Positions 1-64,000 of a DNA stretch of 64,000 nt are shown piece after piece (position 1 is the first letter of the stretch; the number at the start of each line of letters is the position of its first letter). A model generated the notes under the pieces. It was not told the origin of the DNA. It saw only the letters and a program-made list of their open reading frames with translations, and ran no database searches. The translations under genes and the position numbers were made by a program. The stretch is from Eledone cirrhosa (lineage: Eukaryota), in the NCBI GenBank assembly GCA_964016885.1, contig OZ024740.1, positions 235,290,001 through 235,354,000 of the forward strand, in the 5' to 3' direction.

Positions 1-900
1 GCTGGGACTTAGCTTGGTAGACGTCCCTCCTCCTTCTCCCCCTGCTGATGTCAAGTCTCCCCAAAGCGTATGGGATGCCATCCAGTGTAGCCTGGCCTCA
101 GACACGCTCATGCGCCAGCACTACCTTGCCTGTTTTTGCGCTGCCTCCAAACCCCACAGTGGTGCCTGGCTCCATGCCTCACCATCCTTCTCCACTGGCA
201 CGCAGCTGGATAATGATAGCCTGCGCATCAGTTTTTTCCTTGAGGCTTGGACTCTGGATCTGCGAGCCACATAAATGTTGTGGCCTCACCGTGGACTCTT
301 TCAGACTCCACCTGCTTTCCTGTCACAACAGTGCCAGTCGCCTTCCATGCCATGCTGCCCTTAATGAGATCATCAAGCAGGGCTTGGACGCTGCAGGCTT
401 CCCCTCCCAGCTTGAGCTGTTGGGGCTGGACCAAGGAGCTGCAAAGGCCAGACGGCATGACCATCTTCCCGTTCCGCGGTGGCAAACCCCTCGTCTGGGA
501 TGCCACTTGCAGCGACACTTTCTCCAGCCGCAACCTCGTGCAGTCTGCGATTAACCCAGGCTCTGCTGCACGTCGGCCTGAGGAGGCCAAACTCCAAGTA
601 CCGGTTGCTCTCTGACAGGTTCACGGTTGTGCCCTTGGCAGTGGAGACTTCTCGTCTCCTTGGCCCTAGGGCTACCTCCTTATTCACCTCCATAGGTGCT
701 GAGCTGGCCGACCGCAGGTGTGAGCCTCACGAGTTGGAATGGCTCTTCCAATGCATCTCCCTTACCATCCTCCGAGGAAACGCCTTCTCCATTCTGTCCG
801 CCGGGGCTGTGGGGAGGTCAGCACATGGGACCCCTTTTGGTCACCAATACGGATTAATAGGCAAAGTTATAAACTATTGTAAATAAATTTAAAAAAAAAA
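1..900 (+). mobile_element. 3' end of a decayed CRE-clade-like non-LTR retrotransposon (restriction-like endonuclease region)
   Basis: Overlapping frameshifted ORFs join into HSGAWLHA..LRLG..C..C..H..C (zinc knuckle), HAALNEII, RPDG, LVWDATCSD, VPLAVET, QCISLTILRGNA, typical of RLE C-termini. AATAAA at 882-887 and A10 at 891-900. Confidence 0.75.
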
Positions 901-959
901 TGTATAAGATATGCTACAATTCGAATTATTTAAAAAAACAAAAAAAACAAAAGCAGTTG

Positions 960-2200
960 ATGTTGCTTGGCATCATCTCAGATTTGCATATTCCATGTGT
1001 GAACTTTGGGGTTCACTAGTTGAATTATCAAATTGATTTGGTTTTTGTTGAATCTAAAATCAATGTAATTCATGATGTAACATGGGTCTTCATTGAATTT
1101 CAGTTCTTTGAGGCTTGTGTAAGCATTGTAGATGAAGAAGACTGTTGACTCGGCTTTCAAAATAAACTCTTTCAACTGTAGATAGTTTGAACAGATTTGG
1201 GTGAGGTTCGTCTTGATCTCAGGATTTTACACAGCTTCTTTCACTCTCTATCAAAATGCCTGCATCCTCAAAACTCTACAATTTCTGTAACTAACAAGTT
1301 TCTTGGCATAGTAATTGATGGCATTCAACCAGCTACACACCTGATCACAATTGGCTGATTGGGTCATCTGATTGCTTTGAATTGCTCTCAACAGTGTTTG
1401 TTTTTACAGTAGCAGCCATGACGATGGCAATCAGACAATTGACTGCAGGATAGAAAGCCATTATTTTTAGAGCACAATTGCGCTGTAAATGGGAGAAGCA
1501 CGTTACATGGAAGAGTTTAAGGTGATACATAACTTGCAATGTTTCTCCAGCAGCTACCATATACCACTATACTCCTTAGTGAATCATCGATGATCTGAGA
1601 GATGACTGCAGCTATTAGAGCTGATTCAAGTTACAAACAGTCTATTAAGAACATTTTTTGAAGATTTTGAACTGAACTAATAAGTACATTAACAATTCTT
1701 TTGCCATCGATCTCACTTTCACCAATAATTAAAGATACATTTTGGTTAGCCAGGCAGCTCTTGGAATTTTCAACCATGTTTGCACTAAGCATTTCAACAT
1801 ATTTTTTGCACGTAGATTGAGATAGCAGTTGTTTATTGATAGAATCGAAGTGACCTTGGATTAGTCAGCCTCAAGAAATGCTTTGGTTGCCATTGCACCC
1901 CTAGATTTATTGTTTTCAGTAAATTCAATTATAGTAGTCTTTTAAAGATAGTTTTGATGTTTTTATCTCATTCTATGGGACTCAACAAAATGTTTTTTTT
2001 TATTGTATTTGACATCAACAAGGCAACAGTCTACAGTGTGACTGGTTATTGTGAATCAATACAAATTCTTTTGAGATTTTTTCTGTCAACTCAAGGGCTT
2101 CTGAGTTAAGAATAAGAAAATCTTAATCAAAATTAAAATTACTTGAGACAGGAAAAAAGCAGCTCAATAAGGCAATGACAAAAGAACTCCACAATCACCT
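960..2200 (-). pseudogene. Decayed hAT-superfamily (DUF659/CGGBP-like) transposase
   Basis: Minus-strand fragments NVSLIIGESEIDGKRIVNVLI (~1680-1742) and MVAAGETLQVMYHLKLFHVTCFSHLQRNCALK (1345-1560; hAT CxxH-type motif), interrupted by stops and frameshifts. No termini identified. Confidence 0.55.
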
Positions 2201-2794
2201 TCAAAAAGATCCAGAAATGTAATAGCGAAAGAAAATGATTCAATTAATTACAAATAAAGATTTACATAATAGTAAACTATAACAACATTCTATAATTTTT
2301 TTTTTGTTTTATATTTTTTGTCAGTGAATTTATTTATTCTTTTCAATATCTACTAAAAAAAATTGTTTTAATGATATATTTTTTAGTAAAATTTTATTTT
2401 TTAACCTTATTTGCATGGTTTTAACTTAACTTTAAAAAGTGATTAATTACGATAAATAATCATTAAAAAGTTTTTTAGTTTTAACATTGAAAGGAACATT
2501 TTTATGAATTTTAACTTTTTGGTAAAAAATTGCCACAGTAATTAATTAGTTAACCTAGGCTAACGTTATATACATTATAGAACATGTCATTATCTATTTA
2601 ACATAGGATAACATTACAGAGCAATAAGGCATTACACATGGCTCTATACACATACACATAGCTCCTGATGGAGTTGTAGGGCACTATAGTGACATATGGC
2701 ATTTCTCAGGCAATTTAAGCATGGCAGAGCCATCCCTCTCCAGGTCTGAACACAGCAGATTTCTTCCAGTGAAGGAGAAGTGAGAAAGAGATAT

Positions 2795-2928
2795 GGTACT
2801 TTTTTTTATTGATCTTGAATGGATCAAAGGCAAAGTTGACCTCGGCGGGATTTGAACTCAGAGAGCCAGAATAAATACCGTAAAGCATTCTATTTGATAT
2901 TTTAATGTCTCTTCCAATTCACCGCCAC
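2795..2928 (-). mobile_element. Octopus-type SINE family B, partial copy
   Basis: Contains AAAGGCAAAGTTGACCTCGGCGGGATTTGAACTCAG, shared with the copies at 20372, 27968, 38437 and 62200-62760. Confidence 0.7.
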
Positions 2929-3020
2929 CAATAAGACATGTCATTGATTAATCAAGTCTAACATTGTAAGACAGTAAAACCTATTAGTGGACCTACAATA
3001 ATGTTTTAGAACAATAGGAC

Positions 3021-6000
3021 ATCATTATCATTGTTTAATGTCTGTTTTCCTGTTGGACAGGTTTTCATAGACCAAGTTAGTACTGAAGCAGGGCTATTGA
3101 CCTCTCAGATAGGCTGGTCTCTCATTCTACTGAGTGTACCAGCACAAGTCAGGTTCTCATGTCTTTGATACAACTGAAGTGTTCTCCCAACCCTTTGTTT
3201 GTCAAGCTTTCTATAGCTGGGTGCTCTTTCTATCACCAACCACTTTATGGCATGGACTGGGTGCCTTTATCATCTAAATCACCAAAACAAGGGTTGCTGT
3301 CATGTTCTTCACACAAATGAAGGGCCCTCCCAACCCTTTTTAGGTATGGTTTTTACAGTGGGGTGCCCTTCTTACAAGGTACACCGGATACATTTTTGCG
3401 GCGCCAACACTAGAGAGGTGAATTTTAAAAGCAAAGGGGTAAGGGATTTTGTGGTGAGAACACCAAAGAGGAGATAGTGGATGGTGTGCTCAATAGTGTG
3501 GGTGGATGCTGGGATAGAAATGTAGTGATGGAGAGAATAGCTAAGGAATGATAGTGAAGCGGGCATGGGTGGGGTTAAGATAGAGCTACTAGGGTGTGAT
3601 AGGGAGAGTGTCTCAGAACTTTAGTGGGGGTAGCAGCTAAGGAGTGGTACTTGAGGGGCATGGATGGAGTGTGGTGTGTGTAGTAATGATGAGGATATCA
3701 GCTAGGGAGTGCTAGTGGAAGGAGGAGGAAATGGGGATAAGTCAGGTCACATTGTATGCAGTTAGCCAGGTCTTCCATAGTACCAGCTTTCACGGCCCTT
3801 AGTCATTTCTGTTGTTAGGTTCAGTTTTTTAAGGTTGGTCTTCCCAACCTCATCTCATGTCTTCCAAGGTCTGCCTTTTTCTCGAGTACCACCACTGAGG
3901 TTTCTCTGCATTTTTTATGTAGTTGCTATCTTCCATACGCACATCACATCTCCATACCAACAGTAATCTCCCTTGTACACTACATCCAATTTCTCTTATA
4001 CCAAGTTTTTTCCTCAGTTTGCTTGTGCTATGTCACTCACGCACACTAACATTACACACCCATCAGAGCATACTTGATTCATTTCTTTCTTGCTTCCACA
4101 GGTCTTCTGCAGTGAAGACCCATGTTTCATTGCCATGTAGCATTGCAATTCACACACAGGCATCATACAGTCTACTCTTCACTCTAAGAGAAAAGCCTTT
4201 TGTTGACAACAGAGCTAACAGTTCTCTAAACTTCTTCCAGTCTGTTCTTATCCAGAACATCCTTTCCCCACTGCTAATTCGGTCACCTAGGTAACAAAAG
4301 CTGTCAACAACTTGTAAAAAGCATCCCTGGAAACTGAAAGTATTCATTTCACATATGTTCTTAGTGCTTACTTCTCTAGTGCATCGGCCACATACAAAAT
4401 CTACCGAATAAGGCCACTGTCCTCTTTGCTAAGTTTACTTTTAGGCCTTTCAACTCTAGGTTCTTCTTCCATGTTTGAAATTTTGTCTCCAACTCTCCTA
4501 TAAGGACTAGGTCATCAGCATGTAATCCCATGGAGTGTCAATTTTAAACTCCTCAGTGATGGCCTGAAGGACAATGATAAACAGGAGTGGACTGAGGACT
4601 GAACCCTGATGGACCCCTACCTGCACTTCAAATTCTTCACTGTCTTTGGGAGGGCTCTGTAGAAACAGTAGACAGCTTCTGCTACCTAGGTGACCGAATT
4701 AGCAGCGGAGGTGGGTGTTCGGAAAGTACAATAACTAGGGTAAGAACGGGATGGAAGAAGTTCAGGGAGCTACTGCCACTGCTAGCTGCAAAGGGCTTTT
4801 CCCTCAAAATGAAAGGCAGACTGTATGATGCGTGTATACGAGCAGCAATGTTACATGGAAGTGAAACCTGGGCGCTGTCTGTGGAAGACTTGTACAGATT
4901 AGAAAGAAACAAAGCCTGCATGCTCCGATGGATGTGTAATAGTAATATACGCGAACGGCAAAGCATAAATGAATTGAGAGAGAGGCTGAGCATCAGAGGA
5001 ATCAAATGCTGTGTGCAGGAGAGGCGGTTGCGTTGGTATGGACATGTGATGCGTATGAAGGATGACAGCTGCATAAAAAGGTGTAGAGCACTAGAAGTCG
5101 ATGGAAGCCACGGAGTGGGGAGACCCAAGAAGACCTGGGATGAGGTGATAAAGGCCGACCTTACCCAATTGCACCTCTCAAGGGCAATGACACACGACCG
5201 TGACCTCTGGTGTCAGACAGTAATACAGAAGACCCGACCCGAACAAGCTGAAGCTGAAGCATATAGACAATATGTGCCCACACCCTCCCACTGCAAAGTG
5301 AACGTGGAGGCGCCATGGAAAAAAGCACCCAGCACTCACTGTAAATGAGGTTGGTGTTAGGAAGAGCATTCAGCTGTAGAAATCAAGCCATAATCAGTTC
5401 TGTATGAGCAAGACAAGGTCAACTGACTGGACACTACCCACAACAGGACAACCCGTCTAACCAATGCTAGTGTGGAAGAAAAATGGACGTAAAATGATGA
5501 TGATGATTCATTGTCAACTCTCACTTTGCTGGTTGCTCCTTTATACTTGACCTGCATGACCCTCACAAGCCATTCATCTAGACCTAGTTTCCTAAGTGCC
5601 TACCAGATTACAGAGCCTGGGACCTTGTGAAAAGCCTTCTCCAGATCTACAAAAGCTAGATACAATGGCTTACTCTTAGCTAAGTGCCTCACTAGTAACT
5701 GTCTCACCAGAAAAAGGGCATTGATAGTACCCCTACTTGGCATAAATCCAAACTGCATCGTATATAACTTGATTCTGTCCCTTTCAGCAACTTTCATGAC
5801 CTGGTCTATCAACTTGATGCCTCTGTAATTACTTCTCTTTAATGCTGCTCCCTTACCCTTGTAGTAATTTACAATGATACTTTTGCACCAGTCATTAGTT
5901 ATGACACCATTTTGTACTACTTGATTAACTATGCGCCTGACTAATTCATATCCTACCATGCCAGATGCTTTTAGCATCTCAGCAACTATACCAGATGGTC

Positions 6001-6065
6001 CAGCTGACATCCCTACTTTCATGTCATTAATTGCTTTATCACACTGCTGTCAACTTTTATGGTTG
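3021..6065 (-). mobile_element. Decayed RTE-clade LINE (RT domain to 3' tail), split by an insertion at ~4645-5507
   Basis: 5600..6022 gives GPSGIVAEMLK, NYRGIKL, QFGFMPSRGT, LAFVDLEKAF. After KVRVDNE the protein resumes at ~4640 as SEEFEVQVGVHQGSVLSPLLF...ADDLVL, then DSFCYLGDRIS (4150..4347). Reverse complement of the 3' UTR/(ATG)n tail lies at ~3021-3300. Confidence 0.8.
4645..5507 (+). mobile_element. Better-preserved 5'-truncated RTE LINE inserted antisense into the older copy
   Basis: ORF 4809..5348 (MLHGSETW, RRLRWYGHVMRM, GRPKKTW) is an RTE RT C-terminus. Ends in ...AAATGGACGTAAAATGATGATGATGAT. Confidence 0.85.
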
Positions 6066-9000
6066 GTCAGTTGAGTCTGCATATGGTGGGTCTTCACTGT
6101 GCCATTTATGGGATAACACTGTAGACACTAGAAGACTATTGAACACATCGTTAGTTATAGAATATGGGTTTGTTGTAAAAAGTTATTTTCAATAAATATC
6201 TTAACATACTGAATATGTTCATTTCTAATATTAGTCCACATTTTTGTGGCATAATACTCTATGATACTCTTGATTACTTGAACTAAAGTAATTGTAAGGT
6301 CTTCCTTCACTCTATATTAACTTTCATCTGTGATCTACTTGATGCTATAAAACTAGAAAGAAATCAGAACCAGCCATTAAAAAAGGCCTTTGGGAGCTTC
6401 GGGTGATATTACATTCATAAAAAATGTGGCTGGGATGATATTTGTACTGTTGAGATATTTACATATTGATTGAGAGAAAACTGTATATGATGAAGTTCAT
6501 AGAATGTCACTAAACTAGATAAAGAAACTATAGAAAGCAGCTATAGCTTTGTAAAATTGACAAGTGTTTTTTTTTTAGCTTTATTAGGAAAAACAGTCAT
6601 AAAATGATGAGGGGTATGGTATATTAATCACTTATTCAGTAAAGAAAGAGAATTCTCTCCAAGACCAGTGGCAGGAAGTTATTCTCAGACCAGAAACCTA
6701 AACTGAATGCTTGTAACAGTGGACTCCACTAAAGTCACCCATGTGTCTGATGGAGTTAAACTGATTTGTAGTACTGAGTACTGGAACATTTGATTTTAGG
6801 TCTATTCCACTAGGGCTAAATAACAACAACAACTTCTCATCTTAGTATAACCTGAAGAGCAAGAACTTGATTAAGCTGAGAGGCCTATACATGGTCACTT
6901 GACCTACTAGAAATGACAATGAAATCTCCCTCAAATCATATCGTATTCTATTAATACAGGAAGGACATATTATGTACTCTTAGATTCCCCAATAAAAAAG
7001 ACAGTAGACTTATAGTTGGAATACCTTTGATCATTGGTCTGTTTTGCTCCTGTGACACAATACTTTAATGGCATTTACTGGTTTGTTGGAGCATTTGTTT
7101 TTAATTTCAGACATACTACTGGTAAGCTATTTAACTATATACAGCATGGTTATCATCTAAAAGTGAACAAAAAGAAAGTCTAGTTTGTGGCAGTGGTACT
7201 ATGGATTGCAACATTGGAACTGGTTCTGCATCACATGTGGTGTGTTCATGACCATTGATTGGGGAAGCACTCCATTAGTTTGCTGTTTCACTACAATCAT
7301 ACAAGATACATGAGAGCATTCCTTCTTTTAAACATGTGGATCAGTTTTGCTGACTTCGACTTCCCTTACTTATAAAGGTGCTATTGACATTTTAGCGACC
7401 TTTGGTAGATGGTCTAAGATTCAATTCTCTACACCAATATATCTTTATCTTTTGGTGAGCTGATTCCATGGATGCAGCTTTTATAAAGAAGAGAAAACTC
7501 TTCCCTGGGTGTTTGGCAATGTATCGCAAATGGGTGTATATGTTGCTCTCACTGTTGGCCTGACACTTTCTGAGTTCACATTTGGAAATATTAACCAGAT
7601 GCTTTTTTGGGTGCAAGCCCAGCTGTGTGCTAAATAATGACAACATTTCTGGTCTTTTTAGAAAAGAATGATGTGTATTTGGCCACTGTCAGTACAGAAC
7701 TCTTCTCCTCTTTGAAGGTCTGTTTGAATATATACAACTATCATTGATATCTGTACTTATATAAAATGAATGAAATATAGGGCACTTGGCTGGTTTGGTT
7801 CATTCTACATAATCAATTCTGTTTACCAAATGGGATCCACATGATACAGTGTATTAGTTGTTCAAAGATGCTAACCTCTAATTGAAAGAATAGTAGTTTT
7901 TGTTTTGTTTTGCTTATTCTATGTTTGAGCATAGATCAAGGGTCTACATCTAGTTTCAACAATTGATTTGCATATCTTCAACGGTAGACCAAACCTGACA
8001 TGGATTGCAATCTATCAGGGCCTTGGTTGTTTCCTACAACAGTTCATATACCACACACACTTTGGCCTGACCTGGAACTGAAGCACTGAAATGTCATTAC
8101 AGTCGCAATGTCTTCAGAGTTAGTAGCTTGGTTAACACAAACAAATCATGGTAGACTGCAAATCTTTGGTCTATTTTTCATGCTGGGTTTTGTAGCTGGA
8201 TAATACTTGTCTCAGACATGCAGTAGTAGACGACTCTTATTTCGTCCCTGAGTGTCTGAGTTGCTCCATTTCTCTGGGTTCAGCATGCTTGTTCAGAAAG
8301 AAACATTGTTGTAACTGTAACCATATGTTCTGCTATCTTCAGTGCTAGGATTACTCTGTATTTGTTGCAAGTTGAGGGTTCTTTCATTTTATGATTGGCT
8401 GTTGTCTCTAAGTTCGTCTGGCTCCTTATCCTAAGGTCACTGATAACTAATTTGTGTTGGGAGGTCTATTCGGCGCTAGGGAAGGGCTTAGCATTTATTA
8501 CTATTTGTCTATCCTGTTTCCTGGTGAGGACCTCCCCCCCCCCCTTTCTTATTGATAGGTAGTCAGGTAACTGATTGATCTTTTTAATAAGTTAGTCAGG
8601 GTGAGGTCTTTGCTAGGAAGTGCATGCAACTGTAAAAAATGAAACAAAATAACAATGTACACTGGCCCTCTCTCTAACTATGGAAATACAGATGAATGAT
8701 TGATTTTGTCACACTAACATTCTCTTGTTCAGGTCAGTGCTATTATACTTAACACCTCCATGACCATATTTCTCATGAAAAACACCGTACTTTAATTAAT
8801 TAAAGAATTTGGAGGGATTAATTAAAACTATTAATGATTTCATTACCAAGATGGTATTTGTAATATAACTTAATGAAACCTTTTTATATGAAATTAAGTT
8901 GAAAAATTTAAATAGGAATTCACTAAAGATGGTTGGCATTGTTTCATAGAAATAGAGGCAGTTTGGGGTGCATTGTTACGCAAGACATTTTAAACAATTA

Positions 9001-9129
9001 AAATTATACCCATGACAAGGAAACGTAATTATTAGCTTAATGGTAAAATTTTATTAAGAAAGGCAGAGAAGATACTCATGAAATTTTAATTAAAATTATA
9101 TAAAAATAGAATGTGACCCAATTAGAAGT

Positions 9130-9690
9130 GATGTTAGGTGCTCCAAAAGCATAGTAGCTACAGTAAGAACTAGGTGGAAAAAGTTTAAGGAGCTGTTACC
9201 TCTGCTGGTAACAAATGGACTCTCCTAACAAAAAGTAGATTATATGATGACTGTGTACTAAATGTGATGTTGCATGGTAGTGAAACATGGGCTCTGAATG
9301 TGGAGGATCTGCAAAGGCTGAGAAGAAATGAAATGAGTATGCTCTACTGAATGTATAATGTTACTATGCATGAACAATGAAGAAAAAATACATTGAGAGA
9401 ATAAACTGGATATAAGAGCAATCTGATGTAGTGTGCAAGAGAGAAGACTGTACTGATAGGGACTTGTAATGCAAACAGGACAACAGTTTAGTAAAGGAAT
9501 GCCACGAGATCCAAGTGGAGGGGTCCCACTGAAGAGGAAGACCAAACGCCTGCAGAAATGGTGAAAACTGATCTTAGAACGCAAGCTCACAAAGGAGATG
9601 TAACGGTGACAAGTTAGTGAAATGTTGTGTTGTTGAAAATCTTCCCAACTCATGAAAATATAGAAAAACCTATGTAAAAATGATAACAGG
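9130..9690 (+). mobile_element. Decayed RTE LINE 3' fragment
   Basis: VRTRWKKFKELLPLL, MLHGSETWALNVEDLQRL; same family as 4645-5507, with stops. Confidence 0.75.
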
Positions 9691-9732
9691 TATATATACT
9701 AGAGTGTTATGTCATATATATTTACCACTGGT

Positions 9733-10048
9733 CAAGGCGTGTGGTTAGAGTATTCGACTCACGATTGTAAGGTTGTGAATTTGATTCCCGGCGGAGTGTT
9801 GTGCCCTTGAGCAAGACGCTATATTTCATGTTGTTCTATTCACTCAGCTGGCAAAAATGAGTTGTACCTGTAATTTGAAGGGCCAGACTTGTTACATTCT
9901 GTGTCATGCCGAATCTCCCTGAGAACTATGTTAAGAATATGTGTGTTTGTGGAATGCTCCGCCACTTGCACGTTAATTTGACGAGCAGGCTGTTCTGTTG
10001 ATCAGATCAACTGGAACACTTGTCGTTATAACCGATGGAGTGCCTTCC
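9733..10048 (+). mobile_element. tRNA-derived CORE-like SINE (family A) with 15-bp target-site duplication
   Basis: A/B-box-like head (GTGGTTAGAGT...TTTGATTCCC), CORE-like CCTTGAGCAAGACGCT. ATATTTACCACTGGT is repeated at 9718-9732 and 10049-10063. Confidence 0.85.
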
Positions 10049-10185
10049 ATATTTACCACTGGTTGTAACAGGTAAATAAATAAAAATGTGTGTTAATGAA
10101 AATAAATAAATGAATTTATTACTCCTGTAATATTACAAATATGCGATAAATACCTATCTGTCCATATAGAGTAGAAAATTAGTGA

Positions 10186-10518
10186 AGGCGCATGGCTTAG
10201 TGGTTAGAGCATTGAGCTTGCAATTGGAAGGTTGTGAGTTCGATTCTCGGACCGGGTGATGCATTGTGTCCTTGAGCAAGACACTTTATTTCACATTGCT
10301 CCAGTTTACTCAGCTGTAGAAATGAGTTGCGACGTCACTGGTGCCAAGCTGTATCGGTCATTGCCTTTCCCTTGGACAATATCGGTGGTGTGGAGAGAGG
10401 GGAGACTGGTATGCATGGGCGATTACTGGTCTTCCACAAAACAAACCTTGTCCAGGCTTGTACCTCGGAGGGAAACTTTCTAGGTGCAAAACCATGGTCA
10501 TTCGTGACCAAGTGGGGC
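10186..10518 (+). mobile_element. tRNA-derived CORE-like SINE with a different 3' body
   Basis: TGGCTTAGTGGTTAGAGC (A box), GTTCGATTCTC (B box), GTCCTTGAGCAAGACACTTT...CAGCTGTAGAAATGAGT. Confidence 0.8.
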
Positions 10519-10580
10519 CATAGAGAATAGAGGATTAACTGATAATGCTTGAATGTGTATATAAACACATTGAGTATATA

Positions 10581-10776
10581 CGAGGGTTGGCTGAAAATTT
10601 CATAGGCTGACCAAGTTACTCTCATGGAATGACAAAATGAGGTTTATTTTTCAATATAGTCCCTGAAAAGACAATGAAGTTAATAAGAAGAGTAGTTGAA
10701 ATTAATGAATGCAAGATTTTACCACTCTCGCATCACTCCTTCATAGTCAGCCTACACACTCTTCAGCCTACCCTCG
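10581..10776. mobile_element. Mariner-type MITE
   Basis: TA|CGAGGGTTGGCTGAA ... TTCAGCCTACCCTCG|TA terminal inverted repeats with TA flanks. Second copy at 19191-19387. Confidence 0.8.
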
Positions 10777-11007
10777 TAAACATATTTCTGAATTGATTGA
10801 AAAAAAATGAATTTAATTTACATTATGAATAGAGGATTAAAAGAAAGCAATGATTTGAGAGAAAGGAAAGAAATGAAATTGCTAAAAAGAATATTCCACA
10901 GAAACTAGTAACTGTTTCTGCATGTGGCAAAGATGACCCTTTGAATTATAGATATAGTCCATTTGATGGACTTGCTTGCAATTTCCTTATAATCAATTTC
11001 ATTTATA

Positions 11008-11071
11008 AGGAGCTGGAATGGCACATCTCCCTCGCCATCCTCTGGGGAAACGCCTTCTCTATTCTGTCCGC
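11008..11071 (+). mobile_element. Short fragment of the CRE-like element at 1-900
   Basis: GAGCTGGAATGGC..CATCTCCCTCGCCATCCTCTGGGGAAACGCCTTCTCTATTCTGTCCGC matches 731-801. Confidence 0.7.
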
Positions 11072-11609
11072 GTGAGTCCTCATTTGTTCATAATAATGAG
11101 AGATGGGGACAACAGGAGGGATGGAGTTTGGTTCCTCTGTGTACATATGTATGTGTGACTGATTTATTTGTATAACGATATTAATTCAATTGTAACTAAT
11201 ACTACTTCTGCGAACGGAATAGAGTTTCAATTGAAAAAATTCATTTCACAGTTGAAAAGTGAAAGAAAGTTGATTTTGTTGATAAGATAATGTTAGGCTA
11301 CTGTAAAAGAGGAGAAAGCGCTCACACACAGTAACTTAAATTGAGTCGATACCCATATCAGGAGAGGTAAATATTGAGCAATACTTAAGACTTAACATCC
11401 TACAGCGCATGAAACTGCATTAGGAAGATATTCTTGAAAAGTACAAAATGGTATAATGACTGCACCACATCAAAGGTTAATGTATTTATTCTAATACTGC
11501 AATTTTTCACAATGTAAAGATACTACTAAAAATACTACTAACATTTGAATGAACAAACCTCTTTCCAGATATTTTCTGCTAAATCATTTCAAAAGGTAGA
11601 ATTAACCAT

Positions 11610-12330
11610 TCATGGTCAAGGGAGACAACTCTGCTTCGCCCACTTATTTTTGGGAGAGTCTTGGGAGCAGAATCCTTAGACACGTCTTCCAGAGGGTCCT
11701 ATCAGAAGCAACCGTCTCCAACGGAACATATGGATGTTATCTAACCATCTTGCTTGTAGTATATCTCTGGGTCTCCTGCTGGTTCATTCTGCCCATAGAA
11801 TCTGTCCAGACTTTCTAACCCTATTTTGATAGTACTGCAGCTATGGTCTCTGAATGTGAAGTAGTGGCTCTAACTGGAGTGACTCCCTGATCTCCAATCT
11901 ATGCATCCTATTGAGTAATGTTACTTCAAAGACTCTTCAGAGGAACTCTATTTAAGCCACTTATATTTGCAATCGTATTCTTTTGATCATTACTCAAGAT
12001 TCATGACCATGGATAAAAGTAGGCAGGAACACCAACTTGAAGATAGTGAGTTTGGCTTTTACATCTACCTCCCTTCTTCTGAAGACCGAGTGCTGAAGCT
12101 GGTCTCCATTATTGCATCAGCTTCTGTAGCTCTTTCATTTAATTCAGCCTCTTGCCTTCCATCCTTGGTGAAAACAGCTCTGTGATACTTGAACTTCTCC
12201 ATAAGCTTCAGTGTAACTCCACTCACATACAAAGCACACTGAACAGGTTTTCTTGAGTCGATGAATGTCCCAGTCTTTGCAACACTGATTTTCATTTCTG
12301 CTGTTCAGCACCCGACAGCACACCTATCCA
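11610..12330 (-). mobile_element. Decayed LINE fragment, second RTE-like family
   Basis: 12065..12295: MKISVAKT...MEKFKYHRAVFTKDGRQEAELNER resembles the RT FKYLG region. Confidence 0.6.
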
Positions 12331-13877
12331 GTGCATGTCTCGGATCACCTTCCAATGAGTTAAGTCATCTCTGAAATTTAAAATAAAAAAATATTTTTTG
12401 AAATAGTTTGACTGAAATCTGAAAGGACCAAAACTGGAAATAGGCAGTGCCTTGAAGTGAAGAATCTTATCTTTGGTAGACTTAGAGACCACTTCCTACA
12501 TAGTTCATTCTTAATAGACCTGCCCAGCAAAGCATAATGTCTGCCAGATCAGTGCATAAAAAATATACAAATATAAAACCCCAAATAAAATTGCTTTCTT
12601 TTTTAATTTTTCTCTGGGAAAAGGGTTTTTTATTTTTTTTTTAATAATATTTTATGCTAATTTACACAGTAACTTTAAATGAATTATTTTTGTAATCAGA
12701 AGCCTTTTCCAGAGTTTGTGCATATACTATATTCTTAATTTTTTCTCATGATCTAAAATAAGGACAAATTTCTACTGTTTCCAACTCTGAGAAAAGAAAC
12801 CTACAGTTAACCAGGAGGAAAATGTTTTTTTAAGAAGTATTAGAAAATGTCCCTTTTACCCCCAAAAGATATACCCCAATGCAAAATTTCAATTAGCTAG
12901 GTGCCAAAATGTGGCTTACAACTTCAAACATACATTCTCTTTTATATATTAAGACAACTGCCATTGCAGGTTTACAATAGATACTTTGGATTCCACTCGC
13001 TGTCATTCCATCTCAGCACTGACTTCTTCCCATGATATGCCACTCAGAGGGTGTTAATATCGAGGTAGTGGCAAAAGCTTGATGGCATCAGAATCACAAT
13101 CTTCTCATATTGAGATGATAAGCCTCTTATCTGGGATGTTATACTTTATTCAGTGGTAACCTGGTGAAATCAGCATCAAACTTAAAATTTATTGCTTAAC
13201 AAGCTGAAATGAAAAGCTGAGAAGATATCAGTCACTCTTATTGACAGGTTTCCTGTTGAACCCATAGCAGTGCAAAAGTCCATTGTCCTAACTCCTTGAA
13301 CCATCTCTCTACTTACTGCACTTCAGATGGAGATAACTACTGACAGGATCAAACCTCATGAGTTGGACAGACCTTTTTTACTGCATCTCTCTTGCCATCC
13401 TCTGGAGCAATGCATTTGTTATCCTGACTCTTGGATTGTGAAGCAACAATGAAATAAATGCATGTAACATGGGGAGTGAGTAGGCCATACCCTACCAGGT
13501 TAGCCCAGTGTTGGTAGGGAGTGGATGTGGTCTTGGTCTGGAACCTCGAACCCAATCTTTCTAACATTGTTGAATGTGCTTGGTATAACTCGAGTTTTCC
13601 TCGGTCCTTGCAACCCCCCCCCCCCTGTCACAGTGCCAAGGTGTCACATAATGAAATAGATGCAGTTAGTTTTAAATATGTTATTTCACTAAAGCCTGTC
13701 CAAATTCTTGATTATTTTTTAAACATAAGTAGCGCTATTTAAAAAAAAAACTATAGTAACCATCTTTGACTAACAGATTCCCCAACAAACCATCTAAAGT
13801 CAAGGACAAGTTACCAAAAGTGGTAGACTAGCAAGAGACTCTGGGATGAAAAAAAGAAAAGCACTTCTGTCATCTAT

Positions 13878-13948
13878 TTATTGGTGGTTCAGTAGTAGAA
13901 TGCTCAACTGCCTCATGAGCGGCCCAGGTTCAATTCCCGACCAATGCA
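13878..13948 (+). pseudogene. tRNA-Gly(GCC) pseudogene
   Basis: 71 nt, colinear with animal tRNA-Gly-GCC (ATTGGTGGTTCAGT.GTAGAAT.CTC..CTGCC.C..G.G.GGCCC.GGTTC.ATTCCCG.CCAATGCA). The first two bases are TT rather than GC (acceptor stem broken) and the anticodon stem has a mismatch. Confidence 0.8.
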
Positions 13949-14029
13949 CATAAAGTGGTTATTTTTCGTCTAACCCATGTTAGTGTGGATAAAATAGATA
14001 TTAAATGATGTTAATGATGACTCCACCTT

Positions 14030-17000
14030 CTTGTTGTTTCTGTTTTTGTTGTTACTATTGTTATTGCTTCCATTTTTGTTGTTGTTGCTTCTGTTCTGTT
14101 GTTACTGTTGTTGTTGTTGGTTCTGTTGTTATTGTTGTTGTCATTTATTTCTGTTGTTATTGTTGTTGTTGTCATTAGTTCTGTTGTTATTGTTATTAGT
14201 TCTGTTGTTACTGTTGTTGTTAGTTCTGTTGTTGCTTCTGGTCTTGTATTTTATGTTACTGTTGTTATGTTTGTTGTTGTTATTATTATTACTAGCAGTG
14301 TTGTTATATTTGTTGTTACTATTGTTACTAGTAGTGTTGTTATATTTGTTGTTGTTGTTTTTTTTTGTGTGATTGTTATTGTTATTATATTTTTCTATCA
14401 CTTCTACAAATATTATTTTCTTTTGTCTTTTGTTGTTGCTATTGTTGTTGTGGTTGCAACTATTATTGATTCTGTTGCTGTTGTTCCTGTTAGTCTTATC
14501 TCAGGATTTTCTTACTACTGTTGTGTTGGTTGCTATTGTTATTGATGTTGTTGTTACTGTTGTGTTGGTTGCTATTGTTATTCATGTTGTTGTTGTTACT
14601 GTTGTGTTGGTTGCTATTGTTATTGATGTTGTTGTTACTGTTGTGTTAGTTGCTATTGTTATTGATGTTGTTACTGTTGTGTTTGTTGCTATTGTTATTG
14701 ATTTGTTGTTACTGTTGTGTTTGTTGCTATTGTTATTGATGTTGTTGTTACTGTTGTGTTTGTTGCTATTGTTATTGATGTTGTTGTTGTTACTGTTGTG
14801 TTGGTTGCTATTGTTATTGATGTTGCTGTTACTGTTGTGTTGGTTGCTATTGTTATTGATGTTGTTGTTGTTACTGTTGTGTTGGTTGCTATTGTTATTG
14901 ATGTTGTTGTTAGTGTTGTGTTGGTTGCTATTGTTATTGATGTTGTTGTTGTTACTGTTGTGTTTGTTGCTATTGTTATTGATGTTGTTGTTGTTACTGT
15001 TGTGTTGGTTGCTATTGTTATTGATGTTGTTGTTACTGTTGTGTTGGTTGCTATTGTTATTGATGTTGTTGTTACTGTTGTGTTTGTTGCTATTGTTATT
15101 GATGTTGTTGTTACTGTTGTGTTGGTTGCTATTGTTATTGATGTTGTTGTTACTGTTGTGTTGGTTGCTATTGTTATTGATGTTGTTACTGTTGTGTTTG
15201 TTGCTATTGTTATTGATGTTGTTGTTACTGTTGTGTTGGTTGCTATTGTTATTGATGTTGTTGTTACTGTTGTGTTTGTTGCTATTGTTATTGATGTTGT
15301 TGTTACTGTTGTGTTTGTTGCTATTGTTATTGATGTTGTTGTTACTGTTGTTTGTTGCTATTGTTATTGATGTTGCTGTTACTGTTGTGTTGGTTGATAT
15401 TGTTATTGATGTTGTTGTTGTTACTGTTGTGTTGGTTGCTATTGTTATTGATGTTGTTAGTGTTGTGTTGGTTGCTATTGTTATTGATGTTGTTGTTGTT
15501 ACTGTTGTGTTTGTTGCTATTGTTATTGATGTTGTTGTTGTTACTGTTGTGTTGGTTGCTATTGTTATTGATGTTGTTGTTGTTACTGCTGTGTTGGTTG
15601 CTATTGTTATTGATGTTGTTGTTACTGTTGTGTTTGTTGCTATTGTTATTGATGTTGTTGTTACTGTTGTGTTGGTTGCTATTGTTATTGATGTTGTTGT
15701 TACTGTTGTGTTGGTTGCTATTGTTATTGATGTTGTTACTGTTGTGTTTGTTGCTATTGTTATTGATGTTGTTGTTACTGTTGTGTTGGTTGCTATTGTT
15801 ATTGATGTTGTTGTTACTGTTGTGTTGGTTGCTATTGTTATTGATGTTGTTGTTACTGTTGTGTTTGTTGCTATTGTTATTGATGTTGTTACTGTTGTGT
15901 TTGTTGCTATTGTTATTCATGTTGTTACTGTTGTGTTAGTTGCTATTGTTATTGATGTTGTTGTTACTGTTGTGTTAGTTGCTATTGTTATTGATGTTGT
16001 TATTGTTACTGTTGTGTTAGTTGCTATTGTTATTGATGTTGTTACTGTTGTGTTGATTGCTATTGTTATTGATGTTGTTACTGTTGTGTTGATTGCTATT
16101 GTTATTGATGTTGTTATTGTTACTGTTGTGTTGGTTGCTATTGTTATTGATGTTGTTGTTACTGTTGTGTTGGTTGCTATTGTTATTGATGTTGTTATTG
16201 TTACTGTTGTGTTGGTTGCTATTGTTATTGATGTTGTTGTTACTGTTGTGTTGATTGCTATTGTTATTGATGTTGTTAGTGTTGTGTTGGTTGCTATTGT
16301 TATTGATTTGTTGTTACTGTTGTGTTGGTTGCTATTGTTATTGATGTTGTTGTTACTGTTGTGTTGGTTGCTATTGCTATTGATGTTGTTACTGTTGTGT
16401 TGGTTGCTATTGTTATTGATGTTGTTACTGTTGTGTTGGTTGCTATTGCTATTGATGTTGTTACTGTTGTGTTGGTTGCTATTGTTATTGATGTTGTTAC
16501 TGTTGTGTTAGTTGCTATTGTTATTGATGTTGTTACTGTTGTGTTAGTTGCTATTGTTATTGATTTGTTGTTACTGTTGTGTTGGTTGCTATTGTTATTG
16601 ATGTTGTTACTGTTGTGTTTGTTGCTATTGTTATTGATGTTGTTACTGTTGTGTTAGTTGCTATTGTTATTGATTTTCTTGTTACTGTTGTGTTGGTTGC
16701 TATTGTTATTGATGTTGTTACTGTTGTGTTGGTTGCTATTGATGTTGTTACTGTTGTGTTGGTTGCAATTGTTATTGATGTTGTTACTGTTGTGTTAGTT
16801 GCTATTGTTATTGATGTTGTTACTGTTGTGTTGGTTGCTATTGATGTTGTTACTGTTGTGTTTGTTGCTATTGTTATTGATGTTGTTACTGTTGTGTTAG
16901 TTGCTATTGTTATTGATGTTGTTACTGTTGTGTTGGTTGCTATTGTTATTGATGTTGTTACTGTTGTGTTGGTTGCTATTGATGTTGTTACTGTTGTGTT

Positions 17001-18100
17001 GGTTGCTATTGTTATTGATGTTGTTACTGTTGTGTTAGTTGCTATTGTTATTGATGTTGTTACTGTTGTGTTGGTTGCTATTGATGTTGTTACTGTTGTG
17101 TTGGTTGCTATTGTTATTGATGTTGTTATTGTTGTGTTTGTTGCTATTGTTATTGATGTTGTTACTGTTGTGTTAGTTGCTATTGTTATTGATGTTGTTG
17201 TTGTTACTGTTGTGTTGGTTGCTATTGTTATTGATGTTGTTACTGTTGTGTTGGTTGCTATTGTTATTGATGTTGTTACTGTTGTGTTAGTTGCTATTGT
17301 TATTGATTTTCTTGTTACTGTTGTGTTTGTTGCTATTGTTATTGATGTTGTTACTGTTGTGTTGGTTGCTATTGTTATTGATGTTGTTGTTACTGTTGTG
17401 TTGGTTGCTATTGTTATTGATGTTGTTGTTACTGTTGTGTTGGTTGCTATTGTTATTGATGTTGTTACTGTTGTGTTGGTTGCTATTGTTATTGATGTTG
17501 TTACTGTTGTGTTGGTTGCTATTGTTATTGATGTTGTTGTTGTTACTGTTGTGTTGGTTGCTATTGTTATTGATGTTGTTGTTACTGTTGTGTTGGTTGC
17601 TATTGTTATTGATGTTGTTACTGTTGTGTTGGTTGCTATTGTTATTGATGTTGTTGTTACTGTTGTGTTGGTTGCTATTGTTATTGATGTTGTTACTGTT
17701 GTGTTGGTTGCTATTGTTATTGATGTTGTTACTGTTGTGTTGGTTGCTATTGTTATTGATGTTGTTACTGTTGTGTTGGTTGCTATTGTTATTGATTTTC
17801 TTGTTACTGTTGTTGTTGCCATTGTTATTGCTGCTGCTGTTGTTTTTGTTATAGTTGTTGCTATTATTATTGATGTTGTTGTTGTTGGAGTTGTTACTGT
17901 CGTTGTAGTTGTTACTGTTGTTGTTACTATTATTGATGCTGTTGTTGTAGTAGTAGTTGTTACTGTTATTGCTGCCACTATTACTGATGCTGCTGTTGTA
18001 GTTGTTATTGTTGTTGTTGTTGTAGTTGTTATTGCTGCTGTTGTTGTAGTTGTTATTGCTGCTGTTGTAGTAGTTGTTACTGACGCTGCTGTTGTTGTAA
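14030..18100. repeat. (GTT)-derived minisatellite, unit GTTACTGTTGTGTTGGTTGCTATTGTTATTGAT(GTT)n (~36-42 bp), with irregular GTT/GCT microsatellite flanks
   Basis: Regular core ~14515-17810 read directly. Source of the poly-L/V/T/N ORFs. Confidence 0.97.
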
Positions 18101-18274
18101 CAGTACCTTCAATTGGGTGACAGCAACAGTCCACCAAGTGAACACTTGTCAATATAATTCTTTTAACTTTACTGACACATGTAAATATCTAAATATCTTC
18201 TTTTTTACATTCAATGTTGCTAGATTTATTTTCCTTCCTTTTCCAACTACACATTTTTGTCAGAAAACAAACAA

Positions 18275-18294
18275 ACTACTACTACCACCATCAT

Positions 18295-18332
<38 letters not shown>

Positions 18333-18445
18333 ATACTACTACCACCAACACCACCATTACTACTACTACTACCACCAACACCACCATTACCACCACCACC
18401 ACTACTATCACCACTACCATCATTACTACCACTACTACTACCCAA
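18275..18445. repeat. (ACT)n/(ACC)n microsatellite
   Basis: Read directly. Confidence 0.9.
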
Positions 18446-18634
18446 CCAGCATACACCAGAGATCTAAGAATACCCCCCCCCCCAAAAAAAAAACAACAAC
18501 AACAAAATGAGCCAGAATGTATTCATGTAACTGTAATCTAATGTAAAGTTGTATTCAGTTTTAAATGTTTCCTAATGTGTTTATTCCTCATGTTTTGTTG
18601 TTTTATCTTTTGTTGCAGTGAACCAAAGAAAAAT

Positions 18635-18739
18635 ATGCTGCGTGTTGCATTAGGGACAGCCATTACCGTGGCCCCAATGGTTATCTTCTTCCATGATAAT
18701 GTAGGTTTCATTGCAAAAGTTGAAGGAGCATCAATGCAG
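18635..18739 (+). CDS. IMMP2L: Mitochondrial inner membrane protease subunit 2, first visible coding exon (exon 18619-18739)
   Basis: Acceptor TTTTATCTTTTGTTGCAG ends at 18618. ATG at 18635 gives MLRVALGTAITVAPMVIFFHDNVGFIAKVEGASMQ, then donor CAG|GTAAAG, phase 0. VEGASMQ is the S26-peptidase catalytic Ser motif (human ARVEGASMQ, recalled). Confidence 0.93.
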
Positions 18740-18789
18740 GTAAAGTAATATCTTTATACCTAACACTGTTATATCTAGCACACCAAATA

Positions 18790-18897
18790 TAGTGGAACCT
18801 CGGTTCATAAACTTAATTTGTTCCTGAAGGCTGTTCGCTACTCGAAATATTCATAAACCAAAACTATTTTTCCCATTTAAAATGTTGAGAGAGAAAT

Positions 18898-18933
<36 letters not shown>

Positions 18934-19149
18934 AATGGCTGTGTATGAAAGACAGATAGACATCACTATAGTAACTAACTACACAGCAAGTGATACTGGT
19001 ACTCCAAGTTTGTTGCCAACCATTGTTGTCGGCTTGCATGTTCATTACTGAAGTCACTGTTCGTGAACCGAGACGTTTTATGTTTGGAAAAATTGTTCAC
19101 AAATTGATTTATTCATGATGAAAGGCATTTGTGAACCTTGGTTCCACTG
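18790..19149. mobile_element. Tigger/pogo-type MITE 50 bp into the intron
   Basis: TA|TAGTGGAACCTCGGTTCA ... TGAACCTTGGTTCCACTG|TA inverted termini; internal (GA)n. Confidence 0.75.
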
Positions 19150-19190
19150 TAATTGGTTCTCAACTGTTTCTTTATTAGGGACCTCTTTTA

Positions 19191-19387
19191 CAAAGGCCGG
19201 CTGAAAAGTTCATAGGCTGACCAAGATACTCTCATGGATTGACCAAATGAGGTTTTATTTTTCAATATAATTCCTGGAAAGAAACAATGCAGTTATTTAT
19301 AAGAAGAGTTGGAATTAATGCTTGCAAGATTTCATAGCTCTAGAATTACTACTTCATAGCCAGCCTATGAACTTTTCAGCCTCCTCA
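19191..19387. mobile_element. Mariner-type MITE, second copy
   Basis: GGCTGAAAAGTTCATAGGCTG ... CAGCCTATGAACTTTTCAGCC inverted repeat; colinear with 10581-10776. Confidence 0.8.
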
Positions 19388-19789
19388 TACAGCAACAGCA
19401 GCAAGCAGTTTAATGTCATCTTAACTGCTAAAGCCGGTGTTAGCCCAGTTTGTGGTCCAGTTCCTGGTAATTTTTTCAACAGCAACCAACAATGACCTTT
19501 CAGGCTATATACCTTGCCAATTGTCACAATTAGAAAGTACTTCTTTCTTAGGGATTTGGACTTTGATTCCTTTTGACCATTCAGTAGGTGTCTCTCCTTT
19601 ATTCTAGATTATCATCCCAATTTCTGCCAGCTTTTCTATGATGGTATCACCACCATGTTTTAGATGTGTACTGATAATGATGATGTATTCTCCACCCCTT
19701 TCCATATCACTGATACACCTTTCCTGTCCAACTCATTCATGCATGCATGGAAAGCAAGTCATGCTCAACACTTGCCCTCTCACAATACT

Positions 19790-20210
19790 GGTTCCTTGAC
19801 AAAAGCAGCCAGTCTACCCTGAATAGTGGTAGTGCTGGTGTCACAATGCATCTAATCAACTCTGTAAGGTGGTTGTATGGGTGCTATGACAAAAAGCACC
19901 AGTCCACATTATAAGGTGATTGCGCTGGTACCACAACAAAAAAGCACTCAGTCTACTGTAAGTCTACTGTAAGTCTACTTGTGCCATGATGAAAAGTACC
20001 CAGGCCATTCTGTAAAGTGGTGGTGCCATGAAAAATCTTCCCAGGACACACTGTAATGTGGCATTAGGAAGGGCATCCAACTATAGAAATCCCACCCCCA
20101 AAACATTGTATGAGCAAGACATGGTCACCTGATCTTGCTTGCCTCATAATGTGACAAACTGTCTAACTCATGCAAGCATGGAAAATAGACATTAAATAGA
20201 GTTGATGATG
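19790..20210 (+). mobile_element. RTE 3'-UTR-derived element with internal tandem subrepeats
   Basis: Repeated GGTG(C/T)CAYRA..AAAAGCAC(C)CAGTCCAC..TGTAAGGTGG units followed by the RTE tail seen at 5355-5507. Confidence 0.65.
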
Positions 20211-20371
20211 TATAATATATGTGTTTATGTTTATGTCACACTAAAACTTGTTGCTGTTTATGTTCTGTCTCTCTATGTCCTGTAACTTAATGATTTGACA
20301 AATCAAGATCAATAAAATAAGTGCAAAGACTGAAAGAAATACTGTTGTGAGTATTACTAAAGTGTCTAGTG

Positions 20372-20550
20372 TAGCGGATTGGCAGAATTGGTAGGTCATC
20401 AGATAAAATGCCATTGTGGTATTTGTTCTAGCTCTTTCCATTCTGAGTTAAAATTATACCAAAGTCAACTTTGCCTTTCATTCTTCTGGGGTTGATTTAG
20501 TGAACTTTACCCTTCCTCAAAATTTGCTGGCCTTGTGACTAAATTAGAAC
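20372..20550 (+). mobile_element. SINE family B copy
   Basis: GCGGATTGGCAGAATTGGTAG ... TTCTGAGTTAAA..AAAGTCAACTTTGCCTTTCAT. Confidence 0.65.
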
Positions 20551-21764
20551 TCAATATTTTTAAACAGCCTCCATGTTTGATCAGAGGATAGGAGACCCAA
20601 GTCTCCTGGCACTAGCGGGCTTTTGGGACTTAAGCCCCTCCTATAATTTATTTCAATATATTAGTGCTGTGGTTTTTACTACAGTGATTTTCTATTGACT
20701 CTAAATATGTTAGTATGATCATGTTTTTAATTTCTTTCTTAGTCTTGTATTGGTAATAAAAAAAGCATGAGCTAATAATAATAATAATACACATGTACAG
20801 TACATATACTTAAGTCCCTTCTATCACAAAACTGTAATGGAAGCTCTGAGACCTGACCTGATCTGAATGCTTACAGTAGAATGAATATGTTGAACACATC
20901 CAAGGGGCAAGTGGTGGCATTAAAAGGGATGAAATATTAACCCTTTTGATATCAACTTGTTTGAAACCGCTCTTGGTTCTATGATGTTTATATATATATA
21001 TAAACAAGCAGGGAAAAGCGGACGTAAAATGATGATGATGATGATACCTAAAAACCTTCCATCAAAATTATATGCAAGAATCTTGAAGTTATGTTATGAG
21101 AAAGTTAGTTATATTACTAAATCCCTCCAAATTCTTGATTATTTTCCTAATAATAGATAAATATGAGAAAGAAAGATAAAAGCAAAATTAAGTAATGAGA
21201 AAAAGAGAAGGGGTAAAGAAGGGCAGATATGGCTGTATAGGAAAGGATGATGAAATCCATAAATGAAAGGAAAAGGAGTGGGAAAGCAGCAAGGACTCTA
21301 GAACCACAGAAGAAAGGGAAGGGGGAGGGCTCTAGGCTTAGTGTGTGGTGGTGGTGTTGGAGCTGTGCCATGCAGGCAAGACCGCAAAAGCATTTCCTCA
21401 GACAATGGCCAGCGACACCTGCTGTAACAGCCACCCCACCTCACGGGGCTCCTTCCTCAGACAAGCTGCTGACGTTCCAATCTTGCAGAGGAGTTCAGCA
21501 ATATGGGTCCGAGTACGCCTGAAGGCTCAATGGTGACTGGTGCGAAAAGTAAGCAGCTGGACAATCCCCAGTATTTGTTTGTCTTCCTTTCCTCTACATT
21601 GTGACCGGGGTTTGTGGCTGAAGCAACTAAGTTGGAGGCGGAGAACGTGTCGCAACAAACTCCATCTCTTTCTTTTTCCACCAAACTTCTCTTCTCACTC
21701 AATTTTTACCTTCCTCTTTCTCTTCCCACCAAACTCCTCTTTCTTTTCCCACCAAATTTACTCT

Positions 21765-22250
21765 CTTCTCACCCAACTCCTTCCCGCTCTCTCCTCTACT
21801 CACCCAACTCCTCCCTCTACTCACCCAACTCCTTCCCGCTCTCTCCTCTACTCACCCAACTCCTCCCCGCTCTCTCCTCTCCTCACCCAACTCCTCCCTG
21901 TTCTCTCCTCTACTCACCCAACTCCTCCCTGTTCTCTCCTCTCCTCACCCAACTCCTCCCTGTTCTCTCCTCTACTCACCCAACTCCTTGCTCTCTCCTC
22001 TCCTCACCCAACTCCTCCCTGTTCTCTCCTCACCCAACTCCTCCCTGCTCTCTCCTCTACTCACCCAACTCCTCCCTGCTCTCTCCTCTACTCACCCAAC
22101 TCCTCCCTCTACTCACCCAACTCCTCCCCGCTCTCTCCTCTACTCACCCAACTCCTCCCCACTCTCTCCTCTACTCACCCAACTCTCTCGCTTTTTCTCA
22201 CCCAACTCTCTTTATATTCACCCAACTCCCTCTCTTCTCACCCAACTTAA
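21765..22250. repeat. Pyrimidine-rich minisatellite, ~31 bp (TCACCCAACTCCTCCCTGYTCTCTCCTCTAC)
   Basis: Read directly. Confidence 0.9.
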
Positions 22251-23130
22251 CTCTCACACACTCTATCTCTCCCTTTGCACCCCCACCCCCACCGGTCTCT
22301 CTAAAGATCAGATCATTACATCAACACCTCTGGGTTCCTTTAACTTCCCTCTATTCTAAAGTTCTCCAGCTATTACAAGGTTACACTAAAGCCTCTCTGC
22401 TAATATGTCAGCCTCAAACCTGACACTTCCATCAAATATAACATCAATTTATTTCACTTTAGAAAACTCTTCAACTAATCTTTTACATTTTATTAAAACG
22501 ACGACAACAACAACAACAAATATATTTTGCTCCCTCCCCCTCTTCAAAAAAAAAAAAACAACTTTTCTTCTGAAATCTTTTACTATTAGAGAACTAATCT
22601 CATTGGAACTGTGCCATTCCCCCCCCCCCCCCTCCCACCATCACCACCACCACCACCAACAAAATTAACAACATAAACATCATCACCACCACCACTATCT
22701 TTATACCTTTTCCTTTTTCAAAAGACACACACACACACACACAGAGCAACAATAATAACCAGGCTCAGATGAGATTTTGTTTGATCATTCACTGAAGAAA
22801 AAGAACTTTAAAAAAAAAATAATAAACCAATCAAAACCCCAAAACAAACAAAAATAAACAACAAAAAACAAACAAACAAACAAACAAACAAAACAACAGC
22901 AACAAAAACAAACAAATCAAAACCAAATTAAACAAAAATGATTGAATGACATTTTTGAAAATTAATTATTGTTTAAATAATGAGAGTTGGTGAAGAATCT
23001 TTGTTGGCTACATTTAAGTTTTGTTTTCTGAAAGTAGGGTTTGAGCATATAAAAAAGAAAAACAACCTACCACCATCAACAAATGAAAATGAACACACAC
23101 AACCACACATATACATAGATACATACATAC

Positions 23131-23177
<47 letters not shown>

Positions 23178-23391
23178 CTACAAAAAAAAGAAAAAATCTG
23201 TTAATTGAAAATATGAGAAGAAAAAATAATTAATTTATATAATGACACGAATGGGATTGGCTGGATTTGATTTTGACAACTGTTATCTTTGATTAAATCT
23301 TTGTTAAGCACAAGCAAGACCTTCTTTCTCTTTCCTCTCCATTCTTCTACTGACCCTTATTCACACTCTCTTGAAGAGTTTTCTAAAGTGA

Positions 23392-23900
23392 AATACTCAC
23401 TCACTCCTTCACATATACACTCTCTCTTTCTCTCATACTCTCTCACTCCTTCACATATACACTTTCTCTTTCTCTCATACACTCTCTCTCTTTGTCTCAT
23501 ACTCACTCATTCCTTCACATACACACTCTCTCTTTGTCTCATACTCACTCACTCCTTCACATACACACTCTCTCTTTCTCTCATACTCACTCACTCCTTC
23601 ACATACACACTCTCTTTGTCTCATACTCACTCACTCCTTCACATACACACTCTCTCTTTCTCTCATACTCACTCATTTCTTCACATACACACTCTCTCTT
23701 TCTCTCATACTCACTCCTTCACATACACACTCTCTCTTTCTCTCATACTCACTCATTTCTTCACATACACACTCTCTCTTTCTCTCATACTCACTCACTC
23801 CTTCACATACACACTCTCTCTTTCTCTCATACTCACTCATTTCTTCACATACACACTCTCTCTTTCTCTCATACTCACTCACTCCTTCTCATACACACTC
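23392..23900. repeat. ~42-bp minisatellite (TCACTCACTCCTTCACATACACACTCTCTCTTTCTCTCATAC)
   Basis: Read directly; abuts the 59-bp array. Confidence 0.92.
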
Positions 23901-23901
23901 A

Positions 23902-26655
23902 CCCCCCACTCTGTTGGTCTTCACAACACCACCATTAGCTATTCCATACACCACCTCTCCTCCCCCACTCTGTTGGTCTTCACAACTCCACCATTAGCTA
24001 TTCCATACACCACCTCTCCTCCCCCACTCTGTTGGTCTTCACAACTCCTCCATTAGCTATTCCATACACCACCTCTCCTCCCCCACTCTGTTGGTCTTCA
24101 CAACTCCTCCATTAGCTATTCCATACACCACCTCTCCTCCCCCATTCTGTTGGTCTTCACAATTCCTCCATTAGCTATTCCATACACCACCTCTCCTCCC
24201 CCACTCTGTTGGTCTTCACAATTCCTCCATTAGCTATTCCATACACCACCTCTCCACCCCCACTCTGTTGGTCTTCACAACTCCTCCATTAGCTATTCCA
24301 TACACCACCTCTCCTCCCCCACTCTGTTGGTCTTCACAACTCCACCATTAGCTATTCCATACACCATCTCTCCTCCCCCACTCTGTTGGTCTTCACAACT
24401 CCTCCATTAGCTATTCCATACACCACCTCTCCTCCCCCACTCTGTTGGTCTTCACAACTCCTCCATTAGCTATTCCATACACCACCTCTCCTCCCCCACT
24501 CTGTTGGTCTTCACAACTCCTCCATTAGCTATTCCATACACCACCTCTCCTCCCCCACTCTGTTGGTCTTCACAACTCCACCATTAGCTATTCCATACAC
24601 CATCTCTCCTCCCCCACTCTGTTGGTCTTCACAACTCCTCCATTAGCTATTCCATACACCACCTCTCCTCCCCCACTCTGTTGGTCTTCACAACTCCTCC
24701 ATTAGCTATTCCATACACCACCTCTCCTCCCCCACTCTGTTGGTCTTCACAACTCCTCCATTAGCTATTCCATACACCATCTCTCCTCCCCCACTCTGTT
24801 GGTCTTCACAACTCCTCCATTAGCTATTCCATACACCACCTCTCCTCCCCCATTCTGTTGGTCTTCACAATTCCTCCATTAGCTATTCCATACACCACCT
24901 CTCCTCCCCCATTCTGTTGGTCTTCACAATTCCTCCATTAGCTATTCCATACACCACCTCTCCTCCCCCACTCTGTTGGTCTTCACAATTCCTCCATTAG
25001 CTATTCCATACACTACCTCTCCACCCCCACTCTGTTGGTCTTCACAACTCCTCCATTAGCTATTCCATACACCATCTCTCCTCCCCCACTCTGTTGGTCT
25101 TCACAATTCCTCCATTAGCTATTCCATACACTACCTCTCCACCCCCCACTCTGTTGGTCTTCACAACTCCTCCATTAGCTATTCCATACACCACCTCTCC
25201 ACCCCCACTCTGTTGGTCTTCACAACTCCTCCATTAGCTATTCCATACACCACCTCTCCTCCCCCACTCTGTTGGTCTTCACAACTCCACCATTAGCTAT
25301 TCCATACACCATCTCTCCTCCCCCACTCTGTTGGTCTTCACAACTCCTCCATTAGCTATTCCATACACCACCTCTCCTCCCCCACTCTGTTGGTCTTCAC
25401 AACTCCTCCATTAGCTATTCCATACACCACCTCTCCTCCCCCACTCTGTTGGTCTTCACAACTCCTCCATTAGCTATTCCATACACCACCTCTCCTCCCC
25501 CACTCTGTTGGTCTTCACAACTCCACCATTAGCTATTCCATACACCATCTCTCCTCCCCCACTCTGTTGGTCTTCACAACTCCTCCATTAGCTATTCCAT
25601 ACACCACCTCTCCTCCCCCACTCTGTTGGTCTTCACAACTCCTCCATTAGCTATTCCATACACCACCTCTCCTCCCCCACTCTGTTGGTCTTCACAACTC
25701 CTCCATTAGCTATTCCATACACCACCTCTCCTCCCCCACTCTGTTGGTCTTCACAACTCCTCCATTAGCTATTCCATACACCACCTCTCCTCCCCCACTC
25801 TGTTGGTCTTCACAACTCCTCCATTAGCTATTCCATACACCACCTCTCCTCCCCCACTCTGTTGGTCTTCACAACTCCACCATTAGCTATTCCATACACC
25901 ATCTCTCCTCCCCCACTCTGTTGGTCTTCACAACTCCTCCATTAGCTATTCCATACACCACCTCTCCTCCCCCACTCTGTTGGTCTTCACAACTCCTCCA
26001 TTAGCTATTCCATACACCACCTCTCCTCCCCCACTCTGTTGGTCTTCACAACTCCACCATTAGCTATTCCATACACCATCTCTCCTCCCCCACTCTGTTG
26101 GTCTTCACAACTCCTCCATTAGCTATTCCATACACCACCTCTCCTCCCCCACTCTGTTGGTCTTCACAACTCCTCCATTAGCTATTCCATACACCACCTC
26201 TCCTCCCCCACTCTGTTGGTCTTCACAACTCCTCCATTAGCTATTCCATACACCACCTCTCCTCCCCCACTCTGTTGGTCTTCACAACTCCTCCATTAGC
26301 TATTCCATACACCACCTCTCCTCCCCCACTCTGTTGGTCTTCACAACTCCTCCATTAGCTATTCCATACACCACCTCTCCTCCCCCACTCTGTTGGTCTT
26401 CACAACTCCACCATTAGCTATTCCATACACCATCTCTCCTCCCCCACTCTGTTGGTCTTCACAACTCCTCCATTAGCTATTCCATACACCATCTCTCCTC
26501 CCCCACTCTGTTGGTCTTCACAACTCCTCCATTAGCTATTCCATACACCACCTCTCCTCCCCCACTCTGTTGGTCTTCACAACTCCTCCATTAGCTATTC
26601 CATACACCACCTCTCCTCCCCCACTCTGTTGGTCTTCACAACTCCTCCATTAGCT
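23902..26655. repeat. 59-bp satellite, about 46-47 near-identical copies
   Basis: Unit CCCCCACTCTGTTGGTCTTCACAACTCCTCCATTAGCTATTCCATACACCACCTCTCCT; shifts one base per 60-nt line. Confidence 0.97.
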
Positions 26656-26659
26656 CCAC

Positions 26660-27070
26660 TATCATCTTTATCATCATCATTATTGTTATCACCACCACCA
26701 CTACCACTACCACCATTATTGTCACCATAACCACTCACCACCACCCACCACTATCATCAGCATCACCACCACCACCATCATTATCATCAGCATCACCACC
26801 ATCATTATCGTCACCACCACCATCATCATCATCACCATCATCATCACAACCACCACCACCAGCACTACCACCATCATTCTTATCATCACCCTTACCATTG
26901 TCACCACCACCACCACCACCATCACCACCACCACCACCACCACCACTTCCACCATCATCACCACCGCCATCATCACCATCACCACCACCACCATCATCAT
27001 CACCACCACCACCACCACCACCACCACCATCACCATCATCACCATCATCACCACCACCACCACCACCATA
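26660..27070. repeat. (CAC)n/(CAT)n microsatellite
   Basis: Read directly. Confidence 0.92.
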
Positions 27071-27469
27071 GCTACAACTTCCGCCTGTGTTCTACCTCAT
27101 CACTGTTGATGATTTGTAGATAAGCTAAAGATGATTTTAGTTGGATTAAAACTGTTCACATGGAAGTTGTCTGTTAGGATAATTCAGTTTGGAATATTGA
27201 ATAATGTGTGGGTAGTTTGGTGGATGCTATGGTGTGGTGTGGTGTTGTTGAGGCAGTGGTGTGTGGTGGTGTAAGCTATATAGTGGTTAGAGGTATATGG
27301 AGTATGAAAATAGTTGGAGGGGATGGTGGGTAATGGAGCAGAAGAGTGGGATGGGAGTGAACTTGGTGGAAACTTGATATATTTTTTCCATCCTACAGTA
27401 AAATTATTTCCATCAACAATCTATTAAAACTGTAGATTCATATTTCTAGTTTTTTTGTTCCCTGATTGG

Positions 27470-27830
27470 AAGGATAGAGCTCTTACAAAGTCCACCAAAA
27501 AGAAAGTAATCAAGACATTAGTGTGGCCAGAAGCTCTATATGGTTGTGAGTCAGGGACTTTAAAGGCATCTGACTTGAAATGACTGAGTGCATTTGAAAT
27601 GTCATGTTTTAGGTGTGCACTTAGATTTAGCTGGACAGCTCACAGAACAAATGAATCTGTTCTGGAAGAGATTGGTGTCAATTGACAGTTGGTTGAAACA
27701 GTAAAGAAAAGGCAACTTCAGTATTTTGGTGATGAGTTTGGCGAAATGTATGGCAATGGCAAGAGACAGGAAAAGATGGAGAGTGCTGGTCCATACGTCC
27801 ATGACCCCCAACCATCAGATATGAGGATGG
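27470..27830 (+). mobile_element. Decayed RTE/BovB-like LINE 3' fragment
   Basis: KVIKTLVWPEALYGCESGTLK..*LSAFEMSCFR...SWTAHRTNESVLEEIG. Confidence 0.65.
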
Positions 27831-27967
27831 GATGAGAGCGAGTGAGCGATTATTGTGAAAACAATCCATTGTATGGCAAAAATGTTTCAATTACTGTACT
27901 CCTTAAACACAAGCCATTTTGCTTAAAATAACTTCCACTACATTTCTTGAACTGGAACCAGTATCTA

Positions 27968-28133
27968 ATCGGTAGAGCGTCAGACACCATGCTTTGCAGC
28001 ATAGTTATGGCCCATTGCGTTCTGAGTTCAAATCCCGCCGAGGTTAGCTTTGCCATTCTTCCTTATGGTGTTGATAAAATAAAGCACCAGTAATGCACTG
28101 GGGTAATTGCTGGCTGTGTGCCAAAACTAGAAA
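27968..28133 (+). mobile_element. SINE family B copy
   Basis: Close reverse complement of 38437-38614. Confidence 0.8.
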
Positions 28134-28189
28134 GAGTAATCTATTATAGATGTTTGTCCAGGGTTATGGATCTCCAGTTTCAGGTAAAT

Positions 28190-31100
28190 AGTATTGGTCA
28201 CTGTTCTGTTAGTGGTCAGTACTGGTCACTGCTGTGTTAGTGCTGAGTACTGGTCACTGTTGTTAGTGTCAGTACTGGTCACTGCTGTGTTAGTGCTGAG
28301 TACTGGTCACTGTTGTTAGTGTCAGTACTGGTCATTGCTGTGTTAGTGCTGAGTGCTGGTCACTGTTGTTAGTGTCAGTACTGGTCATTGCTGTGTTAGT
28401 GCTGAGTGCTGGTCACTGTTGTTAGTGTTAGTACTGGTCACTGCTGTGTTAGTGCTGAGTGCTGGTCACTGTTGTTAGTGTCAGTATTGGTCACTGTTGT
28501 GTTAGTAGTCAGTAGTGGTCACTGTTGTTAGTGGTCAGTACTGGTCACTGTTGTTAGTAGTCACTACTAGTCACTTGTTAGTGCTGAGTGCTGGTCACTG
28601 TTGTTAGAGGTCAGTATTGGTTACTGTTGTGTTAGTGGTCAGTACTGGTCACTGTTGTTAGTGATCAGTACTTGTCACTGTTGTTAGTGCTGAGTGCTGG
28701 TCACTTGTTAGTGGTCAGTTTTGGTCACTGTTGTTAGTGGTCAGTTTTGGTCACTGTTGTTAGTGGTCAGTATTGGTCACTGTTGTTAGTGCTGAGTGCT
28801 GGTCACTGTTGTTAGTGGTCAGTTCTGGTTGTTTCTGTATCAGTGGTCAGTTCTGGTTGTTGTTGCTGTATTAGTGGTCAGTTCTGGTTTTGTTGTTGTA
28901 TCTGGTCAGTTCTGGTTGTTTCTGTATCAGTGGTCAGTTCTGGTTGTTGTTGCTGTATCAGTGGTCAGTTCTGGTTTTGTTGTTGTATCAGTGGTCAGTT
29001 CTGGTTGTTGTTGCTGTATTAGTGGTCAGTTCTGGTTGTTGTTGCTGTATTAGTGGTCAGTTCTGGTTGTTGGTGTTGCTGTATTAGTGGTCAGTTCTGG
29101 TTGTTGTTGTTGTTGTATTAGTGGTCAGTTCTGGTTGTTGGTGTTGCTGTATCAGTAGTCAGTTCTGGTTGTTGTTGTTGTTGTATTAGTGGTCAGTTCT
29201 GGTTGTTGTTGCTGTATCAGTAGTCAGTTCTGGTTGTTGTTGTTGTATTAGTGGTCAGTTCTGGTTGTTGTTGTTGTTGTATCAGTGGTCAGTTCTGGTT
29301 GTTGTTGTATCAGTAATCAGTTCTGGTTGTTGTTGTATTAGTGGTCAGTTCTGGTTGTTGTTGCTGTATCAGTAATCAGTTCTGGTTGTTGTTGTATCAG
29401 TGGTCAGTTCTTGTTGTTGTTGCTGTATCAGTGGTCAGTTCTGGTTGTTGGTGTTGCTGTATCAGTGGTCAGTTCTGGTTGTTGTTGTATCAGTGGTCAG
29501 TTCTGGTTGTTGTTGTTGTTGTATTAGTGGTCAGTTCTGGTTGTTGGTGTTGCTGTATCAGTAGTCAGTTCTGGTTGTTGTTGTTACTGTATCAATAGTC
29601 AGTTCTGGTTGTTGTTGCTGTATTAGTGGTCAGTTCAGGTTGTTGTTGTTGTTGTTGTATTAGTGGTCAGTTCTGGTTGTTGTTGTATTAGTGGTCAGTT
29701 TTGGTTGTTGTTGTTGCTGTATCAGTAGTCAGTTTTGGTTGTTGTTGTATTAGTGGTCAGTTCTGGTTGTTGTTGTTGCTGTATTAGTGGTCAGTTCTGG
29801 TTGTTGTTGTTGTTGTTGTATTAGTGGTCAGTTCTGGTTGTTGTTGTTGTATTAGTGGTTAGTTCTGGTTGTTGTTGCTGTATTAGTGGTCAGTTGTTGT
29901 TGTATTAGTGGTCAGTTCTGGTTGGTGTTGCTGTATCAGTAGTCAGTTCTGGTTGTTGTTGTTGTATCAGTGGTCAGTTCTGGTTGTTGTTGTATTAGTG
30001 GTCAGTTCTGGTTGTTGTTGTTGCTGTATTAGTGGTCAGTTCTGGTTGTTGTTGTTGCTGTATTAGTGGTCAGTTCTGGTTGTTGTTGTTGTATTAGTGG
30101 TCAGTTCTGGTTGTTGTTGTTGTTGTATTAGTGGTCAGTTCTGGTTGTTGCTGTATCAGTAGTCAGTTCTGGTTGTTGTTGTTGCTGTATTAGTGGTCAG
30201 TTCTGGTTGTTGTTGTTGTTGTATTAGTGGTCAGTTCTGGTTGTTGTTGCTGTATTAGTGGTCAGTTCTGGTTGTTGTTGTTGTATTAGTGGTCAGTTCT
30301 GGTTCGTGTTGTTGTTGTATTAGTGGTCAGTTCTGGTTGTTGTTGCTGTATCAGTAGTCAGTTCTGGTTGTTGTTGTTGTATTAGTGGTCAGTTCTGGTT
30401 GTTGTTGTTGTATCAGTGGTCAGTTCTGGTTGTTGTTGTATCAGTAATCAGTTCTGGTTGTTGTTGTATTAGTGGTCAGTTCTGGTTGTTGTTGCTGTAT
30501 TAGTGGTCAGTTCTGGTTGTTGTTGTTGCTGTATTAGTGGTCAGTTCTGGTTGTTGTTGTTGTATTAGTTGTCAGTTCTGGTTGTTGTTGTTGTTGTATT
30601 AGTGGTCAGTTCTGGTTGTTGCTGTATCAGTAGTCAGTTCTGGTTGTTGTTGTTGCTGTATTAGTGGTCAGTTCTGGTTGTTGTTGTTGTTGTATTAGTG
30701 GTCAGTTCTGGTTGTTGTTGCTGTATTAGTGGTCAGTTCTGGTTGTTGGTGTTGCTGTATCAGTAGTCAGTTCTGGTTGTTGTTGTTGTTGTTGTATTAG
30801 TGGTCAGTTCTGGTTGTTGTTGCTGTATCAGTAGTCAGTTCTGGTTGTTGTTGTTGTATTAGTGGTCAGTTCTGGTTGTTGTTGTTGTTGTATCAGTGGT
30901 CAGTTCTGGTTGTTGTTGTATCAGTAATCAGTTCTGGTTGTTGTATTAGTGGTCAGTTCTGGTTGTTGTTGCTGTATCAGTAATCAGTTCTGGTTGTTGT
31001 TGTATCAGTGGTCAGTTCTTGTTGTTGTTGCTGTATCAGTGGTCAGTTCTGGTTGTTGGTGTTGCTGTATCAGTGGTCAGTTCTGGTTGTTGTTGTATCA

Positions 31101-34100
31101 GTGGTCAGTTCTGGTTGTTGTTGTTGTTGTATTAGTGGTCAGTTCTGGTTGTTGGTGTTGCTGTATCAGTAGTCAGTTCTGGTTGTTGTTGTTACTGTAT
31201 CAGTAGTCAGTTCTGGTTGTTGTTGCTGTATTAGTGGTCAGTTCTGGTTGTTGTTGTTGTTGTATTAGTGGTCAGTTCTGGTTGTTGTTGTATTAGTGGT
31301 CAGTTTTGGTTGTTGTTGTTGTTGTATTAGTGGTCAGTTCTGGTTGTTGTTGTTGCTGTATCAGTAGTCAGTTCTGGTTGTTGTTGCTGTATTAGTGGTC
31401 AGTTCTGGTTGTTGTTGTTGCTGTATTAGTGGTCAGTTCTGGTTGTTGTTGTTGTATTAGTGGTCAGTTCTGGTTGTTGTTGTTGTTGTATTAGTGGTCA
31501 GTTCTGGTTGTTGCTGTATCAGTAGTCAGTTCTGGTTGTTGTTGTTGCTGTATTAGTGGTCAGTTCTGGTTGTTGTTGTTGTTGTATTAGTGGTCAGTTC
31601 TGGTTGTTGTTGCTGTATTAGTGGTCAGTTCTGGTTGTTGTTGTTGTATTAGTGGTCAGTTCTGGTTGGTGTTGTTGTTGTATTAGTGGTCAGTTCTGGT
31701 TGTTGCTGTATCAGTAGTCAGTTCTGGTTGTTGTTGCTGTATTAGTGGTCAGTTCTGGTTGTTGTTGTTGTTGTATTAGTGGTCAGTTCTGGTTGGTGTT
31801 GTTGTTGTATCAGTAGTCAGTTCTGGTTGTTGCTGTATCAGTAGTCAGTTCTGGTTGTTGTTGCTGTATTAGTGGTCAGTTCTGGTTGTTGTTGTTGCTG
31901 TATTAGTGGTCAGTTCTGGTTGTTGTTGTTGCTGTATTAGTGGTCAGTTCTGGTTGTTGTTGTTGTATTAGTGGTCAGTTCTGGTTGTTGTTGTTGCTGT
32001 ATCAGTAGTCAGTTTTGGTTGTTGTTGTTGCTGTATCAGTAGTCAGTTCTGGTTGTTGTTGCTGTATTAGTGGTCAGTTCTGGTTGTTGTTGTTGCTGTA
32101 TTAGTGGTCAGTTCTGGTTGTTGTTGTTGTTGTATTAGTGGTCAGTTCCGGTTGTTGTTGTTGCTGTATTAGTGGTCAGTTCTGGTTGTTGTTGCTGTAT
32201 TAGTGGTCAGTTCTGGTTGTTGTTGTTGTTGTATTAGTGGTCAGTTCTGGTTGTTGTTGTTGTATTAGTGGTCAGTTCTGGTTGTTGTTGTTGTTGCTGT
32301 ATCAGTAGTCAGTTTTGGTTGTTGTTGTTGCTGTATCAGTAGTCAGTTCTGGTTGTTGTTGCTGTATTAGTGGTCAGTTCTGGTTGTTGTTGTTGCTGTA
32401 TCAGTAGTCAGTTCTGGTTGTTGTTGCTGTATTAGTGGTCAGTTCTGGTTGTTGTTGTTGTTGTATTAGTGGTCAGTTCTGGTTGTTGTTGTTGTTGTAT
32501 TAGTGGTCAGTTCTGGTTGTTGTTGTCGCTGTATTAGTGGTCAGTTCTGGTTGGTGTTGCTGTATCAGTAGTCAGTTCTGGTTGTTGTTGTTGCGGTATT
32601 AGTGGTCAGTTCTGGTTGTTGTTGTATTAGTGGTCAGTTCTGGTTGTTGTTGTTGTTGTATTAGTGGTCAGTTCTGGTTGTTGCTGTTGTTGTATTAGTG
32701 GTCAGTTCTGGTTGTTGTTGTATTAGTGGTCAGTTCTGGTGGTTCTTGTTGTATTAGTGGTCAGTTCTGGTTGTTGCTGTATCAGTAGTCAGTTCTGGTT
32801 GTTGTTGCTGTATTAGTGGTCAGTTCTGGTTGTTGTTGTATTAGTGGTCAGTTCTGGTTGTTGTTGTTGCTGTATTAGTGGTCAGTACTGGTTGTTGTTG
32901 TATTAATGGTCAGTTCTGGTTGTTGTTGTTGTTGTATTAGTGGTCAGTTCTGGTTGTTGTATTAGTGGTCAGTTCTGGTTGTTGTTGCTGTATTAGTGGT
33001 CAGTTCTGGTTGTTGTTGTATTAGTGGTCAGTTCTGGTTGTTGTTGTATTAGTGGTCAGTTCTGGTTGTTGCTGTATCAGTAGTCAGTTCTGGTTGTTGT
33101 TGTTGCTGTATTAGTGGTCAGTTCTGGTTGTTGTTGTATTAGTGGTCAGTTCTGGTTGTTGTTGTTGCTGTATTAGTGGTCAGTTCTGGTTGTTGTTGTA
33201 TTAGTGGTTAGTTCTGGTTGTTGTTGCTGTATTAGTGGTCAGTTGTTGTTGTATTAGTGGTCAGTTCTGGTTGGTGTTGCTGTATCAGTAGTCAGTTCTG
33301 GTTGTTGTTGTTGTTGTATCAGTGGTCAGTTCTGGTTGTTGTTGTATTAGTGGTCAGTTCTGGTTGTTGTTGTTGTTGTATCAGTGGTCAGTTCTGGTTG
33401 TTGTTGTATTAGTGGTCAGTTCTGGTTGTTGTTGTTGTTGTATTAGTGGTCAGTTCTGGTTGTTGTTGTTGCTGTATCAGTGGTCAGTTCTGGTTGTTGT
33501 TGTTGTATCAGTAATCAGTTCTGGTTGTTGTTGTTGTTGTATCAGTGGTCAGTTCTGGTTGTTGTTGTATCAGTAATCAGTTCTGGTTGTTGTTGTTGTA
33601 TTATTGGTCAGTTCTGGTTGTTGTTGCTGTATTAGTGTGCAGTTCCGGTTGTTGTTGTATTAGTGGTCAGTTCTGGTTGTTGTTGTTGTATTAGTGGTCA
33701 GTTCTGGTTGTTGTTGTTGTATTAGTGGTCAGTTCTGGTTGTTGTTGCTGTATTAGTGGTCAGTTCCGGTTGTTGCTGTATTAGTGGTCAGTTCTGGTTG
33801 TTGTTGTTGTATTAGTGGTCAGTTCTGGTTGTTGTTGTTGTATTAGTGGTCAGTTCTGGTTGTTGTTGTTGTATTAGTGGTCAGTTCTGGTTGTTGTTGC
33901 TGTATTAGTGGTCAGTTCTGGTTGTTGTTGTATTAGTGGTCAGTTCTGGTTGTTGTTGCTGTATCAGTAGTCAGTTCTGGTTGTTGTTGCTGTATTAGTG
34001 GTCAGTTCTGGTTGTTGCTGTATCAGTGGTCAGTTCTGGTTGTTGTTGCTGTATTAGTGGTCAGATCTGGTTGTTGTATTAGTGGTCAATTCTGGTTGGT

Positions 34101-35035
34101 GTTGCTGTATTAGTGGTATGCTCTCGTTGTCGTTGTTGTATTAGTGGTCAGTTCTGGTTGTTGTTGTTGTATCAGTGGTCAGTTCTGGTTGTTGTTGCTG
34201 TATCAGTAGTCAGTTCTGGTTGTTGGTGTTGCTGTATTAGTGGTCAGTTCTGGTTGTTGTATTAGTGGTCAGTTCTGGTTGTCGTTGTATTAATGATCAG
34301 ATCTGGTTGGTGTTGTTGCTTTGTTAGTGGTCAGTTCTGCTTGGTGATGTTGCTGCAGTAGTTGTAAGTTCTGGTTGGTGTTGCTGCTGTATTAGTGGTC
34401 AGTTCTGGTTGTTGTATTAGTGGTCAGATCTGGTTGGTGTTGTTGCTGTATGAATGGTCAGATGTGGTTGGTGTTTTTGCTTTGTTAGTGGTCAGTTCTG
34501 GTTGGTGTTGTTGCTGTGTTAATGGTCAGATCTGGTTGGTGTTGTTGCTTTGTTAGTGGTCAGTTCTGGTTGGTGTTGTTGCCGTGTTAATGGTCAGATC
34601 TGGTTGGTGTTGTTGCTTTGTTAGTGGTCAGTTCTGGTTGGTGTTGTTGCTGTGTTAATGGTCAGATCTGGTTGGTGTTGTTGCTTTGTTAGTGGTCAGT
34701 TCTGGTTGGTGTTGTTGCTGTGTTAATGGTCAGATCTGGTTGGTGTTGTTGCTTTGTTAGTGGTCAGTTTTGGTTGGTGTTGTTGCTGTGTTAATGGTCA
34801 GATCTGGTTGGTGTTGTTGCTTTGTTAGTGGTCAGTTCTGGTTGGTGTTGTTGCTGTGTTAATGGTCAGATCTGGTTGGTGTTGTTGCTTTGTTAGTGGT
34901 CAGTTCTGGTTGGTGTTGTTGCTGTGTTAATGGTCAGATCTGGTTGGTGTTGTTGCTTTGTTAGTGGTCAGTTCTGGTTGGTGTTGTTGCTGTGTTAGTG
35001 GTCAGTTCTGGTTGGTGTTGCTGCTGTATTCAGTG
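28190..35035. repeat. Variable-unit minisatellite, AGTGGTCAGTTCTG(GTT)nGTATT, with distinct 5' and 3' subdomains
   Basis: Read directly. 28190-28810 uses CAGTACTGGTCACT units; ~34480-35030 is a 68-bp dimer. Confidence 0.97.
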
Positions 35036-35130
35036 GTTAGTGCAAGCTGCTGCTGCTGTTGCTTGAGTAAACAATGAATAGCTAATTACAAACACGTTTT
35101 TCAATTGATAACATTTTATGTTAAAAACAA

Positions 35131-35388
35131 TTAGCCCTTTTGAGACCATATATCCCATTAAATACACTGTTTATGTGTTTCAATTAATTTGGAAAATAAT
35201 CAATAATTTCGAGGTATTTAGTAAAATAATTAAATTTCATAATTATCAAGTTGGTATTTGGAACATAACTTTAAAGCTTTTTACATAAAGTTGTGATGGG
35301 TTGTCATAACTAAAATGTGAACACTTTAAAATAGGTTTTATCATAGAACCAAGGACAGTCTCGAGTAGTTTGGTTTCAAAATAGTTGA
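35131..35388. mobile_element. TTAA-type (piggyBac-like) MITE family 1, degenerate
   Basis: TTAGCCCTTTTGAGACC ... GGTTTCAAAATAGTTGA. Related AT-rich copies at ~8750-9000, 20937-21150, 35860-36300, 52142-52746 and 53187-53370. Confidence 0.55.
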
Positions 35389-36009
35389 TTGAAGATGCTT
35401 TAAAAAGATCAAATATAACACTGGCTACCAGAAAAACCTACTGAGACCTTTCATGCTTCTGATCCTTACAATGAAGGTGGATAATACTATTGCTAGTTAT
35501 ACTTTGAATTTCACTTCAACTGACATGTGTTTGTTGATTCACGAATGCTAAGCTGGTGTTGATCATCCTATGATCTAGTTCTTTGTTCAACATATCATCA
35601 TTACTTATTGTACTTCCCAGCTAAGTCAGTAGTTTGTTTCTACCATCTGCCCTTTATAACAATAGACTTAAGATATACCATTTGGTAAGAGTCAGGACAT
35701 AGCTGATAGAGATCATCTATCTTCCAGATGTTAATTTCAAGCCAAAATTTGTGGCTGCACTGTATCCACCAACCTCTGTTTTATAATGGATAAGGCTACA
35801 GTCATTGGCAAATAATTATTCTATTAATCTTTCCTTCAACATTTTTCTGATGAAAGACTACCTGTGACTTTCAAATAATTTTGAAAATATTAAAGAATTT
35901 GGATGGATTTAGTAATATAACTTTCTCATTATTTATCAGGTGTTTGAAGTATAACTTAAAGATTTTTCATAAAATTATGATGGAAGATTTTTAGATAAAT
36001 ATAAACACT

Positions 36010-36237
36010 TTAACCCTTTAGCATTTATACCGGTTATATCTGGCCAGAATTCTCTCACCTTTTTCTGTTTTAACTGGCTGTACTGGCCACTCATATTGAC
36101 GTTAAGGTATTGTTTTCAAAATAAATAACATCAAAATCTCATAGATTCGATATTATATGAGATAATTATGTAAGATAAAGCCTTTACCACAAAAATACAA
36201 TAGTATATATAGAGTAATGTAAATGCTAAATGGTTAA
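36010..36237. mobile_element. TTAA-type (piggyBac-like) MITE family 2
   Basis: TTAA|CCCTTTAGCATTT ... AAATGCTAAATGG|TTAA. Second copy at 57395-57605. Confidence 0.8.
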
Positions 36238-37237
36238 AGCATACAGCCATAGAACAATCATGGAACCACAAGTGATTACAGGTGGTTTGGTATCAAATGA
36301 ACTACACTATATGTGGTCATAGTCCTACTTTTGAAGTATGACACCATAAACATGTTAATATCAGTTCTTGTTTATAAGTTTACATCTTTGAACATCATTG
36401 GTTTTTCAGAGATATATCAAGAACTACATTATCCAGTCTGTCCTTTCCTTAACTGAGATTATAGCCTTAAGGGATATTTAGCTGCTATTTCTAGCAGGCT
36501 GTGTGATTACATAGAGGCCTCCTTGCTGGCTGAATGGTGTTATAGTATATTGTAGTAGTATGGTTTCATATTGGTGTGGGTTGGTTGCTACATTACAATA
36601 TTTACTCGGCTCTATTCCTGTATTACCCCTATATATCTGTGTAACCCTTGTTTTTCTCTCTTACCCTTGCTCCCCTCCTTGTTAGTCTTGTTACTTATCC
36701 AGTGATTATTTTAATGTGCAGTTGACCCCAGCTTGTGTAGTTTTAAATCTAATTTTGTGCAGTAAATTTACATTTTATGTCAAATACTACAGATGGTTAT
36801 GTGATCAATGATGGTTAAAAGAATTAAAACACTCATAAAATCTTTGATATAGTCATTACAAATGCTTCTCAGACTCGGAGAATATCTAACACTGGATCAT
36901 GGCACCTGCCTCAAAGATTTATGTAGTTCTAATGTTTCCTTAAAATAAACCCTGTTCTCATCCATGTTTTGTGTACCCCTGTTTGTATTCAGTGTTATCT
37001 GCCTAACTCATGTTAATGTGAAAAAATGGTTGATAACCAATGATGATGTTGATGATGTTATCCTCATTCCTTTCCTATTCCTCTCATACATTATCTGTTT
37101 CTCTTCTATATTAACTTTGTTCCTCTCAATTTCCTATGTTAACTCTCTTCTCTGCTGTATTATCCATGTTCTCAATCTGTGTTACCCTTATTTCTGCCTG
37201 TATTAACCCTGTTCTTCACTTATATTAGCCTTGTTTG

Positions 37238-37529
37238 CAGAGGCATAACTAGGGAAATCAGTGCCTATGGCAAGCAGTGAAATTGTGACCCTGCCCAGCA
37301 CTGTATTTTTACCTATGGGCCTAATAATTTATATAAATGGCTTAATAACCCAGCCACCATAGTGTTCTCACCCATGATAATCAGACAGATCATACATCTG
37401 AAGGAGTTTCTTTTTTCACTCTCTGACTTTATTTGACTTTAATAGAATGTGCTCCTAGTCCAAGTGGCGCCCTCTTCATGTGGCGCCCATGGCATGAACC
37501 ATGTTTGCGATACCCTAGTTACACCTCTG
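37238..37529. mobile_element. hAT-type MITE
   Basis: TIRs CAGAGGCATAACTAGGG / CCCTAGTTACACCTCTG; 8-bp flanks CTTGTTTG (37230-37237) and CTTGTTTC (37530-37537). Confidence 0.8.
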
Positions 37530-37795
37530 CTTGTTTCTATTTGTATTAAACCTGTTTCCCACCTATTTTACTTTTGTTTCTATATATATATTAACTCTGT
37601 TTCTCTCTTGTTTTACCCCTGTTTCTGTCAGTATTAACCCTATTGTTACCATTGCTTCACTCCTATCTTATCCCTGCCTCATATGTTATCCTTGATCCTG
37701 CTCTGTATTATCCTTGTTTTTGTCTTATGTTACTCTTGTTTCATTCTCCTGTTATCTACTTTCCTCTTCTTGATTAACCCTATTTCTATTTATAG

Positions 37796-37899
37796 CCTTC
37801 TTTAAACCCAGAAGGCCAGAGAACATCTGACTATGTTTTCCTCAACAAATGGAAAGCTAAGAACCATCACTACATCCGTGGAGAAGTGGTCTCATTAAT
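37796..37899 (+). CDS. IMMP2L: IMMP2L second visible coding exon (104 nt)
   Basis: Acceptor TATTTCTATTTATAG, translation PSLNPEGQRTSDYVFLNKWKAKNHHYIRGEVVSL+AT, donor GTAAGT, phase 2. In frame with the previous exon; matches human [34 protein letters not shown] (recalled). Confidence 0.95.
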
Positions 37900-38436
37900 G
37901 TAAGTTGATATTTTCTTATGACTTCTTGTTCATCCATTGTACAGTAATGTCTTCTATGTCATAATTGGTGACTTAACATATTTTAATTGATGTTATAACT
38001 CCTACTGTGCTTTAACTGATGTTAAAATATCTACTATATCATAATTGATGTTTTGATATCTATCATATTTCAGCTGATACCATAACACCTATCATTTCAT
38101 ATTTCATCTCATAGCATTGGCCATGACTTAACTAATGTCATATTACATACCATAGCATAACCAATGTTATAACAAATTTAATATTTTATTTATAAAGTGT
38201 GGTTGGTGATAGGAAGGGCATCAAGCAATAGAAAACTTGCTGAACAATGGGTCAGGGGCCCCTTCAGCTGTGTTAAAGACATAACAACCTCCCTAGTGTT
38301 AGTGTCATAATTAAATTCACTTGGTAGTGCGCAAGATCATATGTGAGATTAGGCCCTTAGCCTACTTGAGTATTGACTTGGTCTGTGAAGACCCATCCAA
38401 CCCTTGCTATTAGGGAAAATGGATGTTAAATAATTG

Positions 38437-38614
38437 TTTCTATTTTTGGCACAAAGCCAGCAATTACCCCAGTGCATTACTGGCGCTTTATTTTATCGAC
38501 CCCTGTAAGGATGAAAGGCAAAGTTAACCTTGGCGGGATTTGAACTCAGAATGTAAAGGGCCATAACTCTATGCTGCAAAGCATGGTGTCTGACGCTCTA
38601 CCGATACTGCCAAT
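38437..38614 (-). mobile_element. SINE family B copy
   Basis: GGCACAAAGCCAGCAATTACCCCAGTGC...GGCAAAGTTAACCTTGGCGGGATTTGAACTCAG. Confidence 0.8.
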
Positions 38615-39303
38615 GATTTGCCAACGATTTGCTATGATAATGTTTACATATCTTGATTTATGTCATAATATATATATCCTATCATAGTTGATGTCTTTGA
38701 TACTTGTATTTTAGTTGGTGCCATAAAAATTGCTATTTCATAAATGATGTCTTGACATACTAAATTTTAATTGATGTCATGTCTTTATGTAACTGATATA
38801 TCTGCGATGCTGCAATAGCTGTCAATTTAGCCATGTTATAATTGATCTATTGTCGTAACTGATGTTGATATAGCTGCCATATACTGTAATAGATATCATG
38901 TATGCCATGGTATAACTAATGCCATGCGGTAGTAATTGATACAATGTTGAAATATCCAATATGTTGTAATTGTTATCAGAATTTATATCATATCACAACA
39001 GATGTCATGATGCCTACCACACTGTGACTGATGACATAACTACAACCACATTATAATATATGATGGCATTGATAAGCCAATAAAAGAGCTTCTATATGGT
39101 CGCTTGACCTACTAGAAATAGCAATTAGATTTTCATCAAATCACACATTGTCATCTTAAGAAAAAAAATATAGTTCCTGATATACAACAATATGTGATGA
39201 TTACAGCTGCAACACTTTTGTATATAGGCCTGCTCCACAACAATAAAAAAAAACCACATGAAAGTGCGCACTTAACTATACATATATCTCTTATATTGAA
39301 ATA

Positions 39304-40279
39304 TCTCTCTATATATAAAGATGTCTGTCTGTTTGTCTGTGTAAATCTCTAAAACTCGAAGTACCTGACCGATTTTTTTTCAAACTTTACACATGCGTTA
39401 CTTATATTTCTTGAAGTGCAATGGGCTATAAAAAATTTGACTTTTTCTGCCCGCATTAGGCGTAAAACTCAATTTTTTAGGCATTTTTAGGCTTTTCTGA
39501 GGCATAACTTAAAGATAATCCAGCCGATTCCTCGAAATTCACAGCACACATTAGTTAGTCCTCTCGCATTGCTGTGAACAAAAGATTTCCGATTCCATTA
39601 ATGGTTTCTAGGAAATTTATGAATTAGCATTGGGCATTACATGCCATTTCCATTTTCAATATAAACGCTACTTAAACATCGTAAGTAGCATATAATATTT
39701 CATTAAAAATTTGGTTTATTTAACAGAGGGCACAACACTTACTTACTTTTAAGCAGGACCATTTTCGGAGGATTGAGGAGGACCTTAAAATTTTTGTCGG
39801 AGCCCTATTGACGCTTCATGCTTTCATCACGCGCAAATCCGGGCTCTGTGTACGTTGCCGTGTTATTGACACCGTAAAACTCACGTCTGTGCTGCTTCTA
39901 CTAAGACCCCTTTTGTTGCACCTACACCACAGTATGAACGCCCTGCGCAAGTACGCCGAACAGCGGTTGTGCTAATTCCGCGGTGACCCCTTTTGTCGCA
40001 CCTTTGTTGCTGTGTAAACGCAGTGTGATTTTCTCCAAAATCATACTCTAAGATTCAGTACACTTAAAGAGTATGCAGCTGATTTTCTTCAGGTTTTGCA
40101 CATGCATGCAGATGTTTCACGATTCGAGCCTGTTGGTGTTCTACGTTTCCAGTAGATGAACAATCATTCCCTGAGAATAAGGGAATTCAAAAAGTACACA
40201 GCTACATTCCTCAATCTTTGCATATGCATGTTGCTATTTCACATTTCCTACCTTGTGCAACGCCGAGTCCTGCTGCTAG
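39304..40279 (+). mobile_element. Non-autonomous Helitron
   Basis: A|TCTCTCTATATATAAAG..(TGTC)n 5' end; CCTTGTGCAACGCCGAG...CTAG|T 3' end; inserted between A and T with no TSD; CpG-rich relative to flanks. Confidence 0.8.
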
Positions 40280-40399
40280 TATCTAATATTTTCTGCCATA
40301 TTTTAGTAAGTTATGAAGGAGAATATACATATATCTCTTATATTAAAATATATGTAATATTTTTTAGTAAGTTATGAAGGTGAATATTGGAAAGATAAA

Positions 40400-40810
40400 A
40401 GTGATAAAAGAATATACAATAGTATAAAAGGGTTTTGGGAGTGAGACACAACTGATGCATGTGGAGCAGCAGAGAAAGCTGGAGAGAATGGAAATGGCTT
40501 GGTGGTGGATGAGTGGAGTATCACTCAGAGAGAGGAAGAAACAAGGAATTGCAGTGGATGATTGGAATAGAGCTTGTGATGAATATTGTGAAGAGAAACA
40601 GAATGAGATGGATGGATCATGTGTTGAGAAAGGGTGAATGTGATGGGTCAGATGAGTATCAGAAGTGAATGTGGAAGGAAGTAGAGGAAGAAGAAAACAA
40701 AGACATGGCTAAAGATGATGGAGGTGGCAATGAAAGGCAGGGAGTGGTGAAGAGGATGCAAGCAATAGGGCAAAATAGAAAAGCTTGTTATGAGGCCTAA
40801 CAAGGCCTTA
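40400..40810 (+). mobile_element. Highly decayed RTE-like LINE 3' fragment
   Basis: GSETQ..EQQRKLERMEM..WMSGVSLRER..RMRWMDHVLR..VEGSRGR. Confidence 0.55.
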
Positions 40811-41587
40811 AAATGCTTGTAATAGATTAATACTACTGTTGAAATATCAGTAATTTTAATAATTTGAATTTTGTTTTAGCTTTCCGCCTCTCCATAGCAT
40901 AGATGCTAATACTTAAAAAATGTTTCATTGCCAAAAATGAAGTTAGTATTTCAAAAAGATTATCTTATTAACAGGTATGTTTGTGTGGTTAAACAGTTCA
41001 CTTTGCAGACACAGGATTTTAGATTCAAAATCACGTGTGTGACAGCTTAGGCAAGTGTCTTCTAGCCTACTCTCAGGTTGACCAGTTCCTTGTCAATGGA
41101 ATTTCGTAGTTGATGTAACTGTATCAGAAGTTTGTCATCTTCATTGTTTTATGTTTGTTTTGACATGGCTTAGATAGAGTTTATCACAACCTGTGTCATC
41201 TGGCACAAAAAAGCAACAGAGAAATTTTATCATGCTGCTGGTACTAGAGTGGTGGTTTCATGTGGGAGGACTATAGAATCCCCTTTACTCTGCATGAGTT
41301 CTTATTTAAAGTTACTGCCACAGTAGATTGGTAGCTTACAGAATCTACATTTCACTTATATATTCCATTGTTTGCTATGACTTGATGTCTTTTTATCAAT
41401 CACTTATCAGACAAAATTTGGTACATTTTATTGTGCCACAAATACTAGAGAGGTTGTTCAATGCAAGAGGACTAAAATGTCTCCTCTACCACCCTGATTT
41501 GTTTTTTATTCAGAATTACTGCCTTTCAAGATGGGTAGCCTGCACCTCCCAATGTGGTGCTTCATGTTGTCATCATTTGTCTTGTCA

Positions 41588-44500
41588 TACCACCCACTGC
41601 AGTCTTCTGTCTCACCACACCCACCACCCACTATAGTCCTTTGTCTCACCACACCCACCACCCACTATAGTCCTGTCTCACCACACCCACCACCCACTAT
41701 AGTCCTTTGTCTCACCACACCCACCACCCACCATAGTCCTTTGTCTCACCACACCCACCACCCACTATAGTCCTGTCTCACCACACCCACCACCCACTAT
41801 AGTCCTTTGTCTCACCACACCCACCACCCACTATAGTCCTTTGTCTCACCACACCCACAACCCACTGCAGTCTTCAGTTTCACCACACCCACCACCCACT
41901 ATAGTCCTTTGTCTCACCACACCCACCACCCACTATAGTCCTTTGTCTCACCACACCCACCACCCACCATAGTCCTTTGTCTCACCACACCCACCACCCA
42001 CTATAGTCTTTTGTCTCACCACACCCACCACCCACTATAGTCCTTTGTCTCACCACACCCACCACCCACCATAGTCCTTTGTCTCACCACACCCACCACC
42101 CACTATAGTCCTTTGTCTCACCACACCCACCACCCACTATAGTCCTTTGTCTCACCACACCCACCACCCACTATAGTCCTTTGTCTCACCACACCCACAA
42201 CCCACTGCAGTCTTCTGTTTCACCACACCCACCACCCACTATAGTCCTTTGTCTCACTACACCCACCACCCACTATAGTCCTTTGTCTCACCACACCCAC
42301 CACCCACTGCAGTCTTCTGTCTCACCACACCCACCACCCACTATAGTCCTTTGTCTCACTACACCCACCACCCACTATAGTCCTTTGTTTCACCACACCC
42401 ACCACCCACTGTAGTCCTTTGTCTCAATACACCCACCACCCACTATAGTCCTTTGTCTCACCACACCCACCACCCACTATAGTCCTTTGTCTCACCACAC
42501 CCACCACCCACTATAGTCCTTTGTCTCACTACACCCACCACCCACTATAGTCCTTTGTCTCACCACACCCACCACCCACTATAGTCCTTTGTCTCACTAC
42601 ACCCACCACCCACTATAGTCCTTTGTCTCACTACACCCACCACCCACTATAGTCCTTTGTCTCACTACACCCACCACCCACTATAGTCCTTTGTCTCACC
42701 ACACCCACCAACCACTATAGTCCTTTGTCTCACTACACCCACCACCCACTATAGTCCTTTGTCTCACCACACCCACCACCCACTATAGTCCTTTGTTTCA
42801 CCACACCCACCACCCACTATAGTCCTTTGTCTCACCACACCCACCACCCACTATAGTCCTTTGTCTCACCACACCCACCACCCACTGCAGTCTTCTGTCT
42901 CACCACACCCACCACCCACTATAGTCCTTTGTCTCACCACACCCACCACCCACTATAGTCCTTTGTCTCACCACACCCACCACCCACTATAGTCCTTTGT
43001 CTCACCACACCCACCACCCACTATAGTCCTTTGTCTCACTACACCCACCACCCACTATAGTCCTTTGTCTCACTACACCCACCACCCACTATAGTCCTTT
43101 GTCTCACCACACCCACCATCCACTATAGTCCTTTGTCTCACCACACCCACCATCCACTATAGTCCTTTGTCTCACCACACCCACCACCCACTATAGTCCT
43201 TTGTCTCACCACACCCACCACCCACTATAGTCCTTTGTCTCACCACACCCACCACCCACTATAGTCCTTTGTCTCACCACACCCACCACCCACTATAGTC
43301 CTTTGTCTCACTACACCCACCACCCACTATAGTCCTTTGTCTCACTACACCCACCACCCACTATAGTCCTTTGTCTCACAACACCCACCACACCCACCAC
43401 ACCTACCACCCACTGCAGTCTTCTGTCTCACCACACCCACCACCCACTATAGTCCTTTGTCTCACCACACCCACCACCCACTATAGTCCTTTGTCTCACC
43501 ACACTCACCACCCACTGCAGTCTTCTGTCTCACCACACCCACCACCCACTATAGTCCTTTGTCTCACCACACCCACCACCCACCATAGTCCTTTGTCTCA
43601 CCACACCCACCACCCACTATAGTCCTTTGTCTCACCACACCCACCACCCACTATAGTCCTTTGTCTCACCACACCCACCACCCACTATAGTCCTTTGTCT
43701 CACTACACCCACCACCCACTATAGTCCTTTGTCTCACTACACCCACCACCCACTATAGTCCTTTGTCTCACCACACCCACCACCCACTGCAGTCTTCTGT
43801 CTCACCACACCCACCACCCACTATAGTCCTTTGTCTCACTACACCCACCACCCACTATAGTCCTTTGTCTCACTACACCCACCACCCACTATAGTCCTTT
43901 GTCTCACCACACCCACCACCCACTGCAGTCTTCTGTCTCACCACACACACCACCCACTATAGTCCTTTGTCTCACCACACCCACCACCCACTATACTCCT
44001 TTGTCTCACCACACCCACCACCCACTATAGTCCTTTGTCTCACCACACCCACCACCCACTATACTCCTTTGTTTCACCACACCCACCACCCACTATAGTC
44101 CTTTGTCTCACCACACCCACCACCCACTATAGTCCTTTGTCTCACCACACCCACCACCCACTGCAGTCTTCTGTCTCACCACACCCACCACCCACTATAG
44201 TCCTTTGTCTCACCACACCCACCACCCACTATAGTCCTTTGTCTCACCACACCCACCACCCACTGCAGTCCTTTGTCTCACCACACCCACCACCTACTAT
44301 AGTCCTTTGTCTCACTACACCCACCACCCACTATAGTCCTTTGTCTCACTACACCCACCACCCACTATAGTCCTTTGTCTCACCACACCCACCACACCTA
44401 CCACCCACTGCAGTCTTCTGTCTCACCACACCCACCACCCACTATAGTCCTTTGTCTCACCACACCCCCACCCACTATAGTCCTTTGTCTCACCACACCC

Positions 44501-47500
44501 ACCACCCACTATAGTCCTTTGTCTCACTACACCCACCACCCACTGCAGTCTTCTGTCTCACCACACCCACCACCCACTATAGTCCTTTGTCTCACCACAC
44601 CCACCACCCACCATAGTCCTTTGTCTCACCACACCCACCACCCACTATAGTCCTTTGTCTCACCACACTCACCACCCACCATAGTCCTTTGTCTCACCAC
44701 ACCCACCACCCACTATAGTCCTGTCTCACCACACCCACAACCCACTGCAGTCTTCCGTCTCACCACACCCACCACCCACTATAGTCCTTTGTCTCACCAC
44801 ACCCACCACCCACTATAGTCCTTTGTCTCAATACACCCACCATCCACTATAGTCCTTTGTCTCACCACACCCACCACCCACTATAGTCCTTTGTCTCACC
44901 ACACCCACAACCCATTGCAGTCTTCTGTCTCACCACACCCACAACCCACTGCAGTCTTCTGTTTCACCACACCCACCACCCACTATAGTCCTTTGTCTCA
45001 CCACACCCACAACCCATTGCAGTCTTCTGTCTCACCACACCCACAATCTACTGCAGTCTTCTGTTTCACCACACCCACCACCCACTATAGTCCTTTGTCT
45101 CACCACACCCACAACCCATTGCAGTCTTCTGTCTCGCCACACCCACAACCCACTGCAGTCTTCTGTTTCACCACACCCACCACCCACTATAGTCCTTTGT
45201 CTCACCACACCCACCACCCACTATAGTCCTTTGTCTCAATACACCCACCACCCACTATAGTCCTTTGTCTCACCACACCCACCACCCACTATAGTCCTTT
45301 GTCTCACCACACCCACCACCCACTATAGTCCTTTGTCTCACCACACCCACAACCCATTGCAGTCTTCTGTCTTACCACACCCACCACCCACTATAGTCCT
45401 TTGTCTCACCACACCCACAACCCATTGCAGTCTTCTGTCTCACCACACCCACCACCCACTATAGTCCTTTGTCTCACCACACCCACAACCCATTGCAGTC
45501 TTCTGTCTCACCACACCCACCACCCACTATAGTCCTTTGTCTCACCACACCCACAACCCATTGCAGTCTTCTGTCTCACCACACCCACCACCCACTATAG
45601 TCCTTTGTCTCACCACACCCACAACCCATTGCAGTCTTCTGTCTCACCACACCCACCACCCACTATAGTCCTTTGTCTCACCACACCCACAACCCATTGC
45701 AGTCTTCTGTCTCGCCACACCCACCACCCACTATAGTCCTTTGTCTCACCACACCCACAACCCATTGCAGTCTTCTGTCTCACCACACCCACCACCCACT
45801 ATAGTCCTTTGTCTCACCACACCCACCACCCACTGCAGTCTTCTGTCTCACCACACCCACCACCCACTATAGTCCTTTGTCTCACCACACCCACCACCCA
45901 CTTTAGTCCTTTGTCTCACTACACCCACCACCCACTATAGTCCTTTGTCTCACCACACCCACCACCCACTATAGTCCTTTGTCTCACCACACCCACCACA
46001 CCTACCACCCACTGCAGTCTTCTGTCTCGCCACACCCACCACCCACTATAGTCCTTTGTCTCACCACACCCACCACCCACTATAGTCTTTTGTCTCACTA
46101 CACCCACCACCCACTATAGTCCTTTGTCTCACTACACCCACCACCCACTATAGTCCTTTGTCTCACCACACCCACCACCCACTATAGTCCTTTGTCTCAC
46201 TACACCCACCACCCACTATAGTCCTTTGTCTCACCACACCCACCACCCACTATAGTCCTTTGTCTCACCACACCCACCACCCACTATAGTCCTTTGTCTC
46301 ACCACACCCACCACCCACTATAGTCCTTTGTCTCACCACACCCACCACCCACTATAGTCCTTTGTCTCACCACACCTACCACCCACTATAGTCCTTTGTC
46401 TCACCACACCCACCACCCACTGCAGTCTTCTGTCTCACCACACCCACCACCCACTATAGTCCTTTGTCTCACCACACCCACCACCCACTATAGTCCTTTG
46501 TCTCACCACACCCACCACCCACTGCAGTCTTCTGTCTCACCACACCCACCACCCACTATAGTCCTTTGTCTCACCACACCCACCACCCACTGCAGTCTTC
46601 TGTCTCACCACACCCACCACCCACTATAGTCTTCTGTCTCACCACACCCACCACCCACTATAGTCCTTTGTCTCACTACACCCACCACCTACTATAGTCC
46701 TTTGTCTCACCACACCCACCACCCACTATAGTCCTTTGTCTCACTACACCCACCACCTACTATAGTCCTTTGTCTCACCACACCCACCACCCACTATAGT
46801 CCTTTGTCTCACCACACCCACCACCCACTATAGTCCTTTGTCTCACCACACCACCACCCACTATAGTCCTTTGTCTCACCACACCCACCACCCACTATAG
46901 TCCTTTGTCTCACCACACCCACCACCCACTATAGTCCTTTGTCTCACCACACCACCACCCACTATAGTCCTTTGTCTCACCACACCCACCACCCACTATA
47001 GTCCTTTGTCTCACCACACCCACCACCCACTATAGTCCTTTGTCTCACCACACCCACCACCCACTATAGTCCTTTGTCTCACCACACCTACCACCCACTA
47101 TAGTCCTTTGTCTCACCACACCTACCACCCACTATAGTCCTTTGTCTCACCACACCTACCACCCACTATAGTCCTTTGTCTCACTACACCCACCACCCAC
47201 TATAGTCCTTTGTCTCACCACACCCACCACCCACTATAGTCCTTTGTCTCACCACACCTACCACCCACTATAGTCCTTTGTCTCACCACACCACCACCCA
47301 CTATAGTCCTTTGTCTCACCACACCCACCACCCACTGCAGTCTTCTGTCTCACCACACCCACCACCCACTATAGTCCTTTGTCTCACCACACCCACCACC
47401 CACTGCAGTCTTCTGTCTCACCACACCCACCACCCACTATAGTCCTTTGTCTCACCACACCCACCACCCACTGCAGTCTTCTGTCTCACCACACCCACCA

Positions 47501-50500
47501 CCCACTATAGTCCTTTGTCTCACCACACCCACCACCCACTATAGTCCTTTGTCTCACCACACCCACAACCCATTGCAGTCGTCTGTCTCGCCACACCCAC
47601 CACCCACTATAGTCCTTTGTCTCACCACACCCACCACCCACTATAGTCCTTTGTCTCACTACACCCACCACCCACTATAGTCCTTTGTCTCACCACACCC
47701 ACCACCCACTATAGTCCTTTGTCTCACCACACCCACCACCCACTATAGTCCTTTGTCTCACCACACCCACCACCCACTATAGTCCTTTGTCTCACCACAC
47801 CCACCACCCACTATAGTCCTTTGTCTCACCACACCTACCACCCACTATAGTCCTTTGTCTCACCACACCACCACCCACTATAGTCCTTTGTCTCACCACA
47901 CCCACCACCCACTGCAGTCTTCTGTCTCACCACACCCACCACCCACTATAGTCCTTTGTCTCACCACACCCACCACCCACTGCAGTCTTCTGTCTCACCA
48001 CACCCACCACCCACTATAGTCCTTTGTCTCACCACACCCACCACCCACTGCAGTCTTCTGTCTCACCACACCCACCACCCACTATATTCCTTTGTCTCAC
48101 CACACCCACCACCCACTGCAGTCTTCTGTCTCACCACACCCACCACCCACTATAGTCCTTTGTCTCACCACACCCACCACCCACTATAGTCCTTTGTCTC
48201 ACCACACCCACCACCCACTATAGTCCTTTGTCTCACCACACCTACCACCCACTATAGTCCTTTGTCTCACCACACCCACCACCCACTATAGTCCTTTGTC
48301 TCACCACACCCACAACCCATTGCAGTCTTCTGTCTCACCACACCCACCACCCACTATAGTCCTTTGTCTCACCACACCCACAACCCATTGCAGTCTTCTG
48401 TCTCACCACACCCACCACCCACTATAGTCCTTTGTCTCACCACACCCACAACCCATTGCAGTCTTCTGTCTCACCACACCCACCACCCACTATAGTCCTT
48501 TGTCTCACCACACCCACCACCCACTGCAGTCTTCTGTCTCACCACACCCACCACCCACTATAGTCCTTTGTCTCACCACACCCACCACCCACTGCAGTCT
48601 TCTGTCTCACCACACCCACCACCCACTATAGTCCTTTGTCTCACCACACCCACCACCCACTGCAGTCTTCTGTCTCACCACACCCACCACCCACTATAGT
48701 CCTTTGTCTCACCACACCCACCACCCACTATAGTCCTTTGTCTCACCACACCCACCACCCACTATAGTCCTTTGTCTCACCACACCCACCACCCACTGCA
48801 GTCTTCCGTCTTACCACACCCACCACCCACTATAGTCCTTTGTCTCACCACACCCACCACCCACTATAGTCCTTTGTCTCACCACACCCACCACCCACTA
48901 TAGTCCTTTGTCTCACCACACCCACCACCCACTATAGTCCTTTGTCTCACCACACCCACCACCCACTGCAGTCTTCCGTCTCACCACACCCACCACCCAC
49001 TATAGTCCTTTGTCTCACCACACCCACCACCCACTATAGTCCTTTGTCTCACCACACCCACCACCCACTGCAGTCTTCCGTCTTACCACACCCACCACCC
49101 ACTATAGTCCTTTGTCTCACCACACCCACCACCCACTATAGTCCTTTGTCTCACCACACCCACCACCCACTATAGTCCTTTGTCTCACCACACCCACCAC
49201 CCACTATAGTCCTTTGTCTCACCACACCCACCACCCACTGCAGTCTTCTGTCTCACCACACCCACCACCCACTATAGTCCTTTGTCTCACCACACCCACC
49301 ACCCACTATAGTCCTTTGTCTCACCACACCCACCACCCACTATAGTCCTTTGTCTCACCACACCCACCACCCACTATAGTCCTTTGTCTCACCACACCCA
49401 CCACCCACTATAGTCCTTTGTCTCACCACACCCACCACCCACTGCAGTCTTCCGTCTCACCACACCCACCACCCACTATAGTCCTTTGTCTCACCACACC
49501 CACCACCCACTATAGTCCTTTGTCTCACCACACCCACCACCCACTGCAGTCTTCCGTCTTACCACACCCACCACCCACTATAGTCCTTTGTCTCACCACA
49601 CCCACCACCCACTATAGTCCTTTGTCTCACCACACCCACCACCCACTATAGTCCTTTGTCTCACCACACCCACCACCCACTATAGTCCTTTGTCTCACCA
49701 CACCCACCACCCACTGCAGTCTTCTGTCTCACCACACCCACCACCCACTATAGTCCTTTGTCTCACCACACCCACCACCCACTATAGTCCTTTGTCTCAC
49801 CACACCCACCACCCACTGCAGTCTTCTGTCTCACCACACCCACCACCCACTATAGTCCTTTGTCTCACCACACCCACCACCCACTATAGTCCTTTGTCTC
49901 ACCACACCCACCACCCACTATAGTCCTTTGTCTCACTACACCCACCACCCACTGCAGTCTTCTGTCTCACCACACCCACCACCCACTATAGTCCTTTGTC
50001 TCACCACACCCACCACCCACTATAGTCCTTTGTCTCACCACACCCACCACCCACTGCAGTCTTCCGTCTTACCACACCCACCACCCACTATAGTCCTTTG
50101 TCTCACCACACCCACCACCCACTATAGTCCTTTGTCTCACCACACCCACCACCCACTATAGTCCTTTGTCTCACCACACCCACCACCCACTATAGTCCTT
50201 TGTCTCACCACACCCACCACCCACTGCAGTCTTCTGTCTCACCACACCCACCACCCACTATAGTCCTTTGTCTCACCACACCCACCACCCACTATAGTCC
50301 TTTGTCTCACCACACCCACCACCCACTGCAGTCTTCTGTCTCACCACACCCACCACCCACTATAGTCCTTTGTCTCACCACACCCACCACCCACTATAGT
50401 CCTTTGTCTCACCACACCCACCACCCACTATAGTCCTTTGTCTCACTACACCCACCACCCACTGCAGTCTTCTGTCTCACCACACCCACCACCCACTATA

Positions 50501-50885
50501 GTCCTTTGTCTCACCACACCTACCACCCACTATAGTCCTTTGTCTCACCACACCCACCACCCACTGCAGTCTTCCGTCTCACCACACCCACCACCCACTA
50601 TAGTCCTTTGTCTCACCACACCCACCACCCACTATAGTCCTTTGTCTCACCACACCCACCACCCACTATAGTCCTTTGTCTCACCACACCTACCACCCAC
50701 TATAGTCCTTTGTCTCACCACACCCACCACCCACTGCAGTCTTCTGTCTCACCACACCCACCACCCACTATAGTCCTTTGTCTCACCACACCTACCACCC
50801 ACTATAGTCCTTTGTCTCACCACACCCACCACCCACTGCAGTCTTCCGTCTCACCACACCCACCACCCACTATAGTCCTTTGTTT
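41588..50885. repeat. 34-bp satellite, about 270 copies, two interspersed variants
   Basis: CTCACCACACCCACCACCC-ACTATAGTCCTTTGT (A) and -ACTGCAGTCTTCTGT (B); decays into ~25-bp units up to ~51135. Confidence 0.97.
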
Positions 50886-52297
50886 CATTACACTCACCAC
50901 CTATTGTGACCCTTTGTCCCACTGCACAATCCACTATAGTCCTTCATCTCATCACACCACCCAGTTCTTCTCACTATGTGTTCATCTCATTTCAGTCTTT
51001 CATTTTGCCACCTACCTCAGTCCTTTGTCTTGCCACCCTCTATGGTCCTTTGTCTTGCCACTCTCTATGGTCCTTTATCTTGCCACCCCCTGTGGTCCTT
51101 TGTCTTGCCACTCTCTGTGGTCCTTTCTCTTGCCCCCCTTTTTTCTTTCCATGCTCTGTCATAGCCCTTCATCACACCACTGCTGCAGTTCTTTATCTAA
51201 CCAACACTTCAGTTAACAAACCAATTGAAGCAAAAATCTGAATAGCAGTCCAGCAAGTGGAGTTCAATTATATTAAAAATTAGTGTAGATGTAGAAGTTA
51301 GAATATAGTGGGTGAAGGAGTTATGTCAAAACTGGTAGTAGAGGTAGAAGGTTTGTTTATGATTAAACCAATCTAAAATCTGGTGTTTATGTTGGCCCTT
51401 TATGTCATGTAACTTAGTGGTTTAAACAAATAGAGATTGATGTACCAGACTGAAATAAATACTAGGGTTGATTTGGTTGGGTTTAAATACCTCAGCATAA
51501 CTGTATTTTCATGACTGTGATTAGTAAAAAAAATATCTGATATTTAGAATTTAATCTTCTATCATTGTTGTTGTACATGCCATAGCATTTATCTAGTATA
51601 AGACGTATATGTTATTAAATGTCATAACAGTTATCACATTGTAACATAAGCCTAAACCTATCTGTGATTATGTCCCAACATATATACATCTATCACAAAG
51701 CAGTAATTCACTCATGTTTATGGTTGGGGAGGTGTTCATCTCTGATAGACTTCAATAGTCAATTATTGGCTACATCTGCTGCTGAATTATCTCTAGCTGA
51801 GATGATTCAGAGCCAATAATATCAACATTAGCATCATCACTAATTTTAAATTTAAGCAACCAATCTTTTCTTCTTATATTAAGATGCTAAACCTCTAGAC
51901 TTCTAAAAAGACAAAAATAAAAAAACACCAAACAAATAAATAAAAGGATTGTCACAGTTGAAATAATGTTTAAGTATGAGTTTAGAAAGATTTAATTAGG
52001 AAGGGAAACATGTGTTTAGAAATAAGCAGAACGTAGTGTTTAGAAAATTGACATGTATATAATATAAATAACCATCAAAGCAGTTTTTATAATAGCAAAA
52101 CCATATTGTTCATAACAACCATCACAAATATATTCACTTCATTAACCCTTTTGATACCCAACAGCTTGAAACTGCCACTAATCTACAATAGAATACAATA
52201 TTCTTTTAAAATATTTATACTTTAAATCTTCCATCATAATTTTATGTAAGAAACTTTTTTGAGATATGCTCCAATCACCAGCTTAAAAATGAGAAAT

Positions 52298-52646
52298 GTT
52301 CTGTTTGTTGGCCTATTGGATGCCCCTTCATATAAAATACCCCCTGGTTTTACAAGGAATTTTGAGAAAATAAGAATTTTAGTACATTTCTTCATAGATT
52401 TATTTTAAATTGTTTCATTGTTTTTTCAGAAACTCTTATATAAGTTTGACATAATTTTGCTTATATAAATTGTATTGTATGACTTACTGTATTAGTAATA
52501 CTAATAGTAATACAAAGTAAATTCTTGTAACCATGATTGTCCTCACCCTTTGTTTGGCCTCCCATTGGTGATACGGGCATATTGGACACAGAGAGTTTTT
52601 ATGTTTTTTTTTAAAAGTGTGTCTAATAGACCAACAAATATGGTAA
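52298..52646. mobile_element. Tc1/pogo-like MITE nested in a TTAA-family-1 MITE
   Basis: TTTGTTGGCCTATTGGATGC ... GTGTCTAATAGACCAACAAA inverted ends; the host element continues on both sides. Confidence 0.5.
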
Positions 52647-52764
52647 ACTATATTACTAAACCTCTCAAAATTCTTGATTATTTTCAACATATTTGGAAAA
52701 TTATAGGCAGTGTTTTTCATTAACAGTATGGTAACTAAACAGTTAACAACATGCTATTTAAGTT

Positions 52765-53150
52765 ATCAGTACACTGGTGTTACGGTGTCAATTGGCACCA
52801 TACTGATGATTAAATTATTAGGTGACCAGTGTTTAGGTGGTCTGTACACTGGTGTTTAGGTGGTCAGTACACTAGTGTTTACGTTGTCAGTTCACTAGTG
52901 TTTAGATGGTCAGGGCACTAGTGTTTAGGTTGTCAGTTCACTAGTGTTTAGATGGTCAGGGCACTAGTGTTTAGGTGGTCAGTACACTAGTGCTTAGGTT
53001 GACAGTTCACTAGTGTTTAGATGGTCAGGGCACTAGTGTTTAGGTTGTCAGTACACTCTAGTGTTTAAGTTATTAGCACAGTTACATCTGTGTTGTCAGT
53101 ATACTATCCTTTAAGTTGTCAGCACTGTAGCATTTATGTTGTCAGCATAG
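52765..53150. repeat. ~23-bp minisatellite (GTCAGTACACTAGTGTTTAGGTG)
   Basis: Read directly. Confidence 0.8.
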
Positions 53151-53450
53151 TAGAGTACAAGTATTCAATTTGTCAATACATTAGTGTTAACCCTTTTGTT
53201 ACTGTATTTCTAATGATATACACTATGTGTATTATTAATTTAAAAAATTTGAAGAATTTAATGAAATAATTAGCCATTTCTTTAGTAAGTTAATGTTTCA
53301 AACATTACTTAATAAAAATTTCTTAAATAAAGTTATGATGGAAGATTTTAATATAATTATGGATTTTAATGTTCATTTTCTATGCTAGCAAAGATTGGAC
53401 ATGTCTTTACAAACTGAGTCAGCACTCAAGGGCAACTAACCTCTCAGTAG

Positions 53451-53603
53451 CAGAGTGGGATTTATGTATAAGCTAAACAAGCTATAGCTTAGGGCCCCAC
53501 AAAAAACAGCAACAATTTGTCGCTGACATAGGACATCTGGACATATAAAGGGCCCCATTATCTCAAATAGCTTAGGGCCTCATCAAATCTAAATCCGGCC
53601 CTG
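53451..53603. mobile_element. hAT-type MITE with perfect 8-bp TSD
   Basis: CTCAGTAG at 53443-53450 and 53604-53611; TIRs CAGAGTGGGATTTA / TAAATCCGGCCCTG. Confidence 0.85.
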
Positions 53604-53777
53604 CTCAGTAGCCTCACTTGAGTACTGACTCAGGTTGTGAAAACCCATTGAGCCCTTGTTTAGCACAGGGGAAACATATTAAAAATGATGATGATGTGTC
53701 TCATATACTAACTTGCAATAACAAAAATTAAAACACAACTGCTAGAAAAAAGATTGAAGAAATTTTAAAAGAAAATC

Positions 53778-53783
53778 TTTATT
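53778..53783 (-). terminator. Candidate polyadenylation signal of the LRRN gene
   Basis: AATAAA on the minus strand ~200 nt after the stop, followed by T/GT-rich sequence. An alternative AATAAA lies at 53873-53878. Confidence 0.45.
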
Positions 53784-53980
53784 CATATTTTTTTTTGTCA
53801 GATGAAGAAATATTTTGATACATATATTTAGTTACACAGATTGCTTTTTATGGGACATTACAAACAAAACATTTTATTATTGCCTTGATTTATATAGCTT
53901 TGCATTGAAAGTTTTGGAAAATTTGGTGCGTTCTTTAGAAAACATGGGAGTTTTATGAACTTTGGGAAATTTTGAAATGG

Positions 53981-56149
53981 TCAAGCTTGAGAATGTGAAA
54001 TGAGAGATGTCCTTGATGAACAGATTGGTGTACTGGGAGGATGGTAGAGATTTTCCAGAGGAATATGGGACAGAGGCTCAATTCTGTCATGACCAAATGG
54101 TTCTTCATATTCTTTTCTTTTCCGGAAGCGCCTGGCAACTGCAATGAAGCAGATGACAGTAAGTGTAACACTAACTGCCACAATGATTCCCATCACCACT
54201 TTCACATCTACTATTTTGGTAATTCCAGATTTGTCTGCTTCGAGTTTTGTTGTTGCATTTATACAATGAAGTTTCAACAGTTCTGAGTTGGTTCGGTACA
54301 AAATACACAGCTCATACATGGTATGTGGCTTCAACCCTGTTATCGTGCAACGATGCATGCGTGATTTCAGGTAAATAATGCTGTACTGGCTGTCTTTGAC
54401 ACTTTCTCTGTAGTGGATTTGATATCTGTCCAGTAGCATGAGTGATTCACTTCCATTAAGAATAATAGTGATGTAAGTATTGGAAGTCTTGCCAGTTATA
54501 ATGTTTAGCCTACCTGACAAGACTTCAACTGTTGCAGATCTTGTGTCATTACCCTTGAAGTTCTCTGCAACACACTTGTAACTCCCTGAATTGTTGAGAC
54601 GGGCAAATCGGACGTAGTATATAGTATTATTTGTCTCAGTTTGTTTTTCCGGATTAGTTTGGTTATTTTTGGGTCCTTTGACCACTGACCAATGGATGCG
54701 TGGCACAGGTACACCAATAGCTAAACATTCTAGAGAAATTGGTTCCCCTAGAGAGGTTTTAAAGCGTTTTGGAAATGAAGGGAGTGTTGTGGGAGGACAG
54801 AATTTTGGGATTTCTTCTATATGGAGCTCACTCAGCAGTGTTTTGTTCTTTGGGAAATCACAGATGATTTTATTAACATCGTGGAACTGTATTCTGCTTT
54901 TGTTACCAGTGCTAGCTAGTTCCTCTTTGATCCAATGGATATTACAGTCACACCTCAGTGGGTTGTGGTATAAGTGAATGTTAGTGCAATTTGGAAGGCT
55001 TGCTTTTAGCGTGTAAGGTAGTGCCCACAACTTGTTATTGTGCAGATAGAGTTTCTGGAGATTCGGCACCTGGCTGAAGGCATTTGGATGGATGAAGAGC
55101 AAATTTTTATTATCATGCATTTGCAGGATAGTCAGTTTTGACAGGTGATGGAATGAATTATTTTGAATACTTTTCAGAAGGGGTAAAAAACTTAGTGATA
55201 ACTCACGTATGTCGAGATGGTGAAATTCCCCCGAGTGTATAGTTTCAAAAGAGTTTGCATCTAATATCAAGATATCCAGGCTGCGCAAATACCTTACCTC
55301 ATTTGATGGGATGCTAGTAAGTCGGTTATTGGACAGATTTAACACACACAGTTTATTCAATCCCCGGAAAGCGTTTGAGTCTATCATTCTGATTTGGTTG
55401 CCAGTTAAATTGAGTGTTGAAAGAAGTGGCAATTCTCTGAATAAATCATTGCTCAATTTTCTCAGATTGTTCTGTGATATACGCAGCTCATTAACAGACT
55501 TGATTCTCTGAAACCAGTCAGGGTTCACTGAAATTAATCTGTTACCATCTAAATTTAGCACTTGAAGGTTGTTCAGTCCTCCAAATGCATCTTTCCCAAT
55601 TGTATGTAATCGGTTATAAGATAAGTCTAGTACCTTAAGGTTTTTCAGTCCAGTGAAAGCACCATCCTGCAAAGTTTTTAATAAATTATTATGTAAATTT
55701 AATTCTTTCAGTAATTCATAAAAGGAGAACTGCCAGTGATTATTAAATTTGCTAATCTGGCTGGAGGAGAGATCAAGAATTTTTAGATTTTTCAGATGAG
55801 GTAATTCCTGGACAATTTTAAATTTGTTTTTGGACAATAGAAAAGCTTCTGCTAAATTATTGGATATATTTGGCATTGAAACCAAATTGATGTTGCTACA
55901 ATTAATTGTTTTTAGATTCTTATAGTTAGTGTAAGAAACCAATTCACATGTGCAGTTTGTTGCACAGTGTGTTGACCATGGACTTCTTAATGGATTATCT
56001 CGAATTGGCTGCGGATTGGATGCCAGCACTTGATTGCTGGTAATATTCTCACTTTTATTATTGTCTCTATTGTTGGTAATTCCATGGACAGAATTGATAA
56101 TGGCAATGAGTAAGAGCACACCTAGCAGACTGTATACAGGTGACCTCAT
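53981..56149 (-). CDS. LRRN: Leucine-rich repeat neuronal protein (LRRN/NLRR family, LRRN1/2/3-like), 722 aa, single coding exon
   Basis: Signal peptide, LRRNT (CATNCTC), ~12 LRRs, LRRCT (NPLRCDC), Ig (C..W..YKC), FN3 (ITGLKPHTMYELC), TM (VVMGIIVAVSVTLTVICFIAV), basic stop-transfer. Tail motif IPLENLYHPP resembles vertebrate LRRN IPLNELYPP (recalled). Confidence 0.92.
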   Translation of the reverse strand: MRSPVYSLLGVLLLIAIINSVHGITNNRDNNKSENITSNQVLASNPQPIRDNPLRSPWSTHCATNCTCELVSYTNYKNLKTINCSNINLVSMPNISNNLAEAFLLSKNKFKIVQELPHLKNLKILDLSSSQISKFNNHWQFSFYELLKELNLHNNLLKTLQDGAFTGLKNLKVLDLSYNRLHTIGKDAFGGLNNLQVLNLDGNRLISVNPDWFQRIKSVNELRISQNNLRKLSNDLFRELPLLSTLNLTGNQIRMIDSNAFRGLNKLCVLNLSNNRLTSIPSNEVRYLRSLDILILDANSFETIHSGEFHHLDIRELSLSFLPLLKSIQNNSFHHLSKLTILQMHDNKNLLFIHPNAFSQVPNLQKLYLHNNKLWALPYTLKASLPNCTNIHLYHNPLRCDCNIHWIKEELASTGNKSRIQFHDVNKIICDFPKNKTLLSELHIEEIPKFCPPTTLPSFPKRFKTSLGEPISLECLAIGVPVPRIHWSVVKGPKNNQTNPEKQTETNNTIYYVRFARLNNSGSYKCVAENFKGNDTRSATVEVLSGRLNIITGKTSNTYITIILNGSESLMLLDRYQIHYRESVKDSQYSIIYLKSRMHRCTITGLKPHTMYELCILYRTNSELLKLHCINATTKLEADKSGITKIVDVKVVMGIIVAVSVTLTVICFIAVARRFRKRKEYEEPFGHDRIEPLSHIPLENLYHPPSTPICSSRTSLISHSQA

Positions 56150-56294
56150 TCTTCATTCTATGCTGACTTGAAGTGAATTATAAAACCATAAATCGTACAG
56201 TGTTGCATGCTGCTTCTGTTTGGATTACTGCTTCATCATTCCAGGTGAAATATTTCCTCTTGAGCAGTCACCATCTCTTGTAACCATAGAATAT

Positions 56295-56332
56295 CTGTAA
56301 TGAACACAAAGAATAGAAATCAGCAGAGAAAT
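56295..56332 (-). promoter_or_regulatory. Splice acceptor for the LRRN coding exon
   Basis: Minus strand TTTCTCTGCTGATTTCTATTCTTTGTGTTCATTACAG|ATATT, 145 nt upstream of the ATG; implies further non-coding exon(s) to the right. Confidence 0.7.
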
Positions 56333-57394
56333 GGATTACTACATAATTTCTCTGATAGAGATTTTTAACACTTTCATTGCCAACCTGCTCAAAACTGGCT
56401 CTTGGACTAAGATACAAAACCACCAATTTTAAAGGGTTTATATTTAAATTAGAATATTCCAATATTATTTTATATAAGAACCATATGTAAAGTTACTAGC
56501 TTAATAATTAAATAATTCATAAGTTTAGTAAATCACTAAAAATTCTTCATTAAATCACTTAAAATTCTTCATTAATTAATTGAAATAGTGTATTTTATTA
56601 GAAATATGGCCATGTAAGGGTGATCCAAATACACCACATATGTGATGAATTTTTCAAACTGTTCTAGCTATCCCATATTCTTTTCTGGCATATTATATCC
56701 AAAACTGAGTTATACAATATATTTGTTTCTAAAAACAGTTGGTAGATTTAGTTGCTATTGCTGGCAGGCTGGGAAAATCACTTAAAAAACAAACAAGCAT
56801 ATTACACAAAACAACATGGAAAGATAAATAACAACCCAATTACTCGATAAAAATAGCCAACTCAACAGAATATAACTGAACATCAAAAAACTAAATAAGA
56901 AAATATCAAAGACAATAAATCATAGAAAAACATGGCATGAATAACATTGTGGTACAGATAGATACAGGAAACATGCTCTAACTACCTTAGAAACATACTA
57001 ATTCAGTGATACTACAGTATTTGTAATTCTAAATGAGGATATATCAATTCAAAGTGAGAATAACGATTTCTAAATGAGTTCATATTACTTTAAAATTGAC
57101 AATATCATTTCATAGTAAAAATAGCTCATGTCACAATAACAAAACCTAAACTTAATTTAATTAGCCAAGAATACATAACGTATCTTCTTACAGAAAAAAA
57201 TCAGTGGCAGAGTATATTATAAACAAAACAAAAAGACTGCTCCTTTTTAACCAGTCATTATAGCTCATTTTTTAAAATGGAATTATTGCATTGATAAAAT
57301 CTGATGTAATGTGCAGCTTCTAAAACCATTGCATGGATGTATATTTTAGGCAAAGTGTGACATTTAATCCTTTAAGAATTAAACTGCTTATTCT

Positions 57395-57605
57395 TTAACC
57401 CTTTAGTATTTAAACTGGCCGTATCCAGCCAGAATTCTCTTACCTCTTTCTGTTCAAACCAGCTGTAACTGGTCACTCATTGTGATGTTAAGGTATTGTT
57501 CTCAAAATAAATATCAAAATCTCATAGATTCAATTATGTAAAGTAAAGCCTTTACCATGAAAATATAATAGTAAATATAGAGTAATGTAAATACTAAAGG
57601 GTTAA
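57395..57605. mobile_element. TTAA-type MITE family 2, second copy
   Basis: TTAA|CCCTTTAGTATTT ... AAATACTAAAGGG|TTAA, perfect TIRs. Confidence 0.85.
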
Positions 57606-57664
57606 ACAGTGTTTTTATAATGCCTAGACAAACAGCATCAAGTGAATATTGAGCAAAGTATGTA

Positions 57665-57997
57665 GACGCAAATGTTTCCATTGTTTGATCAACTGCACTG
57701 TGTACTCATGAAATTAATGTGTAAGTGGCTGAGTATTCCACAGGCATGTGAACTTGTGTCATAATTCTCAGGGTGATTTAGTATGCCATGCTGTTTAACA
57801 AGGTTGGCCATTTCAATTACTGGTTCAATCCACTGAATGAGCTTCCACACAGTTGCTGTTTACTCAGTTTCACTCACAAGGCTTGGATTGATCAAAGGCT
57901 ATATATGGTAAGTGACAGTTGCCCAATATACCATGCAATGGGATTGAACCCAGAATCCTATGATTCTTAAATAAACTTTTTAATCATTCGGCCATAC
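57665..57997 (-). mobile_element. SINE family A-related copy, decayed
   Basis: 3' body is the reverse complement of 9870-10020; tRNA-like head near 57940-57997. Confidence 0.65.
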
Positions 57998-58019
57998 TGG
58001 GTTCACATAAGAACAATAT

Positions 58020-58470
58020 ACCTTGACTGACATAGTGACACTGGCACATGTTGACAACATGACCTAATACTGTGATACAGGTTCATACTAATGTGACCTA
58101 TTTAACACAGTGATATTGGTATATACTGACATGACCTAATTAATGTTGTGACAATGGTATACAATGTGACCTAATTAACATTGTGATACAGGTACAGTGA
58201 CAATTTGACCTAATTGACATTGTGACACAATTACAGTGACCTATTCAATACTGTGATATAGATATATAGTAATGTGACCCAATTAACACTGATACTGGTA
58301 TACAGTGACAACTTGACCTAATTAATATTGTGACACAGGTACAGAGTGACCTATTTAATACTGTGATATAAATATATAGTGACAATGTGACCCAATTAAT
58401 ACTGTGGTACAGGTATATAGTGACAACATAATCTAATTAATATTGTAATACAGGTATATTCTGACAACTG
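58020..58470. repeat. Degenerate ~35-40-bp minisatellite (TGACCTAATTAACATTGTGATACAGGTA)
   Basis: Read directly. Confidence 0.75.
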
Positions 58471-58521
58471 AACATCTATCACAATATAAATAGGATATTG
58501 AACACTTTGGAAAATATTACA

Positions 58522-59160
58522 TCTATAAAGTTCCTGTCTGTTTGTTTGTTCACAAACTCCTCCTATGGTTTTGGAGATAGACCCCCATAACCATATATAT
58601 TCTGAAACTACATTGCCCAGGGTACTTGGATAAGTATATTTCATTTTAATCAAAGGGTTCCCCAGGGGCACAAACCCCTGCTGAAAATTTTTTCCCTTCA
58701 ATTTATATGAAATTTAAACCATAGGTAAATGACAAGATATGATGCCTATTCACAAAAATTTCAGCAAATTTCAATAATATTAAGACACCCTAATGGGGGT
58801 TAAACCCCTTATTAGGGTTCCCCGGGGGCACAAACCCCCTCTGAAAATTTTTTCCCTTTGATTTATATGAAATTTAAACCATAGGTAAATGACAAGATTT
58901 GATGCCTATTCACAAAAGTTTTGAATTGATATTTTGAAAAAAAATTATTTACAAGAAACAAAATAAGAATAAGATTTAATAATGTAATTTTGATTTGATA
59001 TAAAACAAAAAATAATGTTTTCCAATTTTTCATGCATTGCATTTTGAGTAATATTGAAATGCAGTTTTTCTCCATAAATTATATCACTGATTTAAAATCA
59101 ATCATCATTTTCTCACAAAAAAATGTGTGAAATGCAGCAGGACGCAGGTAATTCGGCTAG
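58522..59160 (+). mobile_element. Second non-autonomous Helitron, with an internal ~110-bp duplication
   Basis: A|TCTATAAAG..TGTCTGTTTGTTTG 5' end; GCAGCAGGACGCAGGTAATTCGGCTAG|T 3' end; 58654-58768 is repeated at ~58815-58920. Confidence 0.65.
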
Positions 59161-59189
59161 TATACTATAAATATATGAAACTATTGAAA

Positions 59190-59900
59190 ATAGGATGTCC
59201 ATTATTCCATAGACCTGATATCCAGCACCTTATATATACTGTTTATGACATATTGTAAATAGGTAGTCAGACACTTTGGAAATAGGACATTCAACATACT
59301 GTACATAGAACTCCAACATACTTTATACATGATATTCAGTTGCCTGGAAATAGGACATCCAGCAGCCTGATACATAGGACATCCTATACTCTGGAAATAG
59401 GACATCTAGCACACGGTAAATAGGACATTCAGAACACAGTACATAGGACATCCAGCAGTCTGGTACATAGGACATCCAGTAGTCTGGAAATAAGACATCC
59501 AACACAGTACACTGGACATCTATCACACTATCCATAGGATACCCAGTACACTGTACATAGGACATCCAGCAGTCTGGTATATAGGACATCCAGGACACTG
59601 TACATAGGACATATAGCGCATTGTAAATAGGAGATAACATTTCTCATAGAATCACATTGTACAGACATAAATATGATATGTGTAAATAAGTAAGCTTTGG
59701 ACAGGTTCAACGTTTAATCAATGGTTAAGCCTTCAATGAATGGTAGATGATTAGACCTTTAATTATTGTTAGAGGGTTAGACTTCAATCAATTTTAGACC
59801 TTCAATAAATGTTAGATGAATAGTCCTCCAATAAATGGTAGTTGGCAAGACCTCCAATCAGTGGTAGATAGACCTTCAATCAATGGTAGATGGTTAGGAA
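59190..59900. repeat. Two degenerate minisatellites: ATAGGACATCCAG units (59190-59640) and GACCTTCAATCAATGGTAGAT units (59700-59900)
   Basis: Read directly. Confidence 0.75.
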
Positions 59901-60074
59901 GAAAACTGCACCCAGTCAAGTGGTCCTCCTCATCATTATCATCGTTTTACGCCTGCTTTTCTATACTTGCATGGGTTGGGTGGGTTTCCCTCCTCAACTT
60001 CCACTCTCATGATGTACCTGCATACAAACATGAAAAGGTGGATATGCTCCAAATCTGCTCTCTCCCCTCTCATA

Positions 60075-60562
60075 ACGTTACTGCCAAGACAAAAAAGCAC
60101 TTTGTCTACCCTGTATGGCAATCTGGTGTCACAACAACAAAAGCAGCCAGTCCATCTTGTAAGGTGGTCATGCTGGTAACATGATAAGAGGCTCTCAGTC
60201 CACCTGTATAGTGGTTGTGCTGGTGTCACAAGAAAAAAAGCATCTAGTCCATGCTGTAAGGTGGTTGTGTTCGTGACAACAAAAAGTGTCCAGGCCACCC
60301 TGTAAGGTGATTGTGCTGGTGACACGACAAAACACACCCAATCCACTCTGTCAGATAGTTGTTTTGGTGCTATGATAAAAAGCACCCACTATACATTGTA
60401 ATATGGTTGGTGTTAGGAAGAGCATCCAGCTGTAGAAACCAAGCCAAAATATAGATTCATGTGAACATGATGTGGTCACCTGACCTGACTTGCCTCATAA
60501 TGTGACAACCCATCTCAACACAGGCATGTGTGGAAAATGGACGTTAAACATTGATGATGATG

Positions 60563-60565
<3 letters not shown>
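60075..60565 (+). mobile_element. RTE 3'-UTR-derived element with tandem subrepeats, followed by (CA)n at 60565-60624
   Basis: Same structure as 19790-20210; ends GGAAAATGGACGTTAAACATTGATGATGATGAT. Confidence 0.7.
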
Positions 60566-60626
<61 letters not shown>

Positions 60627-62019
60627 ATATGTGAACATTAATTTACTCAAGTATGCATTTACACATACACACATGCACGTACATACACATGCCTTTACAA
60701 ATACATATATACAGACACTACCACTCGGATATAATTATATACAAGCACATAGAAACTTGATGTAGCCCAAATAATACTTATAGATATACATTTATACACC
60801 TATGTACATATACATTTTGGCACAAACATTCACACCTGCACACATACACATATATACATAGTAATAATGGTATATATACACATGCACACAAACAAAAATA
60901 TATCCACATGTACTAATTCATGCTCAGACCTGCAAATATTCATCAACACACCTCACACAAGGCTATACACACAGCTATCCATGTATATATAATTATAACT
61001 ATTTTATTACATTTATGTGCATGAATTCAGATATGCATATTCATGCAATCTAGTATAATTACAGCTCAGGTTCAATTCTCAACCATCAGAGAGCTGCATA
61101 TTCTCTACTCTATTAAATCATCTCTCATGATTGTGTATAGTAACCAGCAATTTTATCTCAACATTATCACAACCATCATCTCAGTCATCATCTTCATCAT
61201 TAATATTATCATCAATTTTACAATGATCATCATCATCATCTCAGACCAACCTCCTCTCTTAATTACTGCTCAGATCAATACATTATGCAGCTTTGATGTG
61301 CAATTCTGCACTAAAATGATCAATAGACGTGCATCTTGGTGAATGCACATTGCAGCAAAGTTGTATCTGGCTGTTGTTGCAGTGTGCACTGATGTGGCTT
61401 TGTGTCTGAACAAGTATATGATGGTCTAATGATCTGGCTTAAAAATGATTTTGTAATAGCGCCTGGTAATAGTTGAATCATGATCATTGTGATTGTTGTG
61501 TGATAGTGTCATGATTGACAATCTGGTGATGGTCTTATGATGGTGCAGACTTGGTCATTTAATGATCTATCGACAGACATGAGTAACAATGCACTGATAT
61601 ATATCTTTGCAAACTAATAAAGAAATTAGGGAACATGGCTCAGACATAGTTATCAAGGATTGGGCTTGGAGAGATTACCTCTTCATTAACTTATCAATCT
61701 TGCTTTTATCCAGAATATTCTTGAGAGGAAGTTGATAACCTATAAAAATATGTCCTCAGCTTCATTCACAACCTTCCAGCCATCCAACATCTCAATCATT
61801 TGAAGAAGGATCCTGTCTAAAACATCAAGACCCACTTTTCTTTTCTCGTGGCACACAATCTTATTTTATTAACTGCTTTTTATTGTTGGCACAGAGCATC
61901 ACTAGTTTTCTCAAACTCTAGGTTATCAAAATATAAAGATGTGTATATGTATAAAATACTTGTAGAAATTGTTCCTTATAGTAATGATTTTTAGTATAAG
62001 CAAAAGGTCACATATTTGC

Positions 62020-62800
62020 ATGAGTTGATTAGAGCAATTCAATATTTAACTGGTATTTACTTTAATGAACATAGAAAAACTAAAGGCAAAATTCACTCAG
62101 ATAGGAATTAAATTCAGAATGTAATTCAATATATCAAAGTATTTCGTTCAATGTTCTATCAGTTCTACAAATACAATTCCATTGTTTTCTAGGATAATGG
62201 TTTTTAGTTTAGGCACAGAGCCAGCAATTTTTTGTGGATTGGGGGTGGGGGCATTGATTACATTGACACTAGTACTTGGCTGGTTCTTTATTTATCAACC
62301 TCAAAATGATGGAAAGCAAAGTTGAACTCAGAATGGATGGAAGAAACTTGAACAAATATTGTCCACTTGCTAATGATTCTATAAACTTACCACCCTTCCT
62401 TCAGAAATAATTGTTTCTACTTTTGACACAAGGCCAGCAATTATCCCAGTGCATTACTGGTACTTTATTTTATCGACCCCATAAGGATGAAAGGCAAAGT
62501 TAACCTCGGCAAGATTTGAAATCAGACTGTAAAGGGCCGTAACTCTATACTGCATAGCATGGCGCCCGACTCTCTACTGATACTGCCAATCCACCACCCT
62601 GCAGAAATAAAGATTTCTAATTTAAGCACAACGCCAACAATTTTCAGGGGAAGGGAAAGTTGATAACATCGACTCCAGTGTACTACTGGTACTTTATTTT
62701 ATTGTCCCCCGTAAGGACAAAAAGCAAAGATAACCTCACTAGGATTTGAACTCAGAAAGTAAAGTGATTTCTAATTTAGGTACAAAGCCAGCAACTTGTT
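62020..62800 (-). mobile_element. Head-to-tail cluster of SINE family B copies
   Basis: GCACAAGGCCAGCAA-like tail starts at ~62212, 62426, 62626 and 62779; GGCAAAGTT.ACCTC..GATTTGAA core repeated. Confidence 0.7.
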
Positions 62801-64000
62801 GGGAGGAGAAAACTGATTGGTGGTGGTGGTGGTGGCCATGATGATATTGATGATGACAATAATAATAAGAGTAATTTCTTTTGTATTGGCACAAACTGAT
62901 TTATTTTTGTAAGAGGAGAGACTGTTATAGACATATGGGATTAAAATATTCTTTTGGCCCTTTATTTTACTAATCTTGAAGACTTAAATCACTTAGTGCA
63001 ACTTTTTGTTATCTTTTTTGGCAAGATTGAAATTCAGAAATATAAGAAAAGTGAATCTAAATAGCAATCTTCTAGACAATTTATATTTCTTAACTAATCT
63101 GTTCTTATATAGATTATCATATAGAGGCTTCCAATTCTAGTCACTATCATGAGAAAATTGTGTTAGTCATCTTTATTATCATCTGCATTATCTCTTCCAC
63201 CATTTCTCCATTTCTATCCCGGATATTTGGTATTTTGCCAGAGAAGATAGAAATTTATGTCTTGCTACTTACACAGTTGGTCTAATATTCAGACACTAAC
63301 ACCCACTTCTCTTCCATAGCTCAGATTAACAACTATATTGGTCTTTTCTGTTATATTCAGCTTTTGTGGATTTTAAAACACAAAGAGATGTTTTCTTCTA
63401 GTTTATCTGTTATGTTATTTTTGGCAAAAGTCTTCTTTTTTGGGGACATTTGCACTTTTGATATTTGACATGAGGCCAGACAATTTGGATATAGATATTT
63501 GATATCAATATAAGCAACTAAAACTCCATGAAGTTGGTGTCCTAGCATGGTTGCAGTCCAATGACTGAAACAATAAAAGAATAAATGATTGTCTTAGTAA
63601 AGACAATTGAAACCATGGAAGTAATGAAGTATAAACATGAAACTTGATTCAAGTGGTTTCAGTGTCACATAGCATTTGTGAAGTGGATCAAGTTGAGCAA
63701 GGGTTTCATAACAGGGATTATATATCAGTGTTCTTAAAAGCATGTGGTGGTGGTCGAGGTGATTACAGTGTTATTGCAATATACATAATTCATAGGTGCG
63801 TGTGGAGAATGAAAGGTTAGGCTTATAAAATGGTGTATCAACTAGATGCAGCCTCACTCCAGGTGTCAAAGGCTATATTAAAGTAGAAGGGTCATAGGGG
63901 ACATGTGAAACAACCAGCAACAAGAGCTAGTCATCTGATACAACCATAAATTATTGACACTACTTCTGGGTGAACTCATTTAAAATTCTAATCTCCTTTC

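What the first reader, a model, noticed from the sequence alone, without database searches (positions are those of the whole stretch)
37796..56294. LRRN gene nested antisense in the same IMMP2L intron as human LRRN3: a candidate bilaterian-ancient nested gene pair
Seen: two spliceable IMMP2L exons on +, no further IMMP2L exon (the Lys-containing KR.I..EGD box) found up to 64000, and an intact LRR-Ig-FN3-TM gene on - at 53981-56149. Established (recalled): human LRRN3 lies antisense in IMMP2L intron 3, the intron after the exon ending RGDIVSL, a locus studied in Tourette syndrome and autism. Inference: this apparently cephalopod sequence has the same host, intron, orientation and guest family. 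That points to nesting older than the protostome-deuterostome split, kept in a lineage known for heavy genome rearrangement, and suggests a cis-regulatory constraint. I do not know whether this has been reported for molluscs.
Basis: partly seen in the sequence, partly recalled or inferred. Interest (0 to 1): 0.9.

Follow-up and report, generated by a model that had tools for sequence, protein, structure and literature searches.

The report
Ancient LRRN gene nested in IMMP2L
In this octopus-type genome a nerve-cell surface gene (LRRN-like) lies backwards inside a 412,000-base intron of the mitochondrial peptidase gene IMMP2L, as LRRN3 does in humans, and an annelid worm also has the two genes as neighbours, so the arrangement likely predates the split between vertebrates and molluscs.

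Summary
Confirmed and extended. Two IMMP2L exons (18619-18739, 37796-37899, +) and an intact 722-aa LRR-Ig-FN3-TM gene (53981-56149, -) are in the window. The three missing IMMP2L exons lie 0.39-0.55 Mb beyond it on the same chromosome and strand, and the five exons give an open 171-aa frame. The LRRN-like coding exon therefore sits antisense in a 411,724-nt intron, the equivalent of human intron 3 (human exon boundaries recalled). Its architecture and nearest Atlas clusters are LRRN1/3; no tree with vertebrate LRRNs was possible. Of six other species where both genes could be placed, three octopods and the annelid Owenia have consecutive accessions, one octopus shares the contig, and the limpet Patella caerulea has them on different contigs. 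Best reading: one nesting event before the protostome-deuterostome split. It is likely kept mainly because no single break frees the guest without cutting the host; a cis-regulatory constraint is plausible but untested. Ten literature searches found no invertebrate report; the key microsynteny supplement was unreadable. This scan had not noted this pair before, only an analogous one (BTBD6/BRF1). It is a new member of a known kind: ancient microsyntenic pairs.

The parts
18619..18739 (+). IMMP2L exon A (first coding exon found; ATG at 18635, 105 coding nt, holds the catalytic-Ser motif)
   Evidence: 94% identical to O. sinensis IMMP2L residues 1-35
37796..37899 (+). IMMP2L exon B (104 nt, ends in phase 2); 5' border of the host intron
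37900..64000 (+). first 26 kb of the 411,724-nt IMMP2L intron B-C, which ends at G000:C1:235739623; exons C, D and E lie at C1:235739624-689, 235902560-662 and 235903175 onward
   Evidence: one 200-N gap at C1:235428508, beyond the LRRN coding exon
53981..56149 (-). LRRN-like gene, whole coding sequence in one exon (722 aa: signal, LRRNT, about 12-13 LRR, LRRCT, Ig, FN3, TM, short tail)
56150..56294 (-). 5' untranslated part of the LRRN coding exon, after the acceptor AG at 56296-56295; further 5' exon(s) inferred, not located
   Evidence: acceptor; contigs of three runs stop at 56296, the DNA-like run continues
53759..53980 (-). LRRN 3' untranslated region with AATAAA at 53878 and 53783
41589..50901 (.). 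34-bp minisatellite, 274 copies, filling over half of the space between exon B and the LRRN 3' end

Best explanation
An intact LRRN-like gene lies antisense inside the 412-kb intron after the 104-nt exon of an intact IMMP2L gene, and this nesting was likely inherited from the common ancestor of vertebrates, molluscs and annelids. Shown here: both genes, the exon order, the intron, the orientation. Inferred: a single-coding-exon LRRN gene entered this intron once, before the protostome-deuterostome split (possibly as a retrocopy). Inferred mechanism of retention: a topological trap. An inversion or translocation with one break between guest and host cuts IMMP2L, so the pair can part only by host loss, host relocation or retrocopy, or duplication with differential loss. 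Those are the exceptions seen or reported: frog, Patella, and vertebrate LRRN1/LRRN2. Enhancers of LRRN in the host introns would add to the constraint; they are untested. The two proteins (a mitochondrial inner-membrane peptidase and a neural cell-surface LRR protein) are predicted to be functionally unrelated.
For: Five IMMP2L exons in order on C1 (+), canonical AG/GT at all four introns, 171 aa without internal stop, 160 of 171 identical to O. sinensis IMMP2L. There is no gap between exon B and the LRRN coding exon. The guest matches the curated LRRN1-3 architecture and size (707-730 aa, 12-13 LRR, Ig, FN3, TM; PMC2235866 supplement file 2). The seven top-ranked Atlas rows are chordate LRRN3/LRRN1 clusters (0.98-0.99), ahead of rows for other LRR-Ig-FN3 families such as LRIT. 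NCBI names the orthologues LRRN1-like or LRRN3 in molluscs, a nemertean and a brachiopod. One close copy in G000. Human LRRN3 is nested antisense in IMMP2L intron 3 (PMC3565204, PMC2913944), and the pair is also in coelacanth and/or zebrafish (PMC3933685 Table 1). Of 6 species with both genes placeable, 4 have consecutive or near-consecutive accessions (O. sinensis, O. bimaculoides, Argonauta, Owenia) and 1 shares the contig length (O. vulgaris).
Against: Patella caerulea: LRRN KAK6175977.1 on a 78.4-Mb contig, IMMP2L KAK6165684.1 on a 44.0-Mb contig, so only 1 of 2 non-octopod invertebrates shows linkage. Owenia shows adjacency by accession order, not nesting or intron identity. No invertebrate deuterostome or arthropod could be scored. 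No vertebrate LRRN, LINGO, LRFN, LRIT or tartan/capricious sequence was in my tree. The Atlas score gap to the next families is small (0.99 against 0.97-0.98), and the FN3-TM-tail part alone ranked FNDC9/FNDC5 first and an LRRN1 fragment 17th. LRR genes nest repeatedly and independently in vertebrates (PMC3565204, PMC3933685). Human exon sizes are recalled, not from a call. The wider vertebrate neighbours were not found nearby (DOCK_N match on C6; FGE-sulfatase matches on C12, C24, C3).
Confidence: 0.8

Rival explanations
1. The nesting is ancestral, but it is kept chiefly as a genomic regulatory block: enhancers of LRRN are spread through the IMMP2L introns, and IMMP2L is the bystander.
For: In humans LRRN3 is listed as GRB target with IMMP2L, DOCK4 and DOCK4-AS1 as bystanders (PMC6906185 Table 1). 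The host intron is the longest of four here (19, 412, 163, 0.5 kb), with about 393 kb on the 5' side of the LRRN coding exon. Long bystander introns are a GRB prediction (PMC3514665).
Against: No conserved non-coding element or enhancer was tested. The intron holds many retroelement ORFs and simple repeats, which alone can explain its size. Nesting predicts retention without enhancers. Patella has separated the genes. Four short metagenome LRRN loci share no non-coding similarity with the intron (weak test).
Confidence: 0.35
2. Convergence: an LRR-Ig-FN3-TM gene entered the same IMMP2L intron twice, once in spiralians and once in vertebrates.
For: Single-coding-exon LRR genes often nest in large introns of unrelated hosts (PMC3933685 Table 1; PMC3565204). 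Human LRRN1 is nested in another host, SUMF1. No invertebrate deuterostome is scored, and Patella is unlinked.
Against: The intron is 1.4e-4 of the genome, about 7e-5 with strand. With some hundreds of human nested pairs (number recalled), my arithmetic gives about 0.03 chance matches over all pairs. Host, intron, strand and guest family all agree, and an annelid shares the linkage.
Confidence: 0.07
3. The guest is not an LRRN orthologue but another LRR-Ig-FN3 family, so the likeness to human LRRN3/IMMP2L is partly superficial.
For: No tree with vertebrate LRRNs. The FN3 match is under Pfam's cut-off. A fly/worm/mammal survey found no fly gene in the Lrrn1-3 cluster (PMC2235866). The C-terminal part alone is not LRRN-specific in the Atlas.
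Against: 12-13 LRR + Ig + FN3 + TM at about 710 aa is the LRRN1-3 layout, and LINGO and LRRC4 lack FN3. Atlas top rows and NCBI names agree. LINGO1 chains in the PDB score only about 125 bits against 401-457 for the closer non-cephalopod hits (different databases, so a rough comparison).
Confidence: 0.06
4. Assembly artefact or truncated host: the LRRN gene only appears to be inside IMMP2L.
For: One 200-N gap lies in the intron. No RNA junction from exon B to exon C was laid here. Several Octopus records end after exon B.
Against: The gap lies 82 kb beyond the LRRN coding exon, and exon B to LRRN is gap-free. Exons C-E follow in order with matching phases. Full-length IMMP2L models exist in O. 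sinensis, O. bimaculoides and Argonauta, on contigs of the same length as, or with accessions next to, their LRRN.
Confidence: 0.02

Closest known systems
Human/vertebrate IMMP2L-LRRN3 nested pair (7q31.1; PMC3565204, PMC2913944 and PMC6906185, passages read; PMC3933685, passages and section 14)
   Same: Host IMMP2L, a very large third intron, antisense guest of LRRN architecture.
   Different: One close LRRN copy here instead of three. The coding exon is 16 kb from exon B and 393 kb from exon C, whereas human LRRN3 lies far from exon 3 (recalled). DOCK was not found nearby. The papers read describe it only for vertebrates.
Conserved ancestral microsyntenic pairs and ancient genomic regulatory blocks (PMC3514665, passages read, supplement not readable; PMC7530604, passages and supplement search)
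   Same: Two unrelated genes linked across phyla; a developmental gene beside a long-intron housekeeping gene; the link kept in one copy after vertebrate genome duplications.
   Different: Here the partner is inside the bystander and is a cell-surface protein, not a transcription factor. Only three lineages are scored, short of the four that define a CAMP. IMMP2L is absent from the main text of PMC3514665 and from the supplement of PMC7530604.
LRRTM/alpha-catenin nested genes (PMC3933685)
   Same: Neural LRR transmembrane gene nested in a large intron of an unrelated host, with lineage-specific losses of host or guest.
   Different: That nesting arose in jawed vertebrates (adjacent, not nested, in lamprey; no invertebrate LRRTM). 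This one reaches molluscs and probably annelids.
Iroquois-Sowah block, dismantled in tetrapods by retrogene replacement (Maeso et al. 2012; only the title was seen, in a reference list; the rest is recalled)
   Same: A bilaterian-wide pair with an escape route through relocation of the bystander, a possible model for Patella.
   Different: Not a single-exon guest in one intron; enhancers were shown there (recalled) and are not shown here.

Membership tests
IMMP2L (peptidase S26, Imp2 type) | Closer to IMMP2L than to IMMP1L | tested here: met
   160 of 171 identical to O. sinensis IMMP2L; exon B scores 92-183 against four IMMP2L proteins and 27 against this genome's IMMP1L
IMMP2L (peptidase S26, Imp2 type) | Intact spliced frame with the Ser and Lys catalytic motifs | tested here: met
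   no internal stop, both motifs present (their catalytic role is recalled)
IMMP2L (peptidase S26, Imp2 type) | Intron positions equal to the human gene | tested here: inconclusive
   Exon sizes 104, 66 and 103 nt equal the human sizes as recalled. Two fish isoforms diverge exactly at the D-E junction. No human gene structure was available in a call.
IMMP2L (peptidase S26, Imp2 type) | Peptidase activity in the mitochondrial inner membrane | not testable with these tools
   needs an assay
LRRN1-3 (NLRR) | Signal, LRRNT, 12-13 LRR, LRRCT, one Ig, one FN3, TM; 707-730 aa | tested here: met
   definition (722 aa, 13 spaced LRR motifs by a loose pattern, fn3 at E 5e-4 but under the cut-off)
LRRN1-3 (NLRR) | Nearest named vertebrate family is LRRN | tested here: met
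   Atlas ranks 1-7 are LRRN3/LRRN1 clusters; the C-terminal part alone is not specific
LRRN1-3 (NLRR) | One clade with vertebrate LRRN1-3, apart from LINGO, LRFN, LRIT and tartan/capricious | not testable with these tools
   none of these sequences came back; the tree has only LRIG, TLR, CHADL, ALS-like and chaoptin outgroups
LRRN1-3 (NLRR) | Neural expression | not tested
   runs are coded and have no tissue labels
Opposite-strand nested gene pair | Guest coding sequence wholly inside one host intron, on the other strand | tested here: met
Opposite-strand nested gene pair | Guest promoter and 5' exons also inside that intron | tested here: inconclusive
   a 5' piece of about 137-141 nt is implied but was not located
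Opposite-strand nested gene pair | Host transcript spliced across the guest | tested here: inconclusive
   no junction reads laid; full-length models in three octopods join B to C
Conserved ancestral microsyntenic pair (Irimia et al. 2012) | Linked in at least four major lineages | tested here: inconclusive
   three scored as linked (vertebrates from papers, octopods, Owenia), one mollusc unlinked
Genomic regulatory block | Very long bystander intron | tested here: met
   411,724 nt, though repeat-rich
Genomic regulatory block | Conserved non-coding elements and enhancers for the target in bystander introns | not testable with these tools
   no second cephalopod genome or chromatin data held

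The most novel reading that the evidence does not exclude
IMMP2L-LRRN is a regulatory block of the last common bilaterian ancestor: the IMMP2L introns have carried neural enhancers for an LRRN gene for over half a billion years and kept them through the coleoid genome reshuffle. Octopus and Owenia would then be models for the idea that human IMMP2L deletions act through LRRN3, and Patella and frog would be natural experiments in escaping the block.
Probability: 0.3. Interest if true: 0.72.

Novelty: new member of a known kind. Interest (0 to 1): 0.5.

Why it matters
It moves a human neuropsychiatric-risk locus architecture, described only for vertebrates in the papers I could read, back to early bilaterians. 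It also shows that LRRN-type proteins, which have no fly member in an earlier survey, are widespread in molluscs, annelids, a nemertean and a brachiopod. The pair gives a clean test of whether old nested genes persist through shared enhancers or through geometry alone, since lineages that kept and lost it both exist. The kind of thing is not new: about 600 ancient gene pairs are already catalogued, and this one may be in a table I could not open.

Tried and rejected
Motif and IMMP1L-based searches of the window plus 200 kb found no exon C; the O. sinensis protein found it. No RNA holder listed on record; the laid runs are 'RNA?' or of unknown kind, so the stop at 56296 is a weak hint only. The LRRN 5' exon and promoter were not located. 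Ten metagenome loci (1.8-14.5 kb), 6 of them with clear LRRN-like genes, hold no IMMP2L exon, but they are too short to count. The profile search's top 150 were mostly giant repeat proteins; 25 new near-full-length hits were examined, none shown to be vertebrate. No PDB entry named LRRN1-3 is among the 60 of 214 matches shown. A structure prediction did not finish. Alternative 3' tails of short Octopus isoforms gave only noise. Intron ORF screen: only complex ORFs of 150 aa or more were listed, and 15 were scanned with Pfam: 2 reverse transcriptase, 1 weak match under its cut-off, 12 none; spliced genes with short exons would be missed. Rfam on the window: one borderline tRNA. Name searches for IMMP2L in supplements of PMC7530604, PMC9023564, PMC4729200, PMC8809688 and PMC8851819 (one file cut) gave 0, but tables keyed by gene ids would not show. 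The PMC3514665 supplement and bioRxiv supplements could not be read. Paper searches; none listed an invertebrate IMMP2L-LRRN pair. The species was not determined; an octopod is inferred from 88% and 86% identity to Octopus and Argonauta LRRN.
Full report
Observation. The window holds two exons of IMMP2L on the + strand: exon A at 18619-18739 (ATG at 18635) and exon B at 37796-37899, each with AG and GT borders. It also holds a 722-aa open frame on the - strand at 53981-56149. Pfam gives leucine-rich repeats, one Ig domain and a weak FN3 domain (20.7 bits, cut-off 25). A hydropathy scan shows an N-terminal signal-like stretch and one TM stretch at about residues 649-672. The window is G000:C1:235290001-235354000 in a 3.0-Gb genome. 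The best named hits are Octopus bimaculoides (88%) and Argonauta hians (86%), so the animal is an octopod; I did not determine the species.

The nesting. Motif searches of the next 200 kb found no further exon. A search of the genome with O. sinensis IMMP2L (P0124) found all five coding exons on C1, + strand, in order. Exon C is 66 nt at 235739624-689, D is 103 nt at 235902560-662, and E starts at 235903175. Joined, they give 171 aa without internal stop, 160 of 171 identical to P0124; the introns are 19,056, 411,724, 162,870 and 512 nt. The LRRN-like coding exon starts 16 kb into the 411,724-nt intron. The only assembly gap (200 N) lies 82 kb further on, so exon B and the guest are contiguous. 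The host is IMMP2L, not IMMP1L. The exon sizes 104, 66 and 103 equal the human ones as I recall them; no call gave the human structure, but two fish isoforms diverge at the same D-E junction. No second host-type gene was seen in the intron, by a screen limited to long ORFs.

Transcription. No run on record as RNA was listed. Of 4 runs laid, contigs from three studies (X21, of unknown kind, with 0 differences; X1 and X13, guessed RNA, other species) stop at 56296, which is the AG acceptor. The DNA-like run X22 continues through it. X21 and X1 carry about 137-141 extra letters at what I read as the 5' end. This is a weak hint that the gene is spliced to an upstream non-coding exon; that exon and the promoter were not located.

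Identity of the guest. The curated LRRN1-3 layout is signal, LRRNT, 12-13 LRR, LRRCT, Ig, FN3, TM, 707-730 aa, while LINGO and LRRC4 lack FN3 (PMC2235866, supplement file 2 part 2). The window protein fits this. In the ESM Atlas, ranks 1-7 are chordate LRRN3/LRRN1 clusters at 0.98-0.99, with other LRR-Ig-FN3 families just behind at 0.97-0.98. The FN3-TM-tail part alone was not specific. Full-length orthologues named LRRN1-like or LRRN3 by NCBI occur in gastropods, bivalves, a chiton, a nemertean and a brachiopod, and an unnamed one in Owenia. In a FastTree tree of 35 rows they group apart from LRIG, TLR, CHADL, ALS-like and chaoptin proteins, with Limulus and P0190 on the stem. No vertebrate LRRN, LINGO, LRFN, LRIT or tartan/capricious sequence was returned, so the decisive tree could not be built. 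The genome has one close copy.

Other animals. No eukaryote genome other than G000 can be read here, so I used accession order as a proxy, assuming gene models are numbered along the contig; the octopods act as a positive control. Six species had both genes placeable. O. sinensis: LRRN XP_029634809-10, IMMP2L XP_029634811-12. O. bimaculoides: XP_014784822-23 and XP_014784825-27 (824 not seen). Argonauta: GAB1597809 and GAB1597808. Owenia fusiformis, an annelid: IMMP2L CAH1784816.1 and LRRN-like CAH1784817.1 on the same 42,456,855-nt contig. Patella caerulea: different contigs (78.4 and 44.0 Mb) and distant locus tags. So 4 of 6 are consecutive or nearly so, 1 shares a contig, 1 is unlinked; outside octopods it is 1 of 2. 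For many species only one partner was returned (for example Haliotis, Mytilus, Lingula, Ptychodera, Strongylocentrotus), and they are not counted. Adjacency in Owenia does not prove nesting, though host-before-guest order is what nesting would give, as in Argonauta. Ten short metagenome loci were uninformative.

Vertebrates, from papers. LRRN3 is nested antisense in IMMP2L intron 3 (PMC3565204 and PMC2913944, passages). [quoted passage not shown] It is tabulated as a GRB with LRRN3 as target (PMC6906185, passages). LRRN1-3 are ohnologues (PMC7530604 supplement; one search showed two of three rows). PMC4785540 and PMC13490043 (passages) gave no exon sizes.

How it most likely works. Host, intron, strand and guest family agree between octopod and human, and an annelid shares the linkage. 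The intron is 1.4e-4 of the genome, so even over some hundreds of human nested pairs (number recalled) a chance match is expected about 0.03 times. Common descent is the simplest reading. For retention I favour geometry: one break between guest and host must fall inside the host and destroy it, so large-scale rearrangement such as the coleoid reshuffle (PMC9023564, passages) cannot separate the pair. Escape needs host loss, host relocation or duplication, which fits frog, Patella and vertebrate LRRN1/LRRN2. Shared enhancers may add to this, and the human GRB call and the 393 kb of intron 5' of the coding exon are compatible with it, but nothing here tests it.

Novelty. Ancient gene pairs are a known kind: 595 unrelated pairs in PMC3514665 (passages), whose main text does not name IMMP2L or LRRN and whose supplement I could not read. 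Ten paper searches and five supplement searches showed no invertebrate report of this pair; id-keyed tables and subscription journals are not covered. Public annotations already hold both genes side by side in octopods and Owenia. This scan had no note on the pair but one on an analogous pair, BTBD6 in BRF1 (unchecked). Verdict: real, probably bilaterian-ancient, a new member of a known kind; interest 0.5.

Noticed in passing
L001:1453-1935 (G000:C7:11406843-11407325, +): IMMP1L has an uninterrupted 160-aa coding frame and no other copy was found. Human IMMP1L is multi-exon and lies in the PAX6-ELP4 block (recalled), so this may be a retrogene replacement.
   Followed up: partly
P0005 and P0311 (Patella caerulea records): LRRN-like and IMMP2L are on contigs of different length with distant locus tags (SNE40_014349, SNE40_022565): a likely loss of the nesting, and the IMMP2L branch is fairly long (0.96).
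   Followed up: partly
window 41589-50901: A 9.3-kb array of a 34-bp unit (274 copies, 91% matches, strong C/G strand skew) between exon B and the LRRN 3' end.
   Followed up: no
P0122, P0123, P0360, P0361, P0301: Several Octopus IMMP2L records end after exon B with unrelated tails, and one starts at exon C. This may reflect an assembly split at the giant intron, or real short isoforms like human exons 3a/3b.
   Followed up: partly
L054:871-3282; L057:9941-12352: Two metagenome LRRN-like loci have the frame broken in the Ig region, suggesting an intron gained in the coding sequence, unlike the single open frame in L052 and L053.
   Followed up: no
P0001 residues about 698-707: A short conserved tail motif is in 21 of 25 LRRN-like proteins and 0 of 10 other LRR proteins. 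Its likeness to vertebrate LRRN tails is recalled and untested.
   Followed up: partly
L045:2461-5880 (-); L009:10-2888 (-): Long open retroelement reverse-transcriptase frames inside the host intron.
   Followed up: no
window 13878-13948 (+): Borderline tRNA match (30.3 bits, cut-off 29), possibly a tRNA-derived repeat.
   Followed up: no
P0190: A 1260-aa unnamed protein with a near-exact tandem copy of the LRR-Ig-FN3 ectodomain: a recent duplication or a fused gene model.
   Followed up: no
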